Part shown: positions 1 to 64,000 of the stretch, one piece after another | Numbering within the stretch: the stretch's first letter is position 1 | How the letters are laid out: the number at the start of each line of letters is the position of its first letter | NCBI RefSeq assembly: GCF_000737315.1 | Contig: NZ_JMCB01000031.1 | Location: 20,808-84,807 of the forward strand | Direction: 5' to 3' | DNA length: 64,000 nt | DNA from: Hyalangium minutum | GTDB taxonomy: Bacteria > Myxococcota > Myxococcia > Myxococcales > Myxococcaceae | Position numbers and translations under genes: made by a program | Notes under the pieces: model-generated | Seen by the model: only the letters and a program-made list of their open reading frames with translations | Told to the model about the DNA's origin: nothing | The model's database searches: none

Positions 1-302
1 GCGCGCAAGGCCTTCGTTGAGCCGGAAGGCCGCGCCCAGCTCCTGGTGGGTGACAGCGAGCCCTTGCAGCTCCTCCAGCTCGTCATCCGTCACGCCCGCG
101 GTAGCACCCTCCGCCTTGGTGCTCGGAGGTTCCACCGCAGGTGCCAAGGCCGCCTCGGTGGCCCCTCCGCCGTCCCCGGTGAGGCTGGGGACGGCTCCGG
201 GAACCGCAGACGGCACCACACCCTCCGGCAGCCCCTCTCCCCGGCAGTAGCAGCAGTCCGGGCCGCACAACGAGCTACTGCCACCAGCCGAATCCGCGCC
301 AT
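1..302 (-). CDS. Possible partial CDS running off the left edge; start uncertain, possibly frameshifted
   Basis: The minus-strand frame ending at base 1 is open and reads ...GVTDDELEELQGLAVTHQELGAAFRLNEGLAR. An ATG at 302 (MARIRLVAV) is in a different frame. Confidence 0.3.
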
Positions 303-359
303 TTAGGGGATTTGAAGAATCTTGCCCCCGCGCACCCCCTCCAGGGTCCTCCTGCCCTC

Positions 360-1058
360 CTACAGAAGGCCCCTCTGGAACCTCCCGTTTAGGGATATTT
401 GAGCTTCCAGGGTGAGCACAGACTTCCGCAGACTGCTGCGATCTGCATGAAGGACGATGTCCGGCTTGATGGTGCGCCACAGTTCGCCCGTACAGTCCTG
501 GGCGATCAGACGCGCCTCCTCCTCCCTGCTCACCGTCTCCAGCACCTTCGCGTTGGGGTAGTAGCGGTAGCGCTGCTCGATGCTGAACGGCGCGGGCCAG
601 AGCTGCTCCAGGACTTCTTGAGCACACTGGAGGGCGACCGCATGCTTCTGCTGCCCCAGCAACATGGCCCGGGTGATGGGTCTGCCACAGCCATCCACCT
701 CCACCTCCTCACCGCACTCCTCTCGAGTCGGGGCCCGGTTGCCAAAGTACCGGGCGTTCACCTGCCGCTCCGCCAGCCGTGCGCACTCCGCCAGTTGCTC
801 CTCGAGTTCTCCCACCGCGTTGTCGCTCTCCAGCACCATGAGCAGCATCGGCACCCATTCGGCCAGCTGCGAAGCCACCACCCGACTGGCGGCAGGGGCA
901 AGGCTACCCGCCGCTCCACTTGCGGTGGCCGCATGGCGGACGCTGCTCGCGGTTTCTGTGTCGAGGCGCAGTTCCCTGCGGGTCGAGGACCGAGGGCTGC
1001 TGGCACAAGCTGCTAGCAGGGAGCTGGCAAGAAGCAGGCACGCAAGTTTTCGGAGCAC
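360..1058 (-). CDS. Myxobacterial Cys-rich lipoprotein, C-terminus possibly truncated
   Basis: GTG start at 1058 gives a lipobox LLAAC. The body (CARLAERQVN...CGEEVEVDGCGRPITRAMLLG...TIKPDIVLH) resembles a recurrent myxobacterial hypothetical family. The ORF track extends the frame to 1127. Confidence 0.6.
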   Translation of the reverse strand: MLRKLACLLLASSLLAACASSPRSSTRRELRLDTETASSVRHAATASGAAGSLAPAASRVVASQLAEWVPMLLMVLESDNAVGELEEQLAECARLAERQVNARYFGNRAPTREECGEEVEVDGCGRPITRAMLLGQQKHAVALQCAQEVLEQLWPAPFSIEQRYRYYPNAKVLETVSREEEARLIAQDCTGELWRTIKPDIVLHADRSSLRKSVLTLEAQISLNGRFQRGLL

Positions 1059-1332
1059 TCTTCGACCTAATAGAATGGTCGAGCGCTCCCGCCCCCACCG
1101 CTTCATGACGTGCTTCATCAAGCTCATGTCGTACCACCGGCTCCCTCATGTTGAGGGCGAGTTCCAAGTTGCCGTCGACGCGGTGCGTTGCGCGCTCACC
1201 CAGCAGTATCTCCGAGACCCGCACTTGGGCGGCCCTGGCGTCTTCCGCCAGGAATTTGGCGCGTCCGGCCAGGAAATCCTCGCCGAATTCTCCTACCTTC
1301 CCCATACCGACTTCCCCACGAGGACCCGTCCC

Positions 1333-1821
1333 ATGCTCAACCCCCGCCTGCAGGCCCTCTTCGACGACTACTTCTCCTCTCACCAGCACCCCATCAACCG
1401 GCTGACCCACAAGGTCGCCATCCCCGTCATCGTCCTGCACATCGTCGCCATGCTGGACTGGGTCAAGCTCTTCAGCTTCCCCGGGCTCCCCGGCGGCGAC
1501 CTTACCCTCGGCATCGTCGCGTGGCTGCTCGCCACCCTCTGGTACCTGCGCGCCGATGTGAAGCTGGGCCTCATCGTCTCCGTCGCCATGGCCCTGTGCT
1601 TCCCCCTCGGCCGCATGATGCCTGTCTGGTCCGTGGTCGCCATCGCCGTGGGCGGCTGGCTCATCCAGCTCGCTGGCCACGCCGTCTGGGAGAAGAAGTC
1701 GCCTTCCTTCCTCACCAACATGGTCCACGCCCTCATCGGGCCCATGTTCTTCGTCGCCCTCATCACCGGCGACTACGCCATCAAGTCCCAGCCGATGGAC
1801 GCCTCCGCCTCGCGGGCCTGA
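1333..1821 (+). CDS. DUF962/Mpo1-like membrane protein
   Basis: SHQHPINRLTH and GHAVWEKKSP His motifs, about 4 TM segments, 162 aa. Confidence 0.85.
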   Translation: MLNPRLQALFDDYFSSHQHPINRLTHKVAIPVIVLHIVAMLDWVKLFSFPGLPGGDLTLGIVAWLLATLWYLRADVKLGLIVSVAMALCFPLGRMMPVWSVVAIAVGGWLIQLAGHAVWEKKSPSFLTNMVHALIGPMFFVALITGDYAIKSQPMDASASRA

Positions 1822-1824
1822 GCC

Positions 1825-2376
1825 ATGCGCTTCGCTCAGAAGATGCGCTCCTGGATGCCCCTCCATGAGAACGGCGTCTGCCGCGCCGTGCACCTGCTCG
1901 GGGGCTACCTCTTCGTCTTCTCCCTCCTCGTCCCCCTGTTCTGGCTCCGCACCGAGGTAGGGGGCGTCTCGCTCACGGGCGCGCATGCACTGCTGGCCGC
2001 TGTCGCCATCGGCTCCGTGTCCCTGGAGTGGACCGCCGGGCTGATCGCCTCGCTGCTCCTGGTGCCCACGTTCGCCACCGCCGAGGCCGTCTCCCGCCTG
2101 CCCACGGGCACCGCCGCCGGCATCGCGTTCGGCGTCATGGCCTTCCGCTTCGCCATCGTCGTCGGCAGTCACGTGCTCTTCGAGAAGAAGACCCACGGCC
2201 TGTCACTCGGCGGCCCCGCCCTCTTCTTCCTGGAGCCCGTCTACCTGTTCACCCTCGGGCTGTTCGCGCTCGGCCTCAAGGGCGAGCTGCTGGCTGCGGT
2301 GGGCGCCGCTCAGGAGCCCGTCCTCTCCTCGGGGAAGACCGTGCCCGCCCCAGGCGCACGTCCCTTCAGCGAGTAG
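1825..2376 (+). CDS. Second, divergent DUF962/Mpo1-like membrane protein
   Basis: LHENGVCRAVH and SHVLFEKK occupy the same positions as in the upstream paralog; 3 bp gap. Confidence 0.7.
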   Translation: MRFAQKMRSWMPLHENGVCRAVHLLGGYLFVFSLLVPLFWLRTEVGGVSLTGAHALLAAVAIGSVSLEWTAGLIASLLLVPTFATAEAVSRLPTGTAAGIAFGVMAFRFAIVVGSHVLFEKKTHGLSLGGPALFFLEPVYLFTLGLFALGLKGELLAAVGAAQEPVLSSGKTVPAPGARPFSE

Positions 2377-3644
2377 AGCACCACCGACTCCTTCCGCCCC
2401 TTCACCTCTTCCTCGCCCACGAGCTCGCCCTGGAAGCCCGCGCCCGCGCGCTTCCAGGTGCTCGCGCTCACGAGGATGTCCACCCCCACCGCCTTCGTCA
2501 GTCCCTCGATGCGCGAGGCCACGTTCACCGCGTCACCGATGATGGTGTACTCGTGCTGCTGCGTGCCGCCGAGCATCCCCGCCGCCACCACCCCCGTGTG
2601 CAGCCCGATGCCGATGCGCAGCGGCGGCTGCCCGTGCTTCTCGCGCCACGCGTTGAGCTCCACCAGCTTCGTGCGCATGTCCAGCGCCGCTCGCATGGCC
2701 TGCTCGGCATGATCCTCGCTGTGGTCCGGCACGCCCCAGCACGCCAACATCCCATCCCCCAGGAACTTGTTCACCATCCCCTCGCGCGCCATCACGATCT
2801 GCGTCATGTGCCCGAAGTAGTCGTCCAGCAGCGCCAGCACCTGCTGCGGCGGCAGCGTCTCGCTCAGCGAGGTGAAGCCTCGAATGTCGCTGAAGAGGAT
2901 GGTCACCTCGCGCTGCACCGGGAGCAGCGCCGTCTCGCCCGACTCCATGACGCGGTTCACCACCTGGCGCGGCAGAAAGCGCGAGAGGTTCTCGCGCTGG
3001 CGCAGGTTGAGGAACATGAAGCGCACCGCGTGGTTGGTCCACCCCAGCATCATCCCCAGCGAGAGGAAGCACCCCACCACGAAGCACGACTGCATCCAGC
3101 TGAAGCTCCCTCTCAGCCAGCTCAGGAAGACATAGCCACCCGCCGTGAGCACCGTGGAGAACACCACGTGCAGCACGCTGTAGCGCACCACCGAGAAGGA
3201 CAGCACCGCCGCCGCCCCTGCCGCGTACATGCCCTCCGTGAAGCGCCCCTCCAGCACGTAGGTCCGCCACCCCATCGTCACCAGGAAAGCGACATCGATG
3301 ATCGTCGTGGGGATGGGCATCCACCGCGAGCGGTGCACGTCGGGCTTCTCCCGCAGCCAGAGGATGGCAGTCGTCACGAGGACGAAGACCAGGTAGCCCA
3401 GGATCGTCCCCCGGCGCACCCCGTCCTGCAGGACATGTTCGCCTCGCAGCTCGCGAATGCCGCCCTGGCTCAGACCCATCAGCAGGAAGAGCAGCAGGCG
3501 CACCAAGGCAACCGCCCGCTCTCCCTTCAGCGCGCCCTCGGCCAGCACCTGCGCCTGGTTGGCGCGCGCCAGCTCGAAGCGGGCCACCGTCGTCCCCGTG
3601 CCGGGCTTGCGCTTCCTCCATCTATCGATGCTGACAATGGCCAC
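2310..3644 (-). CDS. Membrane-anchored class III adenylate cyclase
   Basis: N-terminal TM helices, then LFSDIRGFT, KFLGDG and YTIIGDAVNVASRIE. The K/T specificity residues point to ATP. Confidence 0.9.
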   Translation of the reverse strand: MAIVSIDRWRKRKPGTGTTVARFELARANQAQVLAEGALKGERAVALVRLLLFLLMGLSQGGIRELRGEHVLQDGVRRGTILGYLVFVLVTTAILWLREKPDVHRSRWMPIPTTIIDVAFLVTMGWRTYVLEGRFTEGMYAAGAAAVLSFSVVRYSVLHVVFSTVLTAGGYVFLSWLRGSFSWMQSCFVVGCFLSLGMMLGWTNHAVRFMFLNLRQRENLSRFLPRQVVNRVMESGETALLPVQREVTILFSDIRGFTSLSETLPPQQVLALLDDYFGHMTQIVMAREGMVNKFLGDGMLACWGVPDHSEDHAEQAMRAALDMRTKLVELNAWREKHGQPPLRIGIGLHTGVVAAGMLGGTQQHEYTIIGDAVNVASRIEGLTKAVGVDILVSASTWKRAGAGFQGELVGEEEVKGRKESVVLYSLKGRAPGAGTVFPEERTGS

Positions 3645-3662
3645 GACGTGCCCTCAAGGAAC

Positions 3663-4670
3663 TCAGTGGAACCGCAGCTCGCCCGCCACCCGCAGCGAAC
3701 CCATGACTTCGCCGCGCGTGTTGCGCAGCACCGGCTCCTCGTGGTGCGTCAGCCCTTCTAGCGGCAACGTCAGCCCCGTCTCTGCACCGCGCTTCGCGGC
3801 CACCTGCCGCAGCACCGCCAGCAGCGCGGGCGGCGAGCACCGCCCGTCCCCATCCTCCACCTTGAGTGCCACGCCCAGCCCCAGCGCAGGGAGGGCCGCG
3901 CAGTAGACGCCCTCGGCCCCCACCTTCGCCAGCACCGTGCCCCGGCACGCCGCCATCAGCTCCGTGCACAGCCGCCCCGTGCCCGCCACCAGCTCCGGGT
4001 GAGCCCACATCGCCTCGCGCACCCGCCGCGCACCCGCCTCCTCCGAAGTGCCCAGCCGCGCGTAGGCCGTGGCCATGGCGCTCAGCGGCAGGGCGAAGCA
4101 CACCGCCGTGCACCCATCCACGCCCAGGTGCAGCCCCTCGGGCCCCAGCCCTGTCCACCGGCGCACCTCCGCGAGCAGGCGCTCCTGCACCGGGTGGCCC
4201 AAGCGCTCGTAGCCCTGCGTGGGCCAGCCGTGGTGCCTCGCCAGCGCGAGCATCCCCGAGTGCTTCCCCGAGCAGTTGCTCCACTTGGGCGTCAGCTTCA
4301 CTCCCGTGCGCGCTGCCTCCTCGGCCACCGCCGCGCTGAGCGGTGGGTGCGGCCCACATGCCAGCTGAGACTCCTCGCAGCCGCAGGCGCGCAGCATGGC
4401 CTCGGCCAGCTCGCGGTGGACGGGCTCGCTCGAGTGCGAGGCGCACGCCAGCGCCAGCTCCCGCGTCCCAAAGCCCCAGCGGTCCGCCGCCCCATCCATC
4501 ACCAGCGGCAGCGCCTGGAAGGGCTTCGCCGACGAGCGCCAGTACGTCATCCGCTCGGAGTCCCCCGCCGAAGCCACGGCCCGGCCAGACACGTCGGTGA
4601 CAACCACCGAGACCCGGTGGACGGATTCGGCGATGCCAGAGCGGGTGGACTCGATGGAGAGCGAGGACAT
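3663..4670 (-). CDS. L-asparaginase II (Rhizobium etli AnsA-type, class 3)
   Basis: RSSAKPFQA, CASHSSE, NCSGKH, DGC and AKVGAEG motifs. Confidence 0.88.
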   Translation of the reverse strand: MSSLSIESTRSGIAESVHRVSVVVTDVSGRAVASAGDSERMTYWRSSAKPFQALPLVMDGAADRWGFGTRELALACASHSSEPVHRELAEAMLRACGCEESQLACGPHPPLSAAVAEEAARTGVKLTPKWSNCSGKHSGMLALARHHGWPTQGYERLGHPVQERLLAEVRRWTGLGPEGLHLGVDGCTAVCFALPLSAMATAYARLGTSEEAGARRVREAMWAHPELVAGTGRLCTELMAACRGTVLAKVGAEGVYCAALPALGLGVALKVEDGDGRCSPPALLAVLRQVAAKRGAETGLTLPLEGLTHHEEPVLRNTRGEVMGSLRVAGELRFH

Positions 4671-4782
4671 GGACCGCACGGCCTTAGCACACAAGGATGC
4701 GTGGAGCAGACGCTGGTGGGAGCGCTGGCTTCCTGCTGAACTCGGGCCCTCACCTGCCTGCCGTCCCCGAAGGGAACTTCCC

Positions 4783-5517
4783 GTGGTCCGCCTCTTCGTC
4801 CCAGTCCCCGCGCCTGCTCCCGCCGAGGTGGTGCTCACGGGCGATCGCCGCCACTACCTGCTCCACGTCCTCCGGCTCGCCGAGGGCGCCGAGCTGGAGG
4901 TGTTCGACGGCACGGGCCGCTCCTTCGACGCGCGCGTCACCCGCGTGGAGGCCGAGGAAGTCCACCTCGCGCTGGGGCCCGTGCGCACCGCGCCTCCCCG
5001 CCGTCCCGTGAGCGTGCTGCAGGGGCTGCCCAAGGGCGACAAGCTCGAGCTCGTCCTCCAGAAGGGCACCGAGCTGGGCGCGGCCGCCTTCTACCCCGTG
5101 GCCACCGAGCGCAGCGTGGTGAAGCTGGAGCCCAAGCGCGCCGAGGAGCGCACCGCGCGGTGGACCAAGATTGTCGAGGAGGCCGCGCGCCAGTGCCGGC
5201 GCAGCGACGTGCCCCGCGTTCACACCCCCCAGCCGCTGCTGGAGGCCGCGCGTGCGCTCGCGCCCAGCACCGCGCTGCTGGTGCTGGACGAAGAGGAGAA
5301 CGCCGTCCCCCTGGGTGAAGCCTTCCGCGCCTGCGCTCCCGGAGCACCCGTGGCGCTGGTGGTGGGGCCCGAGGGAGGACTCGCGCGCGAAGAGGTGGCC
5401 GCGCTCGTCGCACTGGGTGCACGCGGTGTCACCCTGGGCTCCCTCATCCTCCGCACGGAAACCGCGGCGCTGGCGGCGCTCGCCGTGATGGCCCACCTCG
5501 ATGGAGAGCTCGGATAG
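4783..5517 (+). CDS. rsmE: 16S rRNA m3U1498 methyltransferase
   Basis: HYLLHVLRL, KGDKLELVLQKGTELG, VGPEGG and ILRTETA motifs; GTG start at 4783. Confidence 0.95.
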   Translation: MVRLFVPVPAPAPAEVVLTGDRRHYLLHVLRLAEGAELEVFDGTGRSFDARVTRVEAEEVHLALGPVRTAPPRRPVSVLQGLPKGDKLELVLQKGTELGAAAFYPVATERSVVKLEPKRAEERTARWTKIVEEAARQCRRSDVPRVHTPQPLLEAARALAPSTALLVLDEEENAVPLGEAFRACAPGAPVALVVGPEGGLAREEVAALVALGARGVTLGSLILRTETAALAALAVMAHLDGELG

Positions 5518-5629
5518 CAGCCAGGGAAGCAAGCGCCCTGCTCGTACCCAACTGCCGCTCCCTCGTCGCCATTCCTACTTTTCCTGCGTCCGGGGCCACA
5601 CACGGCCCCCGCGCAAGGAGAAACTCTTC

Positions 5630-5896
5630 ATGGGTATCATTGCCTTCATCATCATCGGTCTCATCGCCGGTCTCATCGCTCGCGCCATCCTGCCGGGCCG
5701 TCAGAGCATGGGGCTCCTGGCGACGACGCTGCTGGGTATGGTCGGCTCGCTCGTGGGTGGCCTCATCGGATCTCTCTTCGTGCGCGATGGGCGCCTTTTC
5801 GACCTGCACCCGTCGGGCCTGCTGATGTCCGTGGCCGGCGCCATCGTCGTGCTCCTCCTGGTGGGAGCCACCGGCCGGCGCCGCATCCATGCCTGA
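5630..5896 (+). CDS. GlsB/YeaQ/YmgE transglycosylase-associated membrane protein
   Basis: MGIIAFIIIGLIAGLIARAILPG...LLGMVGSLVGG pattern; AAGGAG RBS. Confidence 0.9.
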   Translation: MGIIAFIIIGLIAGLIARAILPGRQSMGLLATTLLGMVGSLVGGLIGSLFVRDGRLFDLHPSGLLMSVAGAIVVLLLVGATGRRRIHA

Positions 5897-5948
5897 GTGA
5901 GTGAATCCACACGTCCCCTATCGAACGGAGGGGGTGACGGCGTGGGGT

Positions 5949-6000
5949 GAGCCCCTGGTGGTTCCTCAACCAAGGAACCGCAGGGGCTCGCGCTTTTCTT
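5949..6000 (+). terminator. Probable intrinsic terminator
   Basis: GAGCCCCTG/CAGGGGCTC stem with an inner GGTTCCT/AGGAACC stem, followed by TTTTCTT. Confidence 0.6.
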
Positions 6001-6059
6001 GCCCAAGTCCCAGGGACGTCCTTTCATGTAGCACCTGCCGTCGCTACCTGGAGGATGCG

Positions 6060-7370
6060 TTGTCCAAGTGCCTGAAATGCGGAGCCGCCCTGCCGCCTGT
6101 GGGTGAATGCCCCACCTGCGCTGCTGCTGCCGCGAGCCAGCCCGCCGCCCCCGGCGTGCCCAGCTTGCTCAACAAGGACATCCAGATCGACCGCCGCAGC
6201 CGAACCCCGGAGAGCACCCCTGCGGTGTCCGGAGGCGCCGTCCCCAGCTTCGCGGAGCTGGAGCGCGCCCCTACGGCCTCGCCACCGGGGATGCCCGCGC
6301 GTCCGGCCGCACCGCCTCCTCCGCCACAGGCCGCAGTGCCTCCCGCCATGCGTCCGGCGCAGCGCAGCCCGACGCCCATGCCCATGCCCGCGCCGCAGGT
6401 GGCAACGCCTCGCGCCATGACGCCGCCGCAGCGGCTGCCCGTGCCCACTCCGATGGCGGCCCCGGCCAGCCCGCCGCCTCACGCGGCCCCGCGCGGTCCC
6501 ACCGGTGTCGCGCTCCCCTCGAGCGTCGCGCTGGGGGATCCAGATCAGACCCTTCCCGACACGCTGCCCGGCATGCCCGTGCCGAAGACAGTCGCCGCCC
6601 CGGCGCCCGTGGCGGCGGAGGTGCCCGCTCCGGCTGTCGCCGCTCAGACGTCCCTGGATGATCCGGACTCGACCGCGCCCGGCAACCCGCACTTCGTGGC
6701 TCCGCCGCCCGCGGAGGCTCCGGCCACCGGCTCGCTGCCCATCCCCCGCCAGCCCACGGCTCCCGCCGCGGTGGTGACCTTCGCGGCCCCGTCCCGTCTG
6801 CCGATTCCCCCGGCGGCGCCCCGCACGGCGGAGGCCTCCGCGGCCTCGGCCAAGGCCCGACCCCAGAAGTCGGGTTCCACGGGCGACGAGCTCCACGAGG
6901 TCCACGCGCGCCCCGCCTCGCTGTGGCGCCGCCTCCTGTCCTTCACCATCGACACCGCCGCCCTGGTGGGTGTGGCTTCGCTCTACATCTTCCTGGCCTC
7001 GTCCATCGCCGGGGTGAAGTCGCCGTCCTCCCAGGGTCTTACCCCGCTGGACGCCATGGCCGCCTGGATGCACGCGCTGAAATCCGTGCTCCTGCCCGGC
7101 TTCATCCTCCTCTTGGTGCTCGCGACGGTGTACTGTGCGGTGGCGGCCTTCTTGTGGAATGGCCGGACACTCGGACGGCTGTTGCTGGGGCTGCGGCTGG
7201 TGGATACCCACGGACTGGCCCCGGCTCCCTCGCGCGCCATTGTGCGGGCGTTGCTCTCTGTCGTGTCCTTTGGCCTCTTCCTCGGAGGCTTCTGGATGGC
7301 CCTGTTCGACAGACGCGGGCAGACTCTGCATGACAAGCTGACGTCCACCTTCGTCGTTCAACCCAGCTGA
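6060..7370 (+). CDS. RDD-family membrane protein with N-terminal zinc ribbon and Pro/Ala-rich linker
   Basis: TTG start after GGAGGA; CLKC...CPTC; C-terminal ASLWRRLLSFTID...GRTLGRLLLGLRLV...QTLHDKLTST. Confidence 0.85.
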   Translation: MSKCLKCGAALPPVGECPTCAAAAASQPAAPGVPSLLNKDIQIDRRSRTPESTPAVSGGAVPSFAELERAPTASPPGMPARPAAPPPPPQAAVPPAMRPAQRSPTPMPMPAPQVATPRAMTPPQRLPVPTPMAAPASPPPHAAPRGPTGVALPSSVALGDPDQTLPDTLPGMPVPKTVAAPAPVAAEVPAPAVAAQTSLDDPDSTAPGNPHFVAPPPAEAPATGSLPIPRQPTAPAAVVTFAAPSRLPIPPAAPRTAEASAASAKARPQKSGSTGDELHEVHARPASLWRRLLSFTIDTAALVGVASLYIFLASSIAGVKSPSSQGLTPLDAMAAWMHALKSVLLPGFILLLVLATVYCAVAAFLWNGRTLGRLLLGLRLVDTHGLAPAPSRAIVRALLSVVSFGLFLGGFWMALFDRRGQTLHDKLTSTFVVQPS

Positions 7371-7423
7371 TCCACCACCGCCATTGTGCCTTGCGGCCGC
7401 GGCCGTAAGATGCCGCGTCCTTC

Positions 7424-10393
7424 ATGCCTGCCCGACTCGCCCAACTCCTGGTTGCGCGCGGCCTCCTCCCGCAGGAGACGGTCGATGCCGCCCTGCGCCA
7501 GCAGCAGTCCAAGGGCGGGCTCATCGACACCGTCCTGCTGGAGACGGGCCGGCTGCGCGAGGCTGATCTGCTGAACCTGCTGGGCGAGGCCTCCGCCTTC
7601 CGCCCGGTGAACCTCGCGGACTTCGAGCCGAACGCCGAGGTCGCCACCCTCATCCCTCCGAAGATTGCCGAGCGGCTGTGCGTGGTGCCACTGTCGCTGG
7701 ACGGCAACACGCTCCACGTGGCGTGTGGCTTCCCGGTGCCGCGCAAAGAGCTGGACGAGGTGGGCTTCCTGCTCGGCAAGCCGCTGGAGCTGTGGGTGGC
7801 CACGGAGGTGCGCGTCCGCGAGTGGATCGCCTCCGTCTACAAGCAGCCGCTCCCCGAGCGCTTCTCGAGCCTGCTGGCTGCGCTCAACAAGCCGTCCACG
7901 GCCGCCGCGCCCACGCTGGCGCCTGCCGCTCCCGCCATGCCTCCGCCACCTCCGCCCGAAGCCATGGAGGAGGCCGAGGAGAGTGGGCTCACGCCCGAGG
8001 CGCTGGAGCGGATGGCGCGCTCGGTGGCCCAGGAGCCCGTCTCCCTCGAGAAGCAGGGTGGAAGCGCCGCACCTGCCGCGCCCGCCGCTTCCGCGCCTGC
8101 GGCGGCAGCGCCTCCGGCCGGCTCGGTTCCGCCACCCGCTTACACGCGCGAGCCGCTGCGCCTCAACATGCAGGCCGGGGCCCCCACACCCGCTGCCTCC
8201 GCATCCCCGCCCCAGCCCTCCGCGCGTCCGGCCGCTCCGGCCACGCCCCAGGCCGGCTCGGCTCCGCCGCCCGCCTACACGCGCGAGCCGCTCCGCCTCA
8301 ACATGCAGGCCGGGGCTCCCGCGGCTGCCACGCCCCAGGCTCCGAACGCCTCGCGTCCGGCGGCTCCCGCTGCTCCCGCCGCTCCCGCTGCTCCTGCCGC
8401 AGGTTCGGTGCCTCCGCCGGCCTACGCGCGTGAGCCGCTGCGCCTCAACATGCCGGCCCCGCAGGCTCCGGCTTCCCCTCCGGCCCAGCCGCCACCGCCA
8501 CCGGCCGCGAGCACGGCCGCCCCCCGTGCTCCCGCAGCTGCTCCCACCGCTGGAGCCACGCCGCAGCGGACTCCCATCACGCAGCCGGGCTTCCCGATGA
8601 CGCCCGCTCCGTCGATGCCGAAGGAGCCGCAGTTCCTCGTCTTCAGCAACCCGGCGCCCGCGATTCCTGCCCCGCGCCGCCCGATGACGCAGCCCGACTT
8701 CCCGATGCCCACGGCGGAGGCCGCTCCCACCGCGACGCCCGCTCCGGTTCCGAGCGCGGCCGCAGTTCTCACCCCCGCGCCCGTTCCCATCACCTCGCTC
8801 GCGCCCGGGGCGGCCGCGCCGCAGCCTCCGAGGCCCGCCGCGCCCGCGAGCCAGGAGGCGCCAGACTGGACGCTGGCCCAGGCACGCGCCGCGCTGAAGG
8901 ACGCCACGCGGGACAGAGATCGCCTCATTGACGTGGCCCTGCGCTTCGGGCGTCGCACGTTCGACTACGTGGCCGCCTTCGCCATCGTCCGCGGCACCGC
9001 AGGAGGCTGGGAGGCCCGTGGCGAAGGCATGACGGGCGAGCAGCTGTCGCAGGTGTCCATTCCGCTCGACGCCAGCAGCGTCTTCCGCACCGTCGCCGTC
9101 ACCCGGGGCAGCTATGCGGGTCCCCTGCCGCCGGACGCGCTCAGCAAGCACTACGTGGAGCTGTTCGGCCGCCAGTCGCCGCGCGCTATCTTCCTCTACC
9201 CGGTGGAGGTGCGCGGCCGGCTCGTGGCGCTGCTGTACGGAGACTGCGGCCAGAAGCCCATCAGCCAGCGGCGCATGTCCGACTTCATGCTGTTCTGCCA
9301 GGACATGCCGAGCGCCTTCCAGGAGCTCATCCTCTTCCGCAAGCAGCGGATGACGGAGCTGCGCGCGCCGGACCTCGCCGAGGCGCTGGGGACTCCTCCC
9401 ACGGCCTCCCCAGCTCCCGCGCCCGCGGTGGTGGCGGGCCTGGGCTGGAGCCCGTTCTCCGGGCGCACGAGCGGCTCCCTGGGCCGCGCCGCGACGATGC
9501 CTCCGCGCGTGACGAGCGAGGAGCGCCCGCCTCCGGACTTCGCCCCGCTGATCAAGCGCCTCACCGGACCGGACGCCGCTCAGCGCACCGGCGCCATGGC
9601 CGAGCTGGCCCGCACGCCCGAGGCCAGCGCGCGCGTGCTGGCGGCGAACTTCCCGGGCCCCACTGCTTGGAGCCGTCTGCCCGTGGTGGACCTCCCCGAG
9701 GCGGATGAGCTGGGCCCCATCCCCGCCGCGCTGTCCCGGCTGGGCCGGTCCGCGGCACAGGCGCTGGCCCCGCTGCTGGACTCGGCAGACCCGGACACGC
9801 GCTACTTCGCGCTGCTCACCGCGGGCAACCTGGCCTACGTGGAGCTGGTGGACGGCGTGCTGCGCGGGCTGTTCGATCTCGAGCCGGACATCTCCAGCGC
9901 CGCGCGCGTGGCGGCCTCCGCGCTCAAGCACCTGCCCCGCTTCGACGCGGCGATGCGCGACTTGCGCCAGGAGCTGACCAACCGCGATCCGCTGCGGCGC
10001 TCGCTGGCGGCACGCGCCCTGGGCTCGCTGCACGACCGGGATGCCATCGAGGGCCTCATCAACCTCACGGGCAGCGACGACGAGATGTGCGCCGAGGCCG
10101 CCGCCGAGGCCCTGCGCGAAATCACCCGCGCGACGCTGGGCCGGCAGCCCCGGCAGTGGACGGCGTGGTGGGCGGAGAACCGCACGCGCCGCCGGGCGGA
10201 CTGGCTCGTGGTGGCGCTGCGGCACAAGGAGCTGGACGTGCGGCTGGCGGCGATTGAAGAGCTCAGCCGCGCGCTCAGCGACACCCTGGGCTACTACGCG
10301 GATGCTCCCGAGTCCGAGCGCGAGATGGCGGTGCGCCGCTGGGAGGCCGCGGCCGTGGATCCCGCCCGAGCCCGGAGGCTGGGCGCGCTCTAA
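7424..10393 (+). CDS. frgA: FrgA-like protein: GSPII_N/MshEN-like N-terminus, Pro/Ala repeats, GAF-like region, HEAT repeats
   Basis: RLAQLLVARGLL...LRQQ, IAERLCVVPL, and C-terminal HEAT repeats (RSLAARALG, RLAAIEEL). It lies upstream of a His kinase and a sigma54 regulator, as in the M. xanthus frg operon. The symbol is from recall. Confidence 0.6.
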   Translation: MPARLAQLLVARGLLPQETVDAALRQQQSKGGLIDTVLLETGRLREADLLNLLGEASAFRPVNLADFEPNAEVATLIPPKIAERLCVVPLSLDGNTLHVACGFPVPRKELDEVGFLLGKPLELWVATEVRVREWIASVYKQPLPERFSSLLAALNKPSTAAAPTLAPAAPAMPPPPPPEAMEEAEESGLTPEALERMARSVAQEPVSLEKQGGSAAPAAPAASAPAAAAPPAGSVPPPAYTREPLRLNMQAGAPTPAASASPPQPSARPAAPATPQAGSAPPPAYTREPLRLNMQAGAPAAATPQAPNASRPAAPAAPAAPAAPAAGSVPPPAYAREPLRLNMPAPQAPASPPAQPPPPPAASTAAPRAPAAAPTAGATPQRTPITQPGFPMTPAPSMPKEPQFLVFSNPAPAIPAPRRPMTQPDFPMPTAEAAPTATPAPVPSAAAVLTPAPVPITSLAPGAAAPQPPRPAAPASQEAPDWTLAQARAALKDATRDRDRLIDVALRFGRRTFDYVAAFAIVRGTAGGWEARGEGMTGEQLSQVSIPLDASSVFRTVAVTRGSYAGPLPPDALSKHYVELFGRQSPRAIFLYPVEVRGRLVALLYGDCGQKPISQRRMSDFMLFCQDMPSAFQELILFRKQRMTELRAPDLAEALGTPPTASPAPAPAVVAGLGWSPFSGRTSGSLGRAATMPPRVTSEERPPPDFAPLIKRLTGPDAAQRTGAMAELARTPEASARVLAANFPGPTAWSRLPVVDLPEADELGPIPAALSRLGRSAAQALAPLLDSADPDTRYFALLTAGNLAYVELVDGVLRGLFDLEPDISSAARVAASALKHLPRFDAAMRDLRQELTNRDPLRRSLAARALGSLHDRDAIEGLINLTGSDDEMCAEAAAEALREITRATLGRQPRQWTAWWAENRTRRRADWLVVALRHKELDVRLAAIEELSRALSDTLGYYADAPESEREMAVRRWEAAAVDPARARRLGAL
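8120..8455 (+). repeat. Three intragenic GS(V/A)PPPAY(T/A)REPLRLNM repeats
   Basis: Copies start at about 8120, 8255 and 8402. Confidence 0.9.
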
Positions 10394-10396
10394 ACC

Positions 10397-11761
10397 ATGC
10401 AAGAGACCTACGACTCCCTGCTCAAGGCAGCACGTGAAGCCCTCGACGGCCAGGATGCACAGAAGGCCTTCTCCGTGTTCCGCCGCGTGCTGGAGTATCC
10501 GGGGGCTCAGGAGCTGGATCACTCCTCGCGCTGGAAGGAGGCGTGGGAGCTCTTCGCGGACATCGCGACGCCCATCGCCGGGGAGGAGTTCGCGGCCATC
10601 GTCCGCCAGGCCGCGCAGGACGAGCGCGACGTCCAGGCGCTGTACAACCTGGGGTATCAGCTCATCGAGCAGTCGCTGCACGGCATGGCGGCCACGGTGC
10701 TGCTGCGCGCGCACCTGCTCGTCCCGGGCGCGGAGCCCATGGTGACGGAGCTCGTCGTCGCCCTGGAGGGCATGGGCGCCCACGCGGAGGCGGCCCGGCT
10801 GCTGCAGGCCCAGCCGCAGCTCGTCCAGAGCAGCTTCATGTGCCGCTACCTGCTGGCCTACAACGCGCTGATGTCCGGGGACGTGGACGAGACGCGCCGG
10901 CTGGCACCCGGGCTGGAGTCGCTGCTCGCGCGCTCCGGAGCGGAGGAAGAGCAAGCCCAGGCGTTCGCCGGCATGAAGGAGCGCATCCACCAGATGCTCG
11001 CCCGTGCGGATGCGCTCCAGGGCGTGTCGCCGCTCGACAAGAAGGACCTGCGCGGGTGGCACTTCGTGACGACGGGCGGCGTGCTGCTGCACCTGTCACC
11101 CTACGGCTTCGACGAGGGAATGACGGGGCGGTACGCCTTCCTCCAGGACTCACAGGCGCTGTGCCTGGAGGGCATCCGGCGGGTGGAGGCAGTGCTGGAC
11201 CAGGCGGGGCGCAAGCCTCCGCGCGTCTTCGTCCTGCCGGACCGGCACAGCGCCATCCTCGCCCACGCCACGGCGCGGGTGCTCGGCCTTCCCACCGAGC
11301 CCTGGCCCGAGCAGGGCAGCGACGCACCCGGGCTCATCGTCGCGTATGACGTGTTGTCGCTGGAGGTACCGCTGCTCCAGACACTCAGGACGCATCGGCC
11401 GGGGCAGGTGCTCTGGAGCCACGCCACGCAGTGGACAGAGGAAGCTCCCTTCGCCGCGGACCTGACGACGTTCCTGTACCAGCAGAACACCTCGCCCTGG
11501 GGCGAGCGCCTCCGGGTCAACCCAGAGACTCAGAAGGTCGAGCGCACCGCTCCCACCGAGGGCACTGTGGAGGCGCTGGCCGAAGAAGTCCCCTCCGCCC
11601 TGTTGGAGGACACCGCGCTGGCGGACCTGCCCGAGCTGACGAAGCGGGTGGCGGCCATGGCTCAGGTGAAGGGTGACGCGGCGGGCGGCCTGTTCCGCGA
11701 GCAGGGCCACCGGCGCCGAAGCCTCACGGACTCGCCCGTGAAGAGCAACCGCTTCAATTAA
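10397..11761 (+). CDS. Hypothetical TPR-like protein
   Basis: 454 aa; helical N-terminal half (ALYNLGYQL, CRYLLAYNAL); 3 bp after the upstream stop. Confidence 0.7.
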   Translation: MQETYDSLLKAAREALDGQDAQKAFSVFRRVLEYPGAQELDHSSRWKEAWELFADIATPIAGEEFAAIVRQAAQDERDVQALYNLGYQLIEQSLHGMAATVLLRAHLLVPGAEPMVTELVVALEGMGAHAEAARLLQAQPQLVQSSFMCRYLLAYNALMSGDVDETRRLAPGLESLLARSGAEEEQAQAFAGMKERIHQMLARADALQGVSPLDKKDLRGWHFVTTGGVLLHLSPYGFDEGMTGRYAFLQDSQALCLEGIRRVEAVLDQAGRKPPRVFVLPDRHSAILAHATARVLGLPTEPWPEQGSDAPGLIVAYDVLSLEVPLLQTLRTHRPGQVLWSHATQWTEEAPFAADLTTFLYQQNTSPWGERLRVNPETQKVERTAPTEGTVEALAEEVPSALLEDTALADLPELTKRVAAMAQVKGDAAGGLFREQGHRRRSLTDSPVKSNRFN

Positions 11762-11773
11762 CAGGAGCCGGGG

Positions 11774-13327
11774 ATGAACGAGTCCGCCTGGCTGAGCCTC
11801 GCGGCGTGCACGGGACAGCTCGCGCTGGCGGGGCTGGCTCTGGCGCGCGTGGGCAAGAGCCCCCTGGCCCTGCCCCTCTCCCTGCTGTCCATCGCCCTGT
11901 CCACGTGGAACTTCGCCCACTTCGCCTATGCCGTCTCGGGCGAGGAGGGCTGGCGGCTCGTGGCGCTGACGGCCACCATCATCACGGCTCCCTGCGCGGC
12001 GCACTTCATCCTCGCCTTCACCGGCCAGCGCCGCCGCTTCGCCCCGCTCATCTACTCCACCTACGGCCTCTTCGGCCTGTTCGCCGTCGTGGCGCTGTCC
12101 GCCCTGGGCTCGCCGTGGGTGGCCGTGCGAGCCACCTCGCTCACCTTCTCGCGCCTCACCATGGCGCTCGTCACCCTGCTGCTGGGCGGCGGCTGGGCCC
12201 TGCTGGTGCTCCACCTGCGCCGGGCGCCCAGCCTGGAGGAGCGCATCCGCACCGGCCTGCTCCTGCTGGGCCTGGTGCTCCTGGTGGCGCTGCCCGGCAC
12301 GGATTTAATGGCGGACCTGGGCTTCAACGTGCCCCGGCTCGGCACCCTGGGCACCCTGCTGGGCCTGCCCGTCATGGCCACCGTGGCCCTGCGCTTCCAG
12401 CTGTTCGGCAAGGCCCTGTCCAGCGAAGCGGCGCTGTACGCGGTGACGCTCGCGGTGGTGGGCGTGCTGGCCTACCTCATCGTCTTCCGCCTCTTCGCCG
12501 CCGAGCAGGGCGCCCTCGTGGTGGGCACCGCCGCCATCACCTTCGCCCTGCTGGCCGCCGCGCGCCGGGTCGTCAGCGCGCTCGTCACCCAGCGCGAGCG
12601 CCTGGAGCGCCTGGCCACCCTGGGCCGCTTCTCCGCGCAGATGGCGCACGACTTGAAGAACCCCATCGCCGCGCTCAAGGGCGCCGCGCAGTTCCTCAAG
12701 GAGGAGCACGCGCAGGGCCGCCCCTGGGACGACAAGGGAGACTTCCTGGACTTGCTGCTGGAGCAGGTGGAGCGGCTGGATCGGGTGGTGAGCACCTACC
12801 AGCGCCTCGGGCGCGTGGAGCCGCTGCCCCGGCCGCTGGACTTGAACCAGCTGGTGGAGGACGTGCTGTCGCTCCAGGCCTTCACCGGGTACGCCAGCGT
12901 GAAGCGGGAGCACAGCTTGGAGAAGGACTTGCCGAAGTGCTCGGGGGACTACGACTTGCTGGCCAACGCGCTGGAGAACCTGGTGCGCAACGCCTGCGAG
13001 GCCATGCCCCAGGGTGGCACCCTGATGGTCCGCACGCAGCGTGAGAGCACGGACAGAGCGGGAGTGGTGGTGAGTGTGGAGGACACCGGCGAGGGCATGG
13101 ACGCCCGCACCCGCGAGCGGGCCTTCGACGAGTTCTTCACCACCAAGGCCTCGGGGAGCGGGCTGGGGCTGGCCTTCGTGCGGCGGGTGGTGGAGGCGCA
13201 CGGGGGCGAGGTGTCGCTGACGAGCCGGGAGGGGCGCGGTACCATCGTGAGCCTGCGCCTGCCCTGTACGGCAGCGCCCGAGGGCGTTGCCGCCCCTGGA
13301 GAAGGAGCACCGTGGCCGAGCCGCTGA
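11774..13327 (+). CDS. Multi-TM sensor histidine kinase (FrgB-like)
   Basis: About 7-8 TM segments, MAHDLKNP H-box, NLVRNA, DTGEG, FFTTK, GSGLGL. Confidence 0.92.
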   Translation: MNESAWLSLAACTGQLALAGLALARVGKSPLALPLSLLSIALSTWNFAHFAYAVSGEEGWRLVALTATIITAPCAAHFILAFTGQRRRFAPLIYSTYGLFGLFAVVALSALGSPWVAVRATSLTFSRLTMALVTLLLGGGWALLVLHLRRAPSLEERIRTGLLLLGLVLLVALPGTDLMADLGFNVPRLGTLGTLLGLPVMATVALRFQLFGKALSSEAALYAVTLAVVGVLAYLIVFRLFAAEQGALVVGTAAITFALLAAARRVVSALVTQRERLERLATLGRFSAQMAHDLKNPIAALKGAAQFLKEEHAQGRPWDDKGDFLDLLLEQVERLDRVVSTYQRLGRVEPLPRPLDLNQLVEDVLSLQAFTGYASVKREHSLEKDLPKCSGDYDLLANALENLVRNACEAMPQGGTLMVRTQRESTDRAGVVVSVEDTGEGMDARTRERAFDEFFTTKASGSGLGLAFVRRVVEAHGGEVSLTSREGRGTIVSLRLPCTAAPEGVAAPGEGAPWPSR

Positions 13328-14712
13328 AGGGAAGCGTGTTGCTGGTGGACGATGACCCCGCCGTGGCCAAGGTGCTCGGCGCGCTGCTGGTGCAGGCGGG
13401 GCTCACGGTGCACACGGCCAAGAGCGGAGCCGAGGCGCTGAGCCTGCTGGGCCAGAAGCCCATCGACGTGGTGGTGAGCGACGTGCGGATGCCGGGCATG
13501 AACGGCCTGGAGCTGCTCGGCGAGGTGACGCGGCTGTACCCGGATGTGCCCATCGTCCTGATGACGGCGCACGGCACGGTGCCCATGGCGGTGGAGGCCA
13601 TGAAGGCGGGCGCGGCGGACTTCATCCTCAAGCCGTTCGACCGGGAGGAGATCCTCTTCACCATCCGCAAGGCGCTGCTGCGGGCGCAGGGGGACGTGGA
13701 GCGCTCGCCGCTGAAGACGAGCGCCTTCGTGGGGCGCAGCGCGGCGATGGCCGAGGTGGAGGCGCTGCTGACACGGGCGGCCACGGGCACGGCGACGGTG
13801 CTGGTGCGCGGCGAGTCCGGCACGGGCAAGGAGCTGGCGGCGAAGGTGGTGCACGACGCCAGCCCCCGGCGCTCGGGCCCCTTCGTGAAGCTGCACTGCG
13901 CGGCGCTGCCGGAGACGCTGCTGGAGAGCGAGCTGTTCGGCTACGAGAAGGGCGCCTTCACCGGGGCGGCCACGCGCAAGCCCGGCCGGGTGGAGCTGGC
14001 GAACGGGGGCACGCTCTTCCTGGATGAGATTGGCGACATCTCCCTGCACGTGCAGGTGAAGCTGCTGCGGCTGCTGCAAGAGCGCGAGTTCGAGCGCCTG
14101 GGAGGCACGCAGACGCTGAAGGTGGACGTGCGCTTCGTGGCGGCCACGCACCGGCCGCTCGAGGAGATGGTGAAGAAGGGCGAGTTCCGCGAGGACCTCT
14201 TCTACCGGCTGAACGTAGTGCCGGTGTGGATACCGCCGCTGCGGGCGCGGCCGGAGGACATCGAGCCGCTGGCCCGGCACTTCCTCGAGGTGCACGCCAA
14301 GGCCAACGGGCGGCCGCCCTTCACGCTGACGGCGGACGCGCTCCAGGCGCTGCAGGCCCAGCCATGGCCAGGCAACGTGCGCCAGGTGCAGAACTTCATG
14401 GAGCGGCTGGTGGTGCTCTCAGACGGGCCCTCGCTCACGGGCGAGGACGTGGCGCGCGAGCTGGCCCGGCAGCCGGGGCTGATGCCCACGGGCTTCCAGG
14501 CTCAGACCGCTCCCCCGAGCACGACTGCACCGGCGGCGGTGACCCCAGGGAGCGAGCCGAAGACCTTGGAATCCCAGCGGCGTGACACCGAGCGCCAGGC
14601 CCTGCTGGATGCGCTGAAGCGCGCCGGGGACAACCGCACCCTCGCCGCGCGCCTTCTGGGGATCAGCCGCCGCACCCTCTACAACAAGCTCGAGGAGCAG
14701 GGACTGCTCTGA
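13312..14712 (+). CDS. Sigma54-dependent response regulator, NtrC family (FrgC-like)
   Basis: REC domain (LLVDDD, SDVRMP), GESGTGKE, GAFTGA, C-terminal Fis-type HTH. Confidence 0.95.
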   Translation: MAEPLKGSVLLVDDDPAVAKVLGALLVQAGLTVHTAKSGAEALSLLGQKPIDVVVSDVRMPGMNGLELLGEVTRLYPDVPIVLMTAHGTVPMAVEAMKAGAADFILKPFDREEILFTIRKALLRAQGDVERSPLKTSAFVGRSAAMAEVEALLTRAATGTATVLVRGESGTGKELAAKVVHDASPRRSGPFVKLHCAALPETLLESELFGYEKGAFTGAATRKPGRVELANGGTLFLDEIGDISLHVQVKLLRLLQEREFERLGGTQTLKVDVRFVAATHRPLEEMVKKGEFREDLFYRLNVVPVWIPPLRARPEDIEPLARHFLEVHAKANGRPPFTLTADALQALQAQPWPGNVRQVQNFMERLVVLSDGPSLTGEDVARELARQPGLMPTGFQAQTAPPSTTAPAAVTPGSEPKTLESQRRDTERQALLDALKRAGDNRTLAARLLGISRRTLYNKLEEQGLL

Positions 14713-14767
14713 CAGGGTTGGTGGGACTGACCCGTTTTCCCGCATTAAAAAGAATTTCTAAGTCCTA

Positions 14768-14796
14768 TTGACTTCCAGTCTTGTTTGATTTTTACT
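14768..14796 (+). promoter_or_regulatory. Candidate sigma70-type promoter of the precursor gene
   Basis: TTGACT-17 bp-TTTACT, preceded by the AT-rich tract ATTAAAAAGAATTTCTAA. The -10 match is weak. Confidence 0.4.
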
Positions 14797-14844
14797 GCAT
14801 CCACCTCGAACGCTTCCGAGGCAACCCACCACAAGGGGACCCCC

Positions 14845-15054
14845 ATGAACGAGACCATCCAGGATATCCGCAGCAAGGTGCAGGATCTGCTGAACCGCGC
14901 GCAGGTGGATGCCAGCTTCCGTCAGTCGATGCAGATGAACCCCGCTGCGGCTCTCTGCACCGCGGGTGTCCCCAATGCAGTTGCCCTCGTGTCCCAGGAC
15001 GAGATCGCTGACTGCTCCTGGACCTGCCTCTGGACCTGTTCCTGGACGAGCTAG
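14845..15054 (+). CDS. Lanthipeptide precursor with NHLP-clan-like leader and core ending CSWTCLWTCSWTS
   Basis: AAGGGG RBS; 69 aa; leader RAQVDASFRQSMQMNPAAAL; Cys/Ser/Thr-rich C-terminus; directly upstream of the synthetase. Confidence 0.85.
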   Translation: MNETIQDIRSKVQDLLNRAQVDASFRQSMQMNPAAALCTAGVPNAVALVSQDEIADCSWTCLWTCSWTS

Positions 15055-15087
15055 TCCTCCAGGGATAACGCAGGCTTCGAATGTATC

Positions 15088-15134
15088 GAGCGCGGGTAAA
15101 GGGTGTAAAAACCCTGAACCCGCGCTCTTTTTTT
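15088..15134 (+). terminator. Intrinsic terminator/attenuator between precursor and synthetase
   Basis: GAGCGCGGGT/ACCCGCGCTC outer stem, AGGGT/ACCCT inner stem, then T7. Confidence 0.8.
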
Positions 15135-15161
15135 GTCCTCTGCACCGCGGGTTGGAGGTAG

Positions 15162-17816
15162 GTGGAAGTGACCGCTGATCCATTCCTCGAGCTGATCTCA
15201 GAGGCATGTGCGTCGCACCCTGGCTTCCAGGACGGTTGGCAGCTCCACCCCCCGTCGCGCGGGTGGATCCGAGTCACCCCCCTCCACTCGACGCTCCCGA
15301 AACAGGGGTGGAAGCTGCACCTCACCGCGGGAGAGCAGTCCTCCCGGCAGATTCTCACCCAGGCCCTTCCCGTGTTGCTGGAGGAGCAGGCCGCGTTCAA
15401 GGTGGCCGCTTCGCAGCAAGTGCTGGGAGATCTCAACGAAGGACGGAGCGGGCTGAGCCAGGTCGGTAAGTTCCTGACCATCTACCCACGGGATGAGGCA
15501 CACGCGGTGCGCCTGGCCACCCGGCTCGACGAGGCGACGCGCGGCCTGTCAGGTCCCCAGATACCTTCTGATCGGCAGCTGCGCCCGGGAAGCTGCGTCT
15601 TCTACCGCTACGGCAGCTTCAGCGGCCGCCACATGCAGCTGCCCATCGGCGAGCTGGTGGAGATCCTCGAGGCGCCCGATGGGCAGCTCTTCCCAGACAA
15701 GCGGGAGTCGGTCTACCGCGCGCCTCCCCCCTGGGTGAGAGACCCCTTCACCACGGGGCCCGGGCCCGCCGAGCCCCCCAAGGCTGCCCCCGGCGTCATC
15801 GCGGGACACTACGCGACGGTGGCCAGCATCCACCGCTCGGCCCGCAGCCAGGTCTTCCTCGCCATTGATCTCAAGGAGATGCGCAAGTGCGTGCTCAAGC
15901 AGGTGAAGCGCGCCGCGGGAGACGGTGACGCGGGCCGCCGGCGCCTGCACCACGAGATGGAGGTGCTGACCGCCCTGGCTCCGTCCCCCTGGTTTCCCAC
16001 GCCCTACCAGTTCGTCGAGGACGAGACGTCCGCTTACCTCGCCATGGAGGACATTGAGGGCGACACGCTCTCCGCTCACATCCAGAAGCTCTCGGCGCGC
16101 GGCTGCTTCGCCTCGGAGGCGCAGTTGGTGTCCTGGGGGAGCCAGCTCGCCGAAGCCCTGGGGAGCATGCATGAGCGAGGGCTCGTCTTCAGCGATTTGA
16201 AGTCCGCCAACGTGCTGGTCCCCCCGCAGGGAAAGCTCCGCCTCATTGATCTGGAGCTGGCCCATGGCGCCTCGCTGCCGCGCGTGGAGGGGGCCGGAAA
16301 GGGAACGCACGGCTACATGACGCCGGCACAGGCCTCTGGGCAGCCATCCACCGCTGCGGATGACATCTACGCCCTCGGCGCCCTGCTCTACTTCGCCGCC
16401 ACGGGCGCGGAGCCCTCGCACGCCCCCAGCGGCTCGCTGCTCGTCCGGCCTCTCTCCCGGCTCAACCCCTCGCTCTCTCCCGCGCTCGAAGCCCTCATCA
16501 CACGGTGCCTGGCGCCGGAGCACGCGCCCCAGTCGATGCGAGAGGTGGCCCAGGCGCTCGCACAGATGGGGACGCCCTCCACCACGGCCCAGCTCACGCC
16601 CGCGGACCGCGCTCCCTCCGCCGCACCTCCCGGGGACCTCTACCGCACCCAGGCGCTGCGGCTGGGAGACACGCTCGTCCATACCGCCCAGCGCGATCCC
16701 TCCACCGGAGCCGTCTTCTGGAATCATGGGCACCCGCTGAACGGGGGCCTCCCCTCGCGGGACATCAACCTGGGGAGCGCGGGCATCCTCCTGGCCCTGT
16801 CGGCCCTGGTCTCCACGTTCCAGAAGCCCTCCCACCGCGCAACGCTGGCCGAGGCAGCCGCGTGGCTGGCGAAGGCGCCGAGGCCCGAAGGCCCACCGAA
16901 CCCGGGGCTCTATGTGGGCGAGGCGGGCGTGGGGCTGGCGCTCCTGCGCGCTGGGCGCACGCTGGAGGACGAGGGGCTGGTGCAGGCGGCGCTCGAGCGG
17001 GCCCGCGCCGTGGCCCCCCTCCCCTTTGCCTCACCGGACGTGTTCAACGGCACGGCCGGACGCGTGCGCTTCCACCTCGAGGTGTGGCGGGAGCTGGACA
17101 GTGCCGAGAACCTCCAGGCCGCGCTCACGGCCGGAACCTCCCTGCTGTACAGCGCGCAGCGCTCGGAGGCGGGAGAGCTCAAGTGGGCCATCCCTCCTGG
17201 CTATGAGGGACTGAGCGGCAACATCCAGCTGGGCTACGCCCACGGGGCCGCCGGCATTGCCGACACCCTGCTGGACCTCTATGAGGCGACGCGCGAGCAG
17301 CGCTTCCTCGAGGCCGCCTGCGGAGCCGGGCGCTGGCTGCTCGCCCAGGCAGCCCCCGCGCTGGAGGACGGCAGCGGCCTGTGCTGGCCCTCGCAAGCGG
17401 GCGCCGCGCCGCATGCCGCGTTCTGGTGTCACGGCTCGGCCGGAGTGGGGAAGTTCTTCCTGCACGCCGCTCGGCTGGAGGCGCTCCCGGAAGCCGCCAC
17501 CGTCGTGGAGCGCTGCTTCAAGACCGTGGCCCGAGGCACCCGCTGGGCCAACCCCGTCCAGTGCCACGGGCTGTCCGGCAACCTCGAGTTCCTCCTGGAC
17601 GTGTACCAGGCCACGCGCAAGCCCGAGCACCTCGAGGCGGTGCAGGAGCTCGTGGGACTCCTACAGGCGTTCGCCGTGGAGAAGGAAGGCCACCTCTACT
17701 GGCCGGCGGAGAACCCGTTCCTGCTGAGCCCCTCCTATATGGTGGGCTACGCGGGAGTCGCGGCGTGCCTGCTGCGCCTCGCGGAGCCCGAACAGCGCGC
17801 CTCCCTGCTGCGCTGA
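15162..17816 (+). CDS. lanL: Class IV lanthipeptide synthetase (LanL-type: lyase-kinase-LanC-like cyclase)
   Basis: Lyase motifs QGWKLHL, GKFLTIYP, YRYGSF; kinase motifs DLKSANV, LIDLELA, GTHGYM; cyclase motifs GYAHG, WCHG, QCHG (Zn ligands present). Confidence 0.9.
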   Translation: MEVTADPFLELISEACASHPGFQDGWQLHPPSRGWIRVTPLHSTLPKQGWKLHLTAGEQSSRQILTQALPVLLEEQAAFKVAASQQVLGDLNEGRSGLSQVGKFLTIYPRDEAHAVRLATRLDEATRGLSGPQIPSDRQLRPGSCVFYRYGSFSGRHMQLPIGELVEILEAPDGQLFPDKRESVYRAPPPWVRDPFTTGPGPAEPPKAAPGVIAGHYATVASIHRSARSQVFLAIDLKEMRKCVLKQVKRAAGDGDAGRRRLHHEMEVLTALAPSPWFPTPYQFVEDETSAYLAMEDIEGDTLSAHIQKLSARGCFASEAQLVSWGSQLAEALGSMHERGLVFSDLKSANVLVPPQGKLRLIDLELAHGASLPRVEGAGKGTHGYMTPAQASGQPSTAADDIYALGALLYFAATGAEPSHAPSGSLLVRPLSRLNPSLSPALEALITRCLAPEHAPQSMREVAQALAQMGTPSTTAQLTPADRAPSAAPPGDLYRTQALRLGDTLVHTAQRDPSTGAVFWNHGHPLNGGLPSRDINLGSAGILLALSALVSTFQKPSHRATLAEAAAWLAKAPRPEGPPNPGLYVGEAGVGLALLRAGRTLEDEGLVQAALERARAVAPLPFASPDVFNGTAGRVRFHLEVWRELDSAENLQAALTAGTSLLYSAQRSEAGELKWAIPPGYEGLSGNIQLGYAHGAAGIADTLLDLYEATREQRFLEAACGAGRWLLAQAAPALEDGSGLCWPSQAGAAPHAAFWCHGSAGVGKFFLHAARLEALPEAATVVERCFKTVARGTRWANPVQCHGLSGNLEFLLDVYQATRKPEHLEAVQELVGLLQAFAVEKEGHLYWPAENPFLLSPSYMVGYAGVAACLLRLAEPEQRASLLR

Positions 17817-17837
17817 GCCGCGCGTGCGCCCGGATGC

Positions 17838-18839
17838 CTAGCCCACCCGGAGAACGGGGGGGACATGCTGGAACGTGGGGGCATCCCGCGTCAGCTCCTC
17901 CTGCAGCGGACGGAGCGCCGCGCCGCGCCGCGCACTCAGCCGGTACAGCTCCAGCACGAGGGCATGCCACAGGGACGGGGTGGCTCCGCGCCCGGCCGAG
18001 AGGAACACGGGGACCTCCGCCAGGAACTCCTCATCCCGCTCCTCCGCCGCCAGCCACCGGAGCCGCAACCACTGGTGGGGACGCGCAAACGGAGCGCACG
18101 CCGACGCGCCGCTCTGGAGATGCGGGCCGAAGCGCTCCAGCCTGCGCCGTGTCTCAGCACCCTCGGGCGCGAGGACCTCGGCCAGAGATTCGAGGACATC
18201 CTCGAACATCATGGCTGCGACGTCCGCTTGCAGGGGAACTGCCGCAGTGGCGCGGAGCGCCGACAGCGGCCAGGCGTTGGCATCCCCCTCGATGTAGGAG
18301 AGCAGCGGGAGCCCCAGCTCCAGCGCCTCATCCAAACGCCCCCGCCGGGCCTCCATGTGGATCAGGTTGCGCACGAGGTGGATGCGCCGCGGTTCGGTGA
18401 ACGTGTGGCCATGCGCCACCTGAAGCGTGTTGGTCGCCTCCAGCGACTTCAGCAGCGCGGCGTGCGCCTCCTCGAAGCGCGCCGTGCGGTAGAGGAGGTA
18501 GGCCTCCCCGGCCTCGTGGAGTGTCGTCACGAGCAGGCGCGCTTCCGGGCTCAGCTCCTCCAGGCCCAGCTCGGCCCGGGCCTCTTGCATGCTCTGCTCG
18601 GCCGCCGTGTTGTCGCCAGCGCGAGAGGCGCGAAGTCCCCGCTCGCGGGGGCCCACACTTCGCCGGATGCGCATGATCTCCTGGGGCGAGAACCGGGCGC
18701 TGGCGAGACGCTGCGCCTCTTCCTCGAACCGCCGCAGCAGCAAGGCCTGGGCCGAACGCGAGTTCACGCTCTTGCCCTGTGTGTAGGCCTGCAGAACCGT
18801 TGGCACCAGCGAGGTGAGTTGCTCAGCGGCGCGAACCAT
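17838..18839 (-). CDS. Hypothetical all-helical (TPR-like) protein convergent on lanL
   Basis: 333 aa from ATG at 18839; helical patterns such as EAYLLYRTARFEEAHAALLKSLE. Confidence 0.65.
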   Translation of the reverse strand: MVRAAEQLTSLVPTVLQAYTQGKSVNSRSAQALLLRRFEEEAQRLASARFSPQEIMRIRRSVGPRERGLRASRAGDNTAAEQSMQEARAELGLEELSPEARLLVTTLHEAGEAYLLYRTARFEEAHAALLKSLEATNTLQVAHGHTFTEPRRIHLVRNLIHMEARRGRLDEALELGLPLLSYIEGDANAWPLSALRATAAVPLQADVAAMMFEDVLESLAEVLAPEGAETRRRLERFGPHLQSGASACAPFARPHQWLRLRWLAAEERDEEFLAEVPVFLSAGRGATPSLWHALVLELYRLSARRGAALRPLQEELTRDAPTFQHVPPVLRVG

Positions 18840-18927
18840 GCAGAGGACTCCCAAAAGCGACGAAGAATGCCCACCTGAGCCTATAAGGAATCTCCTGGGT
18901 GTTGCTACCGGCCGGAGGCCCCGAACC

Positions 18928-19338
18928 ATGGTGGAGCTGCGCGTCTGCATCGACGTCGATGACTTGGACAAGGCGATTGGGTTCTACACGGAGGTGCTCG
19001 GGCTGAAAGTGGGGCGCCGGTTCGGGGACAGTGGCGCGGAGCTGCTCGGAGGCTCGGCCCCCATCGACTTGCTCGCCAAGCCCGCAGGCAGCCAGCCCAG
19101 CCCGAACTCCTTCTCCATGCGCGACTACCGCCGGCACTGGACACCCGTCCACCTGGACTTCGTCGTCACCGACGTGGAGGCCGCCGTGGAGCGGGCCAAG
19201 GCCCAGGGCGCCGTGCTGGAGCACCCCATCAAGGATCAGCCCTGGGGCCGGCTCGCCCTGCTCGCGGACCCGTTCGGACACGGCATCTGCTTCCTGCAGT
19301 TCAAGGGCCGCGGCTACGACGAGCTGGGCGGGAGCTGA
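18928..19338 (+). CDS. VOC/glyoxalase family protein
   Basis: IDVDDLDKAIGFYTEVLG, HLDFVVTDVEAA, ADPFGHGICF. Confidence 0.9.
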   Translation: MVELRVCIDVDDLDKAIGFYTEVLGLKVGRRFGDSGAELLGGSAPIDLLAKPAGSQPSPNSFSMRDYRRHWTPVHLDFVVTDVEAAVERAKAQGAVLEHPIKDQPWGRLALLADPFGHGICFLQFKGRGYDELGGS

Positions 19339-19344
19339 CGCGCG

Positions 19345-21420
19345 TCAGTAGTGGTACTGCGTCTTCTTCGCCCACTCCGTCTTCCCGTACTTGCGCTGCA
19401 GCAGCTGGAAGGCCTGCTTCGACAGAGCGCTGCGGGCCTTGCTCCCTTCCTCATAGGAGGTGCAGAAGGTGCGATCGAAGCGCGTCTGCCGCACGGACTC
19501 GTGCAGGGCCTCCGGCACCAGCGCGTCATCCGGGTGGCGCTTCGCGTAGTCCAGCGTGAACTGGATGAGCAGCTCCGGGGACTCGCCCAGCTTGCCCAGT
19601 GCCTGGCGCTCGGCAAGCACCTCCCGGCGCTCGGCCACGGAGATGAAGCGCGTCCCACAGGAGCCCTTCGACGCGTCGCAATCCTGGTAGAAGTCCGTGG
19701 GCTCTCCGCCGCACCAGCCGGACCCCAAGCAGATGTCGTAATCGAACCCGCCTTGCGTCCGATAGGGGCTCACGTTCGGCGACATCCCCGGCGACTTGAG
19801 CAACACCCACACGGCGGCCATCCTCCGCTCCTCGGGCTTCTCGCGGGCCTTCACCTTCGCCAGCACCTCCTTCAGCTCCGGCGCCACCTGCTCCACCAGC
19901 GGCTCCAGCGCCTTCTCCTCCTCCCAGCGGTCCAGCAGCGCCGCTCGCGCCCAGCCCCCCAGCACCACCTCGCGGCGAAGCTTGGGGTCCAGCGCCGCCA
20001 GCATCTTCGCGTCCTTGAAGCGGGCCACCGGCACCCCCAAGGTGAAGAAGCGGTCCGCCTCCGAGGTCGACAGGTGCGCGTACTTCGCCCACTCCTCGAA
20101 GGTCAGCGCCGCCTGGCGCAGGCCCTCGGACAGGCGCTTGACGGTCAGCGGCGGCAACGTCGTCGCGCCCGACTCCAGCAACGGGAGAAGCTCCGCTCGC
20201 GCCTCGTCGAAGCGGCCCTGGGCGAGCGCCATCCGGCCCCGCGCCGCATGCACTGTCACGTAGGCCGGTGAGTCCTTGGGAATGGAGGCGCTCTGGGCGA
20301 GCAGCTCTGCAAGCTCCGGCTCCTTCCCCGTCGCCTGGCTCAGCGCCGCCACGAGCCAGGGCTGCGAGCGCGTCTTCTTCCACCACTCCACCGCCCGCGC
20401 ATAGCCATCCTTGCCCCGGAACACGTCGAGGAACGACGACAGCTCATCCGTCGACGGAGGTTGCCCTTTCCGGAGTGCGAAGTAGTCGCGCCATGCATAG
20501 CCGAAGTTGTCGTCCGGCTTCTCCAGCAGCACCCGGCCCAGCAGGTTGAGCTGCTTGTCAGGGCGCAGGCGGTAGTCGATGAACCACGTGAGCTGCCGCG
20601 TCTGCCGGTGGAGATCCTTCAACCCAGGGTCCTTCACGATGGCCACGCACCGCTCGCGCGCCCTCTCCAGCAGCACTCGCTTCTCTTCGTCGGCCTGGGC
20701 CACCAGCGTCGCCTGACGGATGACGGCGCGCACCGCCACGAGCCGGGCCCACCCACGCCATGGAGACGCCGCGTCCTTGGCAATCGCATCCAGTTGCCGG
20801 ATCGCCTCCTCGAACTCCCCTGCGTAGAAGAGCGCTGCGGCCGTCTGGTAGGCGCGATCCGTACGCGCCCCGGCCGAGGCGTTCGCGGGAGCAGGCGCTG
20901 GCAGCACCTTCTCCCCTCTTCCACAGTTGGCGAACACCGCGTCCTGCGCCTTCGCCCAGTCGATCACCTCGGGGTGGCTGGCGCCCAGCTTCGCGATGCG
21001 CTCGTCCAGTGACTGGGCGGCCACCTCGAAGGCGCCCGTGAGGCAGTTGAAGAACCATGTGTACTCTCCGAAGGGAGCCTCGGTGGCGATCTCGCCGCGC
21101 TCGGAGGGCACGGGCACCTTGGCGCGGGCGTCCGTCCAGGTTCCCGTGTACACGCCGGGGTAGGAGCTCTCGAGCGGCAGCATGCTCGCCACGAGCTCCT
21201 TCTCCGGCCCTGCCAGGCCGCGCATCAGCAAGAAGCCCACGGTCTGGCACTCCGGCGAGTGCTCCGTCAGATCGCCCAGCTTTCCGGCCATGCAGGCCTG
21301 AAGGTCATCCCTGGGCGAGGGCTCCGAGCAGTCGGGGCCACACGCTTCGCTCGGAGCGGCCCACAGCAAGGGCACGGCCAGGGTGAGCGCCAGCGCCGCA
21401 CGTGCGAAGAAGGACTTCAT
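19345..21420 (-). CDS. Exported helical-repeat hypothetical protein
   Basis: Signal peptide MKSFFARAALAL...SEACGP; AAALFYAGEFEEA; C-terminal WAKKTQYHY; ATGA overlap with the upstream gene. Confidence 0.75.
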   Translation of the reverse strand: MKSFFARAALALTLAVPLLWAAPSEACGPDCSEPSPRDDLQACMAGKLGDLTEHSPECQTVGFLLMRGLAGPEKELVASMLPLESSYPGVYTGTWTDARAKVPVPSERGEIATEAPFGEYTWFFNCLTGAFEVAAQSLDERIAKLGASHPEVIDWAKAQDAVFANCGRGEKVLPAPAPANASAGARTDRAYQTAAALFYAGEFEEAIRQLDAIAKDAASPWRGWARLVAVRAVIRQATLVAQADEEKRVLLERARERCVAIVKDPGLKDLHRQTRQLTWFIDYRLRPDKQLNLLGRVLLEKPDDNFGYAWRDYFALRKGQPPSTDELSSFLDVFRGKDGYARAVEWWKKTRSQPWLVAALSQATGKEPELAELLAQSASIPKDSPAYVTVHAARGRMALAQGRFDEARAELLPLLESGATTLPPLTVKRLSEGLRQAALTFEEWAKYAHLSTSEADRFFTLGVPVARFKDAKMLAALDPKLRREVVLGGWARAALLDRWEEEKALEPLVEQVAPELKEVLAKVKAREKPEERRMAAVWVLLKSPGMSPNVSPYRTQGGFDYDICLGSGWCGGEPTDFYQDCDASKGSCGTRFISVAERREVLAERQALGKLGESPELLIQFTLDYAKRHPDDALVPEALHESVRQTRFDRTFCTSYEEGSKARSALSKQAFQLLQRKYGKTEWAKKTQYHY

Positions 21421-22163
21421 GGTGACTTCTCCCGGAGCTGCTGCAGGTCCTGGGCAGTCCAGGACCGGGGGTTGAACCAATACCTGCGGCGTCCGGAGGG
21501 CAACGAAGGCTGGGGCTCATCCACCACGAAGCCCACGCTCTCCCGGCACCGAGCGCCGTTGAAATCTCCTCGCCGCGCCAGCTCCGCGCGCACCTGCTGC
21601 GAGTCCACGCCCATGCGGAACACCATGGGCACCACCTCGTCCACCGGCAGCCCGTCGAGCCAGCCGTCGTCCAGACACCACGATGCCAGCGCCGTCATCG
21701 ACAGACGCAGGGTTGCGGGCAGAGCGGCCCGAAGGTCCTGGAGCAGCGCGCGGTAGAAGGGGCGCTCGGAGGCGCGGGCGTCGTAGTCCACCTGCACAGC
21801 GTCCGGGGCCTGCTGCTGCACCTGATCGGAGATGAGCTTCACGAGCCTGGCGCGCTGGGCCTCGCTGGGCGCAGTGCCACGTGCCACCTCGATGCGCATC
21901 ACCGCCAGCCGGTACGTGCCCGGAGGCACCACGAGGGGCTGGCGGCGGCGGTAGGCCTGCACGCCCTCTCCGGAGAGCTGGAGAGTGACCGCATGGAAGG
22001 CGACGCCCTCTCGCGCCGGGTCGATGAAGTCGAGCCGCTCGGGGCGCTCCCAGGCCCACAGAAACACGGGCGGGGGCTCCGCCGCGCTCGCGGGCACGGC
22101 CAGGAGCAGCAGCCCCAGCGACAGGGCACGAAACCTCCGGGCACACCGAGGGGAGGAATTCAT
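21417..22163 (-). CDS. DUF3142-family exported protein (GH18-like barrel remnant)
   Basis: LWAWERPE, VQVDYDARASERPFYRALL, LSMTALASWC, VDEVVPMVFRMG. Confidence 0.8.
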   Translation of the reverse strand: MNSSPRCARRFRALSLGLLLLAVPASAAEPPPVFLWAWERPERLDFIDPAREGVAFHAVTLQLSGEGVQAYRRRQPLVVPPGTYRLAVMRIEVARGTAPSEAQRARLVKLISDQVQQQAPDAVQVDYDARASERPFYRALLQDLRAALPATLRLSMTALASWCLDDGWLDGLPVDEVVPMVFRMGVDSQQVRAELARRGDFNGARCRESVGFVVDEPQPSLPSGRRRYWFNPRSWTAQDLQQLREKSP

Positions 22164-22206
22164 GCCCCCACGATGCCACGTCTCCCTGACCGTGTCGGCC
22201 AGGGAA

Positions 22207-23592
22207 TCAAGCACTCCCTGGGGAGGAGGCCTCGGCCGCGAGCGCCGCCAGCTCATCCTGGAAGGCCACCACCAACCGGTGGGGATCCGGCACCAGCCCC
22301 GCGTCCACGGAGACGCCCACCGTCACCTGGCCCGCGTAGCTGAAGATGCTCACGCCCAGGCTCACCTTGCCTGTCTGGGGCACCCAGAACATCAGCCCCT
22401 CCAGCTTCGTGCCCGCCAGATACACCGGGTGCCGGGGGCCAGGGACGTTGGTCATGACGAGGGAGCCCTTCGACGCCACCACCTCCACCACCGCTTTCTC
22501 CAGCGCCGCCGGGGCCATCCCCGCCATGCCGAGCATGCCGAACGTCAACGCCGCCTCCGGCGAGCGCTTCAGCGCGTCCATGCGCTGCTTGAGCAGCCGG
22601 AGCCTCCGCCGAGGCTCCACCTCCTTCACCGGCAGATCCAGGAACACCAGCCCGAAGCGATTGCCCAGCTCGCGGGGAATGGGCGCATCCAGCGGCCGCA
22701 GGTTCACCGGGACGAAGGCGCGCAAGTCCGCCACCGGCCCTCCCCGCTCCTCCAGGTAGCGCCGCAGCCCGCCCGAGAGCGCCGCGAGCAGCACGTCATT
22801 GACGGTGCTCTCCATGGCGCGGCCGGTGGCCTTCACCTGCTCCAGCGGCAGCGGATCCGACCACACGGCACGCTTCGCCTGGCCCAGCGCTCCCCGAAGC
22901 ACCGTGGGCGGATCCGAGGGCAGCAGCGCCAGCCGCTTCAGCGTGGCCGCGCCCCGGGCCCCCTCGCGCACGAGGTCCCCCACCTGGATGGGCTCGGCAA
23001 TGAGCTCCGCGCTCCGCTTGAGCGCGGCACGGGTGCCCGAGGCCACCGCGCGGGCCCCTCGCAGCAGCTTCATCCAGCTGGGCGCGGGCGGCGCCTCGCG
23101 GGCGGAAGGCTCGGGGGTGAAGTGCTGCTCCGTGCCCTCATCCATGAGCGACAGGAGCACCCGCGCCAGGGAGATGCCATCCGCGAGCGTGTGGTGGATG
23201 CGCACCAGGAGCGCGCCCCCCTTCCCGAAGCCCTCCACGAGGTGCGCTTGCCAGAGTGGGCGCGAGCGCTCCAGCGGCACGCTCATCCACTCGCTCACCA
23301 GCGCCTCCAGCGCCTCGCGGTCTCCCGGCGGCGGCACCTGGAGGTGGCTCACGTGGGCGTCCCAGCGGAACGCCGCGTCTTCCTCCCAGAAGGGAACCCC
23401 GAGCAGGCCCTCGGGAACCACCAGCCGCTGACGGAAGCGGGGGAAGCGGTCCACCAGCCGCTCGCGCAGCACGGCCTCGAGCCGCTCCCAGTCCGGGCGC
23501 TCCTCGAACCAGAGCACCGCGGTGATCATCATCAGGTTGGTGGGCTCCTCCATCCGGAGCCACGCCGCATCCACACTGGCCAGCCGTTCCAT
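22207..23592 (-). CDS. Wax ester/triacylglycerol synthase O-acyltransferase (WS/DGAT)
   Basis: DAAWLRME, RPLWQ, HHTLADG catalytic motif, TVNDV, TNVPGP. Confidence 0.93.
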   Translation of the reverse strand: MERLASVDAAWLRMEEPTNLMMITAVLWFEERPDWERLEAVLRERLVDRFPRFRQRLVVPEGLLGVPFWEEDAAFRWDAHVSHLQVPPPGDREALEALVSEWMSVPLERSRPLWQAHLVEGFGKGGALLVRIHHTLADGISLARVLLSLMDEGTEQHFTPEPSAREAPPAPSWMKLLRGARAVASGTRAALKRSAELIAEPIQVGDLVREGARGAATLKRLALLPSDPPTVLRGALGQAKRAVWSDPLPLEQVKATGRAMESTVNDVLLAALSGGLRRYLEERGGPVADLRAFVPVNLRPLDAPIPRELGNRFGLVFLDLPVKEVEPRRRLRLLKQRMDALKRSPEAALTFGMLGMAGMAPAALEKAVVEVVASKGSLVMTNVPGPRHPVYLAGTKLEGLMFWVPQTGKVSLGVSIFSYAGQVTVGVSVDAGLVPDPHRLVVAFQDELAALAAEASSPGSA

Positions 23593-23671
23593 CGTCACGC
23601 CCCGTCGTACTTCAACGTGGCAGCCACCGTCTCCCGGGAACGAGAGCCCCCTCCGCGGGTCTGCGGACGCC

Positions 23672-24472
23672 CTACGGCTTCTCGGCCTCCTGGGTGTCAC
23701 GGGCCTGGGTGCGCTGGAACTGGAAGGTGCTCTTCGAGGCGTCATCCACCACGAGGGTGAGCATGTCCTGCTCGACGCTGAAGGAGTAGCGCGGGCCCAG
23801 GAACTTCCCCTTGGACAGGCCGATGACGCGATCCACCCCACACACCTTGCCCACGGCCTGCCCGTCCTTCGGCTTGAGCACCACCTTGTCCTTCGCCACA
23901 GCGAAGGAGCCCCACGAGCGCACCTCGAGGAAGTTCCCCTGGCCGACCGCGGAGTCCTCCAGCTTGGTGCGCAGGATGAAGCACCCGGAGGGCGTCACCT
24001 CCAATGTCCGCACGTAGTCGGGACGAGGGTCAGGGTTGAGCCGGGCCGGCGCGCCAGGAGGCTCGGGCTTGAGGGTCGCCGCGACGAGCTCCCAGCGCCC
24101 CACCACCTTCTTGGGAGGCGGACCGTCCGTGGAAAAGCCCTCGCACGGCTCCCGCTTCTCCTTCTCCGGGCTCTTGGGAGCAGGCTCGAAGGCGCGCTGA
24201 CACGTGCCTCCGCACAGGCGCGCCGAGCACTCGCTGTCATCCTCCGCACAGCCGGCCTTCTCGGTGCACGCCCGGAGCCGGCCGAGCGCCTGCTCACAGC
24301 CTTCGCGCAGGCATTGGTCCATGCAGCTCGAGTCAATGCACTCGGAGACACACACCCAGTTGGTGGTTCCACACACACCGCCTCCGAGGGTACGCGGAGA
24401 ACGGCTGGAGGCCTGGGCGCCAGCGGAAGCCACCCAGCCCAGCATCACAAGGACACAGAGCGTACGAGACAC
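23672..24472 (-). CDS. Secreted protein with a Cys-rich N-domain and a lipocalin-like C-domain
   Basis: Signal peptide; about 10 Cys within 60 aa; VVGRWELV...WGSFAV...RYSFSV..LTL pattern. Confidence 0.7.
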   Translation of the reverse strand: MSRTLCVLVMLGWVASAGAQASSRSPRTLGGGVCGTTNWVCVSECIDSSCMDQCLREGCEQALGRLRACTEKAGCAEDDSECSARLCGGTCQRAFEPAPKSPEKEKREPCEGFSTDGPPPKKVVGRWELVAATLKPEPPGAPARLNPDPRPDYVRTLEVTPSGCFILRTKLEDSAVGQGNFLEVRSWGSFAVAKDKVVLKPKDGQAVGKVCGVDRVIGLSKGKFLGPRYSFSVEQDMLTLVVDDASKSTFQFQRTQARDTQEAEKP

Positions 24473-24491
24473 CCGAGGAAGCTAATCCTCC

Positions 24492-25490
24492 TCAGGCGAA
24501 GTGCCAGCGCCAGGAGGTGACCTCCTCCAGCTCAGGCATCTCCAGCTCGAAGTGAAGCACCTGGCTGCGGGTGAAGACGCGGGAGTCGACGCGGAGCAGC
24601 AACATCGGTGTGGGGTTCTGCGGCCGCTGGGGCGAGGCAGCGAAGGAGGTGTCCTCATCGAAGGCTGCCCGGTAGAAGACACAGAAGCCATCCAGCCGCC
24701 CCTCGTGCTGAATGGGACGGGTGACGTGGAAGTGGCGAGTCAGGTCTCCGGGCCGCACGGTCTCCAAGTCGAAGACGAGCACGGGTGCGGGCTCGCACAG
24801 CAGGTGGGACACCTCGTAGGAGTGGATGAGCCGGGTGAAGTACGAGGGGCTCATGGCCTCGCGCAGGGTCTGAAGGCAACTGAAGTCCACGCTGGGCAGG
24901 CGCTGGCTCCAGATGAAGGGGAGGCAGGCCTCGTCGCGGAGCTGGACGGGCTCGATGAACAGCTCGAAGCGGTGGGGGAGGATTCGCCCACCGGGCCGGA
25001 GGAGCCGGGTCCGCAGCTCCACCAACTGGGACACCAGTCCCCGGTCGAACAGGGCGGGCCCCATCTGCTCGTGGAGCAGGACGTCCACCTTCTTGTCCGG
25101 AGGCATGAAGCGCTGGGGGTGCTCGCGCACGAAATCGATCTGCTCGGAGAGCCCGTGGCGGCGAGCCACCCAGCGGGCGGTGTCCAGGTGGCGCGAGGGG
25201 TCCACGGCATAGAGCTTCCGGGGCGAGCGGTGGGCGGCGAGGAGCGTCCGCAGGCCGGCACCGGTGCTCACATCCATGACGACCTGGCCGGGGCGCACGT
25301 AGCGGCCAATGGCCTGGCGGTAGGCCTCCACGCGCTCGGGGTCCGCGAGGGTGGGATCATGCGGAGCGGGACTCGACAACGTGAGGCTGTCGGGCAACAC
25401 ATGCCGCAGCGTGTTGACGAGGGGATGGTGTCGCAGCCGTGACTGCAGATCGAACAAGGCCTGCCGAGGCAGGTCGAAAAGGTTCAGCAT
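24492..25490 (-). CDS. Protein arginine methyltransferase (PRMT)-like SAM-binding protein, degenerate motifs
   Basis: RVEAYRQAI, VMDVSTGAG, KVDVLLHEQMG, LLRPGGRILP, LDGFCVFY beta-barrel. Confidence 0.8.
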   Translation of the reverse strand: MLNLFDLPRQALFDLQSRLRHHPLVNTLRHVLPDSLTLSSPAPHDPTLADPERVEAYRQAIGRYVRPGQVVMDVSTGAGLRTLLAAHRSPRKLYAVDPSRHLDTARWVARRHGLSEQIDFVREHPQRFMPPDKKVDVLLHEQMGPALFDRGLVSQLVELRTRLLRPGGRILPHRFELFIEPVQLRDEACLPFIWSQRLPSVDFSCLQTLREAMSPSYFTRLIHSYEVSHLLCEPAPVLVFDLETVRPGDLTRHFHVTRPIQHEGRLDGFCVFYRAAFDEDTSFAASPQRPQNPTPMLLLRVDSRVFTRSQVLHFELEMPELEEVTSWRWHFA

Positions 25491-25683
25491 GGAACGAAGC
25501 CCCCCGGGCGCGCAGCCCATACCCAGCCAGGGGAGCAACCGGTCACTCCCCTTCCCGGGATACGCCATGCTTGGCACGAACGCGCCTGGCGGCCATGGCC
25601 CTACGGGGCAGTCCGAACATCCAGCGGTGGACACTGCAGCCGCAGGCCACTCAGGTCATGTTCACACGAAAGGAATCCCTTCG

Positions 25684-26078
25684 ATGAGCGCCCGCCGTGG
25701 AACCGACGCCTTCAGCTTCCAAGTGATGGTTCTGCTGTGCGCCCTGTGGGGCCTTCAGCAGGTGGCCATCAAGCTGGCGGCCCACGACATGGCCCCCGTT
25801 CTCCAGGCCTCTCTGCGCTCGGGAATCGCGGCGCTGCTCGTGGGCCTCCTCATGGCATGGCGAGGAGGTTGGGAGGGCGTGCGCCAGAGCACCCTCCCGG
25901 GAGGGCTTCTGGCAGGCCTCCTCTTCGCCGCCGAGTTCCTCCTCATCGCCTCGACGAGCCCCTCACGCTGAACTTCGTCCTGGGAGCGGTGCTGGTGCTC
26001 GTGGGCATCGGGCTGGTCAGCGGAGAGGCCTGGCTGCGCCGCCTGCTGAGCCGGAACCCAAGCGCCTCGCCTCGGTAG
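25684..26078 (+). pseudogene. DMT/EamA transporter remnant with internal deletion and frameshift
   Basis: The N-terminal EamA part (LWGLQQVAIK...AEFLLIA) stops at 25971. A different frame continues with the typical last helix LDEPLTLNFVLGAVLVLVGIGLV. Confidence 0.8.
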
Positions 26079-26082
26079 GGAG

Positions 26083-27150
26083 TTACCCCGTCACCGGCAC
26101 GCGCACGAGCCGGAAGCCCACATTCGGTGAGCTCCCGCGCGTGTCAGCCGAGCGAAAGCTCACGCGCAGCACTTCCGCACAGTCCGCCCAGGAGCCGCCT
26201 CGCAGCACGTGCCCCCGATCGGGAATCTCTTCCCCCAGGACACAGAGCGGCGACTCCTCGGGACTGTCGAAGTAGAAGGACGCGTCGTAGTGGTCGGCGC
26301 ACCACTCCCACACACCGCCCGCCATCGAATAAAGGAAGTAATCGTTCGGCGGAAACACGCGCGAGGGGCGCAAGAAGAACGCGCCGAAGTGACCAAAGTC
26401 CGCGCGCATGACATCGGGTGGCGCGTCCCCCCAAGGGTACGAGGCACCCCGGAAACAGCCTCGGGCCGCGCGCTCCCACTCTGCCTCGGTCGGCAGCCGG
26501 TACTGCACCGCAGCCGTGCTCATGTGGCGTCCCACGAGCTCGGCCAGCTCCCAGCCCACTGCGACCATGGGCTTCTGATCGAAGCGAGCCGGCGAGTTGC
26601 TCGTGCGCTCCGGCGCCCCGAAGAGCTCCTGAGAAGTCATCACTTGGCCATCGCGCGTCCAGAGCCCCTCTGTGTCGTGGGCATGCCAATCCCTGGCGCG
26701 CACTGTTTCGTTCTCGCAGTACTGCAGCCGGATCTTCGAGTCGTTGCTGTACTCGAACCGGGCGCGACTGGGAGCAAACGCCTCGGAGATGAGCGCGAAC
26801 TGCGCATCCGTGGGGCGCCCATACGGGTCCGGCCAGCCGAGCACCCGCGCGAAGTCGTCCCAAGACAGGGGCGCCTCGCTCATCCAAAACCCGGGGAGCG
26901 TCACCCGGTGCGCGGGGCGCTCGTCGGGCTCCCCATTGGCATTCCCCATCACGAACGAGCCCGCCGGGATGTAGCGGAACACCAGCCCGTGCTCCTTCAC
27001 CGCGAGCCGGTCCAGGTCCTGCTGCAGGAGCGGCACCACGCGCTCTCGGTCCTTCCAGGCCACCGCATCCAGGGTCGCGGCCGCGCCCATGAAGTCTCCC
27101 CGAGAGCGCTGCTCCTCCGCTCGAGCGAGGGCTTCATCGATCACCGACAT
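26083..27150 (-). CDS. FGE-sulfatase (SUMF1) fold protein
   Basis: IPAGSFVMG, ERPAHRV, RLPTEAEWERAARG, YPWG, GGVWEWC, RGGSW, NVGFR. Confidence 0.9.
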   Translation of the reverse strand: MSVIDEALARAEEQRSRGDFMGAAATLDAVAWKDRERVVPLLQQDLDRLAVKEHGLVFRYIPAGSFVMGNANGEPDERPAHRVTLPGFWMSEAPLSWDDFARVLGWPDPYGRPTDAQFALISEAFAPSRARFEYSNDSKIRLQYCENETVRARDWHAHDTEGLWTRDGQVMTSQELFGAPERTSNSPARFDQKPMVAVGWELAELVGRHMSTAAVQYRLPTEAEWERAARGCFRGASYPWGDAPPDVMRADFGHFGAFFLRPSRVFPPNDYFLYSMAGGVWEWCADHYDASFYFDSPEESPLCVLGEEIPDRGHVLRGGSWADCAEVLRVSFRSADTRGSSPNVGFRLVRVPVTG

Positions 27151-28439
27151 GAACCCTCCCTCGGTGCATCGAGGACAGGCAGGCGCCAGCGCTCGGGGCG
27201 CTGCTCCCCACGGGACTGAGCCTGCCAAGGATCCTCCGCGTAGGCCGAGCCCGCGTAGAACTGCGCGCGCGCCCGGCAGCCTCCGGTGAAGCGGTCATCC
27301 TCGGCACCACCTCGCATGCGCCGGAAGGCGTGGCCCTCGCGCCAGATCTCCTCGAAGGGCCGCTGCCGAATGTTCCCGGACTCGAAGGCCTTGCCCAGGA
27401 AACTGCACGGGTTCACGTCTCCCTGCACCGAGATCGACGCCACCGTGTTCGCGGCGCCGCATCCCGCGCCATGGTTCACCACGCCCCGCAGCTCCTCCCG
27501 CGCCGAGGGGCTGAAGGGGTCCAGGGCAAAGAGATCATTGTCGGCCTCGACCCGCTCCAAGCGGGCGAGTGCATCCACGTAGCCCTCGAAGGAGGGCATC
27601 AGCTCCGGCGTGCGTGCCGCGATCCCCACCGGATACAGCGGCCGGAACACGGCGGTGTGCGCGCCTACCCGCTGGGCGAGCGCGACACAGTCCTCCACTT
27701 CCGCGAGGTTGTTCTGGGTGAGCGTGAAGGCCAGCGTGAAGCGCGCGTGGCGGCCCAGCAGCTCGAGCTTGTCGAGCACCCGGTCGAACACGCCCTGGCC
27801 TCGGACGGCATCGTTCGACTCGGCGCGAGCGCCTTCGAGCGAGACGTTCAGCCACACCAGCTCGCGCCGCCCGAGCTCCCTCGCCATGCGCTCCGTGAGG
27901 AGGAGGGCGTTGGTCGTGAGGCAGGGGTGGAGCCCATGGCCCGTGGCCGAGTCGAGCACGTCCAGCAAGTCCCTGCGCATCAGGGGCTCGCCGCCCGTGA
28001 GCCCTAGCCGGAAGCTGCCAAGTCCCGCGAGCTGCGAGAAGAGTCCATCCATCTCCTGGAGCGTCAGCGGGTGGTGGTTGCGCGGCAGCTCCCCGGCGAA
28101 GCAGTGCGTGCAGGTGAGGTTGCACGCCCCGACGACTTCCAGGTGCACGGCGAGCGGGCCCAGCAAGTGGTCCGGAGGTGGCTCCCGATCGATGCGCGCA
28201 GCCGCCAGGCGCCCGTCCATGCGGAGGTAGCCCCGGGAGGCGAGGTCCACGGTCAACCCCTCGACAGCCTCCCGGTCTTCCGGGGCCGCGGCCTCGATGA
28301 CGTCCCCCGCCGGACGCTCGGTCATGTCTCGGAGCACGGCCGCCGCGGGCTTGTCGAAGGGCAGATACCGGGACGAGCGCCGATCGAAGAGGAGCGCCCC
28401 GAAGTGCTGCGGGATGAAGACGAGCGAGGGGCGGCTCAT
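27141..28439 (-). CDS. Radical SAM enzyme with an N-terminal RRE/MftB-like domain and a truncated SPASM (Twitch-like) domain
   Basis: CNLTCTHC, TGGEP, TTNA, SLEG; CGAA...GDVNPC...GGCRAR; N-terminal PQHFGALLFDRRS. Confidence 0.9.
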   Translation of the reverse strand: MSRPSLVFIPQHFGALLFDRRSSRYLPFDKPAAAVLRDMTERPAGDVIEAAAPEDREAVEGLTVDLASRGYLRMDGRLAAARIDREPPPDHLLGPLAVHLEVVGACNLTCTHCFAGELPRNHHPLTLQEMDGLFSQLAGLGSFRLGLTGGEPLMRRDLLDVLDSATGHGLHPCLTTNALLLTERMARELGRRELVWLNVSLEGARAESNDAVRGQGVFDRVLDKLELLGRHARFTLAFTLTQNNLAEVEDCVALAQRVGAHTAVFRPLYPVGIAARTPELMPSFEGYVDALARLERVEADNDLFALDPFSPSAREELRGVVNHGAGCGAANTVASISVQGDVNPCSFLGKAFESGNIRQRPFEEIWREGHAFRRMRGGAEDDRFTGGCRARAQFYAGSAYAEDPWQAQSRGEQRPERWRLPVLDAPREGSCR

Positions 28440-29032
28440 GAGAACCCCTCCATGTCCACGCGGAAGCGCCAGCGCACCCACGCTCGCGCCGCCTTGACGG
28501 GCAGCCCCAGCCCCTTCGCGTCGCGCTGCAGGTGCTGCCACCTCCAGCGCTCGTTGCCATGGGGATCGGGAACCGGCTTCTCCACGAGGGGCACGAAGTC
28601 CGGGCTGTCGAACGTGGGGAGCTGCCACCCCTCGGGCGGCTCGCGCGTCGCCGCATGCCACTGGCCATCCGCCTGGGACCTGGCCTGCCCCCGCCGTGCC
28701 GTGGAGATGGCAGGCCGAAGGTATGCCGTCACGAGGAGAAAGCCCGCGTCCCCAGGGTTGTCCACGATGAACGAGAGCACATGCTCCCCGGGCTCCACCG
28801 TCATGCGCTGCTCGTCGAGGCGCTTCCCATCCAGGAAAGGCCCCTGGGAGGTTCCCGCCACGTACGAGGACACCGAGATGCCGATGGGAGCCCCCGGGCG
28901 CCGCCAGCGGAGGACCACGCCACCGCACCCGGCGGGCACCTCGCAGTGGCTGTGCACCTCGAGCGCGAGCCGGTTCGACATCTTCCGGTAGCGCTGGAGC
29001 TCGTTGAGACGCAGATCGTCACGGTCAGCCAT
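28436..29032 (-). CDS. Hypothetical protein with an HSHCEVPAGCGG motif
   Basis: 198 aa from ATG at 29032; its stop overlaps the rSAM start (ATGA). Confidence 0.75.
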   Translation of the reverse strand: MADRDDLRLNELQRYRKMSNRLALEVHSHCEVPAGCGGVVLRWRRPGAPIGISVSSYVAGTSQGPFLDGKRLDEQRMTVEPGEHVLSFIVDNPGDAGFLLVTAYLRPAISTARRGQARSQADGQWHAATREPPEGWQLPTFDSPDFVPLVEKPVPDPHGNERWRWQHLQRDAKGLGLPVKAARAWVRWRFRVDMEGFS

Positions 29033-29058
29033 GGCGCGGAGGCTAGTTCCTCGAGAGC

Positions 29059-29083
29059 CCGCCTGCCACACGAGGGCAGGCGG
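29059..29083 (-). terminator. Hairpin downstream of the QQGQ-repeat gene
   Basis: Perfect 9-bp stem CCGCCTGCC/GGCAGGCGG; no U-tract. Confidence 0.4.
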
Positions 29084-29119
29084 ACTGTGCCTCCGCCGCT
29101 GAGTGCCGTGAAGGACGGC

Positions 29120-29503
29120 CTACTTCTTATGCTCGATGGAGACGGCCTTGTTCTCCATCTTCTCGATGCCGAAGGAGGCACGCACCTCGGCACCCGGCTG
29201 GAACTCCTTCTTCAGGTGGGACTCGATGCGCTGGTCCTTTTTCAGCTCCTTGCCATCCACCATCGTCTGATGGCTCACCCGGAGCGGGATGATGGCTCCC
29301 TGCTCAGACTCGACCAGAAGATCGTCCGACTTCACCCCCACCACCCTGCCTGTCAGCTCCTTCTGACCCTGCTGCATCTGACCCTGCTGCATCTGGCCCT
29401 GCTGCGTCTGGCCGTGCATCTGGCCCTGCTGCGTCTTGTCCGCCGCGAACGCAGCCCCGCCCAGCATCAGCGCCGTCACAACCCCCAAAGCCTTCCAGTT
29501 CAT
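29120..29503 (-). CDS. Small secreted protein with QQGQ repeats
   Basis: Signal peptide ending AAFA; TQQGQMHGQTQQGQMQQGQMQQGQ followed by a small beta-domain. Confidence 0.8.
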   Translation of the reverse strand: MNWKALGVVTALMLGGAAFAADKTQQGQMHGQTQQGQMQQGQMQQGQKELTGRVVGVKSDDLLVESEQGAIIPLRVSHQTMVDGKELKKDQRIESHLKKEFQPGAEVRASFGIEKMENKAVSIEHKK

Positions 29504-29706
29504 CTGTTCCTCCCATGCAGTTGGGGCCAAACCAGCCCCGGGACCAACATGGGCTCCGGCCACTGTCATGGCTCGGCGGCTGCCCTCCTCACCAGAAAGG
29601 AGTGACCGCCCCCCGCTCCTCCTCCGCTTCCCCATCACTCCAGAGAAGCGATGGGCGCCTCGTCCGTCTCGGCCGCTGGGGAGGGGCAACCAAGAGCATG
29701 AGCCGC

Positions 29707-32700
29707 TCACCCCACCGGAGCGCTGCCGGGACGGAGCCGGGCCGCGAAGGCCTGGAGCCGCTCCCGGGCCCGCTCTAGCTTGTCGCGAGGAATCGAGAAC
29801 ACCACGCGCACCCGCTCTGGATCCCCGCACCACGGGCCGCCGTTGAGCACCACGTGCGTGTGCGCGTACACCACGCGCGGGAGGTTCTCCACCGTGAGCC
29901 GCTCGCCGTCCACCTCTCTCCCCAGCCACGCGCTCACCTTGGGCGCGAGGAAGAGTCCTCCCGCCTCCGTCGTGTCCGAGCGCCCGTTCCCCGGCAGGGC
30001 CCCGGCAATCAGCGCCCGCTTCTCCGCCAGGTCCCGCCGCATCTTCACGAGGAACTCCTTCAGGGCCCGCTGGCGCGACGGGTACAGCAGCCTTCCTTCC
30101 GGGCTGCGCGCATACGCGGCATAGAGCCAGGCAGCCGCACGTGCCGTGGCCAAGGCCGGCGGCACCAGCCCGCTCTCGTTCAGGGCCGCCATGAGCCCCG
30201 CATCCCGCGTCGCCAGCCAGCCCAGGCGCAGGCCTCCCGCGGCGAACTCCTTGGAGAGCCCTCCCAGCACCACCGTGCGCGCTCCCACCCCGGGCACCAC
30301 CTGCTCCAGCGTCACCGGGCTGTGCACCGTCTCCGCCGTCGGGTTCGTCAGGTTCACCAGCCCGAAGATTTCGTCCGACACCAGCAGCGCGCGCTGCTCC
30401 ACCACCCACGTCGCCAGCGCCACCAGCTCCTCGTTCGAGAGGTAGGAGCCTTCCGGATTCGAGGGCTGAGAGATGACCGCCACATCCGGCCCTCCCGGCC
30501 CGCGCCGCTCCTGGAGCGCCGCCACCGGCCCCAGCTCCACCTCGCACCCGGCCGCCACCCACGTGGGCGGCAGCACCCCGTAGCAGGGCGTGGCGATGAA
30601 GACGCGCGGCGCCCGTCCCAGCCGCTGGCGCAGCGCCACCCCCAGGTGATGCATCAGCGGCCACACCCCCTGGCCCAGCGCGATGTGCTCCGGCGCGTAC
30701 CGCGTCGCGCGCGTCTCCCGCAGGAAGCCCACCACCGCCTCGGCCAGCCCATGCTGCGTACCCGCTTCGTGCGGCGCCAGGAGCGAGGCCACCACTCCCT
30801 CGATGAGCGGCTGGGGCATGGCTCCCTCGTTCTCGCCATAGTCCAGCCGGATCAGCTCTGGGTCTCCCTCCTGGAACACCTTGGGCGCGAACGCCGGGAA
30901 GCCCGCCAGCCGCTTGATGCGCTCCGAGCGCGGCAACGGCACCGCCGGGGCTCGAACCGCCGCGGGCCGCTCCGGCTCGGCGAACGAGATGCGGAACGCC
31001 AGCAGCTCCTCGAAGGTGCGCTCATAGAACCCCTGCGCCAGCGTGCCGATGCGCGAGTACGTCACCTCCGCCGCCACCTCGAGGTCTCCTCGCAGCGGCT
31101 CCGGCACCGGCAGCAGCAGCGTCAGCTCCAGGTCCGGCCACACCGCGTTCTTGATGAGCCCGTAGAGCACCACCAGGTTGGGAGGCAGTGGCTCGCGGGC
31201 CAGGAACTCGAAGAGCGTGAGCGGCTCCACCTCACTGGTGATGTGGAAGAAGGCGCTCTCGTCCAGCACGACCCAGATGCCCCGCCGCGCCGCCTCCGCG
31301 ACAATCTCCCGGAGCACCGCCAGGTTGGTGCGCTCGCCCCGCTCCACCGAGAGGAACACCACCTTCACGTCGAACGCCCCCAGCAACCGGCGGATCTCCG
31401 AGAGCGTGCTGTGTGTCACCGTCGTGCGCACCCGCGCCCGCTCCAGCGCCCGCGCGTACACCGGCAGCAACTGGCGCGACACCAGCACCCCATCGCCAGG
31501 GTCACACAGCGCCAGCAGCAGCGAGTAGACGGTCTGCTCGCGCTCGGGCGCGACGAAGAGCTCCTCCTCCCGCAGGCGCAAGTCGAAGAACCGCTCCAGG
31601 TAGCGGGCCACGAGCTGACGGAAGGGAGCATCCCCCGCCTCGTGCGTGTACGGCATCACCGGCGAGCGCGTGAGCCGCTCCGCCAGCGCTGCCACGAAGC
31701 CCAGCTGCTCCTGGGACACGGCCCCCAGGTCCAGCTCCTCCGCCAGCTTCGAGGCTCCCAGCGTCCGCAGCGCCGCGCGCAAGGCCAGCGTTTCCCGAGG
31801 CAGCGCCAACCTCGCCTCCCACACGGCCACCTCGTGCCAGATGGGGTGGCCCACCTGCAACCAGCCCAGGGCCGTGGCGGCTCGCAGGGGCTCGGCGCTG
31901 TGCGCCTCCATGAAGAACTCGAACTCGCGCTCTGTGCGCTGCTCCAGTGCCACCAGCGGCCGGATGTCCGTGTCCGCCGCCTGCATCACCCGCCGCGCCA
32001 CCCGCACCTGGGTGGCGAAGCCCCGCCGGGTGAACATGCGCTCGATGATGGGCCGCCCCGGCCGCCCCGCCAGGTTCAGCAGCAGCCGCCCGCTGGGCGC
32101 CAGGTACTCGGGCACCTCATCCAGGAGCTTCGCGATGAGCCCCAGCCCGAAGTGGTCCTCGTAGACGTTCTGCAGCACGGTGTAGTTGGACAAGTCATAC
32201 AGCTCCTGCGTGTCCGCCTCCGCCGGCGCCTCGGGCAGCCCCTCCGTGCGCAGCACCTGGGGGATGCAGCCCACCACGAAATCCCACGCCGCGCCCTCGG
32301 GCAGGCCGCGCAGCAGGTTGCTCTCTCCGAAGGACATCCGCGCCACCATCCGCGCGTCCCCGTTGAGCCACGCGTTGCAGGTGGCCACCCAGGGCGAGTG
32401 CGGGTTCAGGTCCGCGCCGTGGATGTGGGCCAGCCGCGTGAACTTCGCCAGCGCGATGCAGATCCACCCCGAGCCCGTCCCCACCTCCACCAGCCGCTTC
32501 CCGTCGTACTCGTCCAGCGGCACCTTCAACATGCCCTCGAGGAAGGTGTACGCCCAGTCCTCCGGGGCGAAGATGGACGGCAGCAACAACAGCTCCAGCC
32601 GCTCCTGCCTGGAGCCTACCGCCGCCATGACGGTGACGAGCCGCAGCGGAGCGCCCTCGGGTTGGCCTCGGCTCAGCTCGGCCAGTGCGCGCAGCTCGGC

Positions 32701-32796
32701 CAGCGCCGACGCACGCCGCTCTGGAACGGCCAGGGCCTCCGCAAGCTCACGGAGTTGGTGCACCGCGTCGCGAGCCGACTCGGGGTAGGTCGCCAT
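29707..32796 (-). CDS. Full-length plant-type methionine S-methyltransferase (methyltransferase plus PLP aminotransferase-like domains)
   Basis: LPSIFAPEDWAYTFLEG, EVGTGSGWICIALA, VGCIPQVL, EDHFGLGLIA, LLLNLAGRPG; C-terminal ISQPSNP, VSDEIF, LSKEF. Confidence 0.88.
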   Translation of the reverse strand: MATYPESARDAVHQLRELAEALAVPERRASALAELRALAELSRGQPEGAPLRLVTVMAAVGSRQERLELLLLPSIFAPEDWAYTFLEGMLKVPLDEYDGKRLVEVGTGSGWICIALAKFTRLAHIHGADLNPHSPWVATCNAWLNGDARMVARMSFGESNLLRGLPEGAAWDFVVGCIPQVLRTEGLPEAPAEADTQELYDLSNYTVLQNVYEDHFGLGLIAKLLDEVPEYLAPSGRLLLNLAGRPGRPIIERMFTRRGFATQVRVARRVMQAADTDIRPLVALEQRTEREFEFFMEAHSAEPLRAATALGWLQVGHPIWHEVAVWEARLALPRETLALRAALRTLGASKLAEELDLGAVSQEQLGFVAALAERLTRSPVMPYTHEAGDAPFRQLVARYLERFFDLRLREEELFVAPEREQTVYSLLLALCDPGDGVLVSRQLLPVYARALERARVRTTVTHSTLSEIRRLLGAFDVKVVFLSVERGERTNLAVLREIVAEAARRGIWVVLDESAFFHITSEVEPLTLFEFLAREPLPPNLVVLYGLIKNAVWPDLELTLLLPVPEPLRGDLEVAAEVTYSRIGTLAQGFYERTFEELLAFRISFAEPERPAAVRAPAVPLPRSERIKRLAGFPAFAPKVFQEGDPELIRLDYGENEGAMPQPLIEGVVASLLAPHEAGTQHGLAEAVVGFLRETRATRYAPEHIALGQGVWPLMHHLGVALRQRLGRAPRVFIATPCYGVLPPTWVAAGCEVELGPVAALQERRGPGGPDVAVISQPSNPEGSYLSNEELVALATWVVEQRALLVSDEIFGLVNLTNPTAETVHSPVTLEQVVPGVGARTVVLGGLSKEFAAGGLRLGWLATRDAGLMAALNESGLVPPALATARAAAWLYAAYARSPEGRLLYPSRQRALKEFLVKMRRDLAEKRALIAGALPGNGRSDTTEAGGLFLAPKVSAWLGREVDGERLTVENLPRVVYAHTHVVLNGGPWCGDPERVRVVFSIPRDKLERARERLQAFAARLRPGSAPVG

Positions 32797-32951
32797 ATGG
32801 GGCAAAAAATGTGTCACGCCCGCGAGGAGCGCACCACGTTCACGGCGTCCTCCGTCCAGCGCCGTACATCCCCGCGCCCGGCGGCACGAAGGTCACGGAG
32901 TCCTTGCCCGCTTCCGGGCAATCGTGGCAGGTGGAGTGCAGGAGGAGAACC

Positions 32952-33314
32952 ATGCCCACCCTGATTCCCGCCCCGACCCGCGTAGAGGCCGCGGGCAACA
33001 AGCCCAAGCTGATCGACGAGTACATCGGCCGGGTCAACTCGAAGACGAGCGAGCTGAGCGTGGCCCACATGCGCAGCCCCGGCGGCTGGGTCGAGCCCGG
33101 CCAGACGCCCGAGTTCCGGGAATTCACCGTGGTGCTCAAGGGCCAGCTGCGCGTGGAGCACAAGGGCGGCACGTTGGATGTCCACGCGGGGCAGGCAATC
33201 ATCACCGAGCCTGGCGAGTGGGTCCGCTACAGCACCCCCGAGGCGAACGGCGCCGAGTACATCGCCATCTGTCTGCCGGCCTTCTCCATGGACACCGTGC
33301 ACCGGGACCCCTAG
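32952..33314 (+). CDS. Cupin domain protein
   Basis: EPGQTPEFREFTVVLKG...PGEWVRYSTP; GGAGGA RBS. Confidence 0.88.
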   Translation: MPTLIPAPTRVEAAGNKPKLIDEYIGRVNSKTSELSVAHMRSPGGWVEPGQTPEFREFTVVLKGQLRVEHKGGTLDVHAGQAIITEPGEWVRYSTPEANGAEYIAICLPAFSMDTVHRDP

Positions 33315-33450
33315 CGGCGCGAGGGGCACTTGCGATGCTGCTCACGTCCATCATTGGACTGAAGCTCACCGCGTGAACACAGCGCGTGGACGGGCCCCTC
33401 CACTGTGGTAGACGGCACCCGCCTCGCTCCCGCGCCCAAAGGAGGGCTCC

Positions 33451-33939
33451 GTGGAAATCACCAAAGACACTGTTGTTACCGTCGACTACCGCCTGCACCT
33501 CGGAGACGGGAAGTACATCGAGGAGAGCGAGAAGGATGATCCGCTCGTCTACCTGCACGGCTACGAGGAGATCGTCCCCGGCCTCGAGAAGGCGCTCGAG
33601 GGCAAGAAGGCTGGCGACACCCTGAAGGCCACGGTCTCTCCGGAGGATGGCTACGGCGAGTATGACCCGGACGCCGTGGAAGAAGTGCCGCGCGAGGAGT
33701 TCCCCGCGGACCTGGAGCTGGAGGCGGGCGGCATCGTCACCGCCACGGACGACGAGGGGGATGAGGTGGAGTTCACCGTCAAGGAGCTGCGCCCCAAGAC
33801 GGTGGTGGTGGACTTCAACCACTCGCTCGCGGGCAAGACGCTCCACTTCGAGGTGACCGTGCGCGAGGTCCGCAAGGCCACCGAGGAGGAGCTCGAGCAC
33901 GGCCACGTGCACAGCCCCGGCCACGACCACGACCACTGA
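33451..33939 (+). CDS. slyD: FKBP-type peptidyl-prolyl isomerase SlyD
   Basis: YLHG...PGLEKALEG, PEDGYG, DFNHSLAGKTLHFEV, His-rich tail. Confidence 0.93.
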   Translation: MEITKDTVVTVDYRLHLGDGKYIEESEKDDPLVYLHGYEEIVPGLEKALEGKKAGDTLKATVSPEDGYGEYDPDAVEEVPREEFPADLELEAGGIVTATDDEGDEVEFTVKELRPKTVVVDFNHSLAGKTLHFEVTVREVRKATEEELEHGHVHSPGHDHDH

Positions 33940-33962
33940 GTCCTCGGCCACGCTCGACGATG

Positions 33963-34150
33963 GGCCGGTGAAGGCGACCGCTCCTGGGACGGCGAAGTCC
34001 CAGAGACGGACACCGGCCTGTCCGCCTGGGGCTCGCGGCCCAGGCTCCTGCCTCGCTCCCCACCGGTCCCGCCTGCACGCCGTGCAGGCACATGGGTTGC
34101 AGTCACTCCGAGACGTCAGGGCGCTCTCGCCCCTGGGAGAGTGACTGCGC
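33963..34150 (+). promoter_or_regulatory. Hairpin-dense intergenic region / possible structured leader
   Basis: At least five 7-10 bp inverted repeats; the last one encloses the RBS of the next gene. Confidence 0.4.
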
Positions 34151-34151
34151 C

Positions 34152-36590
34152 ATGTGGCAGGACCTTCGCTTCGGTCTCCGCGTCTGGGCTCGGCAGCCCG
34201 GTCTCACCCTGATCGTGCTGCTGACCCTGGCCCTGGGGATCGGCGCGAACACGTCCCTGTTCAGCGTCATCAACGCCGTGCTGCTGCGGCCCCTCCCCTT
34301 CCCTGAGCCGGAGCGCCTCGTGCGCCTCTGGGGCGTGGACAAGGCCCAGGCGCAGCTCGCCGGGGATGCGGGCCGCAATGACTATGGCGCTTCCCCCATC
34401 GACGTCCTCGACTGGAGGGCCCAGAGCCACAGCTTCGAGGAGCTGGCCGTGACTGGCTCGGGCGGCGCGACGCTCATCACCGGGGAGGGCGGCTCGGTGC
34501 AGGTCCGGAGCGAGGGCGTCTCCCACAACTTCTTCACGCTGCTCGGCGTCTCGCCGGTGCTGGGCCGCTTCTTCGAGACGGATTCGAGCGGCAAGCCCGA
34601 AGACAAGGTCGTCGTCCTCAGCGAGTCCCTGTGGCGGCGGCAGTTCGGTGCGGATCCGTCCGTACTGGGCCGCACCGTCACCCTGGCGGGCAAGCCCTGC
34701 ACCGTCATCGGCGTCGCGCCGCTGGGGCTCGAGCCCCCCCTGTTCAGCCCCCGAGGCGCCCCGGACATCTGGCACCCGGTCGCACTGAATGAGCCTCCCT
34801 CCATGCGCGGGGTGCGCTGGTACGCCGTGCTCGGCCGCCTGCGCGAGGGCGTCACGGTGGCGCAGGCCCAGGCGGAGCTGGATGCCCTCAACCAGCGGCT
34901 GGAGATGGACTTCCCTGCCACCAACACCGGCCGGAGCGTCCTGGTGATGCCGCTGACGGAGTCCTTGGTGCAGGAGGTCCGCCCTGCCCTGCTCCTGCTG
35001 CTGGGCGCAGTGGGCTTCGTGCTGTTGATTGGCACCGCCAATGTGGCCAACCTCCTGATTGCCCGCTCCGTCACCCGCCAGCGCGAGCTGGCCATCCGCA
35101 CCGCGCTCGGTGCGAGCCGGGGCCGGCTCCTGCGCCAGTTGCTCGTCGAGAGCCTCCTGGTGGCGCTCGCGGGTGGGACGCTGGGGCTGCTGCTCGCGCT
35201 GTGGCTCACGGATGTGCTGGTCGCGCTGAGCGGCAACGGCATGCCCCGGCTCCAGTCGGTGCATGTGGATGGGCGAGTGCTGGCCTTCACGCTCGCGGTG
35301 TCGCTGTCATCGGGCCTCCTCTTCGGCCTGCTCCCGGCGCTCCAGGGCTCACGGCTTGCGCAGCAAGCGGCCGCCGGGCTGCCGGGACGCTCCGTGTCCA
35401 CGGGCCGGTCTCAGCGCTGGACCCGCCAGGCGCTCGTCGCGGGAGAGGTGGCACTCTCACTCGTGCTGCTCGTGGGGGCGGGGCTGCTGCTGCAGACGTT
35501 CTGGCGGCTGCAGCGGGTGGATCCAGGCTTCCAGCCCCAGCAGGTGCTGACGCTGGAGCTCGCCACGCCTCGGCCCTGGACCACGACCCCGGAGCAGGCC
35601 TTATCCAACTCGATGAGAATCCTGGAGGAGGTGCGCACCCTGCCCGGAGTCATCGACGCCGGGAGCATGAGCCTGCTGCCGCTGAGCGACGTCGAGGCGT
35701 GCCAGCCCGTCCGGGTGGAGAAGCGCGCTCAGGGCGCGGAGCCACCGCCTTGCGCGGAGGTGCGCACGAGCAGCCCCGGCTACTTCCGTGCCATGGGCCT
35801 GCCGCTGCTGTCCGGGCGGTTGTTCGATGCGCGCGACACCCAGGGCCAGCCCCGGGTGGTGGTCATCAACAGCGCCATGGCCCGCCGCTTCTTCCCGGGC
35901 GAGAGCCCGCTCGGCAAGCGGATCGCCGCGGGCTCCTCGGCGGAGCCCCCTTGGATGGAGGTCATCGGCGTGGTGGGGGACGTGCACCACTTCGGGCCCA
36001 GCAAGGCGCCCGTGCCGGAGTTCTACAAGGCCCAGTTCCAGGATCCGGTGTGGACCTACTGGCTGGTGGTGCGCTCGGAGCGGGAGGCGGGCCAGGTCCT
36101 CTCCGCCGTGCGAGGAGCCATCCGGCGCATCGACCCAGAGATTCCCGTGTTCAACGTCCGCACGGCGGAGGAGCTGCTGTCCGGCTCCGTGGCCCAGCCG
36201 CGCTTCCGGGCCCTGCTGCTGGGCGCGTTCGCGGCGCTGGCCATGCTGCTGGCGGCGCTGGGCATCGCGGGCGTCGTCTCCTGGTCGGTGGCACAGCGCA
36301 CGCGGGAGATTGGCATCCGGGTGGCGCTGGGTGCGCAGCCCCGGGATGTGCTGCGGATGGTGATGGGGCAAGGTCTCGCCGCGGTGCTGGTGGGCGTGGC
36401 GCTGGGGCTTGCCGGAGCGCTCGCGCTCACCCGGGTGCTGGAAGGGCTGCTCTTCGAGCTCACCGCGACGGACCCACTCACCTTCGCCAGCGGCGTGGTG
36501 GCGCTGACGGGTACCGCGCTGTTGGCCAGCTACCTGCCCACGCGCCGGGCGCTGCGGATCGATCCGGCCGAGGCCCTGCGGCTCGAATAG
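34152..36590 (+). CDS. ADOP/MacB-family duplicated ABC transporter permease
   Basis: [37 protein letters not shown]; two MacB_PCD/FtsX halves. Confidence 0.92.
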
Positions 36591-36620
36591 AGGAGGCGCT
36601 GTCCGGCGCCCCCGGGCGGC

Positions 36621-38396
36621 TCACAGCCGCAGCTTCTTCGCGGTGGTCTGCCCGGCGCGAATCTCCACCTCGATGACGGTGGAGATGTTCTTCTCCTCGT
36701 TGACGAGCTTGAGCTGGTATTTCCCGGCAGGCAGCTGCACGTCGATGAGCGGAGTGTCTCCCAGCCGCTGCTTGCGCAGGAAGACGCGGGTCCACGGCGT
36801 CGTGTCCAGGGTCAGCTTGCCCATGGCCGCCTTCTTCGCCGGCCGGCTCTGCGAAGCACTGGGGGACGCAGTCTCGGTGGACGTGGGAGGAGGATTCGGC
36901 GTGGGGGCGGGCTCCACCGCCAGGGCGAGCAGCACCATGGCTCGCTCGCCAGGGTTGGCCAGCTTCACCTGCCGCTCCGCGGGCAGCCGTCCCTCCAGCG
37001 AGGCGGCCACGCTGTGCTCGCCCACGCTGAGCGTGTCGAGTGTCAGCGGTGAGTGCCCCACCTCCTGGCCGTCCACCTTGATCAGCGCGCCGGGAGGATC
37101 CGTCTCGATGGTGAGGATCGGCGGCGCGGGAGCCACGGGCGGTGTGGCCACCGGAGGGGGCACCGGCTCTACCGACCCACCGGAGCGCAGGGCGAAGAAA
37201 GCGCCCATGCCCCCGAGCAACAACAGCCCGCCCACGGCGGCGGCGGTCATCGATAGCCGGGACCGCTTGCGCAGGGACTGCTCCAGCGTGGTCTCCTCAT
37301 CCACCTGGGCGCGCCCGGGCATGGAATCGCCCGTGTTGCTGCTCACGGCGCGGCGGATGCCCGTCGAGGAGACCTCACCGTTGCGGGCCGCCTCCAACAT
37401 CTTCGCCCGCTCCTGGATGCGCGCGCCGAAGCGCTCGTGCATGTAGGCGGCGAGCTCGGCGGCACCGGGCACCTCGGGCTGGCTGCGCAGCCACTCCTCC
37501 AGCGCGTACTGGAACTGGCGTCCGGTGGAGTAGCGCTGGTCCGGGTCTCTCGCGAGCGCCCGGGCAATGATGAGGCCCAGGGTGGCGGGAACCTCGGGGT
37601 TCCGCTCGTGCGCCAGGGGAATGGGGTCATCGCTGGCCACCACCCGCAGCGCCTCGAGCGGATCGGAGAACTGGAAGAGCCGCGAGCGCGTCACCAGCTC
37701 GAACAAGAGGATGCCCAGCGCGAAGATGTCACTGCGCGCGTCGAGGGACTGGCCCTTGGCCTGCTCGGGCGACATGTACGCCGTCTTGCCCTTGACCTGG
37801 CCCACCATGGTCTGGCTCTCGCGGGTGGCCGCCTTGGCGATGCCGAAGTCCACCACCTTCACCACGCCGTCGTAGGTGACGAGGATGTTCTGCGGGGACA
37901 CGTCCCGGTGGACGATGCCGAGCAGCTTCCCGTCCGGGCCCGTCTTGGTGTGGGCGTAGGCCAGGCCCTCGGCGGCGTCGGCGATGACGCGCACCGCCAA
38001 GGGGATGGGCAGCGGCTGGCTCTGGCGCGCGCCAGTGCGTGCGATGGCGGCCAGGTTCTCACCCGGCAGGTACTCCATCGCGATGAAGAAGGCCCCCGCC
38101 TCCTCGCCCAGGTCGAAGATCTGGACGATGTGGGGGTGGTTGAGCTGCGCGGCGATCCGAGCCTCGTCCAGGAACATGGCGACGAACTCGGGATCGGTGC
38201 CCAGCCCATCCAGGATGCGCTTGATGACGACGAACTTCTCGAAGCCCTTGAGCCCCGCCTGGCGGGCCAGCCAGATCTCCGCCATGCCCCCCACGGCGAT
38301 CCGCGCCAGCAGGTGATAGCGGCCCACCGTCAGCCCCTGATGCCAGACGGCAGGGACGGCCTCGAAGGGGGCCTCGGTGTGGGGGGTGTTGCTCAC
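36621..38396 (-). CDS. Membrane Ser/Thr protein kinase with extracytoplasmic PEGA domains
   Basis: GGMAEIW, HRDVSPQN, DFGIAK, YMSPEQ; TM segment; IETDPPGA and LDTTPW PEGA-type motifs. Confidence 0.93.
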   Translation of the reverse strand: MSNTPHTEAPFEAVPAVWHQGLTVGRYHLLARIAVGGMAEIWLARQAGLKGFEKFVVIKRILDGLGTDPEFVAMFLDEARIAAQLNHPHIVQIFDLGEEAGAFFIAMEYLPGENLAAIARTGARQSQPLPIPLAVRVIADAAEGLAYAHTKTGPDGKLLGIVHRDVSPQNILVTYDGVVKVVDFGIAKAATRESQTMVGQVKGKTAYMSPEQAKGQSLDARSDIFALGILLFELVTRSRLFQFSDPLEALRVVASDDPIPLAHERNPEVPATLGLIIARALARDPDQRYSTGRQFQYALEEWLRSQPEVPGAAELAAYMHERFGARIQERAKMLEAARNGEVSSTGIRRAVSSNTGDSMPGRAQVDEETTLEQSLRKRSRLSMTAAAVGGLLLLGGMGAFFALRSGGSVEPVPPPVATPPVAPAPPILTIETDPPGALIKVDGQEVGHSPLTLDTLSVGEHSVAASLEGRLPAERQVKLANPGERAMVLLALAVEPAPTPNPPPTSTETASPSASQSRPAKKAAMGKLTLDTTPWTRVFLRKQRLGDTPLIDVQLPAGKYQLKLVNEEKNISTVIEVEIRAGQTTAKKLRL

Positions 38397-38472
38397 GTGG
38401 GAACTTTCTTCATCCTTGAAGGGGACTGTCAATTCGACGCTCCGCCAGAGCAGCGACTAACATGGATCCTCC

Positions 38473-39513
38473 GTGTCTCGCCTCCCCCCACTCCTCGTCT
38501 TCACCCTCGCCCTGCTCCTGGCCCCGGTGGCGTGGGGACAAACGCCCAATCCGGATCTATCCCGGGCCCGCGAGTCTCTGGAAGCACTGCGCTATAGCGA
38601 GGCCACCAAAGCCCTGGAGGCGGCCCGCGCCCGCCCTGGCAATGACCGGGAGACGCTCCTGCAAATTCTGGAGCTTCAGGGCGTGGTGGCCGCCATGCTC
38701 AACCAGTCCGCCAAGGCGCGCACGGCCTTCCAGACGCTGGCGGTCCTGGCCCCGGAGCACCAGCTCACGGGGGACTACGCCCCCCGGGTGGTGACGCCCT
38801 TCTTCGAGGCCAAGGGCTGGGTGGCTGATCAGAATGCCGAGCTGCGCTTCGAGACGGCCCCCGCGGAGAAGACCGGGCACAACATCGAGAGTCTGGCCGT
38901 GCAGGCGACCTCGGACGTCCTGAAGCTGGGACGCTCCGTGCGCTTTCACTTACACCCTGAGGGAAACACCTGGACGGAGCAGGAGAGCCCGCTGGTGGGC
39001 GGCCAGGCGTCGGTGGAGGTGAAGGGTGAACGGATCCGATGGTGGGCAGAGCTGCTCGACGAGCAGCAGGCTGTGCTCGCCCAGGTGGGCAGCGCCGAGG
39101 CCCCCCTGACGGAGCTCTCGCCCCGGCTGGAAGCGCTTGCACGCGCCCTGACCGAGCCGGTGAACCCCGAGGACTCCGGGAGTCACTCCTCCTTGCGCAC
39201 CGCGTCGTATGCCCTCCTGGGGGCGGCGGTGGGAACGGGTGCGGCGGGCGGGTACTTCGGGTGGCGCTCGCGCAGCGCCCGGAAGGAGCTCGAGGACGCG
39301 CCAGTGAATGAGCAGGGTGTCACCGTAGGCATCACCCAGCGCGAGGCGGTAGCGCTTGATGAGCGGGCCCGCTCCAGCGCCAAGGTGGCCAACATCCTCT
39401 TCGGGGTGGCGGGTGCCACGGCCATCGTGGGAGGAACGCTCTGGGTGCTCGGCGCGCCTGTGACGGTCTCTGCGGCCCCCACGGGGGTTACGGTCGGAGG
39501 TGAGTTCCCATGA
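38473..39513 (+). CDS. Exported TPR-like protein with hydrophobic C-terminal segments
   Basis: Signal peptide, helical N-terminal domain, C-terminal YALLGAAVGTGAAGGYFG and ILFGVAGATAIVGG. Confidence 0.75.
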   Translation: MSRLPPLLVFTLALLLAPVAWGQTPNPDLSRARESLEALRYSEATKALEAARARPGNDRETLLQILELQGVVAAMLNQSAKARTAFQTLAVLAPEHQLTGDYAPRVVTPFFEAKGWVADQNAELRFETAPAEKTGHNIESLAVQATSDVLKLGRSVRFHLHPEGNTWTEQESPLVGGQASVEVKGERIRWWAELLDEQQAVLAQVGSAEAPLTELSPRLEALARALTEPVNPEDSGSHSSLRTASYALLGAAVGTGAAGGYFGWRSRSARKELEDAPVNEQGVTVGITQREAVALDERARSSAKVANILFGVAGATAIVGGTLWVLGAPVTVSAAPTGVTVGGEFP

Positions 39514-41507
39514 GGGCCTCGCGGTCTCGCGTCCTCGGGTGGTTCTTCGCGCTGGGAATGGCGTTGCTGGCCTCGGTGCAGGGCTGTGACTGTGGCTCCA
39601 CGGGGCTCGACACGCGCCGCTTCGCCTGCACCCAGGACGACGAGTGCGCCTCGGGTTTCGTCTGCCGCGAGGGCGAGTGCCAGCCCGAAGGCTCCACGGT
39701 GGAGGATGGGGGCGTGGACGGGGGAACCCCGGATGGAGGCGGCGACGGAGGCCCCACGGACGGGACGGATGGAGGCACGCTGCCGGATGGCGGCACGCCG
39801 GCTCGGCCCACTCAGATCACCTTCGTCACCCCCGTGCAGACGATGGTTCCGGCGGGCGCGTGCTCGACCGCGACCATCGAAGCCCGGGACGCGAATGGAA
39901 GCGCCGCTCCGGTGGCCGCCAACACGGTCCTGAGCCTCGTCTCGCAGCCGGGCGCGGGCGCGGGCTTCAGATTCTACAGCGATTCCGGCTGCACCACCTC
40001 CACGAGCACAATGACGATGGCCGCGGGCACCAGCCGCGCCACCTTCTACTTCCGAGGCACCTTGGCGCGCTCCTACCGGCTCACCGTGTCGGCCACAGGG
40101 CTGGGGTCCGTGCAGCAGACGGAGTCCATCGTGGCTGGCGCACCGGCGAGCCTGGTCTTCATCAGCGATCCTCAGACTGTCCAGGCCGGAGTCTGCTCCT
40201 CCCGGGTAGACCTGGAGCTCCGCGACGCCTACGGCAACGCCACCCCGATGCCCACGCAGACCTCCGCCACACTGCTGGCGCAGGAGGGCTCGGGCATCGT
40301 GTTCTTCTTCGACTCGGACTGCGACACCGCCACCTCGGAGGCGGTGTTCCCGGCGGGCAGTGCGCGGACCAGCTTCTACTTCGGGAGCAAGACGGGCGGC
40401 ACGTTCAACGTGTCCACCACCACGGGGCTGCTCACGGCGACGCAGCGCGAGACGATCCTGCCCGTGGTGCGCACGGGCAGCTGCCCTCTGGAAGAGGGCG
40501 AGGGATGGGTGACGTGCTCCATCTCTCCGCCTCAGGTGGACATGTCGAAGACGCTGCTGATGTTCCAGGCCAGTTCTGACGACGACAGCCCCGACAGCGC
40601 GAGCCTGAACTGCTCGCTCACGTCCGAGAGCACCATCACCTGCAGCCGGAACGACTTCGACGACGGAGATGAGCCCGAGATCCTCATCCGCTGGCAGACG
40701 GCGGAGCTGGCCACGGGATTGAATGTCCAGCACCTGCAGGCCGAGTGCAGCGGGGAGCCGGAGACCGAGCTGCCCATCGAGCCCGTCTCCAGCCTGCTGA
40801 ACACCTTTTTGCTGGTGAGCTCCGAGCAGAACGGCTCCACCCAGGGAGACGATGACTACTACACCGCGTCCATGTCCGCGGTGGACCATGTGGACCTGAA
40901 CTTCTCCTCGGACTGCCAGTTGAGCTGGACGGCCTCGGTTCAGGTCGTGGAGTACCAGGGCACCGACGTCACCCGGGGGCTGACGGGGAGCATGAACGGC
41001 ACCTCGCTCGTCGTCTCCAACCTGCCGCCCGTGGACCTGGGCTCCACGGCGCTGCTCTTCACCTACCGGACGACAGGCGCCGACAACACGTCGGTCATGT
41101 GTGACCGCATCCTTCGCGGAGAGCTCACCTCGCCCACCTCCATCACCTTCACGCGCGGAAGTGGGGCCACGGGGTGCGCGGCCGCAACCATCAACTCCAT
41201 CTCCTGGGAGCGCATCCAGTTCAACGAGCGGGCCCGGGCGCAGCACTTCAATGTGACCATGGGCTCGTCCACCACGACGGTCAACGTGCCGGTGACGTCC
41301 GTGGACACGACGCGCACGCTGGTCTTCGCCAGCGGCCAGATCCAGTCCGGCCAGGGGAGCGGGGAGACGTCCTACTCCGGGGACGACATCATCGGTGCGG
41401 CCCTGGGCTGGCACACGCTCACCTCGCCCACGAACCTGCGGGTGACTCGCGGCGCCGCGCTGGGCACCGCGAGGTTCTACTCCACCGCCCTGCAGCTCGA
41501 GCCCTGA
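39510..41507 (+). CDS. Surface lipoprotein/adhesin: Cys-rich motif, DGG linker, two Ig-like domains, four tandem beta-domains
   Basis: Lipobox VQGC; CTQDDECASGFVCREGEC; ATGA overlap with the upstream gene. Confidence 0.75.
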   Translation: MRASRSRVLGWFFALGMALLASVQGCDCGSTGLDTRRFACTQDDECASGFVCREGECQPEGSTVEDGGVDGGTPDGGGDGGPTDGTDGGTLPDGGTPARPTQITFVTPVQTMVPAGACSTATIEARDANGSAAPVAANTVLSLVSQPGAGAGFRFYSDSGCTTSTSTMTMAAGTSRATFYFRGTLARSYRLTVSATGLGSVQQTESIVAGAPASLVFISDPQTVQAGVCSSRVDLELRDAYGNATPMPTQTSATLLAQEGSGIVFFFDSDCDTATSEAVFPAGSARTSFYFGSKTGGTFNVSTTTGLLTATQRETILPVVRTGSCPLEEGEGWVTCSISPPQVDMSKTLLMFQASSDDDSPDSASLNCSLTSESTITCSRNDFDDGDEPEILIRWQTAELATGLNVQHLQAECSGEPETELPIEPVSSLLNTFLLVSSEQNGSTQGDDDYYTASMSAVDHVDLNFSSDCQLSWTASVQVVEYQGTDVTRGLTGSMNGTSLVVSNLPPVDLGSTALLFTYRTTGADNTSVMCDRILRGELTSPTSITFTRGSGATGCAAATINSISWERIQFNERARAQHFNVTMGSSTTTVNVPVTSVDTTRTLVFASGQIQSGQGSGETSYSGDDIIGAALGWHTLTSPTNLRVTRGAALGTARFYSTALQLEP

Positions 41508-41567
41508 GCTGCCGCTGGGCGAAGGGGCTCACGGGTGGAGTGCACCTCCACCCGGAGCCGGTACGGC

Positions 41568-42200
41568 TTAGAAGCGGCGGCGGTCCTCGCGGCGATCCTC
41601 CCGCTTCTCGCGCTGGTCCTCCCGCAACTCCTGGTGGTTCTGGTTCAGCTCCTGCTGGCCGAGGTTGATGAGCTGGACGATCAGCGAGCGCGTCCGCTGC
41701 AGGTCATACATGTGGCGGCTACCCATCAGAGGGTACAGCTCGCGGGCAATCGCCATCCGCGTCCTCAGCGATTGAGCCTCCGCACGCGCGTCCTGCACGT
41801 CATCGCGCCGGTCGCGGCGGTCATCCTTGAAGGCCGCGGGCCTGCCCCACAGGTCGCCGCGGCGGTCACCGCGCACCTCGCGGTTGTCACGGCGAATCTC
41901 CTTCTTGTCACGCTGCAGCTCGGCTTGGCTCTCGGCCAGTTCCTCGTGGAGCAGCTCGCGCAGCCGGGTCTCCACCGAGGCCATCTCTCGCTCATTCCGA
42001 TTGGCCCACGCCGCGTCGAAGCGCGTCAGCACGGTCTGCAGCTCGGCCAGATCGCGCCGGTCGTCGCGAATCTCGCGCTTGTCCTGGCGGATTTCCTGGC
42101 GGTCCTGCCGGCGCTCCTGGCGGTTGCGCCAGTCCTGGGCGTGCGCCGCGCCAGCGAGGAAGAGGGAGCCAATCAGGAGGGCAGAAGAGAATCGGTTCAT
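41568..42200 (-). CDS. Secreted charged-repeat (DRR/DKREIR) helical protein
   Basis: Signal peptide ending AAHA; repeated RQDKREIRDDRRD-type units. Confidence 0.8.
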   Translation of the reverse strand: MNRFSSALLIGSLFLAGAAHAQDWRNRQERRQDRQEIRQDKREIRDDRRDLAELQTVLTRFDAAWANRNEREMASVETRLRELLHEELAESQAELQRDKKEIRRDNREVRGDRRGDLWGRPAAFKDDRRDRRDDVQDARAEAQSLRTRMAIARELYPLMGSRHMYDLQRTRSLIVQLINLGQQELNQNHQELREDQREKREDRREDRRRF

Positions 42201-42359
42201 GATGGGAGTGTCCGAAAAGGTGGGTTGCTGCGCGCCAGCGGCGCTTCTGTGTACGCCATTCTAGACGCGCCTCGCCGCCGCTTATTCGAGCCCCCACCGT
42301 CTTCGCTGGCGGACCGTCGCGCTTGACAGGGTGGGAGCCCGGCTGCTCTCACCTCGTCC

Positions 42360-43745
42360 ATGCTCTCGCTCCTCCTGGCCGCCACGCTCGCGGCGGCTCC
42401 CGCGCCTCGCGCCCTCGACTCGGCGAACACCGTCGTCCACATCCCCCAGCCGGCCAAGCTCTCCGGCCTCTATGCCTTCATGTCTCGCGCCGGGGTGCAC
42501 GCCGCGCTCGCGCGCCCCGCCACCTGGAGCGCCGAGTTCCACCCGTTCCTCGCGCTGGACCCCATGCGCCCGGAGACGCTCACCGCCGCGGGCATCGATC
42601 CGGCCAGCCCTGCCACGATCTCCTTTATAGAGCGGGGCGAGGTCTCCTGCTCCCGGCTCTCGGACCCGCAGGCCTTCCAGACCCAGGCCCTCGAGGCGCT
42701 CTCCTCCACCACCTCGGTGAAGCCCACCACCGCCAAAGGCATCACCACCGCCAGCGCCCCCCGAGGCACCGGCCGCGCCGGCTATGTCCTCAAGGGCCAG
42801 GAGGCGTGCTCCTTTGCCACCCTCTATGACGATGACGATCTGCTCAAGGCCACCCTCAAGCTGATGGGCAAGACGCCCGCTCCGGATGCGCGCCTCACCA
42901 AGCTCCCCGGCGCCGTCTACGTCATCCAGGGCGCCACCGTGGTGGGCCTCGACGGCACCGCGGACACCCTCCAGGCCGAGGGCACCTCCACCCGCCTCCC
43001 CCTGCCCCCCTTCCAAGCCTCGCCCACCAGCCCCTACGGCGCCCTGAAGCTGGACGGCCTCCTCATCAGCCGCGCGCAGGTGGCCCCCGCGGGGCTCTCG
43101 CAGGCCGTGGGCGCCGTGCGCTACAGCGTCCAGCAGGTGTGCCCCACCTGCCCGCCCGACCAGGTCCAGGCCGTGGCCGAGGCCATCACCCAGCAGCTCA
43201 CAGGACACCTCCTCGTGCTCGTCGACAGCGTGCAGGTGAAGGCCTCACTGCGCACCCCCGAGGGCCGCTTCTTCGCCCCCCGCCAGGCCGTCGCCGCTCA
43301 GGTGAAGGACGCCGCGAAGCTCAAGGAGGCGCTCGCACCCCTCGCGAACTTCCCCGGCGCCCAGGCCCTCGCGGATGGGTACACGCTGGCCCTCAAAGGA
43401 GGCACCGTCTCCGTGCGCCAGAAGGGCTCGCACCTCGTGCTCGGCAATGACGAGGCCGTGGTGAACACCCTGCTCGGCGCCCTCTCGGACAAGGCCGCCG
43501 CGAAGCTCCCTCACGCCGTGGACTTCACCGCCGACCCCAAGAAGGTGGCGCGCGGCCTCTCCCAGGTGTCGCTGCTCGACATCATGGCCAACCAGCAGCT
43601 CGCGGGCCTCTTCGCCGCGAGCGCCGAGATGGGCCCTCTGCTCGCCAACAGTGAGCGCATCTCCGGGTGGCTCGACAGCGCGCCCGGAGGGGGGCACCGC
43701 TTCTCCACCACGTGGACCCTGGCCGCCTCCGCCGGCAAGCCCTGA
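42360..43745 (+). CDS. Exported hypothetical protein
   Basis: 461 aa, signal peptide MLSLLLAATLAA, strong GC3 bias. Confidence 0.75.
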   Translation: MLSLLLAATLAAAPAPRALDSANTVVHIPQPAKLSGLYAFMSRAGVHAALARPATWSAEFHPFLALDPMRPETLTAAGIDPASPATISFIERGEVSCSRLSDPQAFQTQALEALSSTTSVKPTTAKGITTASAPRGTGRAGYVLKGQEACSFATLYDDDDLLKATLKLMGKTPAPDARLTKLPGAVYVIQGATVVGLDGTADTLQAEGTSTRLPLPPFQASPTSPYGALKLDGLLISRAQVAPAGLSQAVGAVRYSVQQVCPTCPPDQVQAVAEAITQQLTGHLLVLVDSVQVKASLRTPEGRFFAPRQAVAAQVKDAAKLKEALAPLANFPGAQALADGYTLALKGGTVSVRQKGSHLVLGNDEAVVNTLLGALSDKAAAKLPHAVDFTADPKKVARGLSQVSLLDIMANQQLAGLFAASAEMGPLLANSERISGWLDSAPGGGHRFSTTWTLAASAGKP

Positions 43746-44020
43746 TCCGCCGCGCGCGCGTCTCCCGCCTCCTCAAGAAATAAAAAGAAATGGGCCCCCC
43801 TGCTGATCCGCCCGCGAGGGGGTGCTACCATCCCGGAAATCTTTCCGCTTCACTGGAAAACCCCCCGGAGGTGGCTCTCCAAGTGCCTGAAAAATGGTGG
43901 GAAACGCAGCTACCTGCACCTACCTCCACCTATTTCAGCGCACGAAGCAACACCTTTGACTCCAGAATCGATAATCCTTTTGTCCCTCACTTCTTCTCCC
44001 CCAACTTCGAGAGGTCTCCC

Positions 44021-46162
44021 GTGACGATCCGCCGCCTTGATGGTCAGCCCCCCGTTGTCCCCACCACCCGCCCCACCGAGTCTCAGCCTGCCAACACCGT
44101 GAAGGCGACGCCGACCGCGGCCCCGAAGGCCACGGTGGATCAGTCCGGCTTCACCCAAGCCAAGCGCGGCCCCACGGATCTGACGGGCGCCTCGGCCCGC
44201 ATCGCGGCGCTGCCCGGCCCGCTGTCTCCCTCGAGCCCCGAGGGCCAGGCCGCGGTGAAGGCCACCGTGGACTTCCTCAACCAGCAGGGCGGAGCGCAGG
44301 CCCTGTCGCGCGGTGGCAGCGGCGCCGCGACGGACGCCTCCAAGGCCTTCACCCCGCGCACCATCGAGCGTGACGAGCTGGGCATGACGCACGTGCGCAT
44401 GGACCGCACGCACGAGGGCGTGAAGGTGTTCGGCGAGCAGGTCATCGGCCACCTGGACGCGCAGGGCAAGATGGACAGCGTCACCGGCCAGACGTCGCAG
44501 ATCCCCGCGGGCCTGGGCACCAAGGAGCCCAAGCTGTCCTCCCAGGACGCGCTGGCGGTTGCCCAGAAGGACTTCGCGGGCCAGACGGACCGCAAGCCCT
44601 CCGTGGAGAAGGTCGTCTTCCAGGGCGCCGACGGCCAGTACCACACCGGCTACCACGTGGAGCTCACCAACACCACGAGCCAGGACGCGCGTCCCCGCCG
44701 CGAGAACTACCTGATCGACGGTGAGACCGGGAAGGTCGCCGAGAAGTGGAACCAGATGGGCGGCATCGAGCTCCCCTCGAAGGCCGCGAAGGCCGCGGCT
44801 CCCATCACCGGCTCGGCCACCCCCAACGCCGAGATCAAGGACCTGAGCACCACCAGCTCGGAGATCACCCTGGGCCAGGACGCCACCATCGACCAGCTCA
44901 AGGTGGACCTGGACCTGGCGCACACCTACCGCGGTGACCTGAAGGTGACGCTGACGAGCCCCTCGGGCAAGACGGCGGTGCTCAGCGACCGCGCGGGCGG
45001 CGGCGCGGATGACATCAAGGGCCAGTTCGATCTGTCCAAGGAGTTCGCTGGCGAGAAGGCGGCGGGCAAGTGGACGCTCACCGTGGAGGACAAGGCCAAG
45101 CGCGACACGGGCACGCTGAAGAGCTGGAGCCTGACGGCCACCCCGAAGGAGGACCAGCAGCCTCCCACTCCCCCGGCGGGCAAGGGCGACGACACCTCGC
45201 TCTACAGCGGCAAGGTGGACCTGAGCACCAAGCAGAACGCGGACGGCTCCTACAGCCTGGACGACTCCACGCGCGGCAGCGGCGTGGTGACGGTGGACGC
45301 CCAGAACAAGTCCACGGCCAGCAACCCGGTGGCCTTCAAGGACGCCAACAACACCTGGGGCGAGGCCGGTGACGACTCGCGCACCAAGGCCGCGGTGGAC
45401 GCGCACTACGGCGCGCAGATGACGTACGACTTCTACAAGAACGTGCTCGGCCGCGACTCGCTGGACGGCAAGGGCGAGAAGCTCCAGTCCAACGTCCACA
45501 TCAAGAACAACTACGTGAACGCGTACTGGGACGGCAAGCAGATGAACTACGGCGACGGCGACGGCAAGACGGCCGGCCCGCTCACCACGCTGGACATCGC
45601 CGGCCACGAAATCACCCACGGCCTCACCGAGCGCACCGCGGGCCTCGTCTACAGCGGCGAGTCCGGCGGCCTGAACGAGGCGTTCAGCGACATCATGGGC
45701 ACCGGCGTGGAGTGGTACGCCAGCCAGCAGAACGAGGCGGTGAAGTTCGACTGGGCGGTGGGCGAGGACGCGTGGACGCCGACCAACGGCAACCCGAACG
45801 ACGCCCTGCGCTACATGAACGACCCGACGAGCGACGGCTACTCGGTGGACCACTACAGCAACTACCCGAAGCAGACCGAGGTCCACGGCTCCAGCGGCAT
45901 CGCCAACAACGCGTTCTACCTGCTGAGCCAGGGCGGCACGAACAAGACCTCCAAGCAGACGGTGGCGGACGGCATCGGCATCGAGAAGGGCCTGAAGATC
46001 TACGGCCGCGCGCTGACCAACTACATGACGCCGCGCACCACGTTCGCCGAGGCGCGTGACGCCACCATCAAGGCGGCCACGGACCTGTACGGGGCCAACT
46101 CGGCGGAGGTGCAGAAGGTGAAGGAGAGCTGGAGCGCGGTGGGCGTGGAGTCCAAGAAGTAG
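44021..46162 (+). CDS. M4 (thermolysin-family) metalloprotease with FTP/PepSY propeptide and an internal P-domain
   Basis: HEITH, GGLNEAFSD, VHGSSGIANNAFYLL, NAYWDG; HTYRGDL...WTLTVED...GTLKSWSL P-domain. Confidence 0.92.
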   Translation: MTIRRLDGQPPVVPTTRPTESQPANTVKATPTAAPKATVDQSGFTQAKRGPTDLTGASARIAALPGPLSPSSPEGQAAVKATVDFLNQQGGAQALSRGGSGAATDASKAFTPRTIERDELGMTHVRMDRTHEGVKVFGEQVIGHLDAQGKMDSVTGQTSQIPAGLGTKEPKLSSQDALAVAQKDFAGQTDRKPSVEKVVFQGADGQYHTGYHVELTNTTSQDARPRRENYLIDGETGKVAEKWNQMGGIELPSKAAKAAAPITGSATPNAEIKDLSTTSSEITLGQDATIDQLKVDLDLAHTYRGDLKVTLTSPSGKTAVLSDRAGGGADDIKGQFDLSKEFAGEKAAGKWTLTVEDKAKRDTGTLKSWSLTATPKEDQQPPTPPAGKGDDTSLYSGKVDLSTKQNADGSYSLDDSTRGSGVVTVDAQNKSTASNPVAFKDANNTWGEAGDDSRTKAAVDAHYGAQMTYDFYKNVLGRDSLDGKGEKLQSNVHIKNNYVNAYWDGKQMNYGDGDGKTAGPLTTLDIAGHEITHGLTERTAGLVYSGESGGLNEAFSDIMGTGVEWYASQQNEAVKFDWAVGEDAWTPTNGNPNDALRYMNDPTSDGYSVDHYSNYPKQTEVHGSSGIANNAFYLLSQGGTNKTSKQTVADGIGIEKGLKIYGRALTNYMTPRTTFAEARDATIKAATDLYGANSAEVQKVKESWSAVGVESKK

Positions 46163-46189
46163 TCACCCGCGAAGCAGTCTCCGCTGGCG

Positions 46190-47344
46190 TCAGGCCGGAC
46201 GTTCCTGGCGCCAGCGCGGCCACCCACCGGGCCGGCCCTCCTCGGAGGCCTGGTGGAGCGCCAGGGCCGCGTTGATGTCGTTTCCATCCACCGTCCCGAC
46301 CAGCCGCCCCCGCTCCAGCACCAGGAGCAGGGGCGGTTGTGCTTCCACCATCCGGCGAGCGGCGGACCAGACATCGTCCTCGGGCGACACCACCACGGCC
46401 TTGCGGCAGAGCTCGCGGACGGTGCGGTGGGCGCGCTCGGGCTCGGGCACCCGGAGCAGCTCCGCGACCTCCACCCAGCCCACAGGCTGATCCTGCTCGG
46501 TGGCGGGGAGCGCAGGCCGCCGGGCGCGGTGCAAGTCTGCCAGGGCCTCCGCGACGGAGGTGTCGAGCTCCACGCCGTGGAAACGGGGCGTCATCACCTG
46601 CTCCACGCGGAGCTTCTCGAGCACGGCGCGGGCGCGCACCTGCTGGGCCTCGGCGTGGGCGCCGGTGAGCACGACGAAGGCGATGACGAAGAGGAAGGGG
46701 TTGAGCGTGAGCAGCCCCACCAGGAAGAAGAGCCCCGCGAAGCCCTTGCCCACCCCCGAGGCCACGCGTGTGGCACGCACCAGGCCCATGCGCCCCGCGA
46801 GCAGCCCGCGGAGAATCCGGCCGCCGTCCATGGGGAAGGCGGGCAGGAGGTTGAACAGGCCGAGGAAGATGTTGAGCCCGCTCAGGTACGAGAGGGCGAA
46901 GCGCGGGGTGAAGATGCGCGACTCGGGCAGCACCGCCAGGAGTCCGATGAGCAGCACGCCCAGGACCACGCTCGTCAGCGGACCCACGAGCGCCATGAGG
47001 ACCTCGTCCCGGTGGCGCCGGGGCAGCTCGGTCACTTCGGACACACCTCCGACGATCATCAGGGTGATGGAGCGCACCCGGCCTCCGGTGCGCAGCGCAT
47101 AGAAGACGTGGGCCATCTCATGGAGGAGCACGGAGGCGAAGAGCCCCACGGCGACCACGAGCCCCCAGAGGAAGGGCACCACTCCAGGCAGCTCCACCGG
47201 AACGGAGGCCGTCCGAGCAGCCTGGCGGACCACGCTGCCGAACACCAGGGTGAGCAGCGGCAGCGCCAAGAGGAGGGAATAGTGGAGGCGAATGGGGATG
47301 CCTCGGAATGAGGCCACCTTGAACGCTCCTCGCGTGCTGCGCAT
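46190..47344 (-). CDS. Site-2 protease (M50) with CBS domains
   Basis: LHEMAH, NLLPAFPMDGG, C-terminal VEQVMT CBS pair. Confidence 0.92.
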   Translation of the reverse strand: MRSTRGAFKVASFRGIPIRLHYSLLLALPLLTLVFGSVVRQAARTASVPVELPGVVPFLWGLVVAVGLFASVLLHEMAHVFYALRTGGRVRSITLMIVGGVSEVTELPRRHRDEVLMALVGPLTSVVLGVLLIGLLAVLPESRIFTPRFALSYLSGLNIFLGLFNLLPAFPMDGGRILRGLLAGRMGLVRATRVASGVGKGFAGLFFLVGLLTLNPFLFVIAFVVLTGAHAEAQQVRARAVLEKLRVEQVMTPRFHGVELDTSVAEALADLHRARRPALPATEQDQPVGWVEVAELLRVPEPERAHRTVRELCRKAVVVSPEDDVWSAARRMVEAQPPLLLVLERGRLVGTVDGNDINAALALHQASEEGRPGGWPRWRQERPA

Positions 47345-47444
47345 CACCACCTCCTCGGAGACTCCGCTCCTGCGGAGAAGCTCCATCCTGCTGGGGTGGG
47401 AAGCACGTTGCGGGAGAGGGCCTCCCTGCCCGCCCGGACTTCAC

Positions 47445-47822
47445 TCAGGGCAGCGCGCGGAGCAGCTCCGCCAGCTTGGGCGGGAGCGCGGCCCCGTGCT
47501 CGCGGACCTCGTGGAGCTCGCGCGCCTTGAACTTCGCCGAGCGCTCGCGGGCTCCGAAGAGGCCGCGCCCCTGGGGGACGATGAGCTCATAGTCCACCGC
47601 GCCGAACCCGTGCTCGCCGGTGCTGCACTTCTCATGGTGGCGGAACGGCTGCGCCAGGAGGAACGGCCGCTGCTGGTCGCGGTACTCCTGGGCCAGCCGG
47701 TCGCGGATAGCGTAGCGGTCGCCCCCCTTCTGCTCCTCTTCGCGCCGGGCCTCCTCGAGCAGGTCAGGCACGCGGTCGAGCTTCTCGAGCAACCTCGCGG
47801 TCTCCGCATCGGCAGGGCTCAT
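47445..47822 (-). CDS. Hypothetical protein
   Basis: 125-aa ORF filling the gap on the same strand as the site-2 protease. Confidence 0.6.
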   Translation of the reverse strand: MSPADAETARLLEKLDRVPDLLEEARREEEQKGGDRYAIRDRLAQEYRDQQRPFLLAQPFRHHEKCSTGEHGFGAVDYELIVPQGRGLFGARERSAKFKARELHEVREHGAALPPKLAELLRALP

Positions 47823-47940
47823 GGCCGCAGCCTAGTGCGAAGCGCTCGTCTGTCATCTCTCCCGCACCGGGAGCATCCGAGCCCGAGCCGATTTCCAACC
47901 CCCGCCCTACCTTGCTCGTCGGGGGGTAGGAGGCAGGGTC

Positions 47941-48615
47941 ATGTGGTACCCATGGCGGATGGTGAAAGCGGCATATCAAGTGGCGCGCACCATCCGAGAA
48001 CCGGAGCGGCTGGAGGACATCATCGAGTTGGCGGGAGTGCTCGTCCCTCCGCAGAAGCTGCGGCGGCTCACGGACAGCCTCTGGGACATCCCCTCTGTGG
48101 CCAGAGCCCTGCGCGAGCGTCCGCGCATGGGAGCGGTGGATGTGGCGGCGCTGCGCACCCTTCCTGCCGGGACACTCGGCCGGGCCTTCGCGGACCATCT
48201 GCTGGAGAACGGCCTGAGCGTCCTGCCCCGTCTGCCGGCCCGGACGGATGCGGAGTACGTCCGCGCCCATTTGCTGGAAGTGCATGACGTCTGGCATGTG
48301 CTCACCGGTTTCGGCACCCAGGTGGCCGGAGAGCTGGGGCTCCAGGCCTTCAGCCTGGCGCAGCTGGGCAGCCCATTCGCCGCAGGCATCCTCACCGGTG
48401 GCCTGGCCAACACCCTCCTGTTTGCCTTCTCCGAGCGGGACGTGCGCATGCGCGCCATTGTCCGCGGGTGGCTGCTTGGGAAACGGGCCCGGCCCCTGTT
48501 TGGGGGGGCCTGGGCGCGCATGTGGGAGAGCCCATTAGACGAGGTCCGAGCCCTGTTCGGACTGGAGGTGACGGCCGTCGAGGCGTTGCTGCCCCCCGTT
48601 ACCCAATCGTGCTAG
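47941..48615 (+). CDS. Coq4-family protein
   Basis: [20 protein letters not shown]...GELGLQAF (HDxxH-x11-E). Confidence 0.88.
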
Positions 48616-48625
48616 AGGGCGCCCC

Positions 48626-50191
<1,566 letters not shown>

Positions 50192-50227
50192 GGCGGGCTG
50201 AGGCCCCTAGCAGAGCAAGCAAGCGCG

Positions 50228-50258
50228 CGCCGTCCGGGAAATTCTCGGGCGGCGTTTT
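50228..50258 (+). terminator. Probable intrinsic terminator after pccB
   Basis: CGCCGTCCGGGA/TCTCGGGCGGCG stem (with G-U pairs) followed by TTTT. Confidence 0.6.
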
Positions 50259-50291
50259 GGCTTTGAAGGGAGCCCACCAAGGAGACCCCTT

Positions 50292-50894
50292 TTGTCCCAC
50301 CCGCGCCTCATCCTGTTTCTGTCCGATGTCGAAGGAAACCTCACGGCCCTGCGCCAGACGCTCAAGCGCATCTGTGAGGATATCGGCCAGTCCCTCCCCG
50401 AAGTGAAGTGGAGCCAGAGCAACAGTGCGCTGGCGGATGCAGGCTGGCACGTGGCCGAAGTCACGCTGCCCACCGCCCGGAAGCCCCGCGAGGGCCATCT
50501 GGAGGAGCACCTGGACAAGCTGACGCAGGCGCTGGCGCAGGACTTCCGCGATCGCGTCGTCGGGCTGTACGCGGACCGGGCCAACAGCTACGCGCGGGTG
50601 TGCGTGGGTGGTCCGGGGCGGCCCTCGAAGACGCTGGAGGGCGAGTTCCTCGACGTGCTGCGGCAAGCGGCGAAGTGGTTGGAGGTGGAGACGACGGTGC
50701 TTGCCCGCCTGCTGGGCAACAACCCGGCGCGCAACCTGCTGGCGGCGGCGGTGGACTTCGGCGAGGACGGCCAGGCCGCGGCGGAACAGCCTCCCGCGCC
50801 TCCGGAGCCGGACGAGGAGGATCGCTTCGTCGAGGCCAAGCTGGGCGAGGCGCGCCAGCTGATGGAGCGCTACCTCACCGCGACGCGCAAGTAG
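50292..50894 (+). CDS. Hypothetical protein
   Basis: 200 aa, TTG start after GGAGA, coding-like composition. Confidence 0.7.
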   Translation: MSHPRLILFLSDVEGNLTALRQTLKRICEDIGQSLPEVKWSQSNSALADAGWHVAEVTLPTARKPREGHLEEHLDKLTQALAQDFRDRVVGLYADRANSYARVCVGGPGRPSKTLEGEFLDVLRQAAKWLEVETTVLARLLGNNPARNLLAAAVDFGEDGQAAAEQPPAPPEPDEEDRFVEAKLGEARQLMERYLTATRK

Positions 50895-50916
50895 GCGCGC
50901 GTGCTAGATTGAAGGA

Positions 50917-51828
50917 GTGCTGCTCCTCGTCCTCTACGTGGGGCTAATCTACGCCGCAGGGCTGCTCGCAGCGCTGCTGGCGGACGGCCCTGTGTGGCGG
51001 CGAGTCCTGGCGCTGATGGTGATGGGCACGGCCCTCGTCGTGCCGTTCCTCGCGCCCGCCGACTACCCCACGCTTCGGGCCTTCCTGGGTGTGGGCAGCC
51101 TGTGGTTCCTGGCCCGAATCATTGAACTCGTCCGCGAGCCTCGGCGCCTGCCCGTGGCGCGCCGCGCGTGGCATGCCGTGGGGCTGGTGGATACCCGCTT
51201 CACGCGCCGCATGGCTCCCGGCGTGGACCGGCCCGCGCTGATCCGCCTGCTCCTGTGCGCGCCGCTCGTCGTCACGGGCTGGGCCGGGGTGTACTTCAGC
51301 GGCCAGCACCTCTCGGGCTCGCTCTATTGGGCGATTCGCTGGGCCTCCGGGGCCCTCCTCCTTTATATGGCGGTCGAGGTCGTCGTCTCCGCGGTGATCC
51401 TCGGCTACCGGCTGCTGGGCGTGGACCCGCGTCCGCTCCACGATGATCCGATCCGCTCGAAGAGCATCGGCGAGTTCTGGGGCCGGCGCTGGAACCGGGC
51501 CGTCCACCGCTTCCTCAAGCTGAACGTCTTTGCCCCCGTGGCGCGACGAGGCCACACAGAGCTGGGGCTGGCGCTCACCTTCGTGGTCAGCGGCCTGTTC
51601 CACTTCGCCTTCATGGTGCCAGCGGTGGGGCTGGGCTGGGCTGCGATAATGGGCGTCTTCTTCGTGCTCCAGCTTCCCTTGTTCTGGCTGGAGCGGGCCC
51701 TGGGCGTGGCGCGCTGGCGGGCGCCCCTGGCTCGGGTGTGGACCCTCTCCCTGCTGCTCGTGTTCTCCCCGCTCTTCGTCGAGCCGGTGCTCCAGATCGT
51801 CGACACCTGGAGCGCGGCTGGGAGCTAG
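50917..51828 (+). CDS. MBOAT-family acyltransferase (wax-synthase-like)
   Basis: SIGEFWGRRWN, FVVSGLFH, multiple TM segments. Confidence 0.88.
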   Translation: MLLLVLYVGLIYAAGLLAALLADGPVWRRVLALMVMGTALVVPFLAPADYPTLRAFLGVGSLWFLARIIELVREPRRLPVARRAWHAVGLVDTRFTRRMAPGVDRPALIRLLLCAPLVVTGWAGVYFSGQHLSGSLYWAIRWASGALLLYMAVEVVVSAVILGYRLLGVDPRPLHDDPIRSKSIGEFWGRRWNRAVHRFLKLNVFAPVARRGHTELGLALTFVVSGLFHFAFMVPAVGLGWAAIMGVFFVLQLPLFWLERALGVARWRAPLARVWTLSLLLVFSPLFVEPVLQIVDTWSAAGS

Positions 51829-52175
51829 GGGCCGGTCCCGGGCGGGACACCGGCATCTCCTCTGCGCCCCTCCAGTTCCGGAGGACGCGGGCTGCCCGGC
51901 TTGCCCCACTCGGAGGGCGCGGGCGGCACGGCGGTGCCCTTCGGCGCCTGGCGCTCAGCCGCCGGTGCTTCGTCCCCTACTCCAGTAGCGCCGTGCGCCG
52001 GACGCGCTTCCGGAGGCTTGGGGGTCTCAGCAGCCGCTGCCGGTGCAGCAGGGCTCTCCGCTGCCGGCTGTGCGGGAGGGCTCTCCGGCGCGGGAGGAGC
52101 GGTGACGGGCTTCCCGTCCTCGCATCCCCCCAACAGGAGACCGGCGAGCAGGAACGGAGCAATGGCGCTGCGCAT
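51825..52175 (-). CDS. Small Pro/Ala-rich lipoprotein
   Basis: Lipobox LGGC after MRSAIAPFLLAGLL; GAGGAG RBS. Confidence 0.6.
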   Translation of the reverse strand: MRSAIAPFLLAGLLLGGCEDGKPVTAPPAPESPPAQPAAESPAAPAAAAETPKPPEARPAHGATGVGDEAPAAERQAPKGTAVPPAPSEWGKPGSPRPPELEGRRGDAGVPPGTGP

Positions 52176-52200
52176 GAGAGGCATCTCCTCTGAAGAAAGA

Positions 52201-53373
52201 CTACGGGCCGGCAGGCTTCGGCCAGAAGGCAGGAGCGCTAGCCCCCTCCGCGGACAGGACACGCTCCTTCGTCTTCGTGTCCCAGACTTGAACGGAGTGC
52301 GGGTCGCCGTAGTTGGAGATGAGCAGGAACGCGTCCTGGGTCTGGATGCCCAGGAAGTCATCCTTCTTGGCCAGCAGCCCCTCCACCTCCACCAGCTTTC
52401 CGCCCTGCTCCCAGGCCACGGGGACCGAGGGATAGAGGTACTCGCCGCCTTGCGATCCCCGGTAGTAGACCGTGCCGCCCGGCGTGGAGACCTGCATCCA
52501 CTGCCCGGACTCGTCCTGCCCAGGGAAGGCCGCATCCAGCTTCTTCACCGCCGCCTCCGGAGCATCGTCGCCCACCATGCGATCGGACGACACAGACGCA
52601 TTCGCCACGGGCTGCAGCGTCTTCACCGTGTCGAGCTCCCTCGTACCCGGCGCCAGGTCCGACTCGAAGCCGCTGGCCTTCGTCTCGAGGTGCTTCCAGG
52701 CACCGTCCTCTAGCCGGTACGCATGCGCGAGCCCCGGAGAACCCTCCACACCCTCGGGCAACGCGTAGCTCTTGCCCTCGAAGGTCAGCACCGTCTTTCC
52801 ACCCGGCCCCTTCTTCGTCTTCCGGGTGACGTAGATGTCGGTGACGAGGGCCACCACCTGCCCCTTCTTGTCGAAAGAGATCTGCTCGATGGCCGGCTTG
52901 TCCTGGTCCCCCGCCCCGACGCCTCCGGGCAGGGTCTTCAAGTCCAGCGCCTTGCCCGTGTGCGCGACCAGGTCCACCCGCCACGCCTTGGGCTGCTCAC
53001 CCTCGCCCGAGGGCCAGGTGAACACCACGCCCTCCTTGCCGTCCGGGCTCCAGGAGACCATGGACCGGTCGCACGCGGCGTTGAAGACAAAGAGAACCGT
53101 GGGCTCCCCACTTGCTGGGAGTGATTGACGCACCCACTGGCAGCGCTCGGGGTCCGAAGGGCTCAGGTAGGACACCGTAGGCCCAGCAGCCGGAGCCGGC
53201 GTGGGCGCGGGCGGCGCGGCAGGAGCAGTGGGCGCAGGCGGAGGCGCCTGGGGAGGGGTGGCCGCAGCGGGGGCGCTCGGCTCCGGAGCCGGGGTGGCAG
53301 CGGGCTTTTCGGACTTGCAGCCCGCCAGCACGAGGGCGGCGAGCAGGGCACGGCTCCAGCGGCGCAGCGTCAT
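52201..53373 (-). CDS. Lipoprotein with Pro-rich linker and beta-rich domain
   Basis: Lipobox LAGC; WSPDG motif. Confidence 0.75.
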   Translation of the reverse strand: MTLRRWSRALLAALVLAGCKSEKPAATPAPEPSAPAAATPPQAPPPAPTAPAAPPAPTPAPAAGPTVSYLSPSDPERCQWVRQSLPASGEPTVLFVFNAACDRSMVSWSPDGKEGVVFTWPSGEGEQPKAWRVDLVAHTGKALDLKTLPGGVGAGDQDKPAIEQISFDKKGQVVALVTDIYVTRKTKKGPGGKTVLTFEGKSYALPEGVEGSPGLAHAYRLEDGAWKHLETKASGFESDLAPGTRELDTVKTLQPVANASVSSDRMVGDDAPEAAVKKLDAAFPGQDESGQWMQVSTPGGTVYYRGSQGGEYLYPSVPVAWEQGGKLVEVEGLLAKKDDFLGIQTQDAFLLISNYGDPHSVQVWDTKTKERVLSAEGASAPAFWPKPAGP

Positions 53374-53457
53374 GAGGTTCCTCAACGGTCCGGGGTGCAA
53401 CAGGAGGGGGCCAGACTACCCCGCTCCAGCGAGCCCGCGTGTGCTAAAGGGCCCCCC

Positions 53458-54975
53458 ATGCCCAAGATTCGCAAGATCCTCATCGCCAACCGCGGAGAGA
53501 TCGCCATCCGGGTGATGCGCACCTGCAAGGAGCTCGGCATCGCCACGGTGGCCGTGTACTCCGAGGCCGACCGCTCCGCGCTCCACGTGCGCATGGCAGA
53601 CCAGGCCTACCTGGTCGGCCCGCCGCCCTCGCGAGAGAGCTACCTGGTGCAGGAGCGCATCATCGAGGCGGCCAAGCAGTCCGGCGCGGACGCCATCCAC
53701 CCGGGCTACGGCTTCCTCTCGGAGAACGCCTCGTTCGTCCGGGCCTGCGAGAAGGCAGGCATCACCTTCATCGGCCCGCCGGCCTCGGCCATGGACTCCA
53801 TGGGCGAGAAGACGCGCGCTCGCCAGAACATGATCAAGGTGGGAGTGCCGGTGGTGCCGGGCACCGCCGAGCCCATCCCCACGGAGGAGCAGGCGCGCTC
53901 GTACGCAGAGGAGATCGGCTTCCCCATCATGCTCAAGGCGGCCGGTGGCGGTGGCGGCAAGGGCATGCGCCGGGTGGAGAGCCTGCAGGAGTTCAGCTCC
54001 GCGTGGCGCGGCGCCAAGAGCGAGGCGATGAGCGCGTTCGGCAATGACGCGGTCTACATCGAGAAGTACCTGGAGAAGCCCCACCACGTGGAGATTCAAG
54101 TCTTCGCGGACCAGCACGGCAACGTGGTGCACCTGAACGAGCGCGAGTGCTCGGCGCAGCGCCGCCACCAGAAGGTGGTGGAGGAGACGCCCAGCCCCAT
54201 CCTCACCCCGGAGCTGCGCGCGAAGATGGGCGCGGTGGCGGTGCAGGCGGCCAAGGCGGTGAACTACGTGGGCGCCGGGACGGTGGAGTTCCTGGTGGAC
54301 GTGCACCGCAACTTCTACTTCCTGGAGATGAACACGCGCCTGCAGGTGGAGCACCCGGTGACGGAGTGGGTGACCGGCCTGGACCTGGTGGCGCTGCAGA
54401 TCAAAGTCGCCGAGGGCGAGAAGCTGCCCTTCACGGGGACGGTGGAGCCGCGCGGCCACGCCATCGAGGTGCGCATCTACGCGGAGGACCCGGCGCGCAA
54501 CTTCATGCCGAGCCCCGGGAAGATTCAGTACCTGCGGGTGCCGGGCGGGCCGAACGTGCGAGACGACTCGGGCGTGTTCGCGGGCTACACGGTGCCCAAC
54601 TTCTACGACCCGATGATCTCCAAGCTCTCCGTGTGGGCGCCCACGCGGGCCGAGGCGATTGCCCGGGCGCGCCGCGCGCTGAGCGAGTACGTGGTGAAGG
54701 GCATCACCACGAACACGCGCTACCTGTCGGCCATCCTGGCGCACCCGGAGTTCGCCGGCGGCGACTACGACACGAGCTTCTTGACGCGCGAGCACACCGT
54801 GCTGCTCGGCCAGGATGACCCGAAGCTGCAAGAGGTGGCCTTGCTGGCGAGCACGCTGTTCGCGCACCAGCGGGACCAGAAGAAGGCGAAGACCCTGCCC
54901 CAGAAGGCGGGCGCGGCGGCGAGCACCGGGGGCATGTCCCCGTGGCGCCTGGGCCTGCGCACCCGGCGGCGTTAG
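53458..54975 (+). CDS. Biotin carboxylase subunit of an acyl/propionyl-CoA carboxylase
   Basis: ILIANRGEIA, HPGYGFLSEN, GGGGKGMR, EMNTRLQVEH, YDPMISK. Confidence 0.95.
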   Translation: MPKIRKILIANRGEIAIRVMRTCKELGIATVAVYSEADRSALHVRMADQAYLVGPPPSRESYLVQERIIEAAKQSGADAIHPGYGFLSENASFVRACEKAGITFIGPPASAMDSMGEKTRARQNMIKVGVPVVPGTAEPIPTEEQARSYAEEIGFPIMLKAAGGGGGKGMRRVESLQEFSSAWRGAKSEAMSAFGNDAVYIEKYLEKPHHVEIQVFADQHGNVVHLNERECSAQRRHQKVVEETPSPILTPELRAKMGAVAVQAAKAVNYVGAGTVEFLVDVHRNFYFLEMNTRLQVEHPVTEWVTGLDLVALQIKVAEGEKLPFTGTVEPRGHAIEVRIYAEDPARNFMPSPGKIQYLRVPGGPNVRDDSGVFAGYTVPNFYDPMISKLSVWAPTRAEAIARARRALSEYVVKGITTNTRYLSAILAHPEFAGGDYDTSFLTREHTVLLGQDDPKLQEVALLASTLFAHQRDQKKAKTLPQKAGAAASTGGMSPWRLGLRTRRR

Positions 54976-55009
54976 CACTCCCCTCTCTCTCTCTCGAGAC
55001 ACTCACTCC

Positions 55010-55519
55010 ATGCGTTACTTCGCGAAGCTGCAGGGCCAGAAGGAAGCGGTGCCGGTGGACATCGAGCACCTCGGGGGCACCCAGTACCGGCTGACGCTCC
55101 ATGAAAAGACGTACACGGTGGACGCGCTCACGCTGGACCACGGGGCGGTGTCCCTGCTGGTGGACGGCACCTCCTACCCCGTCGAGTTCGAGGAGAGCGG
55201 CGATGAGGTGGGCGTGCTGGTGCGCGGGCAAGTCACTCGGGTGGACGTGGCGGACGAGCGGCGGCTGCGGCTGCGCGCGGCCTCGGCGGGCTTCAGCGCG
55301 GAGGGCAAGCAGGTCATCAGCGCCCCCATGCCCGGCAAGGTGGTGAAGGTGCTGGTGAAGCAGGGCGACGAGGTGAAGGAGGGCCAGGGCCTCATCGTGG
55401 TGGAGGCCATGAAGATGGAGAACGAGCTGAAGAGCCCCAAGGCCGGCAAGGTGGTGGAGCTGCTGGCCAAGGAGGGCACGACGGTCGAGAACAACGCGAA
55501 GCTCGCAGTCGTGGAGTGA
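55010..55519 (+). CDS. Biotin carboxyl carrier protein
   Basis: APMPGKVV and EAMKMENE biotinylation motif. Confidence 0.95.
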
Positions 55520-55520
55520 T

Positions 55521-57185
<1,665 letters not shown>

Positions 57186-57191
57186 GCCACG

Positions 57192-57210
57192 CCTCGGACC
57201 CGTTCCGAGG
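57192..57210 (+). terminator. Hairpin just after the mutase gene
   Basis: CCTCGGA/TCCGAGG stem; no U-tract. Confidence 0.35.
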
Positions 57211-57308
57211 TGATGTGCCGCTCAGATTTGAACGTTCCATGGCGGACGAGGCTCGACGCCGGGGCCAGATTCGCCACGATACGGTGGCAGCCCAAGCTCG
57301 AGCCCCCT

Positions 57309-59942
57309 GTGGACCCCCAAGCGCTCATTGATGCCACCCGAGGGGCGCTGTCGTACTCGCGCGAAACCTTCAACGCGATCGCCAGCGCATGCCCCCTGGC
57401 CCTCATGATTCTGGATGCACGGGGCCGTGTGCAGTTCTGGAACTCCGCCGCGGAGCGGATCTTCGGTTGGAGCAAAAACGAAGTACTCGGGCGCTTCCTG
57501 CCCAGCATTCCCGAGGACCGCCGCGAGGAGTTCATCACCAACCTCCAGCGGATCTTCGAGCACCGCGAGATTCGGGGCGTGGAGACGAAGCGGCTCACCC
57601 GGGACCGAGGGCCCATCGAGGTCCAGCTCTGGGCCAACCTCATCGAGCTGCCGGATGGGCAGAAGTTCTGCCTGACGCTCATCTCGGATGTGTCGCAGCT
57701 GCGGCGGCTCGCGCGGCAGAACACGCTGCAGCTGGAGCTCAGCCGCCTGCTGGCCGACGCCACGGTGCTGGACACGGCCCTCTCCGAGTGCCTGCACGCC
57801 ATCTGCCGAGGCATGGACTGTCAGGTGGGGCAGCTGTGGATGCTCGAGCCCGGCACCCAGGCCCTGCGCCTCCAGGCCTTTCACAGCATCTCGCCTGGCG
57901 GCGAGGACGCCTTCACCCGGCGGAGCGCCACGCTCTCCTTCCGCCTCGGAGAGGGGCTGCCCGGGCAGGTGTGGCAGAACCGGCGTCCCTTCTTCATGGC
58001 TGAGCTGAACCAGGCCGGCACCTTCCTCCGGCAACCCGAGGCCGTGGAGGTGGGCCTCCGCGCGGGCGGGGCCTTCCCCATCGAGTTCGGCGGGCAGTTC
58101 GTCGGGGTCATGGAGTTCTTCCGCACCGCGCCCTTCCCGGAAGAGGAGGCTCCCTGTGAGCTGCTCGAGTCCCTGGGGCGGCAGCTGGGCCAGTTCGCCG
58201 AGCGGCTCCGTCACAGTGCCGAGCGTGAGCAGGCGCGCCGGGCCGCGGAGGCCGCCGCGGAGGAGGCCCAGCGTCAGGCCGCCCGGCTGCGGCTGCTCGC
58301 GGAGACCTCCTCCATCCTCTCCTCCTCGCTGGACTTCGCCCAGACGCTCGAACAACTCACGAAGCTCCTCGCCCCCACCCTCGCGGATGCGTGCTCGGTC
58401 TCCATCCTCACGGTGGAGGGAAAGCTCGAGCGGGTCGCCGAGGCCGCGCTGGATGACGAAGTGGTGCGGGCCATGGCGGCATTCCGGGCGGCGAGAGCGC
58501 CCCAGGAGGCCACTCACCCGATGGCGGAGGTGGTCCAGACGAAGCAGGCCCGCCTGTTCAAGGACTACGCGAGCGCCGTCACCCAGCGGCTCCCCGCGGA
58601 CCACCCGTATACTGTCTTCATCCGCTCACTCCGCTTGCACCACGCGATCCTCGTGCCGTTGATGCGCGGCGAGCGGATGATTGGCGTGTTGGCGCTCGCG
58701 ACGCTGGCCCACACGGGGCGGACGCTCACCGAGGAGGACTTCACGCTGGCCACCGCTATCGCCGAGCGGGCCGCGGTCGCCATCGAGAACGCGCAACTGC
58801 ACGAGCGGGCGCTCGAGGCGGACCGGCGAAAAGACGAGTTCCTGGCGATGCTGGGCCACGAGCTGCGCAACCCGCTGGCGCCCATCCGCACCGCCCTGGA
58901 GCTCATGCGGCTGCGCGCCGGCGACGTCGCTTTCCGCCGGGAGCGGCAGGTCATCGAGCGGCAGACGGAGCACATGCAGCGGCTGGTGAATGACCTGCTC
59001 GACGTGGCGCGCATCACCCGGGGCAAGCTCCAGCTGAACCGTGAGCCGCTGGAGCTCTGGAGCATCATCTCCCGCGCCCTCGAGATGGTCGGTCCCCTCC
59101 TGGAGGCGAAGCGGCACACGCTGCACGTGGAGGTGCCGAAATCAGGGCTGCGGCTCTCGGGGGATCGCCACCGGCTCGCGCAGGTGTTCTCCAACCTCCT
59201 GTCCAACGCCGCGCGCTACACCGACACCGGCGGCCGCATCGAGCTGAGCGCCGAGCGCCAGGGGGACACCCTCCGGGTGCGGGTGCGGGACAATGGGCGG
59301 GGCATCGAACCCGCGCTGCTGCTGCGCATCTTCGACTTGTTCGTGCAGGGCACCGACACGGCCGCGCGCCAGGAGGGCGGACTGGGCATTGGACTGGCCC
59401 TGGTCAAGAACCTGGTGGAGCTGCACGGCGGAGAGGTCAGCGCCTCCAGCCTGGGGGCGGGCCAAGGCAGCGAGTTCGTGGTCCGGCTGGCGCTGCTGGA
59501 CGCCTCCTCGCGGCCCGCTCCCCGCGAAGAGGCCCCCGAGCTGCGCCGCAGCGAGCGCCGCGCGAAGCTCCTGCTCGTCGACGACAACCGCGAGGCCGCC
59601 GAGGCGCTCACGGAGGCGCTGTCGCTGCTGGGCTATGAAGTGCGGGCGGCCTTCGACCCCGCCGAGGCGCTCCGCGAGGCCCAGGGCTTCGCCCCCGAGC
59701 TCGCCATCTGCGATCTCGGCCTGCCCGTGATGGATGGCTACGAGCTGGGGCGCCGGCTCAAGCAGCTCCGCCCTGGCCAGCCGCTGGGACTCGTCGCGCT
59801 GACGGGCTACGGGCAGGAAGAGGACCACTCGCGCTCTCGCGAGGCGGGGTTCCACGCCCACCTGGTGAAGCCCGTCGAGCTGAGCACCCTGCTCTCCACG
59901 CTGTCGCGCGTCCTGGGGGAAATGCCAGCCGCGAGTCCGTGA
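57309..59942 (+). CDS. Hybrid sensor kinase PAS-GAF-GAF-HisKA-HATPase-REC
   Basis: [40 protein letters not shown]...[14 protein letters not shown] start at 57309 is preferred over 57210. Confidence 0.93.
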
Positions 59943-60015
59943 CAGAGGTGAATGTGCCGCTCCGGCGTGGTAATCCGGGGCTCCCTGTTTCAAGAACCGC
60001 TCCGAGGTCCACGCG

Positions 60016-60531
60016 ATGGAGATGCTCTGCACCCTGCGCAGCGCGACGGAGGCCCAACACCAGGCGCTGGTGAAGGCGCCAGAGCGGCTGCAGGACTTCC
60101 TGGACGACGAGGAGGACTTCAGCGACCTGCAGGGCGTGAGGTTCCTGGAGCTCGACATCGGCGAGTCGTGGCATGGCCTGCAGTACCTGATGACGGGAAC
60201 GCCCTGGGAGGGCACCGCCCCGCTGGACTTCCTGGTGCGCGGCGGCGAGGACGTGGGCGACATCCCCTCGGATGAGGGCACGGCGCGCATCTTCAAGCCG
60301 GCGGAGGTGAAGAAGCTCTCCGAGGCGTTGCATGCCCTCTCCCAGGACACGCTGAAGCGCCGCTTCGACGCGGGAACGATGCAGGAGCTCGACATCTACC
60401 CGGGCCACTGGGACGACCCGCCGGAGGATGAGGATCCGCTGGAGGAGCTCGTCAGCTACTTCGCGGAGCTGCGCAAGTTCGTGAGCCAGGTGGCGCAGCG
60501 CGGGCACTCGCTGCTGGTGCACATCGGCTGA
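60016..60531 (+). CDS. YfbM/DUF1877 family protein
   Basis: LDIGESWHGLQYLMTG, DIYPGHW, YFAELRKF. Confidence 0.88.
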   Translation: MEMLCTLRSATEAQHQALVKAPERLQDFLDDEEDFSDLQGVRFLELDIGESWHGLQYLMTGTPWEGTAPLDFLVRGGEDVGDIPSDEGTARIFKPAEVKKLSEALHALSQDTLKRRFDAGTMQELDIYPGHWDDPPEDEDPLEELVSYFAELRKFVSQVAQRGHSLLVHIG

Positions 60532-60541
60532 CGCCCCGGCA

Positions 60542-61309
60542 TCAGCCCGTGAGCAGGTCCCGGCCGAGCTTCAGCACGAGCGCTGCTACCACCAAGAGCA
60601 CCACCTTGCGCACGAGCCGGTCCCCCCCCTTCACCGTGAGGTGGGCGCCAATCCACGCGCCGGTGAACTGGGCCGCAGCCATGGGCAGCGCCACGTGCCA
60701 CAGCACCTTGCCACTCCACGCGAAGAGCACCACGGCGGCGATGTTGGAGGCGAAGTTCACCACCTTGGCATCCGCGGAAGCGCGCAGCAGCCCGTGGCCC
60801 AGCAGCGTGGAGAAGCCCACGATGAGGAAGGTGCCCGTTCCCGGGCCGAAGAAGCCGTCGTAGGCCCCGATGACGAAGGCCACCGCACCTCCGAGCAGCC
60901 GGAGCCGGGCCAGCGGAGGCTCAGGCCTGTCTCCTGGTGGCGGCCCCTTGCGGAAGGCCAGGAAGGCAGCCACCGCGACGAGCAGCACGAGCACCAGCGG
61001 CTTGAGCACCTCGGGTTTCACCCAGAGCACGAGCCGCGTGCCCGCGAATGCGCCCATCAGCCCGAGCGGAAAGGACACCCAAGCCAGCCGGCCGCTCACC
61101 AGGCGAGCGCGTGCGTAGCGCACCAGCGCCGAGAAGGACCCGAAGACGGACTGGCCCTTGTTGGTGCCCAGCGCGTAGTGCGCGGGCATGCCGGTGGCCA
61201 GGAGCATGGGCAGGGTGATGAGCCCGCCTCCCCCCGCGATGGCATCCACCCCTCCCGCCACGAAGGCCGAGAAGCACAGCAAGGCGAGTTCCAGGCCAGT
61301 CACTTCCAC
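60542..61309 (-). CDS. TSUP (TauE/SafE) family transporter
   Basis: DAIAGGGGLI, ALGTNK, YDGFFGPGTG, AKVVNFASN. Confidence 0.92.
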   Translation of the reverse strand: MEVTGLELALLCFSAFVAGGVDAIAGGGGLITLPMLLATGMPAHYALGTNKGQSVFGSFSALVRYARARLVSGRLAWVSFPLGLMGAFAGTRLVLWVKPEVLKPLVLVLLVAVAAFLAFRKGPPPGDRPEPPLARLRLLGGAVAFVIGAYDGFFGPGTGTFLIVGFSTLLGHGLLRASADAKVVNFASNIAAVVLFAWSGKVLWHVALPMAAAQFTGAWIGAHLTVKGGDRLVRKVVLLVVAALVLKLGRDLLTG

Positions 61310-61435
61310 GGTCAGACCCACCTCCGCGCGGGCGGCGCCCCAGTACCACGCTGGCCCGCCCGGCGTCTTGCTTGCGCCCCGGCACATCCTGAGCGTCAAT
61401 CCCTCCTGTCACCGTCCTGCTCCCTGAGGCCCCCC

Positions 61436-62245
61436 GTGTCCGCTCCGCTCCTTCCACTCGTGCTCGTGCTGCTGACGCAGGTGCCCGGCTCGGACCCCTC
61501 GGGGCCCAACTGCCGCTCCATCGATGGACAGATCGCCTGTGGCTACGCATGCAAGTCGGATGGGCTCCGGGTGCGCTGTGCCCAGACGCCCCAGGGCCGC
61601 TGCCAGGTGATGGATGGGCAGGTGGTGTGCTTCGACCCGCCCGCCTATGTCGTCCGGGCCTATGGCGGCTCGCTGCCCGAGGCCGAGTGCAAGGCCGGTG
61701 AGGGCGAGGTCGCCTGCGGCTATGCCTGCACGACGTACTTCGGGAAGCTCAAGTGCGCGCGCACCCCCGCGGGCGTGTGCCGGGGCCGGGGAGAGGCGGT
61801 GGAGTGCTTCGATCCTCCAGCCTCGGTGTTCGCCATCTACGGCCGTGAGACGCCCAAGATGGAGTGCAAGACCCAGGGCATGGACTTCGCGTGCGGCTAC
61901 CGTTGCCTGGCGGGCTCCGAGGGCGTGAAGTGCGCCACCACCCCGTTCGGGGTCTGCAAGACCGAGGGCGGCCGGGTCACCTGCTTCGACCCCAAGCCCG
62001 AGGCCATCTGCGCCTTTGGCCGCTCCCTGCCGCCCCCCCAGTGCAAGAGCAGCGAGGGCACTGCGGTCTGTGGCTACTCGTGCGCCTCGGCGTATGGGCG
62101 GGTGGTCTGCGCCTCGACCCCGAAGGGCGTATGCAAGGTCTTCGACAGCGAGGTGCGCTGCTTCGACCCGCCGAGCACCCTGGAGGCGGACGCCTCGTGC
62201 CTGGCCATGCTGGGGCTGGCGGTGCTGGAGGGCGGCAAACCGTAG
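61436..62245 (+). CDS. Secreted protein with four 6-Cys repeats
   Basis: Signal-like N-terminus; four copies of C-x8-CGYxC-x8-CAxTPxGxC-x8-CFDP. Confidence 0.85.
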
Positions 62246-62319
62246 GGCGTGGCCGCTCGGTCGCTTGGTTCGGAGGGGCGGTGGCGGTAGGGTGTGACTC
62301 CGAAGGAGCGAGACCGCGC

Positions 62320-64000
62320 ATGGCGGAGGGAGACGTCCGGCAGTACTTCATCCGCAACGACAAGGGCACCCTGTGGGGCCCGCTGACCCTGCCCACCATC
62401 GAGCTGCTCCTCGATAATGGTGTCATCCAGGGCCGGGTGCAGGTGTCCGAGGACGGGCTCCACTTCGCCTTCCCGGGCCGCTTCCCGCACATCCGCGATG
62501 CCTTCCCGCGAGAGCTCTGGGGAGACGTGATTGCCCCGGGCGAGACCGTGCAGATGGCTCGGACGGAGGTGCCCCCGGAGATGATGGGGCAGAGCGCTCC
62601 GCCCCCAGGGGCTCCCGCTCCCATCGCTGGTGCCGCGCCCGCAGCGGGCCCCGGTGCCGTCGCTCAGGCCACAGCGCCCCGGTCGGCCCCCGCCCAGCCT
62701 GCCGCGCTCCGGCCGAGTTCGGGTGCCATTCCTCCGGTGGGTGCGCCCCGGCCGGGCCCGGGTGGTGCGCCCCAGGCGGGTGTGCCCATGGCGGGTTCCG
62801 GTGTGCACCCTGCCGCAGTCCCCCCGGGTGCCATGCCGGGCAGGCCCTCTGGGAGCTTCCGTCCTGTCGGTGCTCCCGGTGCGGTACCCCAGGCGCCTCA
62901 GCCTGCGGTTCCGGGAGCTCCGGTGGCGGGTGCCGCCCCGAGGCCTCCCCACGTAGCGGCGCCCTCGGGTGCCCACGCCGCGGTGGCGCCCTCGAGGCCC
63001 TCATCCACTGCCACTGCGGTCGTCCCGGGTGCGGCCCCTACCGCTCCAGCTCCCGCGGCAGCCGTGAGTGCCTCGACGCCCTCGATTCCCGCGCCTCCCG
63101 CGCGTGGCACGATCGAGCAGCTCTCGCCCATCGCCCTCTACGGCCGCATCTCGGCGGGGACCCTCACGGGGCTGCTCACGCTCCAGCTGCCGGACCGCAC
63201 CATCCTGCTCCACTTCCGCAAGGGCAGCCCCGAGTACGTCGACTCGTCGCATCCCGAGGATGCCCTCGGCACGATGCTCCTCCAGGCGAAGCTGCTCTCC
63301 GCCGAGCAGCTCCAGCAGGCCGAGGGCGCTCGCGATCGCTTCGGTGGGGACCTGGTTGCCGCGCTGTTCGGCCTGGGGCTGCTGCAGCCGGCCAACACCT
63401 TCAACCACCTCACCCAGCGCGCGCTCTCCATCCTCCACAAGGGCCTGCGCGCGGAGTCCGGCACCTTCTCCTATGAGGCCAAGGAGCTGCCGGCGGCGAA
63501 GGCCATGCCGCTCGGCAACCGCTGGGCGGTGTTGGGCGAGCAGGTCCGCCGCATTCCCACGGTGGACCTCAAGCGGCGCCTGCAACCGGTGCTGAACCTT
63601 CCGATCATGAAGGCGGAAGGCGTGGCGGCCCCGAGCGATTTGCGCCTCACGCCTCACGAGGTCCGCGTGCTCACCGTCATCGACGGCGTGCGCTCCATCG
63701 CGCAGCTGCTCGTGGACCTGCCCCAGGACCAGGACCACATCCTGCGGCTCGCGTTCCTCCTGAAGGAGCTCGACGCCGTCTCCTTCGCGGCCGTTTCCCA
63801 GCGCGCCCCGGAGCCGAAGGCCGCCGCGCCCAACCCTGCTGCGGCCGCGCCCAACCCTGCCGCTGCAGCCGCTGCCGCTGCGCCCAGGCCCGCCGCGCCC
63901 GCGCCTGCGCCCACTGCAGCCGCTGCGCCCAAGCCTGCCCCTGCGGCACCCGCGCCTGCGCCCGCCACGGCCGCTGCGCCCAGGCCCGCCACGGCTGCAC
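62320..64000 (+). CDS. Partial CDS: GYF_2-like N-terminus, Pro/Ala linker, DUF4388/PATAN-like domain
   Basis: [14 protein letters not shown]; TGLLTL...[13 protein letters not shown]...GTFSYE. The frame stays open to the window edge, so it is absent from the ORF track. Confidence 0.8.

Follow-up and report, generated by a model that had tools for sequence, protein, structure and literature searches.

A small gene of Hyalangium minutum ends in three successive Cys-x-Trp-Thr units, and the questions raised by this locus are to which product the array belongs, which thioether rings it would form and whether it arose by expansion of a repeat. The gene was studied within the window, i.e. the whole stretch of 64,000 nucleotides of H. 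minutum DNA that was analysed.

The precursor gene and its synthetase

Translation of positions 14845-15054 (plus strand) gave a 69-aa peptide with the C-terminal end ...ADCSWTCLWTCSWTS*, and the coding signature of this gene, lanA, includes a GC3 of 0.80. The core array (C-x-W-T)x3 occupies positions 15013-15048 of the plus strand and is encoded by TGC TCC TGG ACC (15013-15024), TGC CTC TGG ACC (15025-15036) and TGT TCC TGG ACG (15037-15048), followed by AGC for Ser69, the last residue of LanA (15049-15051, plus strand), and by the stop codon TAG (15052-15054). The reading C57-S-W-T60, C61-L-W-T64, C65-S-W-T68 and S69 that an earlier note on this DNA had given was correct in its letters and numbering. 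Residues 1-56 (14845-15012, plus strand) make up a leader region resembling the NHLP clan, the end of which is set provisionally.

The next gene on the same strand, lanL, starts 113 nt after the end of lanA and encodes a class IV lanthionine synthetase (lyase-kinase-Zn cyclase) of 882 aa (15168-17816), with GTG 15168 taken as its start. The mechanical ORF already begins at 15162; a GGAGG at 15154-15158 fits the start at 15168, and the published synthetic LanL gene, which starts MTADPFLELIS, agrees with it (PMC9576775). The protein exhibits the Pfam domains RamC_N (residues 22-203, 1.8e-51), Pkinase (228-425, 2.1e-25) and LANC_like (537-879, 2.7e-40), and it scores 762 bits against NF038150 over residues 31-879 (cut-off 650), compared to 380 bits against the LanKC model, under the cut-off of 575. 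The Zn and acid residues D626, H694, C756, C801 and H802 do not vary across an alignment of 25 sequences and correspond to D642, H710, C769, C814 and H815 of SgbL, which were shown to be catalytic (PMC9292228); the catalytic motifs read DVFNG, GYAHG, FWCHG and QCHG. The locus, thus, presents a single three-domain synthetase that keeps the Zn ligands and the acid His/Asp, unlike class III LanKC, and a small adjoining precursor with Cys, Ser/Thr and a leader.

The cluster is already catalogued. Ayikpoe et al. 2022, Nat Commun 13:6135 (PMC9576775) report it as LanIV-S3, with the precursor WP_044199331.1 and the LanL WP_044199333.1; the 69-aa precursor is identical to that of the window and the LanL start matches, so that it is the same cluster with no sequence difference. 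Because LanL lies above the curated cut-off with all three domains and invariant catalytic residues, and because LanL homologues are preceded by homologous precursors and the match to LanIV-S3 is exact, we consider it at least nearly certain from the sequence that 15013-15051 is the core of a class IV precursor, in a two-gene cluster (lanA, terminator hairpin, lanL). The proposal of a lanthipeptide precursor core is, therefore, borne out by the adjoining class IV LanL.

Other class assignments were tried and rejected. For class III (labionin), the LanA core contains no SxxSx(2-5)C motif and the LanL Zn ligands are present. For the cinnamycin family, the leader scored weakly against the cinnamycin/DurB models (NF033431 / PF19398 test: 18.7 bits, cut-off 35; 18.1 bits, cut-off 26.6), the synthetase is a LanL, and the scanned neighbours include no lysinoalanine or hydroxy-Asp tailoring genes. 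AviCys and azole chemistries were discarded on the lack of a C-terminal Cys and of any decarboxylase, YcaO or radical SAM gene in the ten ORFs scanned (7424-22256), and disulfide chemistry on the odd number of Cys residues.

Regulatory elements and neighbouring genes

A predicted promoter-like element, TTGACT-17 nt-TTTACT, was read 5' of lanA at 14768-14796 (plus strand), and both hexamers are kept in the 96%-related locus L001, where the intergenic bases around them vary. It is not listed by the consensus scanner because the latter demands A at position 2 of the -10 hexamer. The Shine-Dalgarno-like AAGGGGA (14833-14839, plus strand; read by sequence and kept in L001) lies 5 nt before the ATG, and no sigma-54 promoter (-24 GG / -12 GC; GG-N10-GC), which would have tied lanA to the NtrC-type regulator gene 5' of it, was seen by eye. 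Folding of the lanA-lanL interval gave an intrinsic-terminator-like hairpin at 15088-15134 (plus strand), with a 10-bp G+C-rich outer stem, a 5-bp inner stem inside it and then T7, a folding energy of -31.6 kcal/mol (z = -6.3, 0 of 200 shuffles as stable) and conservation in L001. The promoter/terminator pattern scan returned no terminator, since its loop-size rule misses this hairpin, and only an antisense promoter-like site. The hairpin would likely act as an attenuator setting the precursor:enzyme ratio.

Directly 5' of lanA, Pfam and NCBIfam assigned a histidine kinase (11774-13327, plus strand) and a sigma-54-dependent NtrC-type response regulator (13312-14712, plus strand). The 3' end of the regulator gene also precedes lanA in L001 and is absent at the other homologous loci; the two genes are candidate members of the cluster. 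The 333-aa minus-strand gene 3' of lanL (17838-18839), which has no family match, was not counted in the cluster because it is common only to the near-identical locus L001. Neither the window neighbours nor the homologous loci include a conserved protease, transporter or immunity gene adjoining lanA-lanL.

Homologous precursors and the (C-x-x-T)n core

Homologues were reached via the neighbours of LanL and then with a precursor profile. A word-indexed search with LanA alone returned only the window's own protein, a scan of genome contigs with a single LanL sequence confirmed no locus, and the best 80 loci of an alignment-based LanL contig scan omit the closest myxobacterial genomes; Archangium lipolyticum (P0003) and C. 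apiculatus (P0015), having no contig, were left out of the neighbour look-ups. Homologous precursors lie directly 5' of LanL homologues at 96%, 63%, 60%, 59%, 54% and 55% identity, and the lanA-lanL arrangement is kept in L001, L002, L005-L008 and L212.

Every close homologue carries (C-x-x-T)x3, usually followed by Ser, and the 4-residue periodicity described in the earlier note is, thus, a conserved feature among homologous precursors. Related precursors hold 2 to 5 units, some with several whole core cassettes, and the relatives L007, L008 and L021 have cores of the Chondromyces crocatus type. In 156 distinct precursor C-termini we counted 94 (C-x-x-[ST])n arrays, in which conservation is restricted to position 1 (Cys) and position 4 (Thr 189, Ser 39). 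Ser accounts for 25% of the units at position 2, the others having L, A, G, T, W or V there. Ser stands directly after the third unit in 11 of the 30 three-unit arrays and is conserved across leader types, being also found in the Kitasatospora L077 and L080 cores and in the LanIV-3 precursor.

The (C-x-x-T)x3-Ser core of the window, CSWTCLWTCSWTS, is matched by GCTRTCTWTCSITS, CASTCSWTCSWTS and CTYTCSVTCEYTS. As in the window, it is LanL-associated in LanIV-3 of the Actinomycetota, e.g. Streptomyces sp. Termitarium-T10T-6 SCE51647.1 (...GCTRTCTWTCSITSIEQQ), and in Kitasatospora L077 (...CASTCSWTCSWTSAAE) and L080, but these systems have an actinobacterial class III/IV leader (..ELQTL.. / ..ALEMLPGEEA..) unrelated to the NHLP-like one and a LanL only about 32% identical to that of the window. 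Since the leaders are not homologous, the shared core is a common motif and not proof of descent of the whole gene. Among the class IV core designs seen, (C-x-x-T)n is one of the most recurrent, and it spans several phyla and two types of leader that are unrelated to each other.

The leader of LanA scored 28.5 bits against TIGR04509 (cut-off 34), and 24.9 bits (cut-off 40) and 17.5 bits (cut-off 50.9) against the NHLP models, which include NF038399 and TIGR03793, all below the cut-offs. At E<=0.01, still sub-threshold, 28 of 40 family members match NF038399 and 22 of 40 match TIGR04509, and the leader core ..Q.IR.K.Q.LL.. is kept in alignments A1, A2 and A5. Curated membership of the NHLP clan, for which all scores stay under the TIGR03793, TIGR04509 and NF038399 cut-offs, was rejected, and the leader is called NHLP-like. 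LanL systems with such leaders are found in Myxococcota, Chloroflexota, Actinomycetota, Acidobacteriota and Cyanobacteriota.

Predicted ring topology

Following the established LanL pathway, LanL would bind the NHLP-like leader of LanA, and its kinase domain would phosphorylate Thr60, Thr64 and Thr68; Ser58, Ser66 and Ser69 might be phosphorylated as well. Elimination of the phosphate by the lyase domain would give Dhb (and Dha), and the Zn-dependent cyclase would then couple the Cys57, Cys61 and Cys65 thiolates with Dhb. Three contiguous and non-overlapping 4-residue methyllanthionine rings, Cys57-Abu60, Cys61-Abu64 and Cys65-Abu68, may result, a prediction to which we give roughly an even chance. 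Each ring would have Cys on its N-terminal side and enclose one variable residue and one Trp, and Ser would be left as Ser or Dha. The leader would probably be removed by proteases encoded elsewhere, given the lack of a conserved protease or transporter gene at this locus. The explanation as a whole, joining the class IV core, the LanL pathway and the periodic topology, we hold to be evenly poised.

The comparative data bear on each pairing. Ser58 and Ser66 cannot be general ring partners, because unit position 2 is variable. The arrays open with Cys and close with Thr/Ser, and Cys follows the array in only 7 of 94, so that a pairing of Thr(k) with Cys(k+1) is disfavoured; this adjacency would additionally need a ring between neighbouring residues, which is not known from any lanthipeptide. 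In the closest homologue, L001, residue 50 is Tyr and no Ser/Thr is found within 17 residues N-terminal of Cys57; of the 35 arrays with n>=3, 7 lack any Ser/Thr in the 8 residues that precede them and 7 contain Ser/Thr at position 4 alone, and in Chondromyces apiculatus L021 the sole core Ser/Thr is C-terminal to Cys. Schemes of the usual polarity would, then, leave Cys57 without a partner in L001, and likewise the first Cys in arrays lacking an upstream Ser/Thr. The Cys count equals the position-4 Thr/Ser count at n = 2, 3, 4 and 5, and three-Cys cassettes recur as modules in multi-core precursors. The Cys(i)-Thr(i+3) ring set appears as the most parsimonious reading of these data, favoured and not proven; the argument presumes that every Cys is cyclised and that one topology holds family-wide.

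Non-periodic rings, either overlapping or nested (e.g. Cys57-Abu64 with Cys61-Abu68, or Dhb60 to Cys65), or a partial cyclisation giving one or two rings with free Cys or Dhb, are, in our judgement, the less likely alternative. Such schemes fail to generalise to arrays of 2, 4 and 5 units kept in the same C...T register. On the other hand, a ring from Thr60 to Cys65 would be sterically ordinary, and most characterised class IV peptides, of the venezuelin type, have overlapping rings (PMC8341899). Venezuelin, globisporin and streptocollin share the enzyme class and chemistry with the window system (PMC8341899, PMC9292228), but their leader is actinobacterial and their core, which forms four overlapping (Me)Lan rings, is not periodic.

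The related C. crocatus Cm c5 peptide WP_050432093.1 was dehydrated just once in E. coli and formed a single ring, a methyllanthionine located in the C-terminal ...KCMLLTII (PMC9576775). The single ring speaks for incomplete cyclisation; the formation of a methyllanthionine at this site also counts in favour of the periodic topology. This system is, like that of the window, a myxobacterial two-gene lanA-lanL cluster of the NHLP-like leader family (..DVRGDMTEILDQARKDAAFSEELL..) with a short hydrophobic C-terminal core in which Cys precedes Thr; unlike LanA, the core has one Cys and no repeat. If the downstream Thr is used, the ring C-M-L-L-T would have an i+4 spacing. SflA/SflL of Streptomyces sp. 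NRRL S-1022, a class IV system, yields two non-overlapping methyllanthionine rings (PMC8341899), compared to the three proposed here, which implies that LanL enzymes can make serial independent rings.

Precedents exist separately for the polarity and for the size of the proposed rings. Cys N-terminal to the dehydro residue is a minority arrangement among characterised lanthipeptides, that of the cinnamycin type; cinnamycin and duramycin (class II) contain methyllanthionine with Cys N-terminal to Abu, and rings B, D and E of nisin (class I) are 4-residue (i, i+3) rings. The enzymes are LanM for the cinnamycin type and LanB/LanC for nisin, and neither peptide has three reversed i,i+3 rings in tandem. 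To our knowledge, no characterised peptide carries three consecutive rings with Cys N-terminal, and few class IV lanthipeptides have been characterised, namely the venezuelin type, SflA and two added in 2022.

The repeat at the DNA and peptide levels

The 12-bp tandem repeat that the earlier note had described is present: Tandem Repeats Finder reported it at 15012-15047 with period 12, 3.0 copies, 79% matches and a score of 51. As the window is 70% G+C and contains 31 rows scoring >=40, such a repeat is ordinary as DNA. At the peptide level, chance is a poor explanation: the window, translated in six frames, contains (C.WT)x3 a single time, and 0 of 40 first-order Markov simulations contained it.

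A recent slippage or duplication of the 12-bp unit, with a unit number labile at the lanA locus, is quite improbable. Beyond the period-12 array itself, it would account for the variation of unit number in distant relatives and for the precursors with duplicated whole cassettes, where the inter-cassette DNA identity is 69-78%. A parallel for core growth by multiplication of a ring motif is found in stackepeptin (class III), whose third Sx2Sx2-5C motif was attributed to motif multiplication (PMC8341899); it differs by its labionin motif and its enzyme. However, the units of lanA agree at 28 of 36 pairwise positions, and back-translation of CSWTCLWTCSWT with the codon usage of the window gave a mean of 27.0 (sd 1.9; P(sim>=obs)=0.45), so that the inter-unit DNA identity matches the codon-usage expectation and there is no sign of recent expansion. 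Unit by unit, the 96%-identical homologue uses the synonymous codons of lanA (TGC/TGC/TGT and ACC/ACC/ACG), and the differences are confined to unit position 2. All 10 distinct close-clade precursors have three units, at LanL identities down to 60% where the enzyme is known, and the (CxxT)3-S core is also found in Actinomycetota on an unrelated leader.

The suggestion that the core may have evolved by repeat expansion is, thus, not supported as far as a recent expansion is concerned, given the codon bias and the kept codons. It had been proposed to count units in homologous precursors, with an absence of variation as the contrary outcome: the close homologues all have exactly three, whereas the distant relatives vary from 2 to 5 and include multi-cassette precursors, so that constancy holds for the close relatives and not family-wide. 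Judged from these comparisons, the three-unit architecture is old and fixed, without recent repeat expansion, and the 12-bp period of the DNA simply reflects selection for a periodic peptide, adding nothing beyond the peptide repeat.

Proposed processing of LanA by LanL

The gene pair might also be silent, or LanA might not be processed by LanL, owing to an enzyme inactive on this core or to the need for an unlinked partner. LanIV-S3 belonged to a set of seven class IV clusters that were refactored for E. coli, and modified products were obtained from two others only, with no modified peptide reported for LanIV-S3; LanIV-3 is likewise among the clusters without detectable product (PMC9576775). 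The lack of a conserved protease, transporter or immunity gene beside lanA-lanL points in the same direction. Against this, the lanA-lanL adjacency and the core pattern have persisted through long divergence, during which changes fell mainly on the variable unit position, the LanL catalytic residues are all intact, and negative results in E. coli are known to arise from unstable class IV precursors (PMC8341899, PMC9576775); the missing LanIV-S3 product could reflect degradation, insolubility or inactivity. We, therefore, regard a silent or unprocessed pair as very improbable.

A chance or simple-sequence artefact, i.e. a 12-bp satellite reading C-x-W-T in one frame, has next to no probability and is refuted by the conservation data: although a collection-wide scan with the degenerate (CxWT)3 DNA pattern gave mostly long 12-bp satellites without RiPP context, so that this pattern alone is not diagnostic, lanA has exactly three units, which close a conserved 69-aa ORF in its own frame; this ORF has a ribosome-binding site, a terminator and an adjoining lanL, and the array is kept at the protein level in homologues with diverged DNA. 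As a family detector, the DNA pattern TGYNNNTGGACN x3 was rejected, its metagenome matches being mostly 12-bp satellite and precursor-like only in L139 and L107.

Implications for the family

The core array was read correctly, in a cluster already catalogued by genome miners, who had also tried to express it. The searched part of the text of PMC9576775 does not discuss the periodic core and topology of LanIV-S3. Literature searches with the core peptide string matched degenerate PCR primers only, 'CxxT' with lanthipeptide gave no match, and neither the motif nor Hyalangium turned up in the searched supplements of Walker et al. 2020.

Somewhat short of an even chance, the product would be a peptide of 13 residues, or slightly longer, with three back-to-back reversed methyllanthionine rings (Cys N-terminal, Abu C-terminal, i to i+3) bearing one Trp each, and this would be the shared pharmacophore of the phylum-spanning LanL systems with NHLP-like leaders and of the actinobacterial LanIV-3 group. 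We know of no characterised lanthipeptide for which a back-to-back reversed-polarity i to i+3 topology has been described, nor of any member with a (C-x-x-T)n core whose structure has been solved. If true, the periodic reversed-polarity model would add a new ring pattern and would mean that LanL cyclases routinely join Cys to a downstream Dhb, and the family would be a naturally modular scaffold, with 2-5 rings and multi-cassette precursors, for the engineering of small Trp-displaying thioether peptides.

The precursor and its class IV synthetase

The stretch 15013-15051 is the core of a class IV lanthipeptide precursor, since the neighbouring gene product has the domains, the model score and the catalytic residues of a LanL. 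The ATG at 14845 opens an ORF (lanA, 14845-15054, + strand) encoding the 69-aa peptide MNETIQDIRSKVQDLLNRAQVDASFRQSMQMNPAAALCTAGVPNAVALVSQDEIADCSWTCLWTCSWTS, and 15013-15051 reads TGCTCCTGGACC / TGCCTCTGGACC / TGTTCCTGGACG / AGC, followed by TAG. Because the base reading and the translation from this ATG match, the numbering Cys57 to Ser69 and the coordinates of the earlier note are exact. The lanL gene begins 113 nt 3′ of lanA, and its product (882/884 aa) comprises RamC_N (lyase), protein kinase and LanC-like domains. It scores 762 bits with the NCBIfam LanL equivalog model (class IV; cut-off 650), which bears out the lanthipeptide reading of that note, while the class III LanKC model gives 380 bits, under its cut-off of 575. 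The mechanical ORF starts at GTG 15162 (+), whereas GTG 15168 is favoured by a GGAGG at 15154-15158 and also by the published gene, which encodes 882 aa beginning MTADPFLELIS....

In an alignment of this LanL with 24 homologues, a K-L-H motif (K51/H53), K80, K103 and K246/D345/N350/D363 are conserved; from work on VenL, we take K51/H53 to belong to the lyase and the K246 to D363 set to the kinase. D626, H694, C756, C801 and H802 are invariant, and are the counterparts of SgbL D642, H710, C769, C814 and H815, needed for cyclisation as judged by mutagenesis (PMC9292228).

The cluster is already in the literature, where it figures as a mined and refactored, yet unproductive, class IV cluster. Supplementary entry 35 of Ayikpoe et al. 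2022 (Nat Commun 13:6135; PMC9576775) is 'Class IV Lanthipeptide, LanIV-S3, WP_044199331.1' from Hyalangium minutum, with the precursor MNETIQ...ADCSWTCLWTCSWTS and the partner LanL WP_044199333.1. This precursor is identical to the window peptide, and the opening of their synthetic LanL gene agrees with the window LanL. Of the seven class IV clusters that the study refactored for E. coli, only the C. crocatus and Streptomyces sp. ones are given with a detectable modified product (PMC9576775). The assignment of H. minutum to the Archangiaceae (Myxococcota) fits the closest named LanL relatives, Archangium and Cystobacter.

Cluster limits and regulation

The lanA-lanL pair is the sole part conserved across the homologous loci, which have no protease or transporter gene in common; by analogy with other class III/IV systems, the leader is probably removed by enzymes whose genes lie elsewhere (PMC8341899). 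Directly upstream of lanA and on its strand (11774-14712) are genes for a histidine kinase and a sigma-54-dependent NtrC-type response regulator; they are shared only with the near-identical L001, the nearest relative locus. By eye, no -24/-12 promoter was seen before lanA; a sigma-70-like TTGACT-17-TTTACT element stands there and is conserved in L001. Between lanA and lanL, at 15088-15134, RNA folding revealed a highly stable nested hairpin followed by T7 (-31.6 kcal/mol, z = -6.3) that a pattern-based scanner did not detect and that is kept in L001. It is probably an attenuator, such a layout being usual in RiPP operons. Convergent with lanL, 17838-18839 (-) encodes a 333-aa all-alpha protein, kept in L001 only, with no Pfam or NCBIfam match.

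The repeat belongs to the peptide and is old

The earlier note had suggested that the core, built from a 12-bp tandem repeat, may have arisen by repeat expansion. Over the core stretch, Tandem Repeats Finder detects 3.0 copies of a period-12 unit, with 79% matches and a score of 51; in this window of 70% G+C, 31 rows score at least 40, and the core repeat is not remarkable at the DNA level. The top-scoring tandem repeats, at 29362-29436 (period 15/27, score up to 108) and 63863-63990 (period 51, score 128), are unrelated to the core. In 20,000 back-translations of CSWTCLWTCSWT, with codon frequencies taken from 21 confident window genes, the simulated units shared on average 27.0 identical positions (sd 1.9), compared to 28 observed among the three units (P = 0.45). 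The nucleotide periodicity is fully accounted for by peptide periodicity and codon bias. As a peptide motif (C.WT)x3 is highly non-random: it occurs once when the window is translated in all six frames and not at all in 40 first-order Markov simulations.

With the precursor as query, a word-indexed search recovered only itself, and its homologues were reached through the peptides neighbouring LanL homologues and then through their profile. The precursors read ...ADCSWTCMWTCAWTS at L001 (LanL 96% identical), ...EECADTCAATCWITVWLPPSYPPY at L002 (63%), ...QTCTWTCSWTCAWTSLEQA at L005 (60%), ...NCSWTCRIITFW in Cystobacter fuscus (59%), and ...DCAGL[FL]SCLLLT.. in Archangium sp. and a metagenome relative; the profile added close members with SCSWTCMWTCAWTS.., SCSWTCAWTCAWTS.., GCSWTCAWTCAWTS.. 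and PCSWTCLVTCLITS... When 1.84 billion representatives were searched in full with HMMER, 115 matches reached E <= 1e-3, most of them peptides of 60-110 aa that share the leader and have a tail rich in Cys and Thr.

Among 156 distinct C-termini there were 94 contiguous (C-x-x-[ST])n arrays, with n = 2 in 59, n = 3 in 30 and n = 4 in five, and up to five units through irregular extensions (P0150). Whole cassettes, C-x-G-I-T-C-x-W-T-C-S-W-T-G, are repeated two to four times behind one leader in the precursors P0133, P0155, P0184 and P0189 (L210 317-826); the multi-core gene of L210 lies directly 5′ of a LanL-type lyase-kinase gene (35% identity, E 1e-55), and DNA identity between its cassettes is 69-78%. 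In the close myxobacterial clade, the unit count is always three, and between the window and L001 each orthologous unit retains its own synonymous codons (Cys TGC/TGC/TGT, Thr ACC/ACC/ACG), the only core differences being L62M and S66A, both at unit position 2. The three-unit architecture of this clade is therefore, by sequence comparison, old and fixed. Unit number varies only at deep divergence, and a recent expansion at the window locus is unsupported, given a unit identity at the level that codon bias predicts and the codons shared with L001.

Several related arrangements were also met. P0105, P0108 and P0115 (182-351 aa) hold two to four tandem leader-plus-core modules, each ending ..DCGHDTCRLT..CGWTVCGKTTNSC, and resemble fused or concatenated precursors with another type of Cys/Thr core. 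Two adjoining small ORFs at L107 37-289 (contig Ga0209460_1000013, 513 kb) end in ..AADCTWTCAWTCAWTGVVEQQ and ..CTWTCAWTCGWTGVVEQL behind a third kind of leader (..IDEEVVSVAELHKFEGEG..). A Peptidase_S15/PepX_C gene (X-Pro dipeptidyl-peptidase family) follows lanL in L002 (7754-9700), L003 (2805-4751) and L004 (2908-4854), where the precursor has a Pro-rich tail (..CWITVWLPPSYPPY), and may encode a dedicated trimming peptidase. At L212 1-3017, the lanA-lanL pair for P0120 (..GDCSWTCSWTCWWTSW) has two radical SAM / SPASM genes upstream of it in divergent orientation. In metagenomes (L089-L168), the degenerate (CxWT)3 DNA pattern matches mostly long 12-bp satellites of up to 16 units, many on eukaryotic- or low-complexity-looking contigs; these satellites lack RiPP context, a caution for pattern-based mining.

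Leader

The leader matches NHLP-clan models only below threshold (TIGR04509, 28.5 bits with a cut-off of 34; NF038399; TIGR03793), and at E <= 0.01 NF038399 matches 28 of 40 relatives and TIGR04509 22 of 40. Peptides with this leader type, often in several copies, adjoin LanL genes that share about 40-50% identity with the window LanL; the MAGs and genomes concerned belong to Chloroflexota, Actinomycetota, Acidobacteriota, Abditibacteriota, Cyanobacteriota and Bacillota. A (D/E)-V-(S/A)-G-Y junction precedes the core in many of these peptides, its place being taken by an acidic stretch in the myxobacterial clade; the Streptomyces-type LanLs (about 32% identical) go with a classical actinobacterial leader. 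Within L009-L088 (e.g. L036, L041, L014 and L043, from Chloroflexota, Abditibacteriota and others), lanL is flanked by two to six different precursors with the same NHLP-like leader and varied cores, such as a ..CSLTCSVT.. type and a Tyr-rich ..CTYYTDYVVYGCTYYTY type.

Ring topology

In the 94 arrays, unit position 1 is Cys in 228 of 228 units and position 4 is Thr (189) or Ser (39), no other position being conserved; position 3 holds Trp or some other bulky hydrophobic residue. Cys and position-4 Thr/Ser are equal in number at every n. The arrays open with Cys and close with Thr/Ser, a Cys following in 7 of 94, and the Thr that often precedes an array is part of an irregular C-x3-T unit; this register is the one expected for pairing within units, and not from Thr(k) to Cys(k+1). 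In L001, residue 50 is Tyr, which leaves the 17 residues upstream of Cys57 devoid of Ser/Thr; 7 of the 35 arrays with n >= 3 have none in the eight upstream residues, and in the Chondromyces apiculatus homologue (L021) the single core Ser sits downstream of Cys. The first Cys, if cyclised at all, must on these comparisons thus attack a downstream dehydro residue. Ser58 and Ser66 cannot be the general ring partners of the family, since position 2 is variable, with Ser in only a quarter of units (otherwise Leu, Ala, Gly, Thr, Trp or Val); Ser/Thr occurs at position 4 alone in 7 of the 35 longer arrays. The related myxobacterial peptide of C. crocatus, ...KCMLLTII, has been shown to acquire one dehydration and one C-terminal methyllanthionine (PMC9576775).

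The simplest model fitting all five observations would be three contiguous, non-overlapping Cys(i)-Abu(i+3) rings, to which we give an even chance. The first ring option of the earlier note is reasonable and thereby gains comparative support for its periodic register, and the rings themselves stay a model. The main rival, non-periodic or partial cyclisation, is less likely, though by no means remote.

In review accounts, the characterised class IV peptides are the venezuelin type, with overlapping rings, or SflA, with two non-overlapping methyllanthionines (PMC8341899), and as of a 2025 review such work concerned mainly Actinobacteria (PMC12328550). An actinobacterial LanIV-3 precursor from the Ayikpoe dataset ends ...GCTRTCTWTCSITSIEQQ and shares the (C-x-x-T)3-Ser core with the window (PMC9576775), and Kitasatospora precursors adjoining lanL end ...CASTCSWTCSWTSAAE and ...CTYTCSVTCEYTSAAE. 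Since these carry the same core, it recurs, judging by the precursor ends, on an unrelated leader. Our search of the openly accessible literature found no paper that determines the structure of a (C-x-x-T)n peptide, and the residual value of the finding is a widespread class IV core design that still awaits its structure.

Follow-up and report, generated by a model that had tools for sequence, protein, structure and literature searches.

A conserved three-gene cassette of Hyalangium minutum: an RRE-type radical SAM enzyme, its candidate protein substrate and an FGE-fold partner

RiPP recognition elements (RREs) dock leader peptides, and genome mining usually treats radical SAM enzymes that bear them as producers of small, secreted peptides. 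MftC acting with MftB, and PqqE acting with PqqD, depend on an RRE and make a cofactor from a ribosomal peptide. The radical SAM/SPASM enzyme QhpD cross-links QhpC, the gamma subunit of quinohaemoprotein amine dehydrogenase, by joining Cys to an acidic residue. The structures of anSME contain two fully ligated auxiliary clusters and no RRE.

Here we describe a family that such mining would tend to miss, because searches usually seek short precursors only. The likely substrate in this gene trio is a folded cytoplasmic protein of 200 aa with an N-terminal core, and the partner protein has an FGE fold. If this is true, the trio represents a new protein post-translational modification or protein-derived cofactor for bacterial biochemistry.

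Gene content and distribution of the cassette

The analyzed window is a 64,000-nt stretch of the H. minutum genome. The cassette comprises three genes:

28436–29032, minus strand: ORF1, 198 aa (ATG at 29032–29030, TGA at 28438–28436), the proposed substrate, with an N-terminal tail and a beta-sandwich
27141–28439, minus strand: rSAM, the radical SAM enzyme, 432 aa (ATG at 28439–28437, TGA at 27143–27141)
26083–27150, minus strand: gene of the FGE-fold protein, 355 aa (ATG at 27150–27148, TAA at 26085–26083)

The ORF1 stop and the rSAM start share the ATGA at 28439–28436, and the rSAM and FGE-like genes overlap by 10 nt (27150–27141), as had been read in the first-pass annotation. The two peptides quoted there are present in the translations, HSHCEVPAGCGG as residues 27–38 of ORF1 and PQHFGALLFDRRSSRYLPF as residues 10–28 of rSAM. 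Its remark that no short precursor ORF adjoins the trio also stands: the 88-nt gap that separates ORF1 from its upstream neighbor contains no plausible one. A scan for promoters and terminators gave no signal exceeding the shuffled background.

Judged by their sequences, the three genes are real and not chance ORFs of GC-rich DNA, because each has hundreds of homologues. For rSAM 881 homologues were found, with about 60% identity across phyla. The 241 homologues of ORF1 are all about 200 aa long and all annotated as 'hypothetical'; the ortholog in Myxococcus xanthus DK1622 is MXAN_3457. Proteins with the ORF1 motif form 325 representative clusters at 50% identity. In Pfam, rSAM matches Radical_SAM (PF04055, 2.6e-18) and SPASM (PF13186, 1.4e-08), and the product of the third gene matches FGE-sulfatase (PF03781, 5.9e-41). 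ORF1 belongs to no family in Pfam or NCBIfam.

The cassette is present in at least seven bacterial phyla; the taxa include Myxococcota, Actinomycetota (among them Streptomyces and Actinomadura), Planctomycetota, Chloroflexota, Acidobacteriota and others. Conservation of the trio across phyla, a check proposed in the first-pass annotation, was found in genome and metagenome loci and in both search directions. ORF1 is adjoined by rSAM in 76 and by the FGE gene in 71 of the 80 genome loci retrieved via ORF1, and contig ends account for four of the misses. Among the 59 metagenome loci retrieved via rSAM whose sequence extends 700 nt or more upstream, 56 have ORF1 directly upstream of rSAM. The only recurring families in the flank survey of the 80 loci are ORF1, rSAM and the FGE-like protein; a fourth conserved gene (protease, exporter or reductase) was sought in these flanks and none was found. 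In some lineages (L004, L016, L017, L071 and L076) the order is permuted to ORF1-FGE-rSAM, and the genes around the trio vary. The genes are separated in a few genomes, with ORF1 alone in L027 and rSAM without ORF1 in L093, L146 and L167. No fusions among the three components were found among the homologues.

A full-text literature search found no paper on this cassette, and no curated family was found either, in agreement with the earlier statement that the trio matches no described pathway. Among the PADLOC defence models, ORF1 and the FGE-fold protein have no match and rSAM has generic viperin-core matches only. The wide spread and strong conservation of the cassette suggest that it serves the physiology of the cell and is not an antibiotic system of particular strains.

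The radical SAM enzyme

Three regions of rSAM are considered below:

28164–28439, minus strand: RRE-like winged-helix domain (rSAM residues 1–92) with the invariant strand-3 residues S23, R24, Y25, P27, F28 and D29
28101–28124, minus strand: CNLTCTHC, the radical SAM [4Fe-4S] motif (CxxxCxxC; C106, C110, C113), invariant in 54 sequences
27210–27476, minus strand: reduced, twitch-like SPASM domain (rSAM residues 322–410), in which C327, C345 and C388 are the only conserved cysteines

An N-terminal RRE is predicted in rSAM because of the modeled structure and the alignment with SkfB. In the AlphaFold2 model (mean pLDDT 86.8 for the full-length protein), residues 1–68 form strands 6–11, 14–19 and 24–28 and helices 30–41, 44–50 and 53–68 with pLDDT of 87–98. 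In Foldseek, rSAM is matched best by three maturases that bear an RRE, namely CteB, SkfB and SuiB (5why and 6efn among the structures). The alignment to SuiB spans 446 columns with a TM-score of 0.70, whereas that to the RRE-less anSME spans only 364. In the family profile, rSAM residues 7–90 align with the N-terminal domain of SkfB (SkfB residues 16–103). NCBIfam matches of the N-terminus are below threshold, namely lasso-PqqD (4 of 18 members, best E-value 0.018) and a daptide RRE (0.038). Taken alone, the N-terminus matches nothing in Pfam at E-values up to 1, including PqqD, and nothing in a PDB profile search at E-values up to 10. The RRE proposed in the first-pass annotation is thus borne out by the model with three strands and three helices, by the SuiB, CteB and SkfB alignments and by the SkfB profile match. 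The resemblance to MftB suggested there is not confirmed, because the NCBIfam search with the N-terminus alone gave no MftB match.

The fold of rSAM matches radical SAM structures in Foldseek, and the protein contains the CxxxCxxC motif. The SPASM domain scores 35.3 bits against PF13186 (cut-off 21.5); its CxxCx5Cx3C block is shrunk to GGC388RAR, with DPW in place of the last cysteine. Alignments to PqqE and CteB show that three of the seven SPASM cysteines are kept. No cysteine occupies the second-cluster positions, and the domain is therefore assigned to the one-cluster (twitch-like) form and not to full SPASM. From the published anSME, PqqE and CteB structures, we take C327, C345 and C388 to be ligands of the first auxiliary cluster. 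We infer that rSAM has a single auxiliary cluster, in which one iron site may be open.

Comparison with known enzyme families leaves rSAM below every NCBIfam cut-off. It is not MftC (TIGR03962, 137.8 bits against a cut-off of 265), and no other mycofactocin gene (the MftA/B/D/E/F context) is conserved in the flanks. PqqE was rejected on its score (TIGR02109, 101.5 bits against 381) and on the absence of second-cluster ligands in the alignment to 6c8v. The haem enzymes NirJ, AhbC and AhbD were rejected on scores of 134.7 against 500 for AhbD, 123.9 against 500 for NirJ2 and 85.9 against 515 for NirJ, and on flanks without tetrapyrrole-pathway genes. An assignment to anSME disagrees with the RRE and with the presence of only three auxiliary cysteines; no conserved sulfatase lies nearby, and the core of ORF1 has no arginine at +4. 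Membership in a small-molecule family of the NirJ/Ahb type, which the first-pass annotation had named as fatal to its reading, is thus contradicted by scores far under the NirJ, AhbD, MftC and PqqE cut-offs.

A related alternative is that rSAM acts on a small molecule in the manner of NirJ, AhbD, PqqE or MoaA, and that ORF1 and the FGE-fold protein are unrelated or accessory neighbors. AhbD (135 bits) and NirJ2 (124 bits) are indeed among the best NCBIfam scores, and metabolic enzymes typically show high conservation across phyla. However, every score is 2–4 fold under the family cut-off, and rSAM has an RRE-like domain, whereas to our knowledge NirJ and AhbD have no RRE. Moreover, ORF1 and rSAM are almost always neighbors, whichever of the two serves as the query, and the flanks are without conserved genes for haem d1, alternative haem or other cofactors. 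We regard a small-molecule substrate as very unlikely.

ORF1, the FGE-fold protein and a possible mechanism

ORF1 is divided into three parts:

28964–29032, minus strand: leader-like segment (ORF1 residues 1–23), DLRLNxLxR[YF]xKxS, the proposed RRE docking site
28904–28963, minus strand: most conserved segment (ORF1 residues 24–43), LEVHSHCEVPAGCGGVVLRW, with the core CEVPAGCGG at 28919–28945
28439–28915, minus strand: beta-sandwich (ORF1 residues 40–198), pLDDT 84–98, poorly conserved

The AlphaFold2 model of ORF1 (mean pLDDT 86.6) combines a confident sandwich with a low-confidence N-terminal tail, in which pLDDT is 42–49 for the leader and below 50 for residues 33–35. In the leader, N10, R14, K17 and S19 are invariant or almost so, and the invariant core follows the leader-like motif at a distance of 15–20 residues. 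Mean pairwise identity is 86% for residues 24–43 versus 30% for residues 46–198. In an independent sample retrieved through rSAM only, CE(V/I)PAGCGG is kept in all 57 N-termini. Just past the core, the invariant V40, R42 and W43 form the first strand of the sandwich. A Foldseek search of the ORF1 fold against PDB gave no match with an E-value below 0.07, and hence no recognizable structural relative. The sole local resemblance of the sandwich is that of DGxWRxTxxxPxxxWxxPxFDDxxW to the rhamnosidase 3w5m (E-value 9e-7).

The motif is always N-terminal and never fused to another domain, in proteins of 57–262 aa, mostly about 190–240 aa. Stand-alone short precursors were considered and rejected, the short motif matches having the appearance of fragments or chimeras. 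One Chloroflexota locus (L038:3875–3994) contains an extra 38-aa ORF that ends just after CGG and might be real.

ORF1 and rSAM are co-encoded, and ORF1 has a leader and core layout in a low-confidence tail. These observations suggest that rSAM may modify ORF1, and we infer that the leader-like segment binds to the RRE. Between the two substrates considered in the first-pass annotation, ORF1 is favored and the FGE protein less so. A covariation analysis of the ORF1 tail against rSAM columns, based on 91 non-redundant sequence pairs, put 17 of the 100 top-ranked column pairs in the RRE, where 22 would be expected; the highest-ranked ones reflect artefacts of rare variants.

The FGE-fold protein is cytoplasmic and has an N-terminal helical extension (residues 1–54) and a family-specific insertion (about 103–195) that bears KIRLQYCE(D/N)xTxRAxDWHAH. 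It matches PF03781 with 141.3 bits (gathering threshold 23.3) over profile positions 8–255 of 255, and its best PDB match is the Streptomyces coelicolor FGE (1.3e-17). It is below the NCBIfam cut-offs for GldK, SenA, EgtB and PvdO. A copper-dependent FGE was rejected on the alignment to 6muj and 2q17, where WADCA replaces LCHDSYC, the S. coelicolor segment with the two active-site cysteines that bind Cu(I), and a three-residue deletion removes the first Cys. The cysteine left there, C324, is conserved in 76% and C145 in 94% of the family, H156 and H158 in about 80%; neither candidate cysteine is universal. A survey of MNIO enzymes described rare bufferin-cytochrome c-FGE fusions (PMC12452194). 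Such fusions are a loose parallel for the association of an FGE domain with peptides modified on Cys.

The pairing of homologs of both independent formylglycine-making types (by the structural match to anSME and the FGE match at 1.3e-17) raises the possibility that rSAM and the FGE-like protein each oxidize the C-x-x-P cysteine of ORF1 to a catalytic or cross-linking aldehyde. The Cys-Glu-Val-Pro at the start of the core loosely resembles the sulfatase C-x-P-x-R, but its proline is at +3 instead of +2 and the arginine at +4 is missing. Further against such chemistry, the copper-binding pair of cysteines is missing from the FGE-like protein, where the one cysteine left is conserved in only 76%; rSAM, unlike anSME, combines an RRE with just three auxiliary cysteines. 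We consider a formylglycine-type modification improbable.

On balance, we think that the trio is probably a self-contained maturation cassette for a protein, and not a peptide natural-product cluster. In the proposed mechanism, the RRE would take up the leader-like segment of ORF1 (residues about 5–23) as an added strand, and this docking would feed the core (residues 30–38) to the radical SAM active site. A core cysteine could then ligate the free iron of the sole auxiliary cluster, which itself would have just three Cys ligands, and the 5'-deoxyadenosyl radical would take hydrogen from a residue near this cysteine. The result would be a Cys-centered intramolecular cross-link, and a thioether (sacti-, ranthi- or QhpD type) is the form that we tentatively favor. 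The FGE-like protein, usually linked and occasionally absent, would be a third partner, most likely one that binds the same Cys-x-x-Pro segment, oxidizes it further or partners the matured protein.

The invariant C-x5-C-G-G core and the unusually conserved rSAM (about 60% across phyla) would also fit ORF1 as a structural or cluster-donating subunit, whose two cysteines ligate a metal or Fe-S centre in common with rSAM or the FGE-like protein, in a complex that acts on a third molecule. ORF1 could then supply the fourth ligand of the three-Cys auxiliary cluster. However, an RRE and a leader-like motif 15–20 residues before the core are the standard layout of RRE-dependent maturases, and the three components do not occur as fusions. 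Such a role of ORF1 is in our opinion doubtful, about as improbable as the formylglycine-type modification.

Under the preferred maturation reading, the modification probably stays on the 200-aa ORF1 protein, because the cassette encodes neither protease nor exporter and the core runs straight into the first sandwich strand. The opposite outcome would be a classical RiPP, in which the N-terminal 38 residues (leader and core) are cut off the sandwich and set free, either as a modified small peptide or as a cofactor, with proteases and exporters encoded elsewhere. The core terminates in GG, and Gly-Gly is a common leader-cleavage signal; the 38-aa ORF of the Chloroflexota locus stops just past CGG, and the nearest sequence families supply the precedents of PQQ and mycofactocin. 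Nevertheless, no conserved protease or transporter was seen in any of the 80 loci, the architecture of about 200 aa is fixed in 325 clusters with short matches that look like fragments, and the invariant V40, R42 and W43 after the core are in the first sandwich strand. We find release of a small peptide highly improbable.

As a point against the preferred reading, the cross-phylum identity of rSAM (about 60%) and the invariance of all nine core residues would be expected of a cofactor site or a housekeeping enzyme more than of a simple cross-linked peptide. We speculate, while considering it unlikely in this full form, that rSAM and then the FGE-like protein with its Cys/His insertion build a new protein-bound prosthetic group or metal site on ORF1 from the CEVPAGCGG loop, possibly together with W43. 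In that case, matured ORF1 would act by itself or jointly with the FGE-like protein as a new redox or catalytic protein, one that is common among soil bacteria with large genomes.

Comparison with known maturation systems

The cassette shares with anSME and copper-dependent FGE one homolog of each, and a target motif that starts with Cys and includes Pro. In contrast to these systems, it has no sulfatase, no C-x-P-x-R and no FGE copper Cys pair.

MftC has the top curated score (137.8 bits) for rSAM, and PqqE (6c8v) is the top PDB sequence match (4.9e-19). The RRE is fused in rSAM, whereas in the MftC/MftB and PqqE/PqqD systems it is a separate protein. The trio also differs from the mycofactocin and PQQ systems in having no MftA or PqqA peptide, no other pathway genes and no second-cluster ligands.

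The SkfB, CteB and PapB-type thioether maturases have the same order of N-terminal RRE, radical SAM core and C-terminal SPASM/twitch domain. They also resemble rSAM in a cysteine-rich substrate and in an auxiliary cluster with fewer than four Cys ligands, as has reportedly been seen in CteB. Their identity to rSAM is just 15–18%, and they act on peptides of 40–60 aa with a C-terminal core, whereas the substrate here would be a 200-aa folded protein with a core near the N-terminus. The trio is also distinguished by the lack of a protease or exporter and by the FGE-fold partner.

The 25 NCBIfam families with the highest scores for rSAM do not include QhpD. Unlike the QhpD/QhpC system, the cassette is without qhpA, qhpB and qhpE genes, and ORF1 is cytoplasmic and unrelated to QhpC. 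The analogy may lie in the fate of the substrate: in both cases the modified protein would remain a functional subunit, and ORF1 offers the invariant C30, E31 and C36 for a cross-link of this kind.

Gene layout and neighborhood

The window has a G+C content of about 70%. Its minus strand contains three overlapping genes, hereafter the cassette, which lie exactly where the first-pass annotation had placed them; the peptides it cited were also found in the window sequence.

29032-28436 (-): ORF1, the first gene and proposed substrate, 198 aa
28439-27141 (-): radical SAM enzyme (rSAM), 432 aa
27150-26083 (-): FGE-fold gene, 355 aa

An ATGA at 28439-28436 is common to the ORF1 stop and the rSAM gene, and the rSAM and FGE-fold genes overlap by 10 nt. 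The 88-nt gap upstream of ORF1 contains no plausible small ORF, in agreement with the earlier remark that no short precursor is adjacent. The surrounding genes are as follows.

22207-23598 (-): wax-ester synthase/diacylglycerol acyltransferase (WS/DGAT), E 1e-41
23672-24472 (-): secreted cysteine-rich 266-aa protein, no family, adjoins WS/DGAT
24492-25427 (-): bacterial methyltransferase, weak match to the arginine-methyltransferase oligomerisation subdomain (PRMT_C, E 1.7e-4)
29120-29503 (-): 127-aa protein directly upstream of the cassette; carries a signal peptide and a run of QGQM repeats (QQGQMHGQTQQGQMQQGQMQQGQ)
29707-32817 (-): 1036-aa fusion of an N-terminal HemK/PrmC-like methyltransferase and two aminotransferase class I/II-like halves
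33451-33939 (+): FKBP-type peptidyl-prolyl isomerase, SlyD-like, with a His-rich C-terminal tail HGHVHSPGHDHDH

The 1036-aa fusion matches no curated family at cut-off; its architecture recalls plant methionine S-methyltransferase. The QGQM protein belongs to no family and, by clustering of flanking ORFs, is not kept beside the cassette in other genomes.

Pfam assigns Radical_SAM and SPASM domains to rSAM and FGE-sulfatase to the FGE-fold protein, and has no match for ORF1. In NCBIfam, all three proteins score below every model cut-off; thus no family in these two collections covers ORF1 or names rSAM or the FGE-fold protein. PADLOC defence models gave no match to the cassette except the generic viperin-core, and a literature search found no account of it. 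Assignment of the cassette proteins to MftC, PqqE, NirJ/AhbD, anSME or the copper FGEs was considered and rejected.

Conservation of the cassette

When 185,579 species genomes were scanned for the ORF1 motif, 101 relatives were recovered, and 80 loci were retained. By record title they include 33 Myxococcota, 24 Actinomycetota (among them Actinomadura, Streptomyces, Thermomonospora, Virgisporangium, Plantactinospora and Nonomuraea), 12 Planctomycetota (Gemmatales), 2 Chloroflexota, 2 Acidobacteriota, and one each of Armatimonadota, Eisenbacteria and Vulcanimicrobiota. The first-pass annotation had made its proposal depend on conservation of the trio, and this is strong: in tblastn searches rSAM adjoins ORF1 in 76/80 loci and the FGE gene is present in 71/80. 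The four loci lacking rSAM are two contig ends, a frameshifted ORF1 (L079) and an intact solitary ORF1 (L027). Five more lack FGE alone, two of them at contig ends; the other three (L031, L038, L082) have no FGE within 6 kb and are otherwise intact, and the FGE gene is therefore accessory to the ORF1-rSAM pair. Clustering of all flanking ORFs in the 80 loci recovered only ORF1, rSAM and FGE as recurring families, with no recurrent protease, transporter or reductase. Three distant rSAM homologues have the same trio among unrelated flanking genes, in one case in the order ORF1-FGE-rSAM.

Since these genomes had been chosen by the ORF1 motif, linkage was retested starting from rSAM. In a metagenome scan with rSAM-specific patterns, ORF1 lies directly upstream of rSAM in 56 of the 59 loci where 700 nt or more of upstream sequence is available.

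Several individual loci deserve mention. Among Gemmataceae assemblies, L027 has ORF1 with no nearby rSAM and L093 has rSAM with no nearby ORF1, hence the two genes can be unlinked in some members of this family. The cassette occurs in the same gene order in locus L013 (BNCN01000016.1) and with protein P0006, both titled 'Comamonas sp. KCTC 72670 / JC664'; the rSAM is 79% identical to that of the Myxococcaceae-like window, and the genome is probably mislabelled. One metagenomic contig has a second, divergently oriented FGE-sulfatase gene upstream of the cassette (L006:6160-7122, minus strand).

The three proteins

ORF1 homologues are all about 200 aa long and annotated as hypothetical; the Myxococcus xanthus DK1622 orthologue is MXAN_3457. 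Mean pairwise identity is 67% over residues 5-45, rising to 86% over residues 24-43 (LEVHSHCEVPAGCGGVVLRW), and 30% over the other 150 residues. The core C-E-(V/I)-P-A-G-C-G-G is intact in 57/57 complete N-termini from the rSAM-based scan. It is preceded by a leader-like pattern, DLRLNxLxR[YF]xKxS, in which N10, R14 and K17 are nearly invariant. AlphaFold2 predicts residues 40-198 as a beta-sandwich (pLDDT 84-98) and models residues 1-38, the most conserved part, with low confidence (pLDDT 42-61), the pattern expected of a segment that would fold only on a partner. For the sandwich, the PDB offers no significant structural match; a local W/FDD motif is all that it shares with a rhamnosidase domain.

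A HMMER search with residues 1-45 against 1.84 billion representative proteins gave 325 matches of 57-262 aa, mostly 190-240; the short ones look like fragments. The motif always lies at the N-terminus, and no match joins it to another domain. A Chloroflexota MAG contains an extra 38-aa ORF, MPDLNLNSLSRFSKKSSTMILEVYSHCEVPAGCGGDEDE (L038:3875-3994, plus strand), about 600 nt upstream of full-length ORF1 in a locus devoid of the FGE gene. It comprises the leader and core only, and could be either the remnant of a duplication or a real short precursor.

The rSAM family is large, with 881 matches at E <=1e-10; the best 120 show identities of 54% or more, in alignments that include the N-terminus. 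The first-pass annotation took this N-terminus for a RiPP recognition element (RRE), a leader-peptide docking domain. In the AlphaFold2 model (mean pLDDT 86.8) it consists of strands 6-11, 14-19 and 24-28 and helices 30-41, 44-50 and 53-68 (pLDDT 87-98), a predicted fold with RRE topology. The best Foldseek matches of rSAM in the PDB, CteB, SkfB (TM 0.67) and SuiB (TM 0.70, 446 columns), are all RRE-bearing peptide maturases, whereas the RRE-less anSME aligned over about 364 columns only. A family profile also aligned residues 7-90 with SkfB residues 16-103. Sequence-only tests of the isolated domain were weak or negative, so the RRE assignment comes mainly from structure prediction. In known RRE complexes strand 3 pairs with leader peptides; in rSAM this strand contains the invariant S23, R24, Y25, P27, F28 and D29.

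Of the invariant cysteines, C106, C110 and C113 belong to the radical SAM cluster and C173 and C251 to the core, which leaves just C327, C345 and C388 for the C-terminal domain. Residue-level alignments with PqqE and CteB demonstrate that CX12GX4C is kept, that the last cysteine is all that remains of the CxxCx5Cx3C block (GGC388RAR) and that DPW takes the place of the final cysteine. Mapping onto the published anSME, PqqE and CteB structures indicates that the second auxiliary cluster is lost and that the first has three Cys ligands; two [4Fe-4S] clusters rather than three would be expected in the enzyme. In CteB, such an arrangement leaves one iron free for a substrate cysteine. The rival reading of rSAM as a small-molecule enzyme seems very unlikely: its highest NCBIfam scores (bits/cut-off) are to MftC (138/265), AhbD (135/500), NirJ2 (124/500) and PqqE (101/381), and all fall short, as the earlier proposal of an enzyme outside such families had anticipated.

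The FGE-fold protein matches bacterial FGEs at 1e-17. Formylglycine chemistry is a rival reading of the cassette that we consider improbable. The copper-binding pair LCHDSYC is changed to WADCA with a three-residue deletion, and the remaining cysteine, C324, is conserved in 76%. A family-specific insertion, KIRLQYCE(D/N)xTxRAxDWHAH, has C145 in 94% and two histidines, H156 and H158, in about 80%; the His motif is absent from about 15 of 72 family members. Because of the replaced pair, the incomplete conservation of C324 and the partial absence of the His motif, the protein is not a canonical FGE. Inspection revealed no signal peptide.

Proposed maturation of ORF1

We consider the gene linkage, domain architecture and conservation pattern of the cassette established. 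We infer that the ORF1 leader binds to the RRE and that the invariant core reaches the rSAM active site, where a core cysteine could ligate the iron left open in the auxiliary cluster. The 5'-deoxyadenosyl radical would then abstract a hydrogen, yielding a Cys-centred intramolecular cross-link in ORF1. Covariation analysis of the ORF1 tail against rSAM gave no informative signal.

The core runs on into the invariant V40, R42 and W43 of the first sandwich strand. Given this contiguity and a cassette with neither protease nor exporter, its product is most likely a modified protein. Release of a peptide from ORF1 is accordingly a slim prospect. Alternatively, ORF1, with two cysteines in its core, could be a subunit donating a cluster or metal; we hold this to be unlikely beside the leader-like pattern and predicted RRE. 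For a modified ORF1, the invariance of all nine core residues and the unusual conservation of rSAM hint that the mature loop serves a function, for example as a cofactor or metal site, instead of acting just as a staple.

We rate the cassette as a putative RRE-dependent radical SAM maturation system in which the substrate would be a protein of an unusual kind and the partner has an FGE fold. In mode of action it may be likened to SkfB, CteB, PapB and SuiB, the RRE-dependent thioether and cross-linking maturases, and, as its protein target would remain whole, to QhpD with QhpC.
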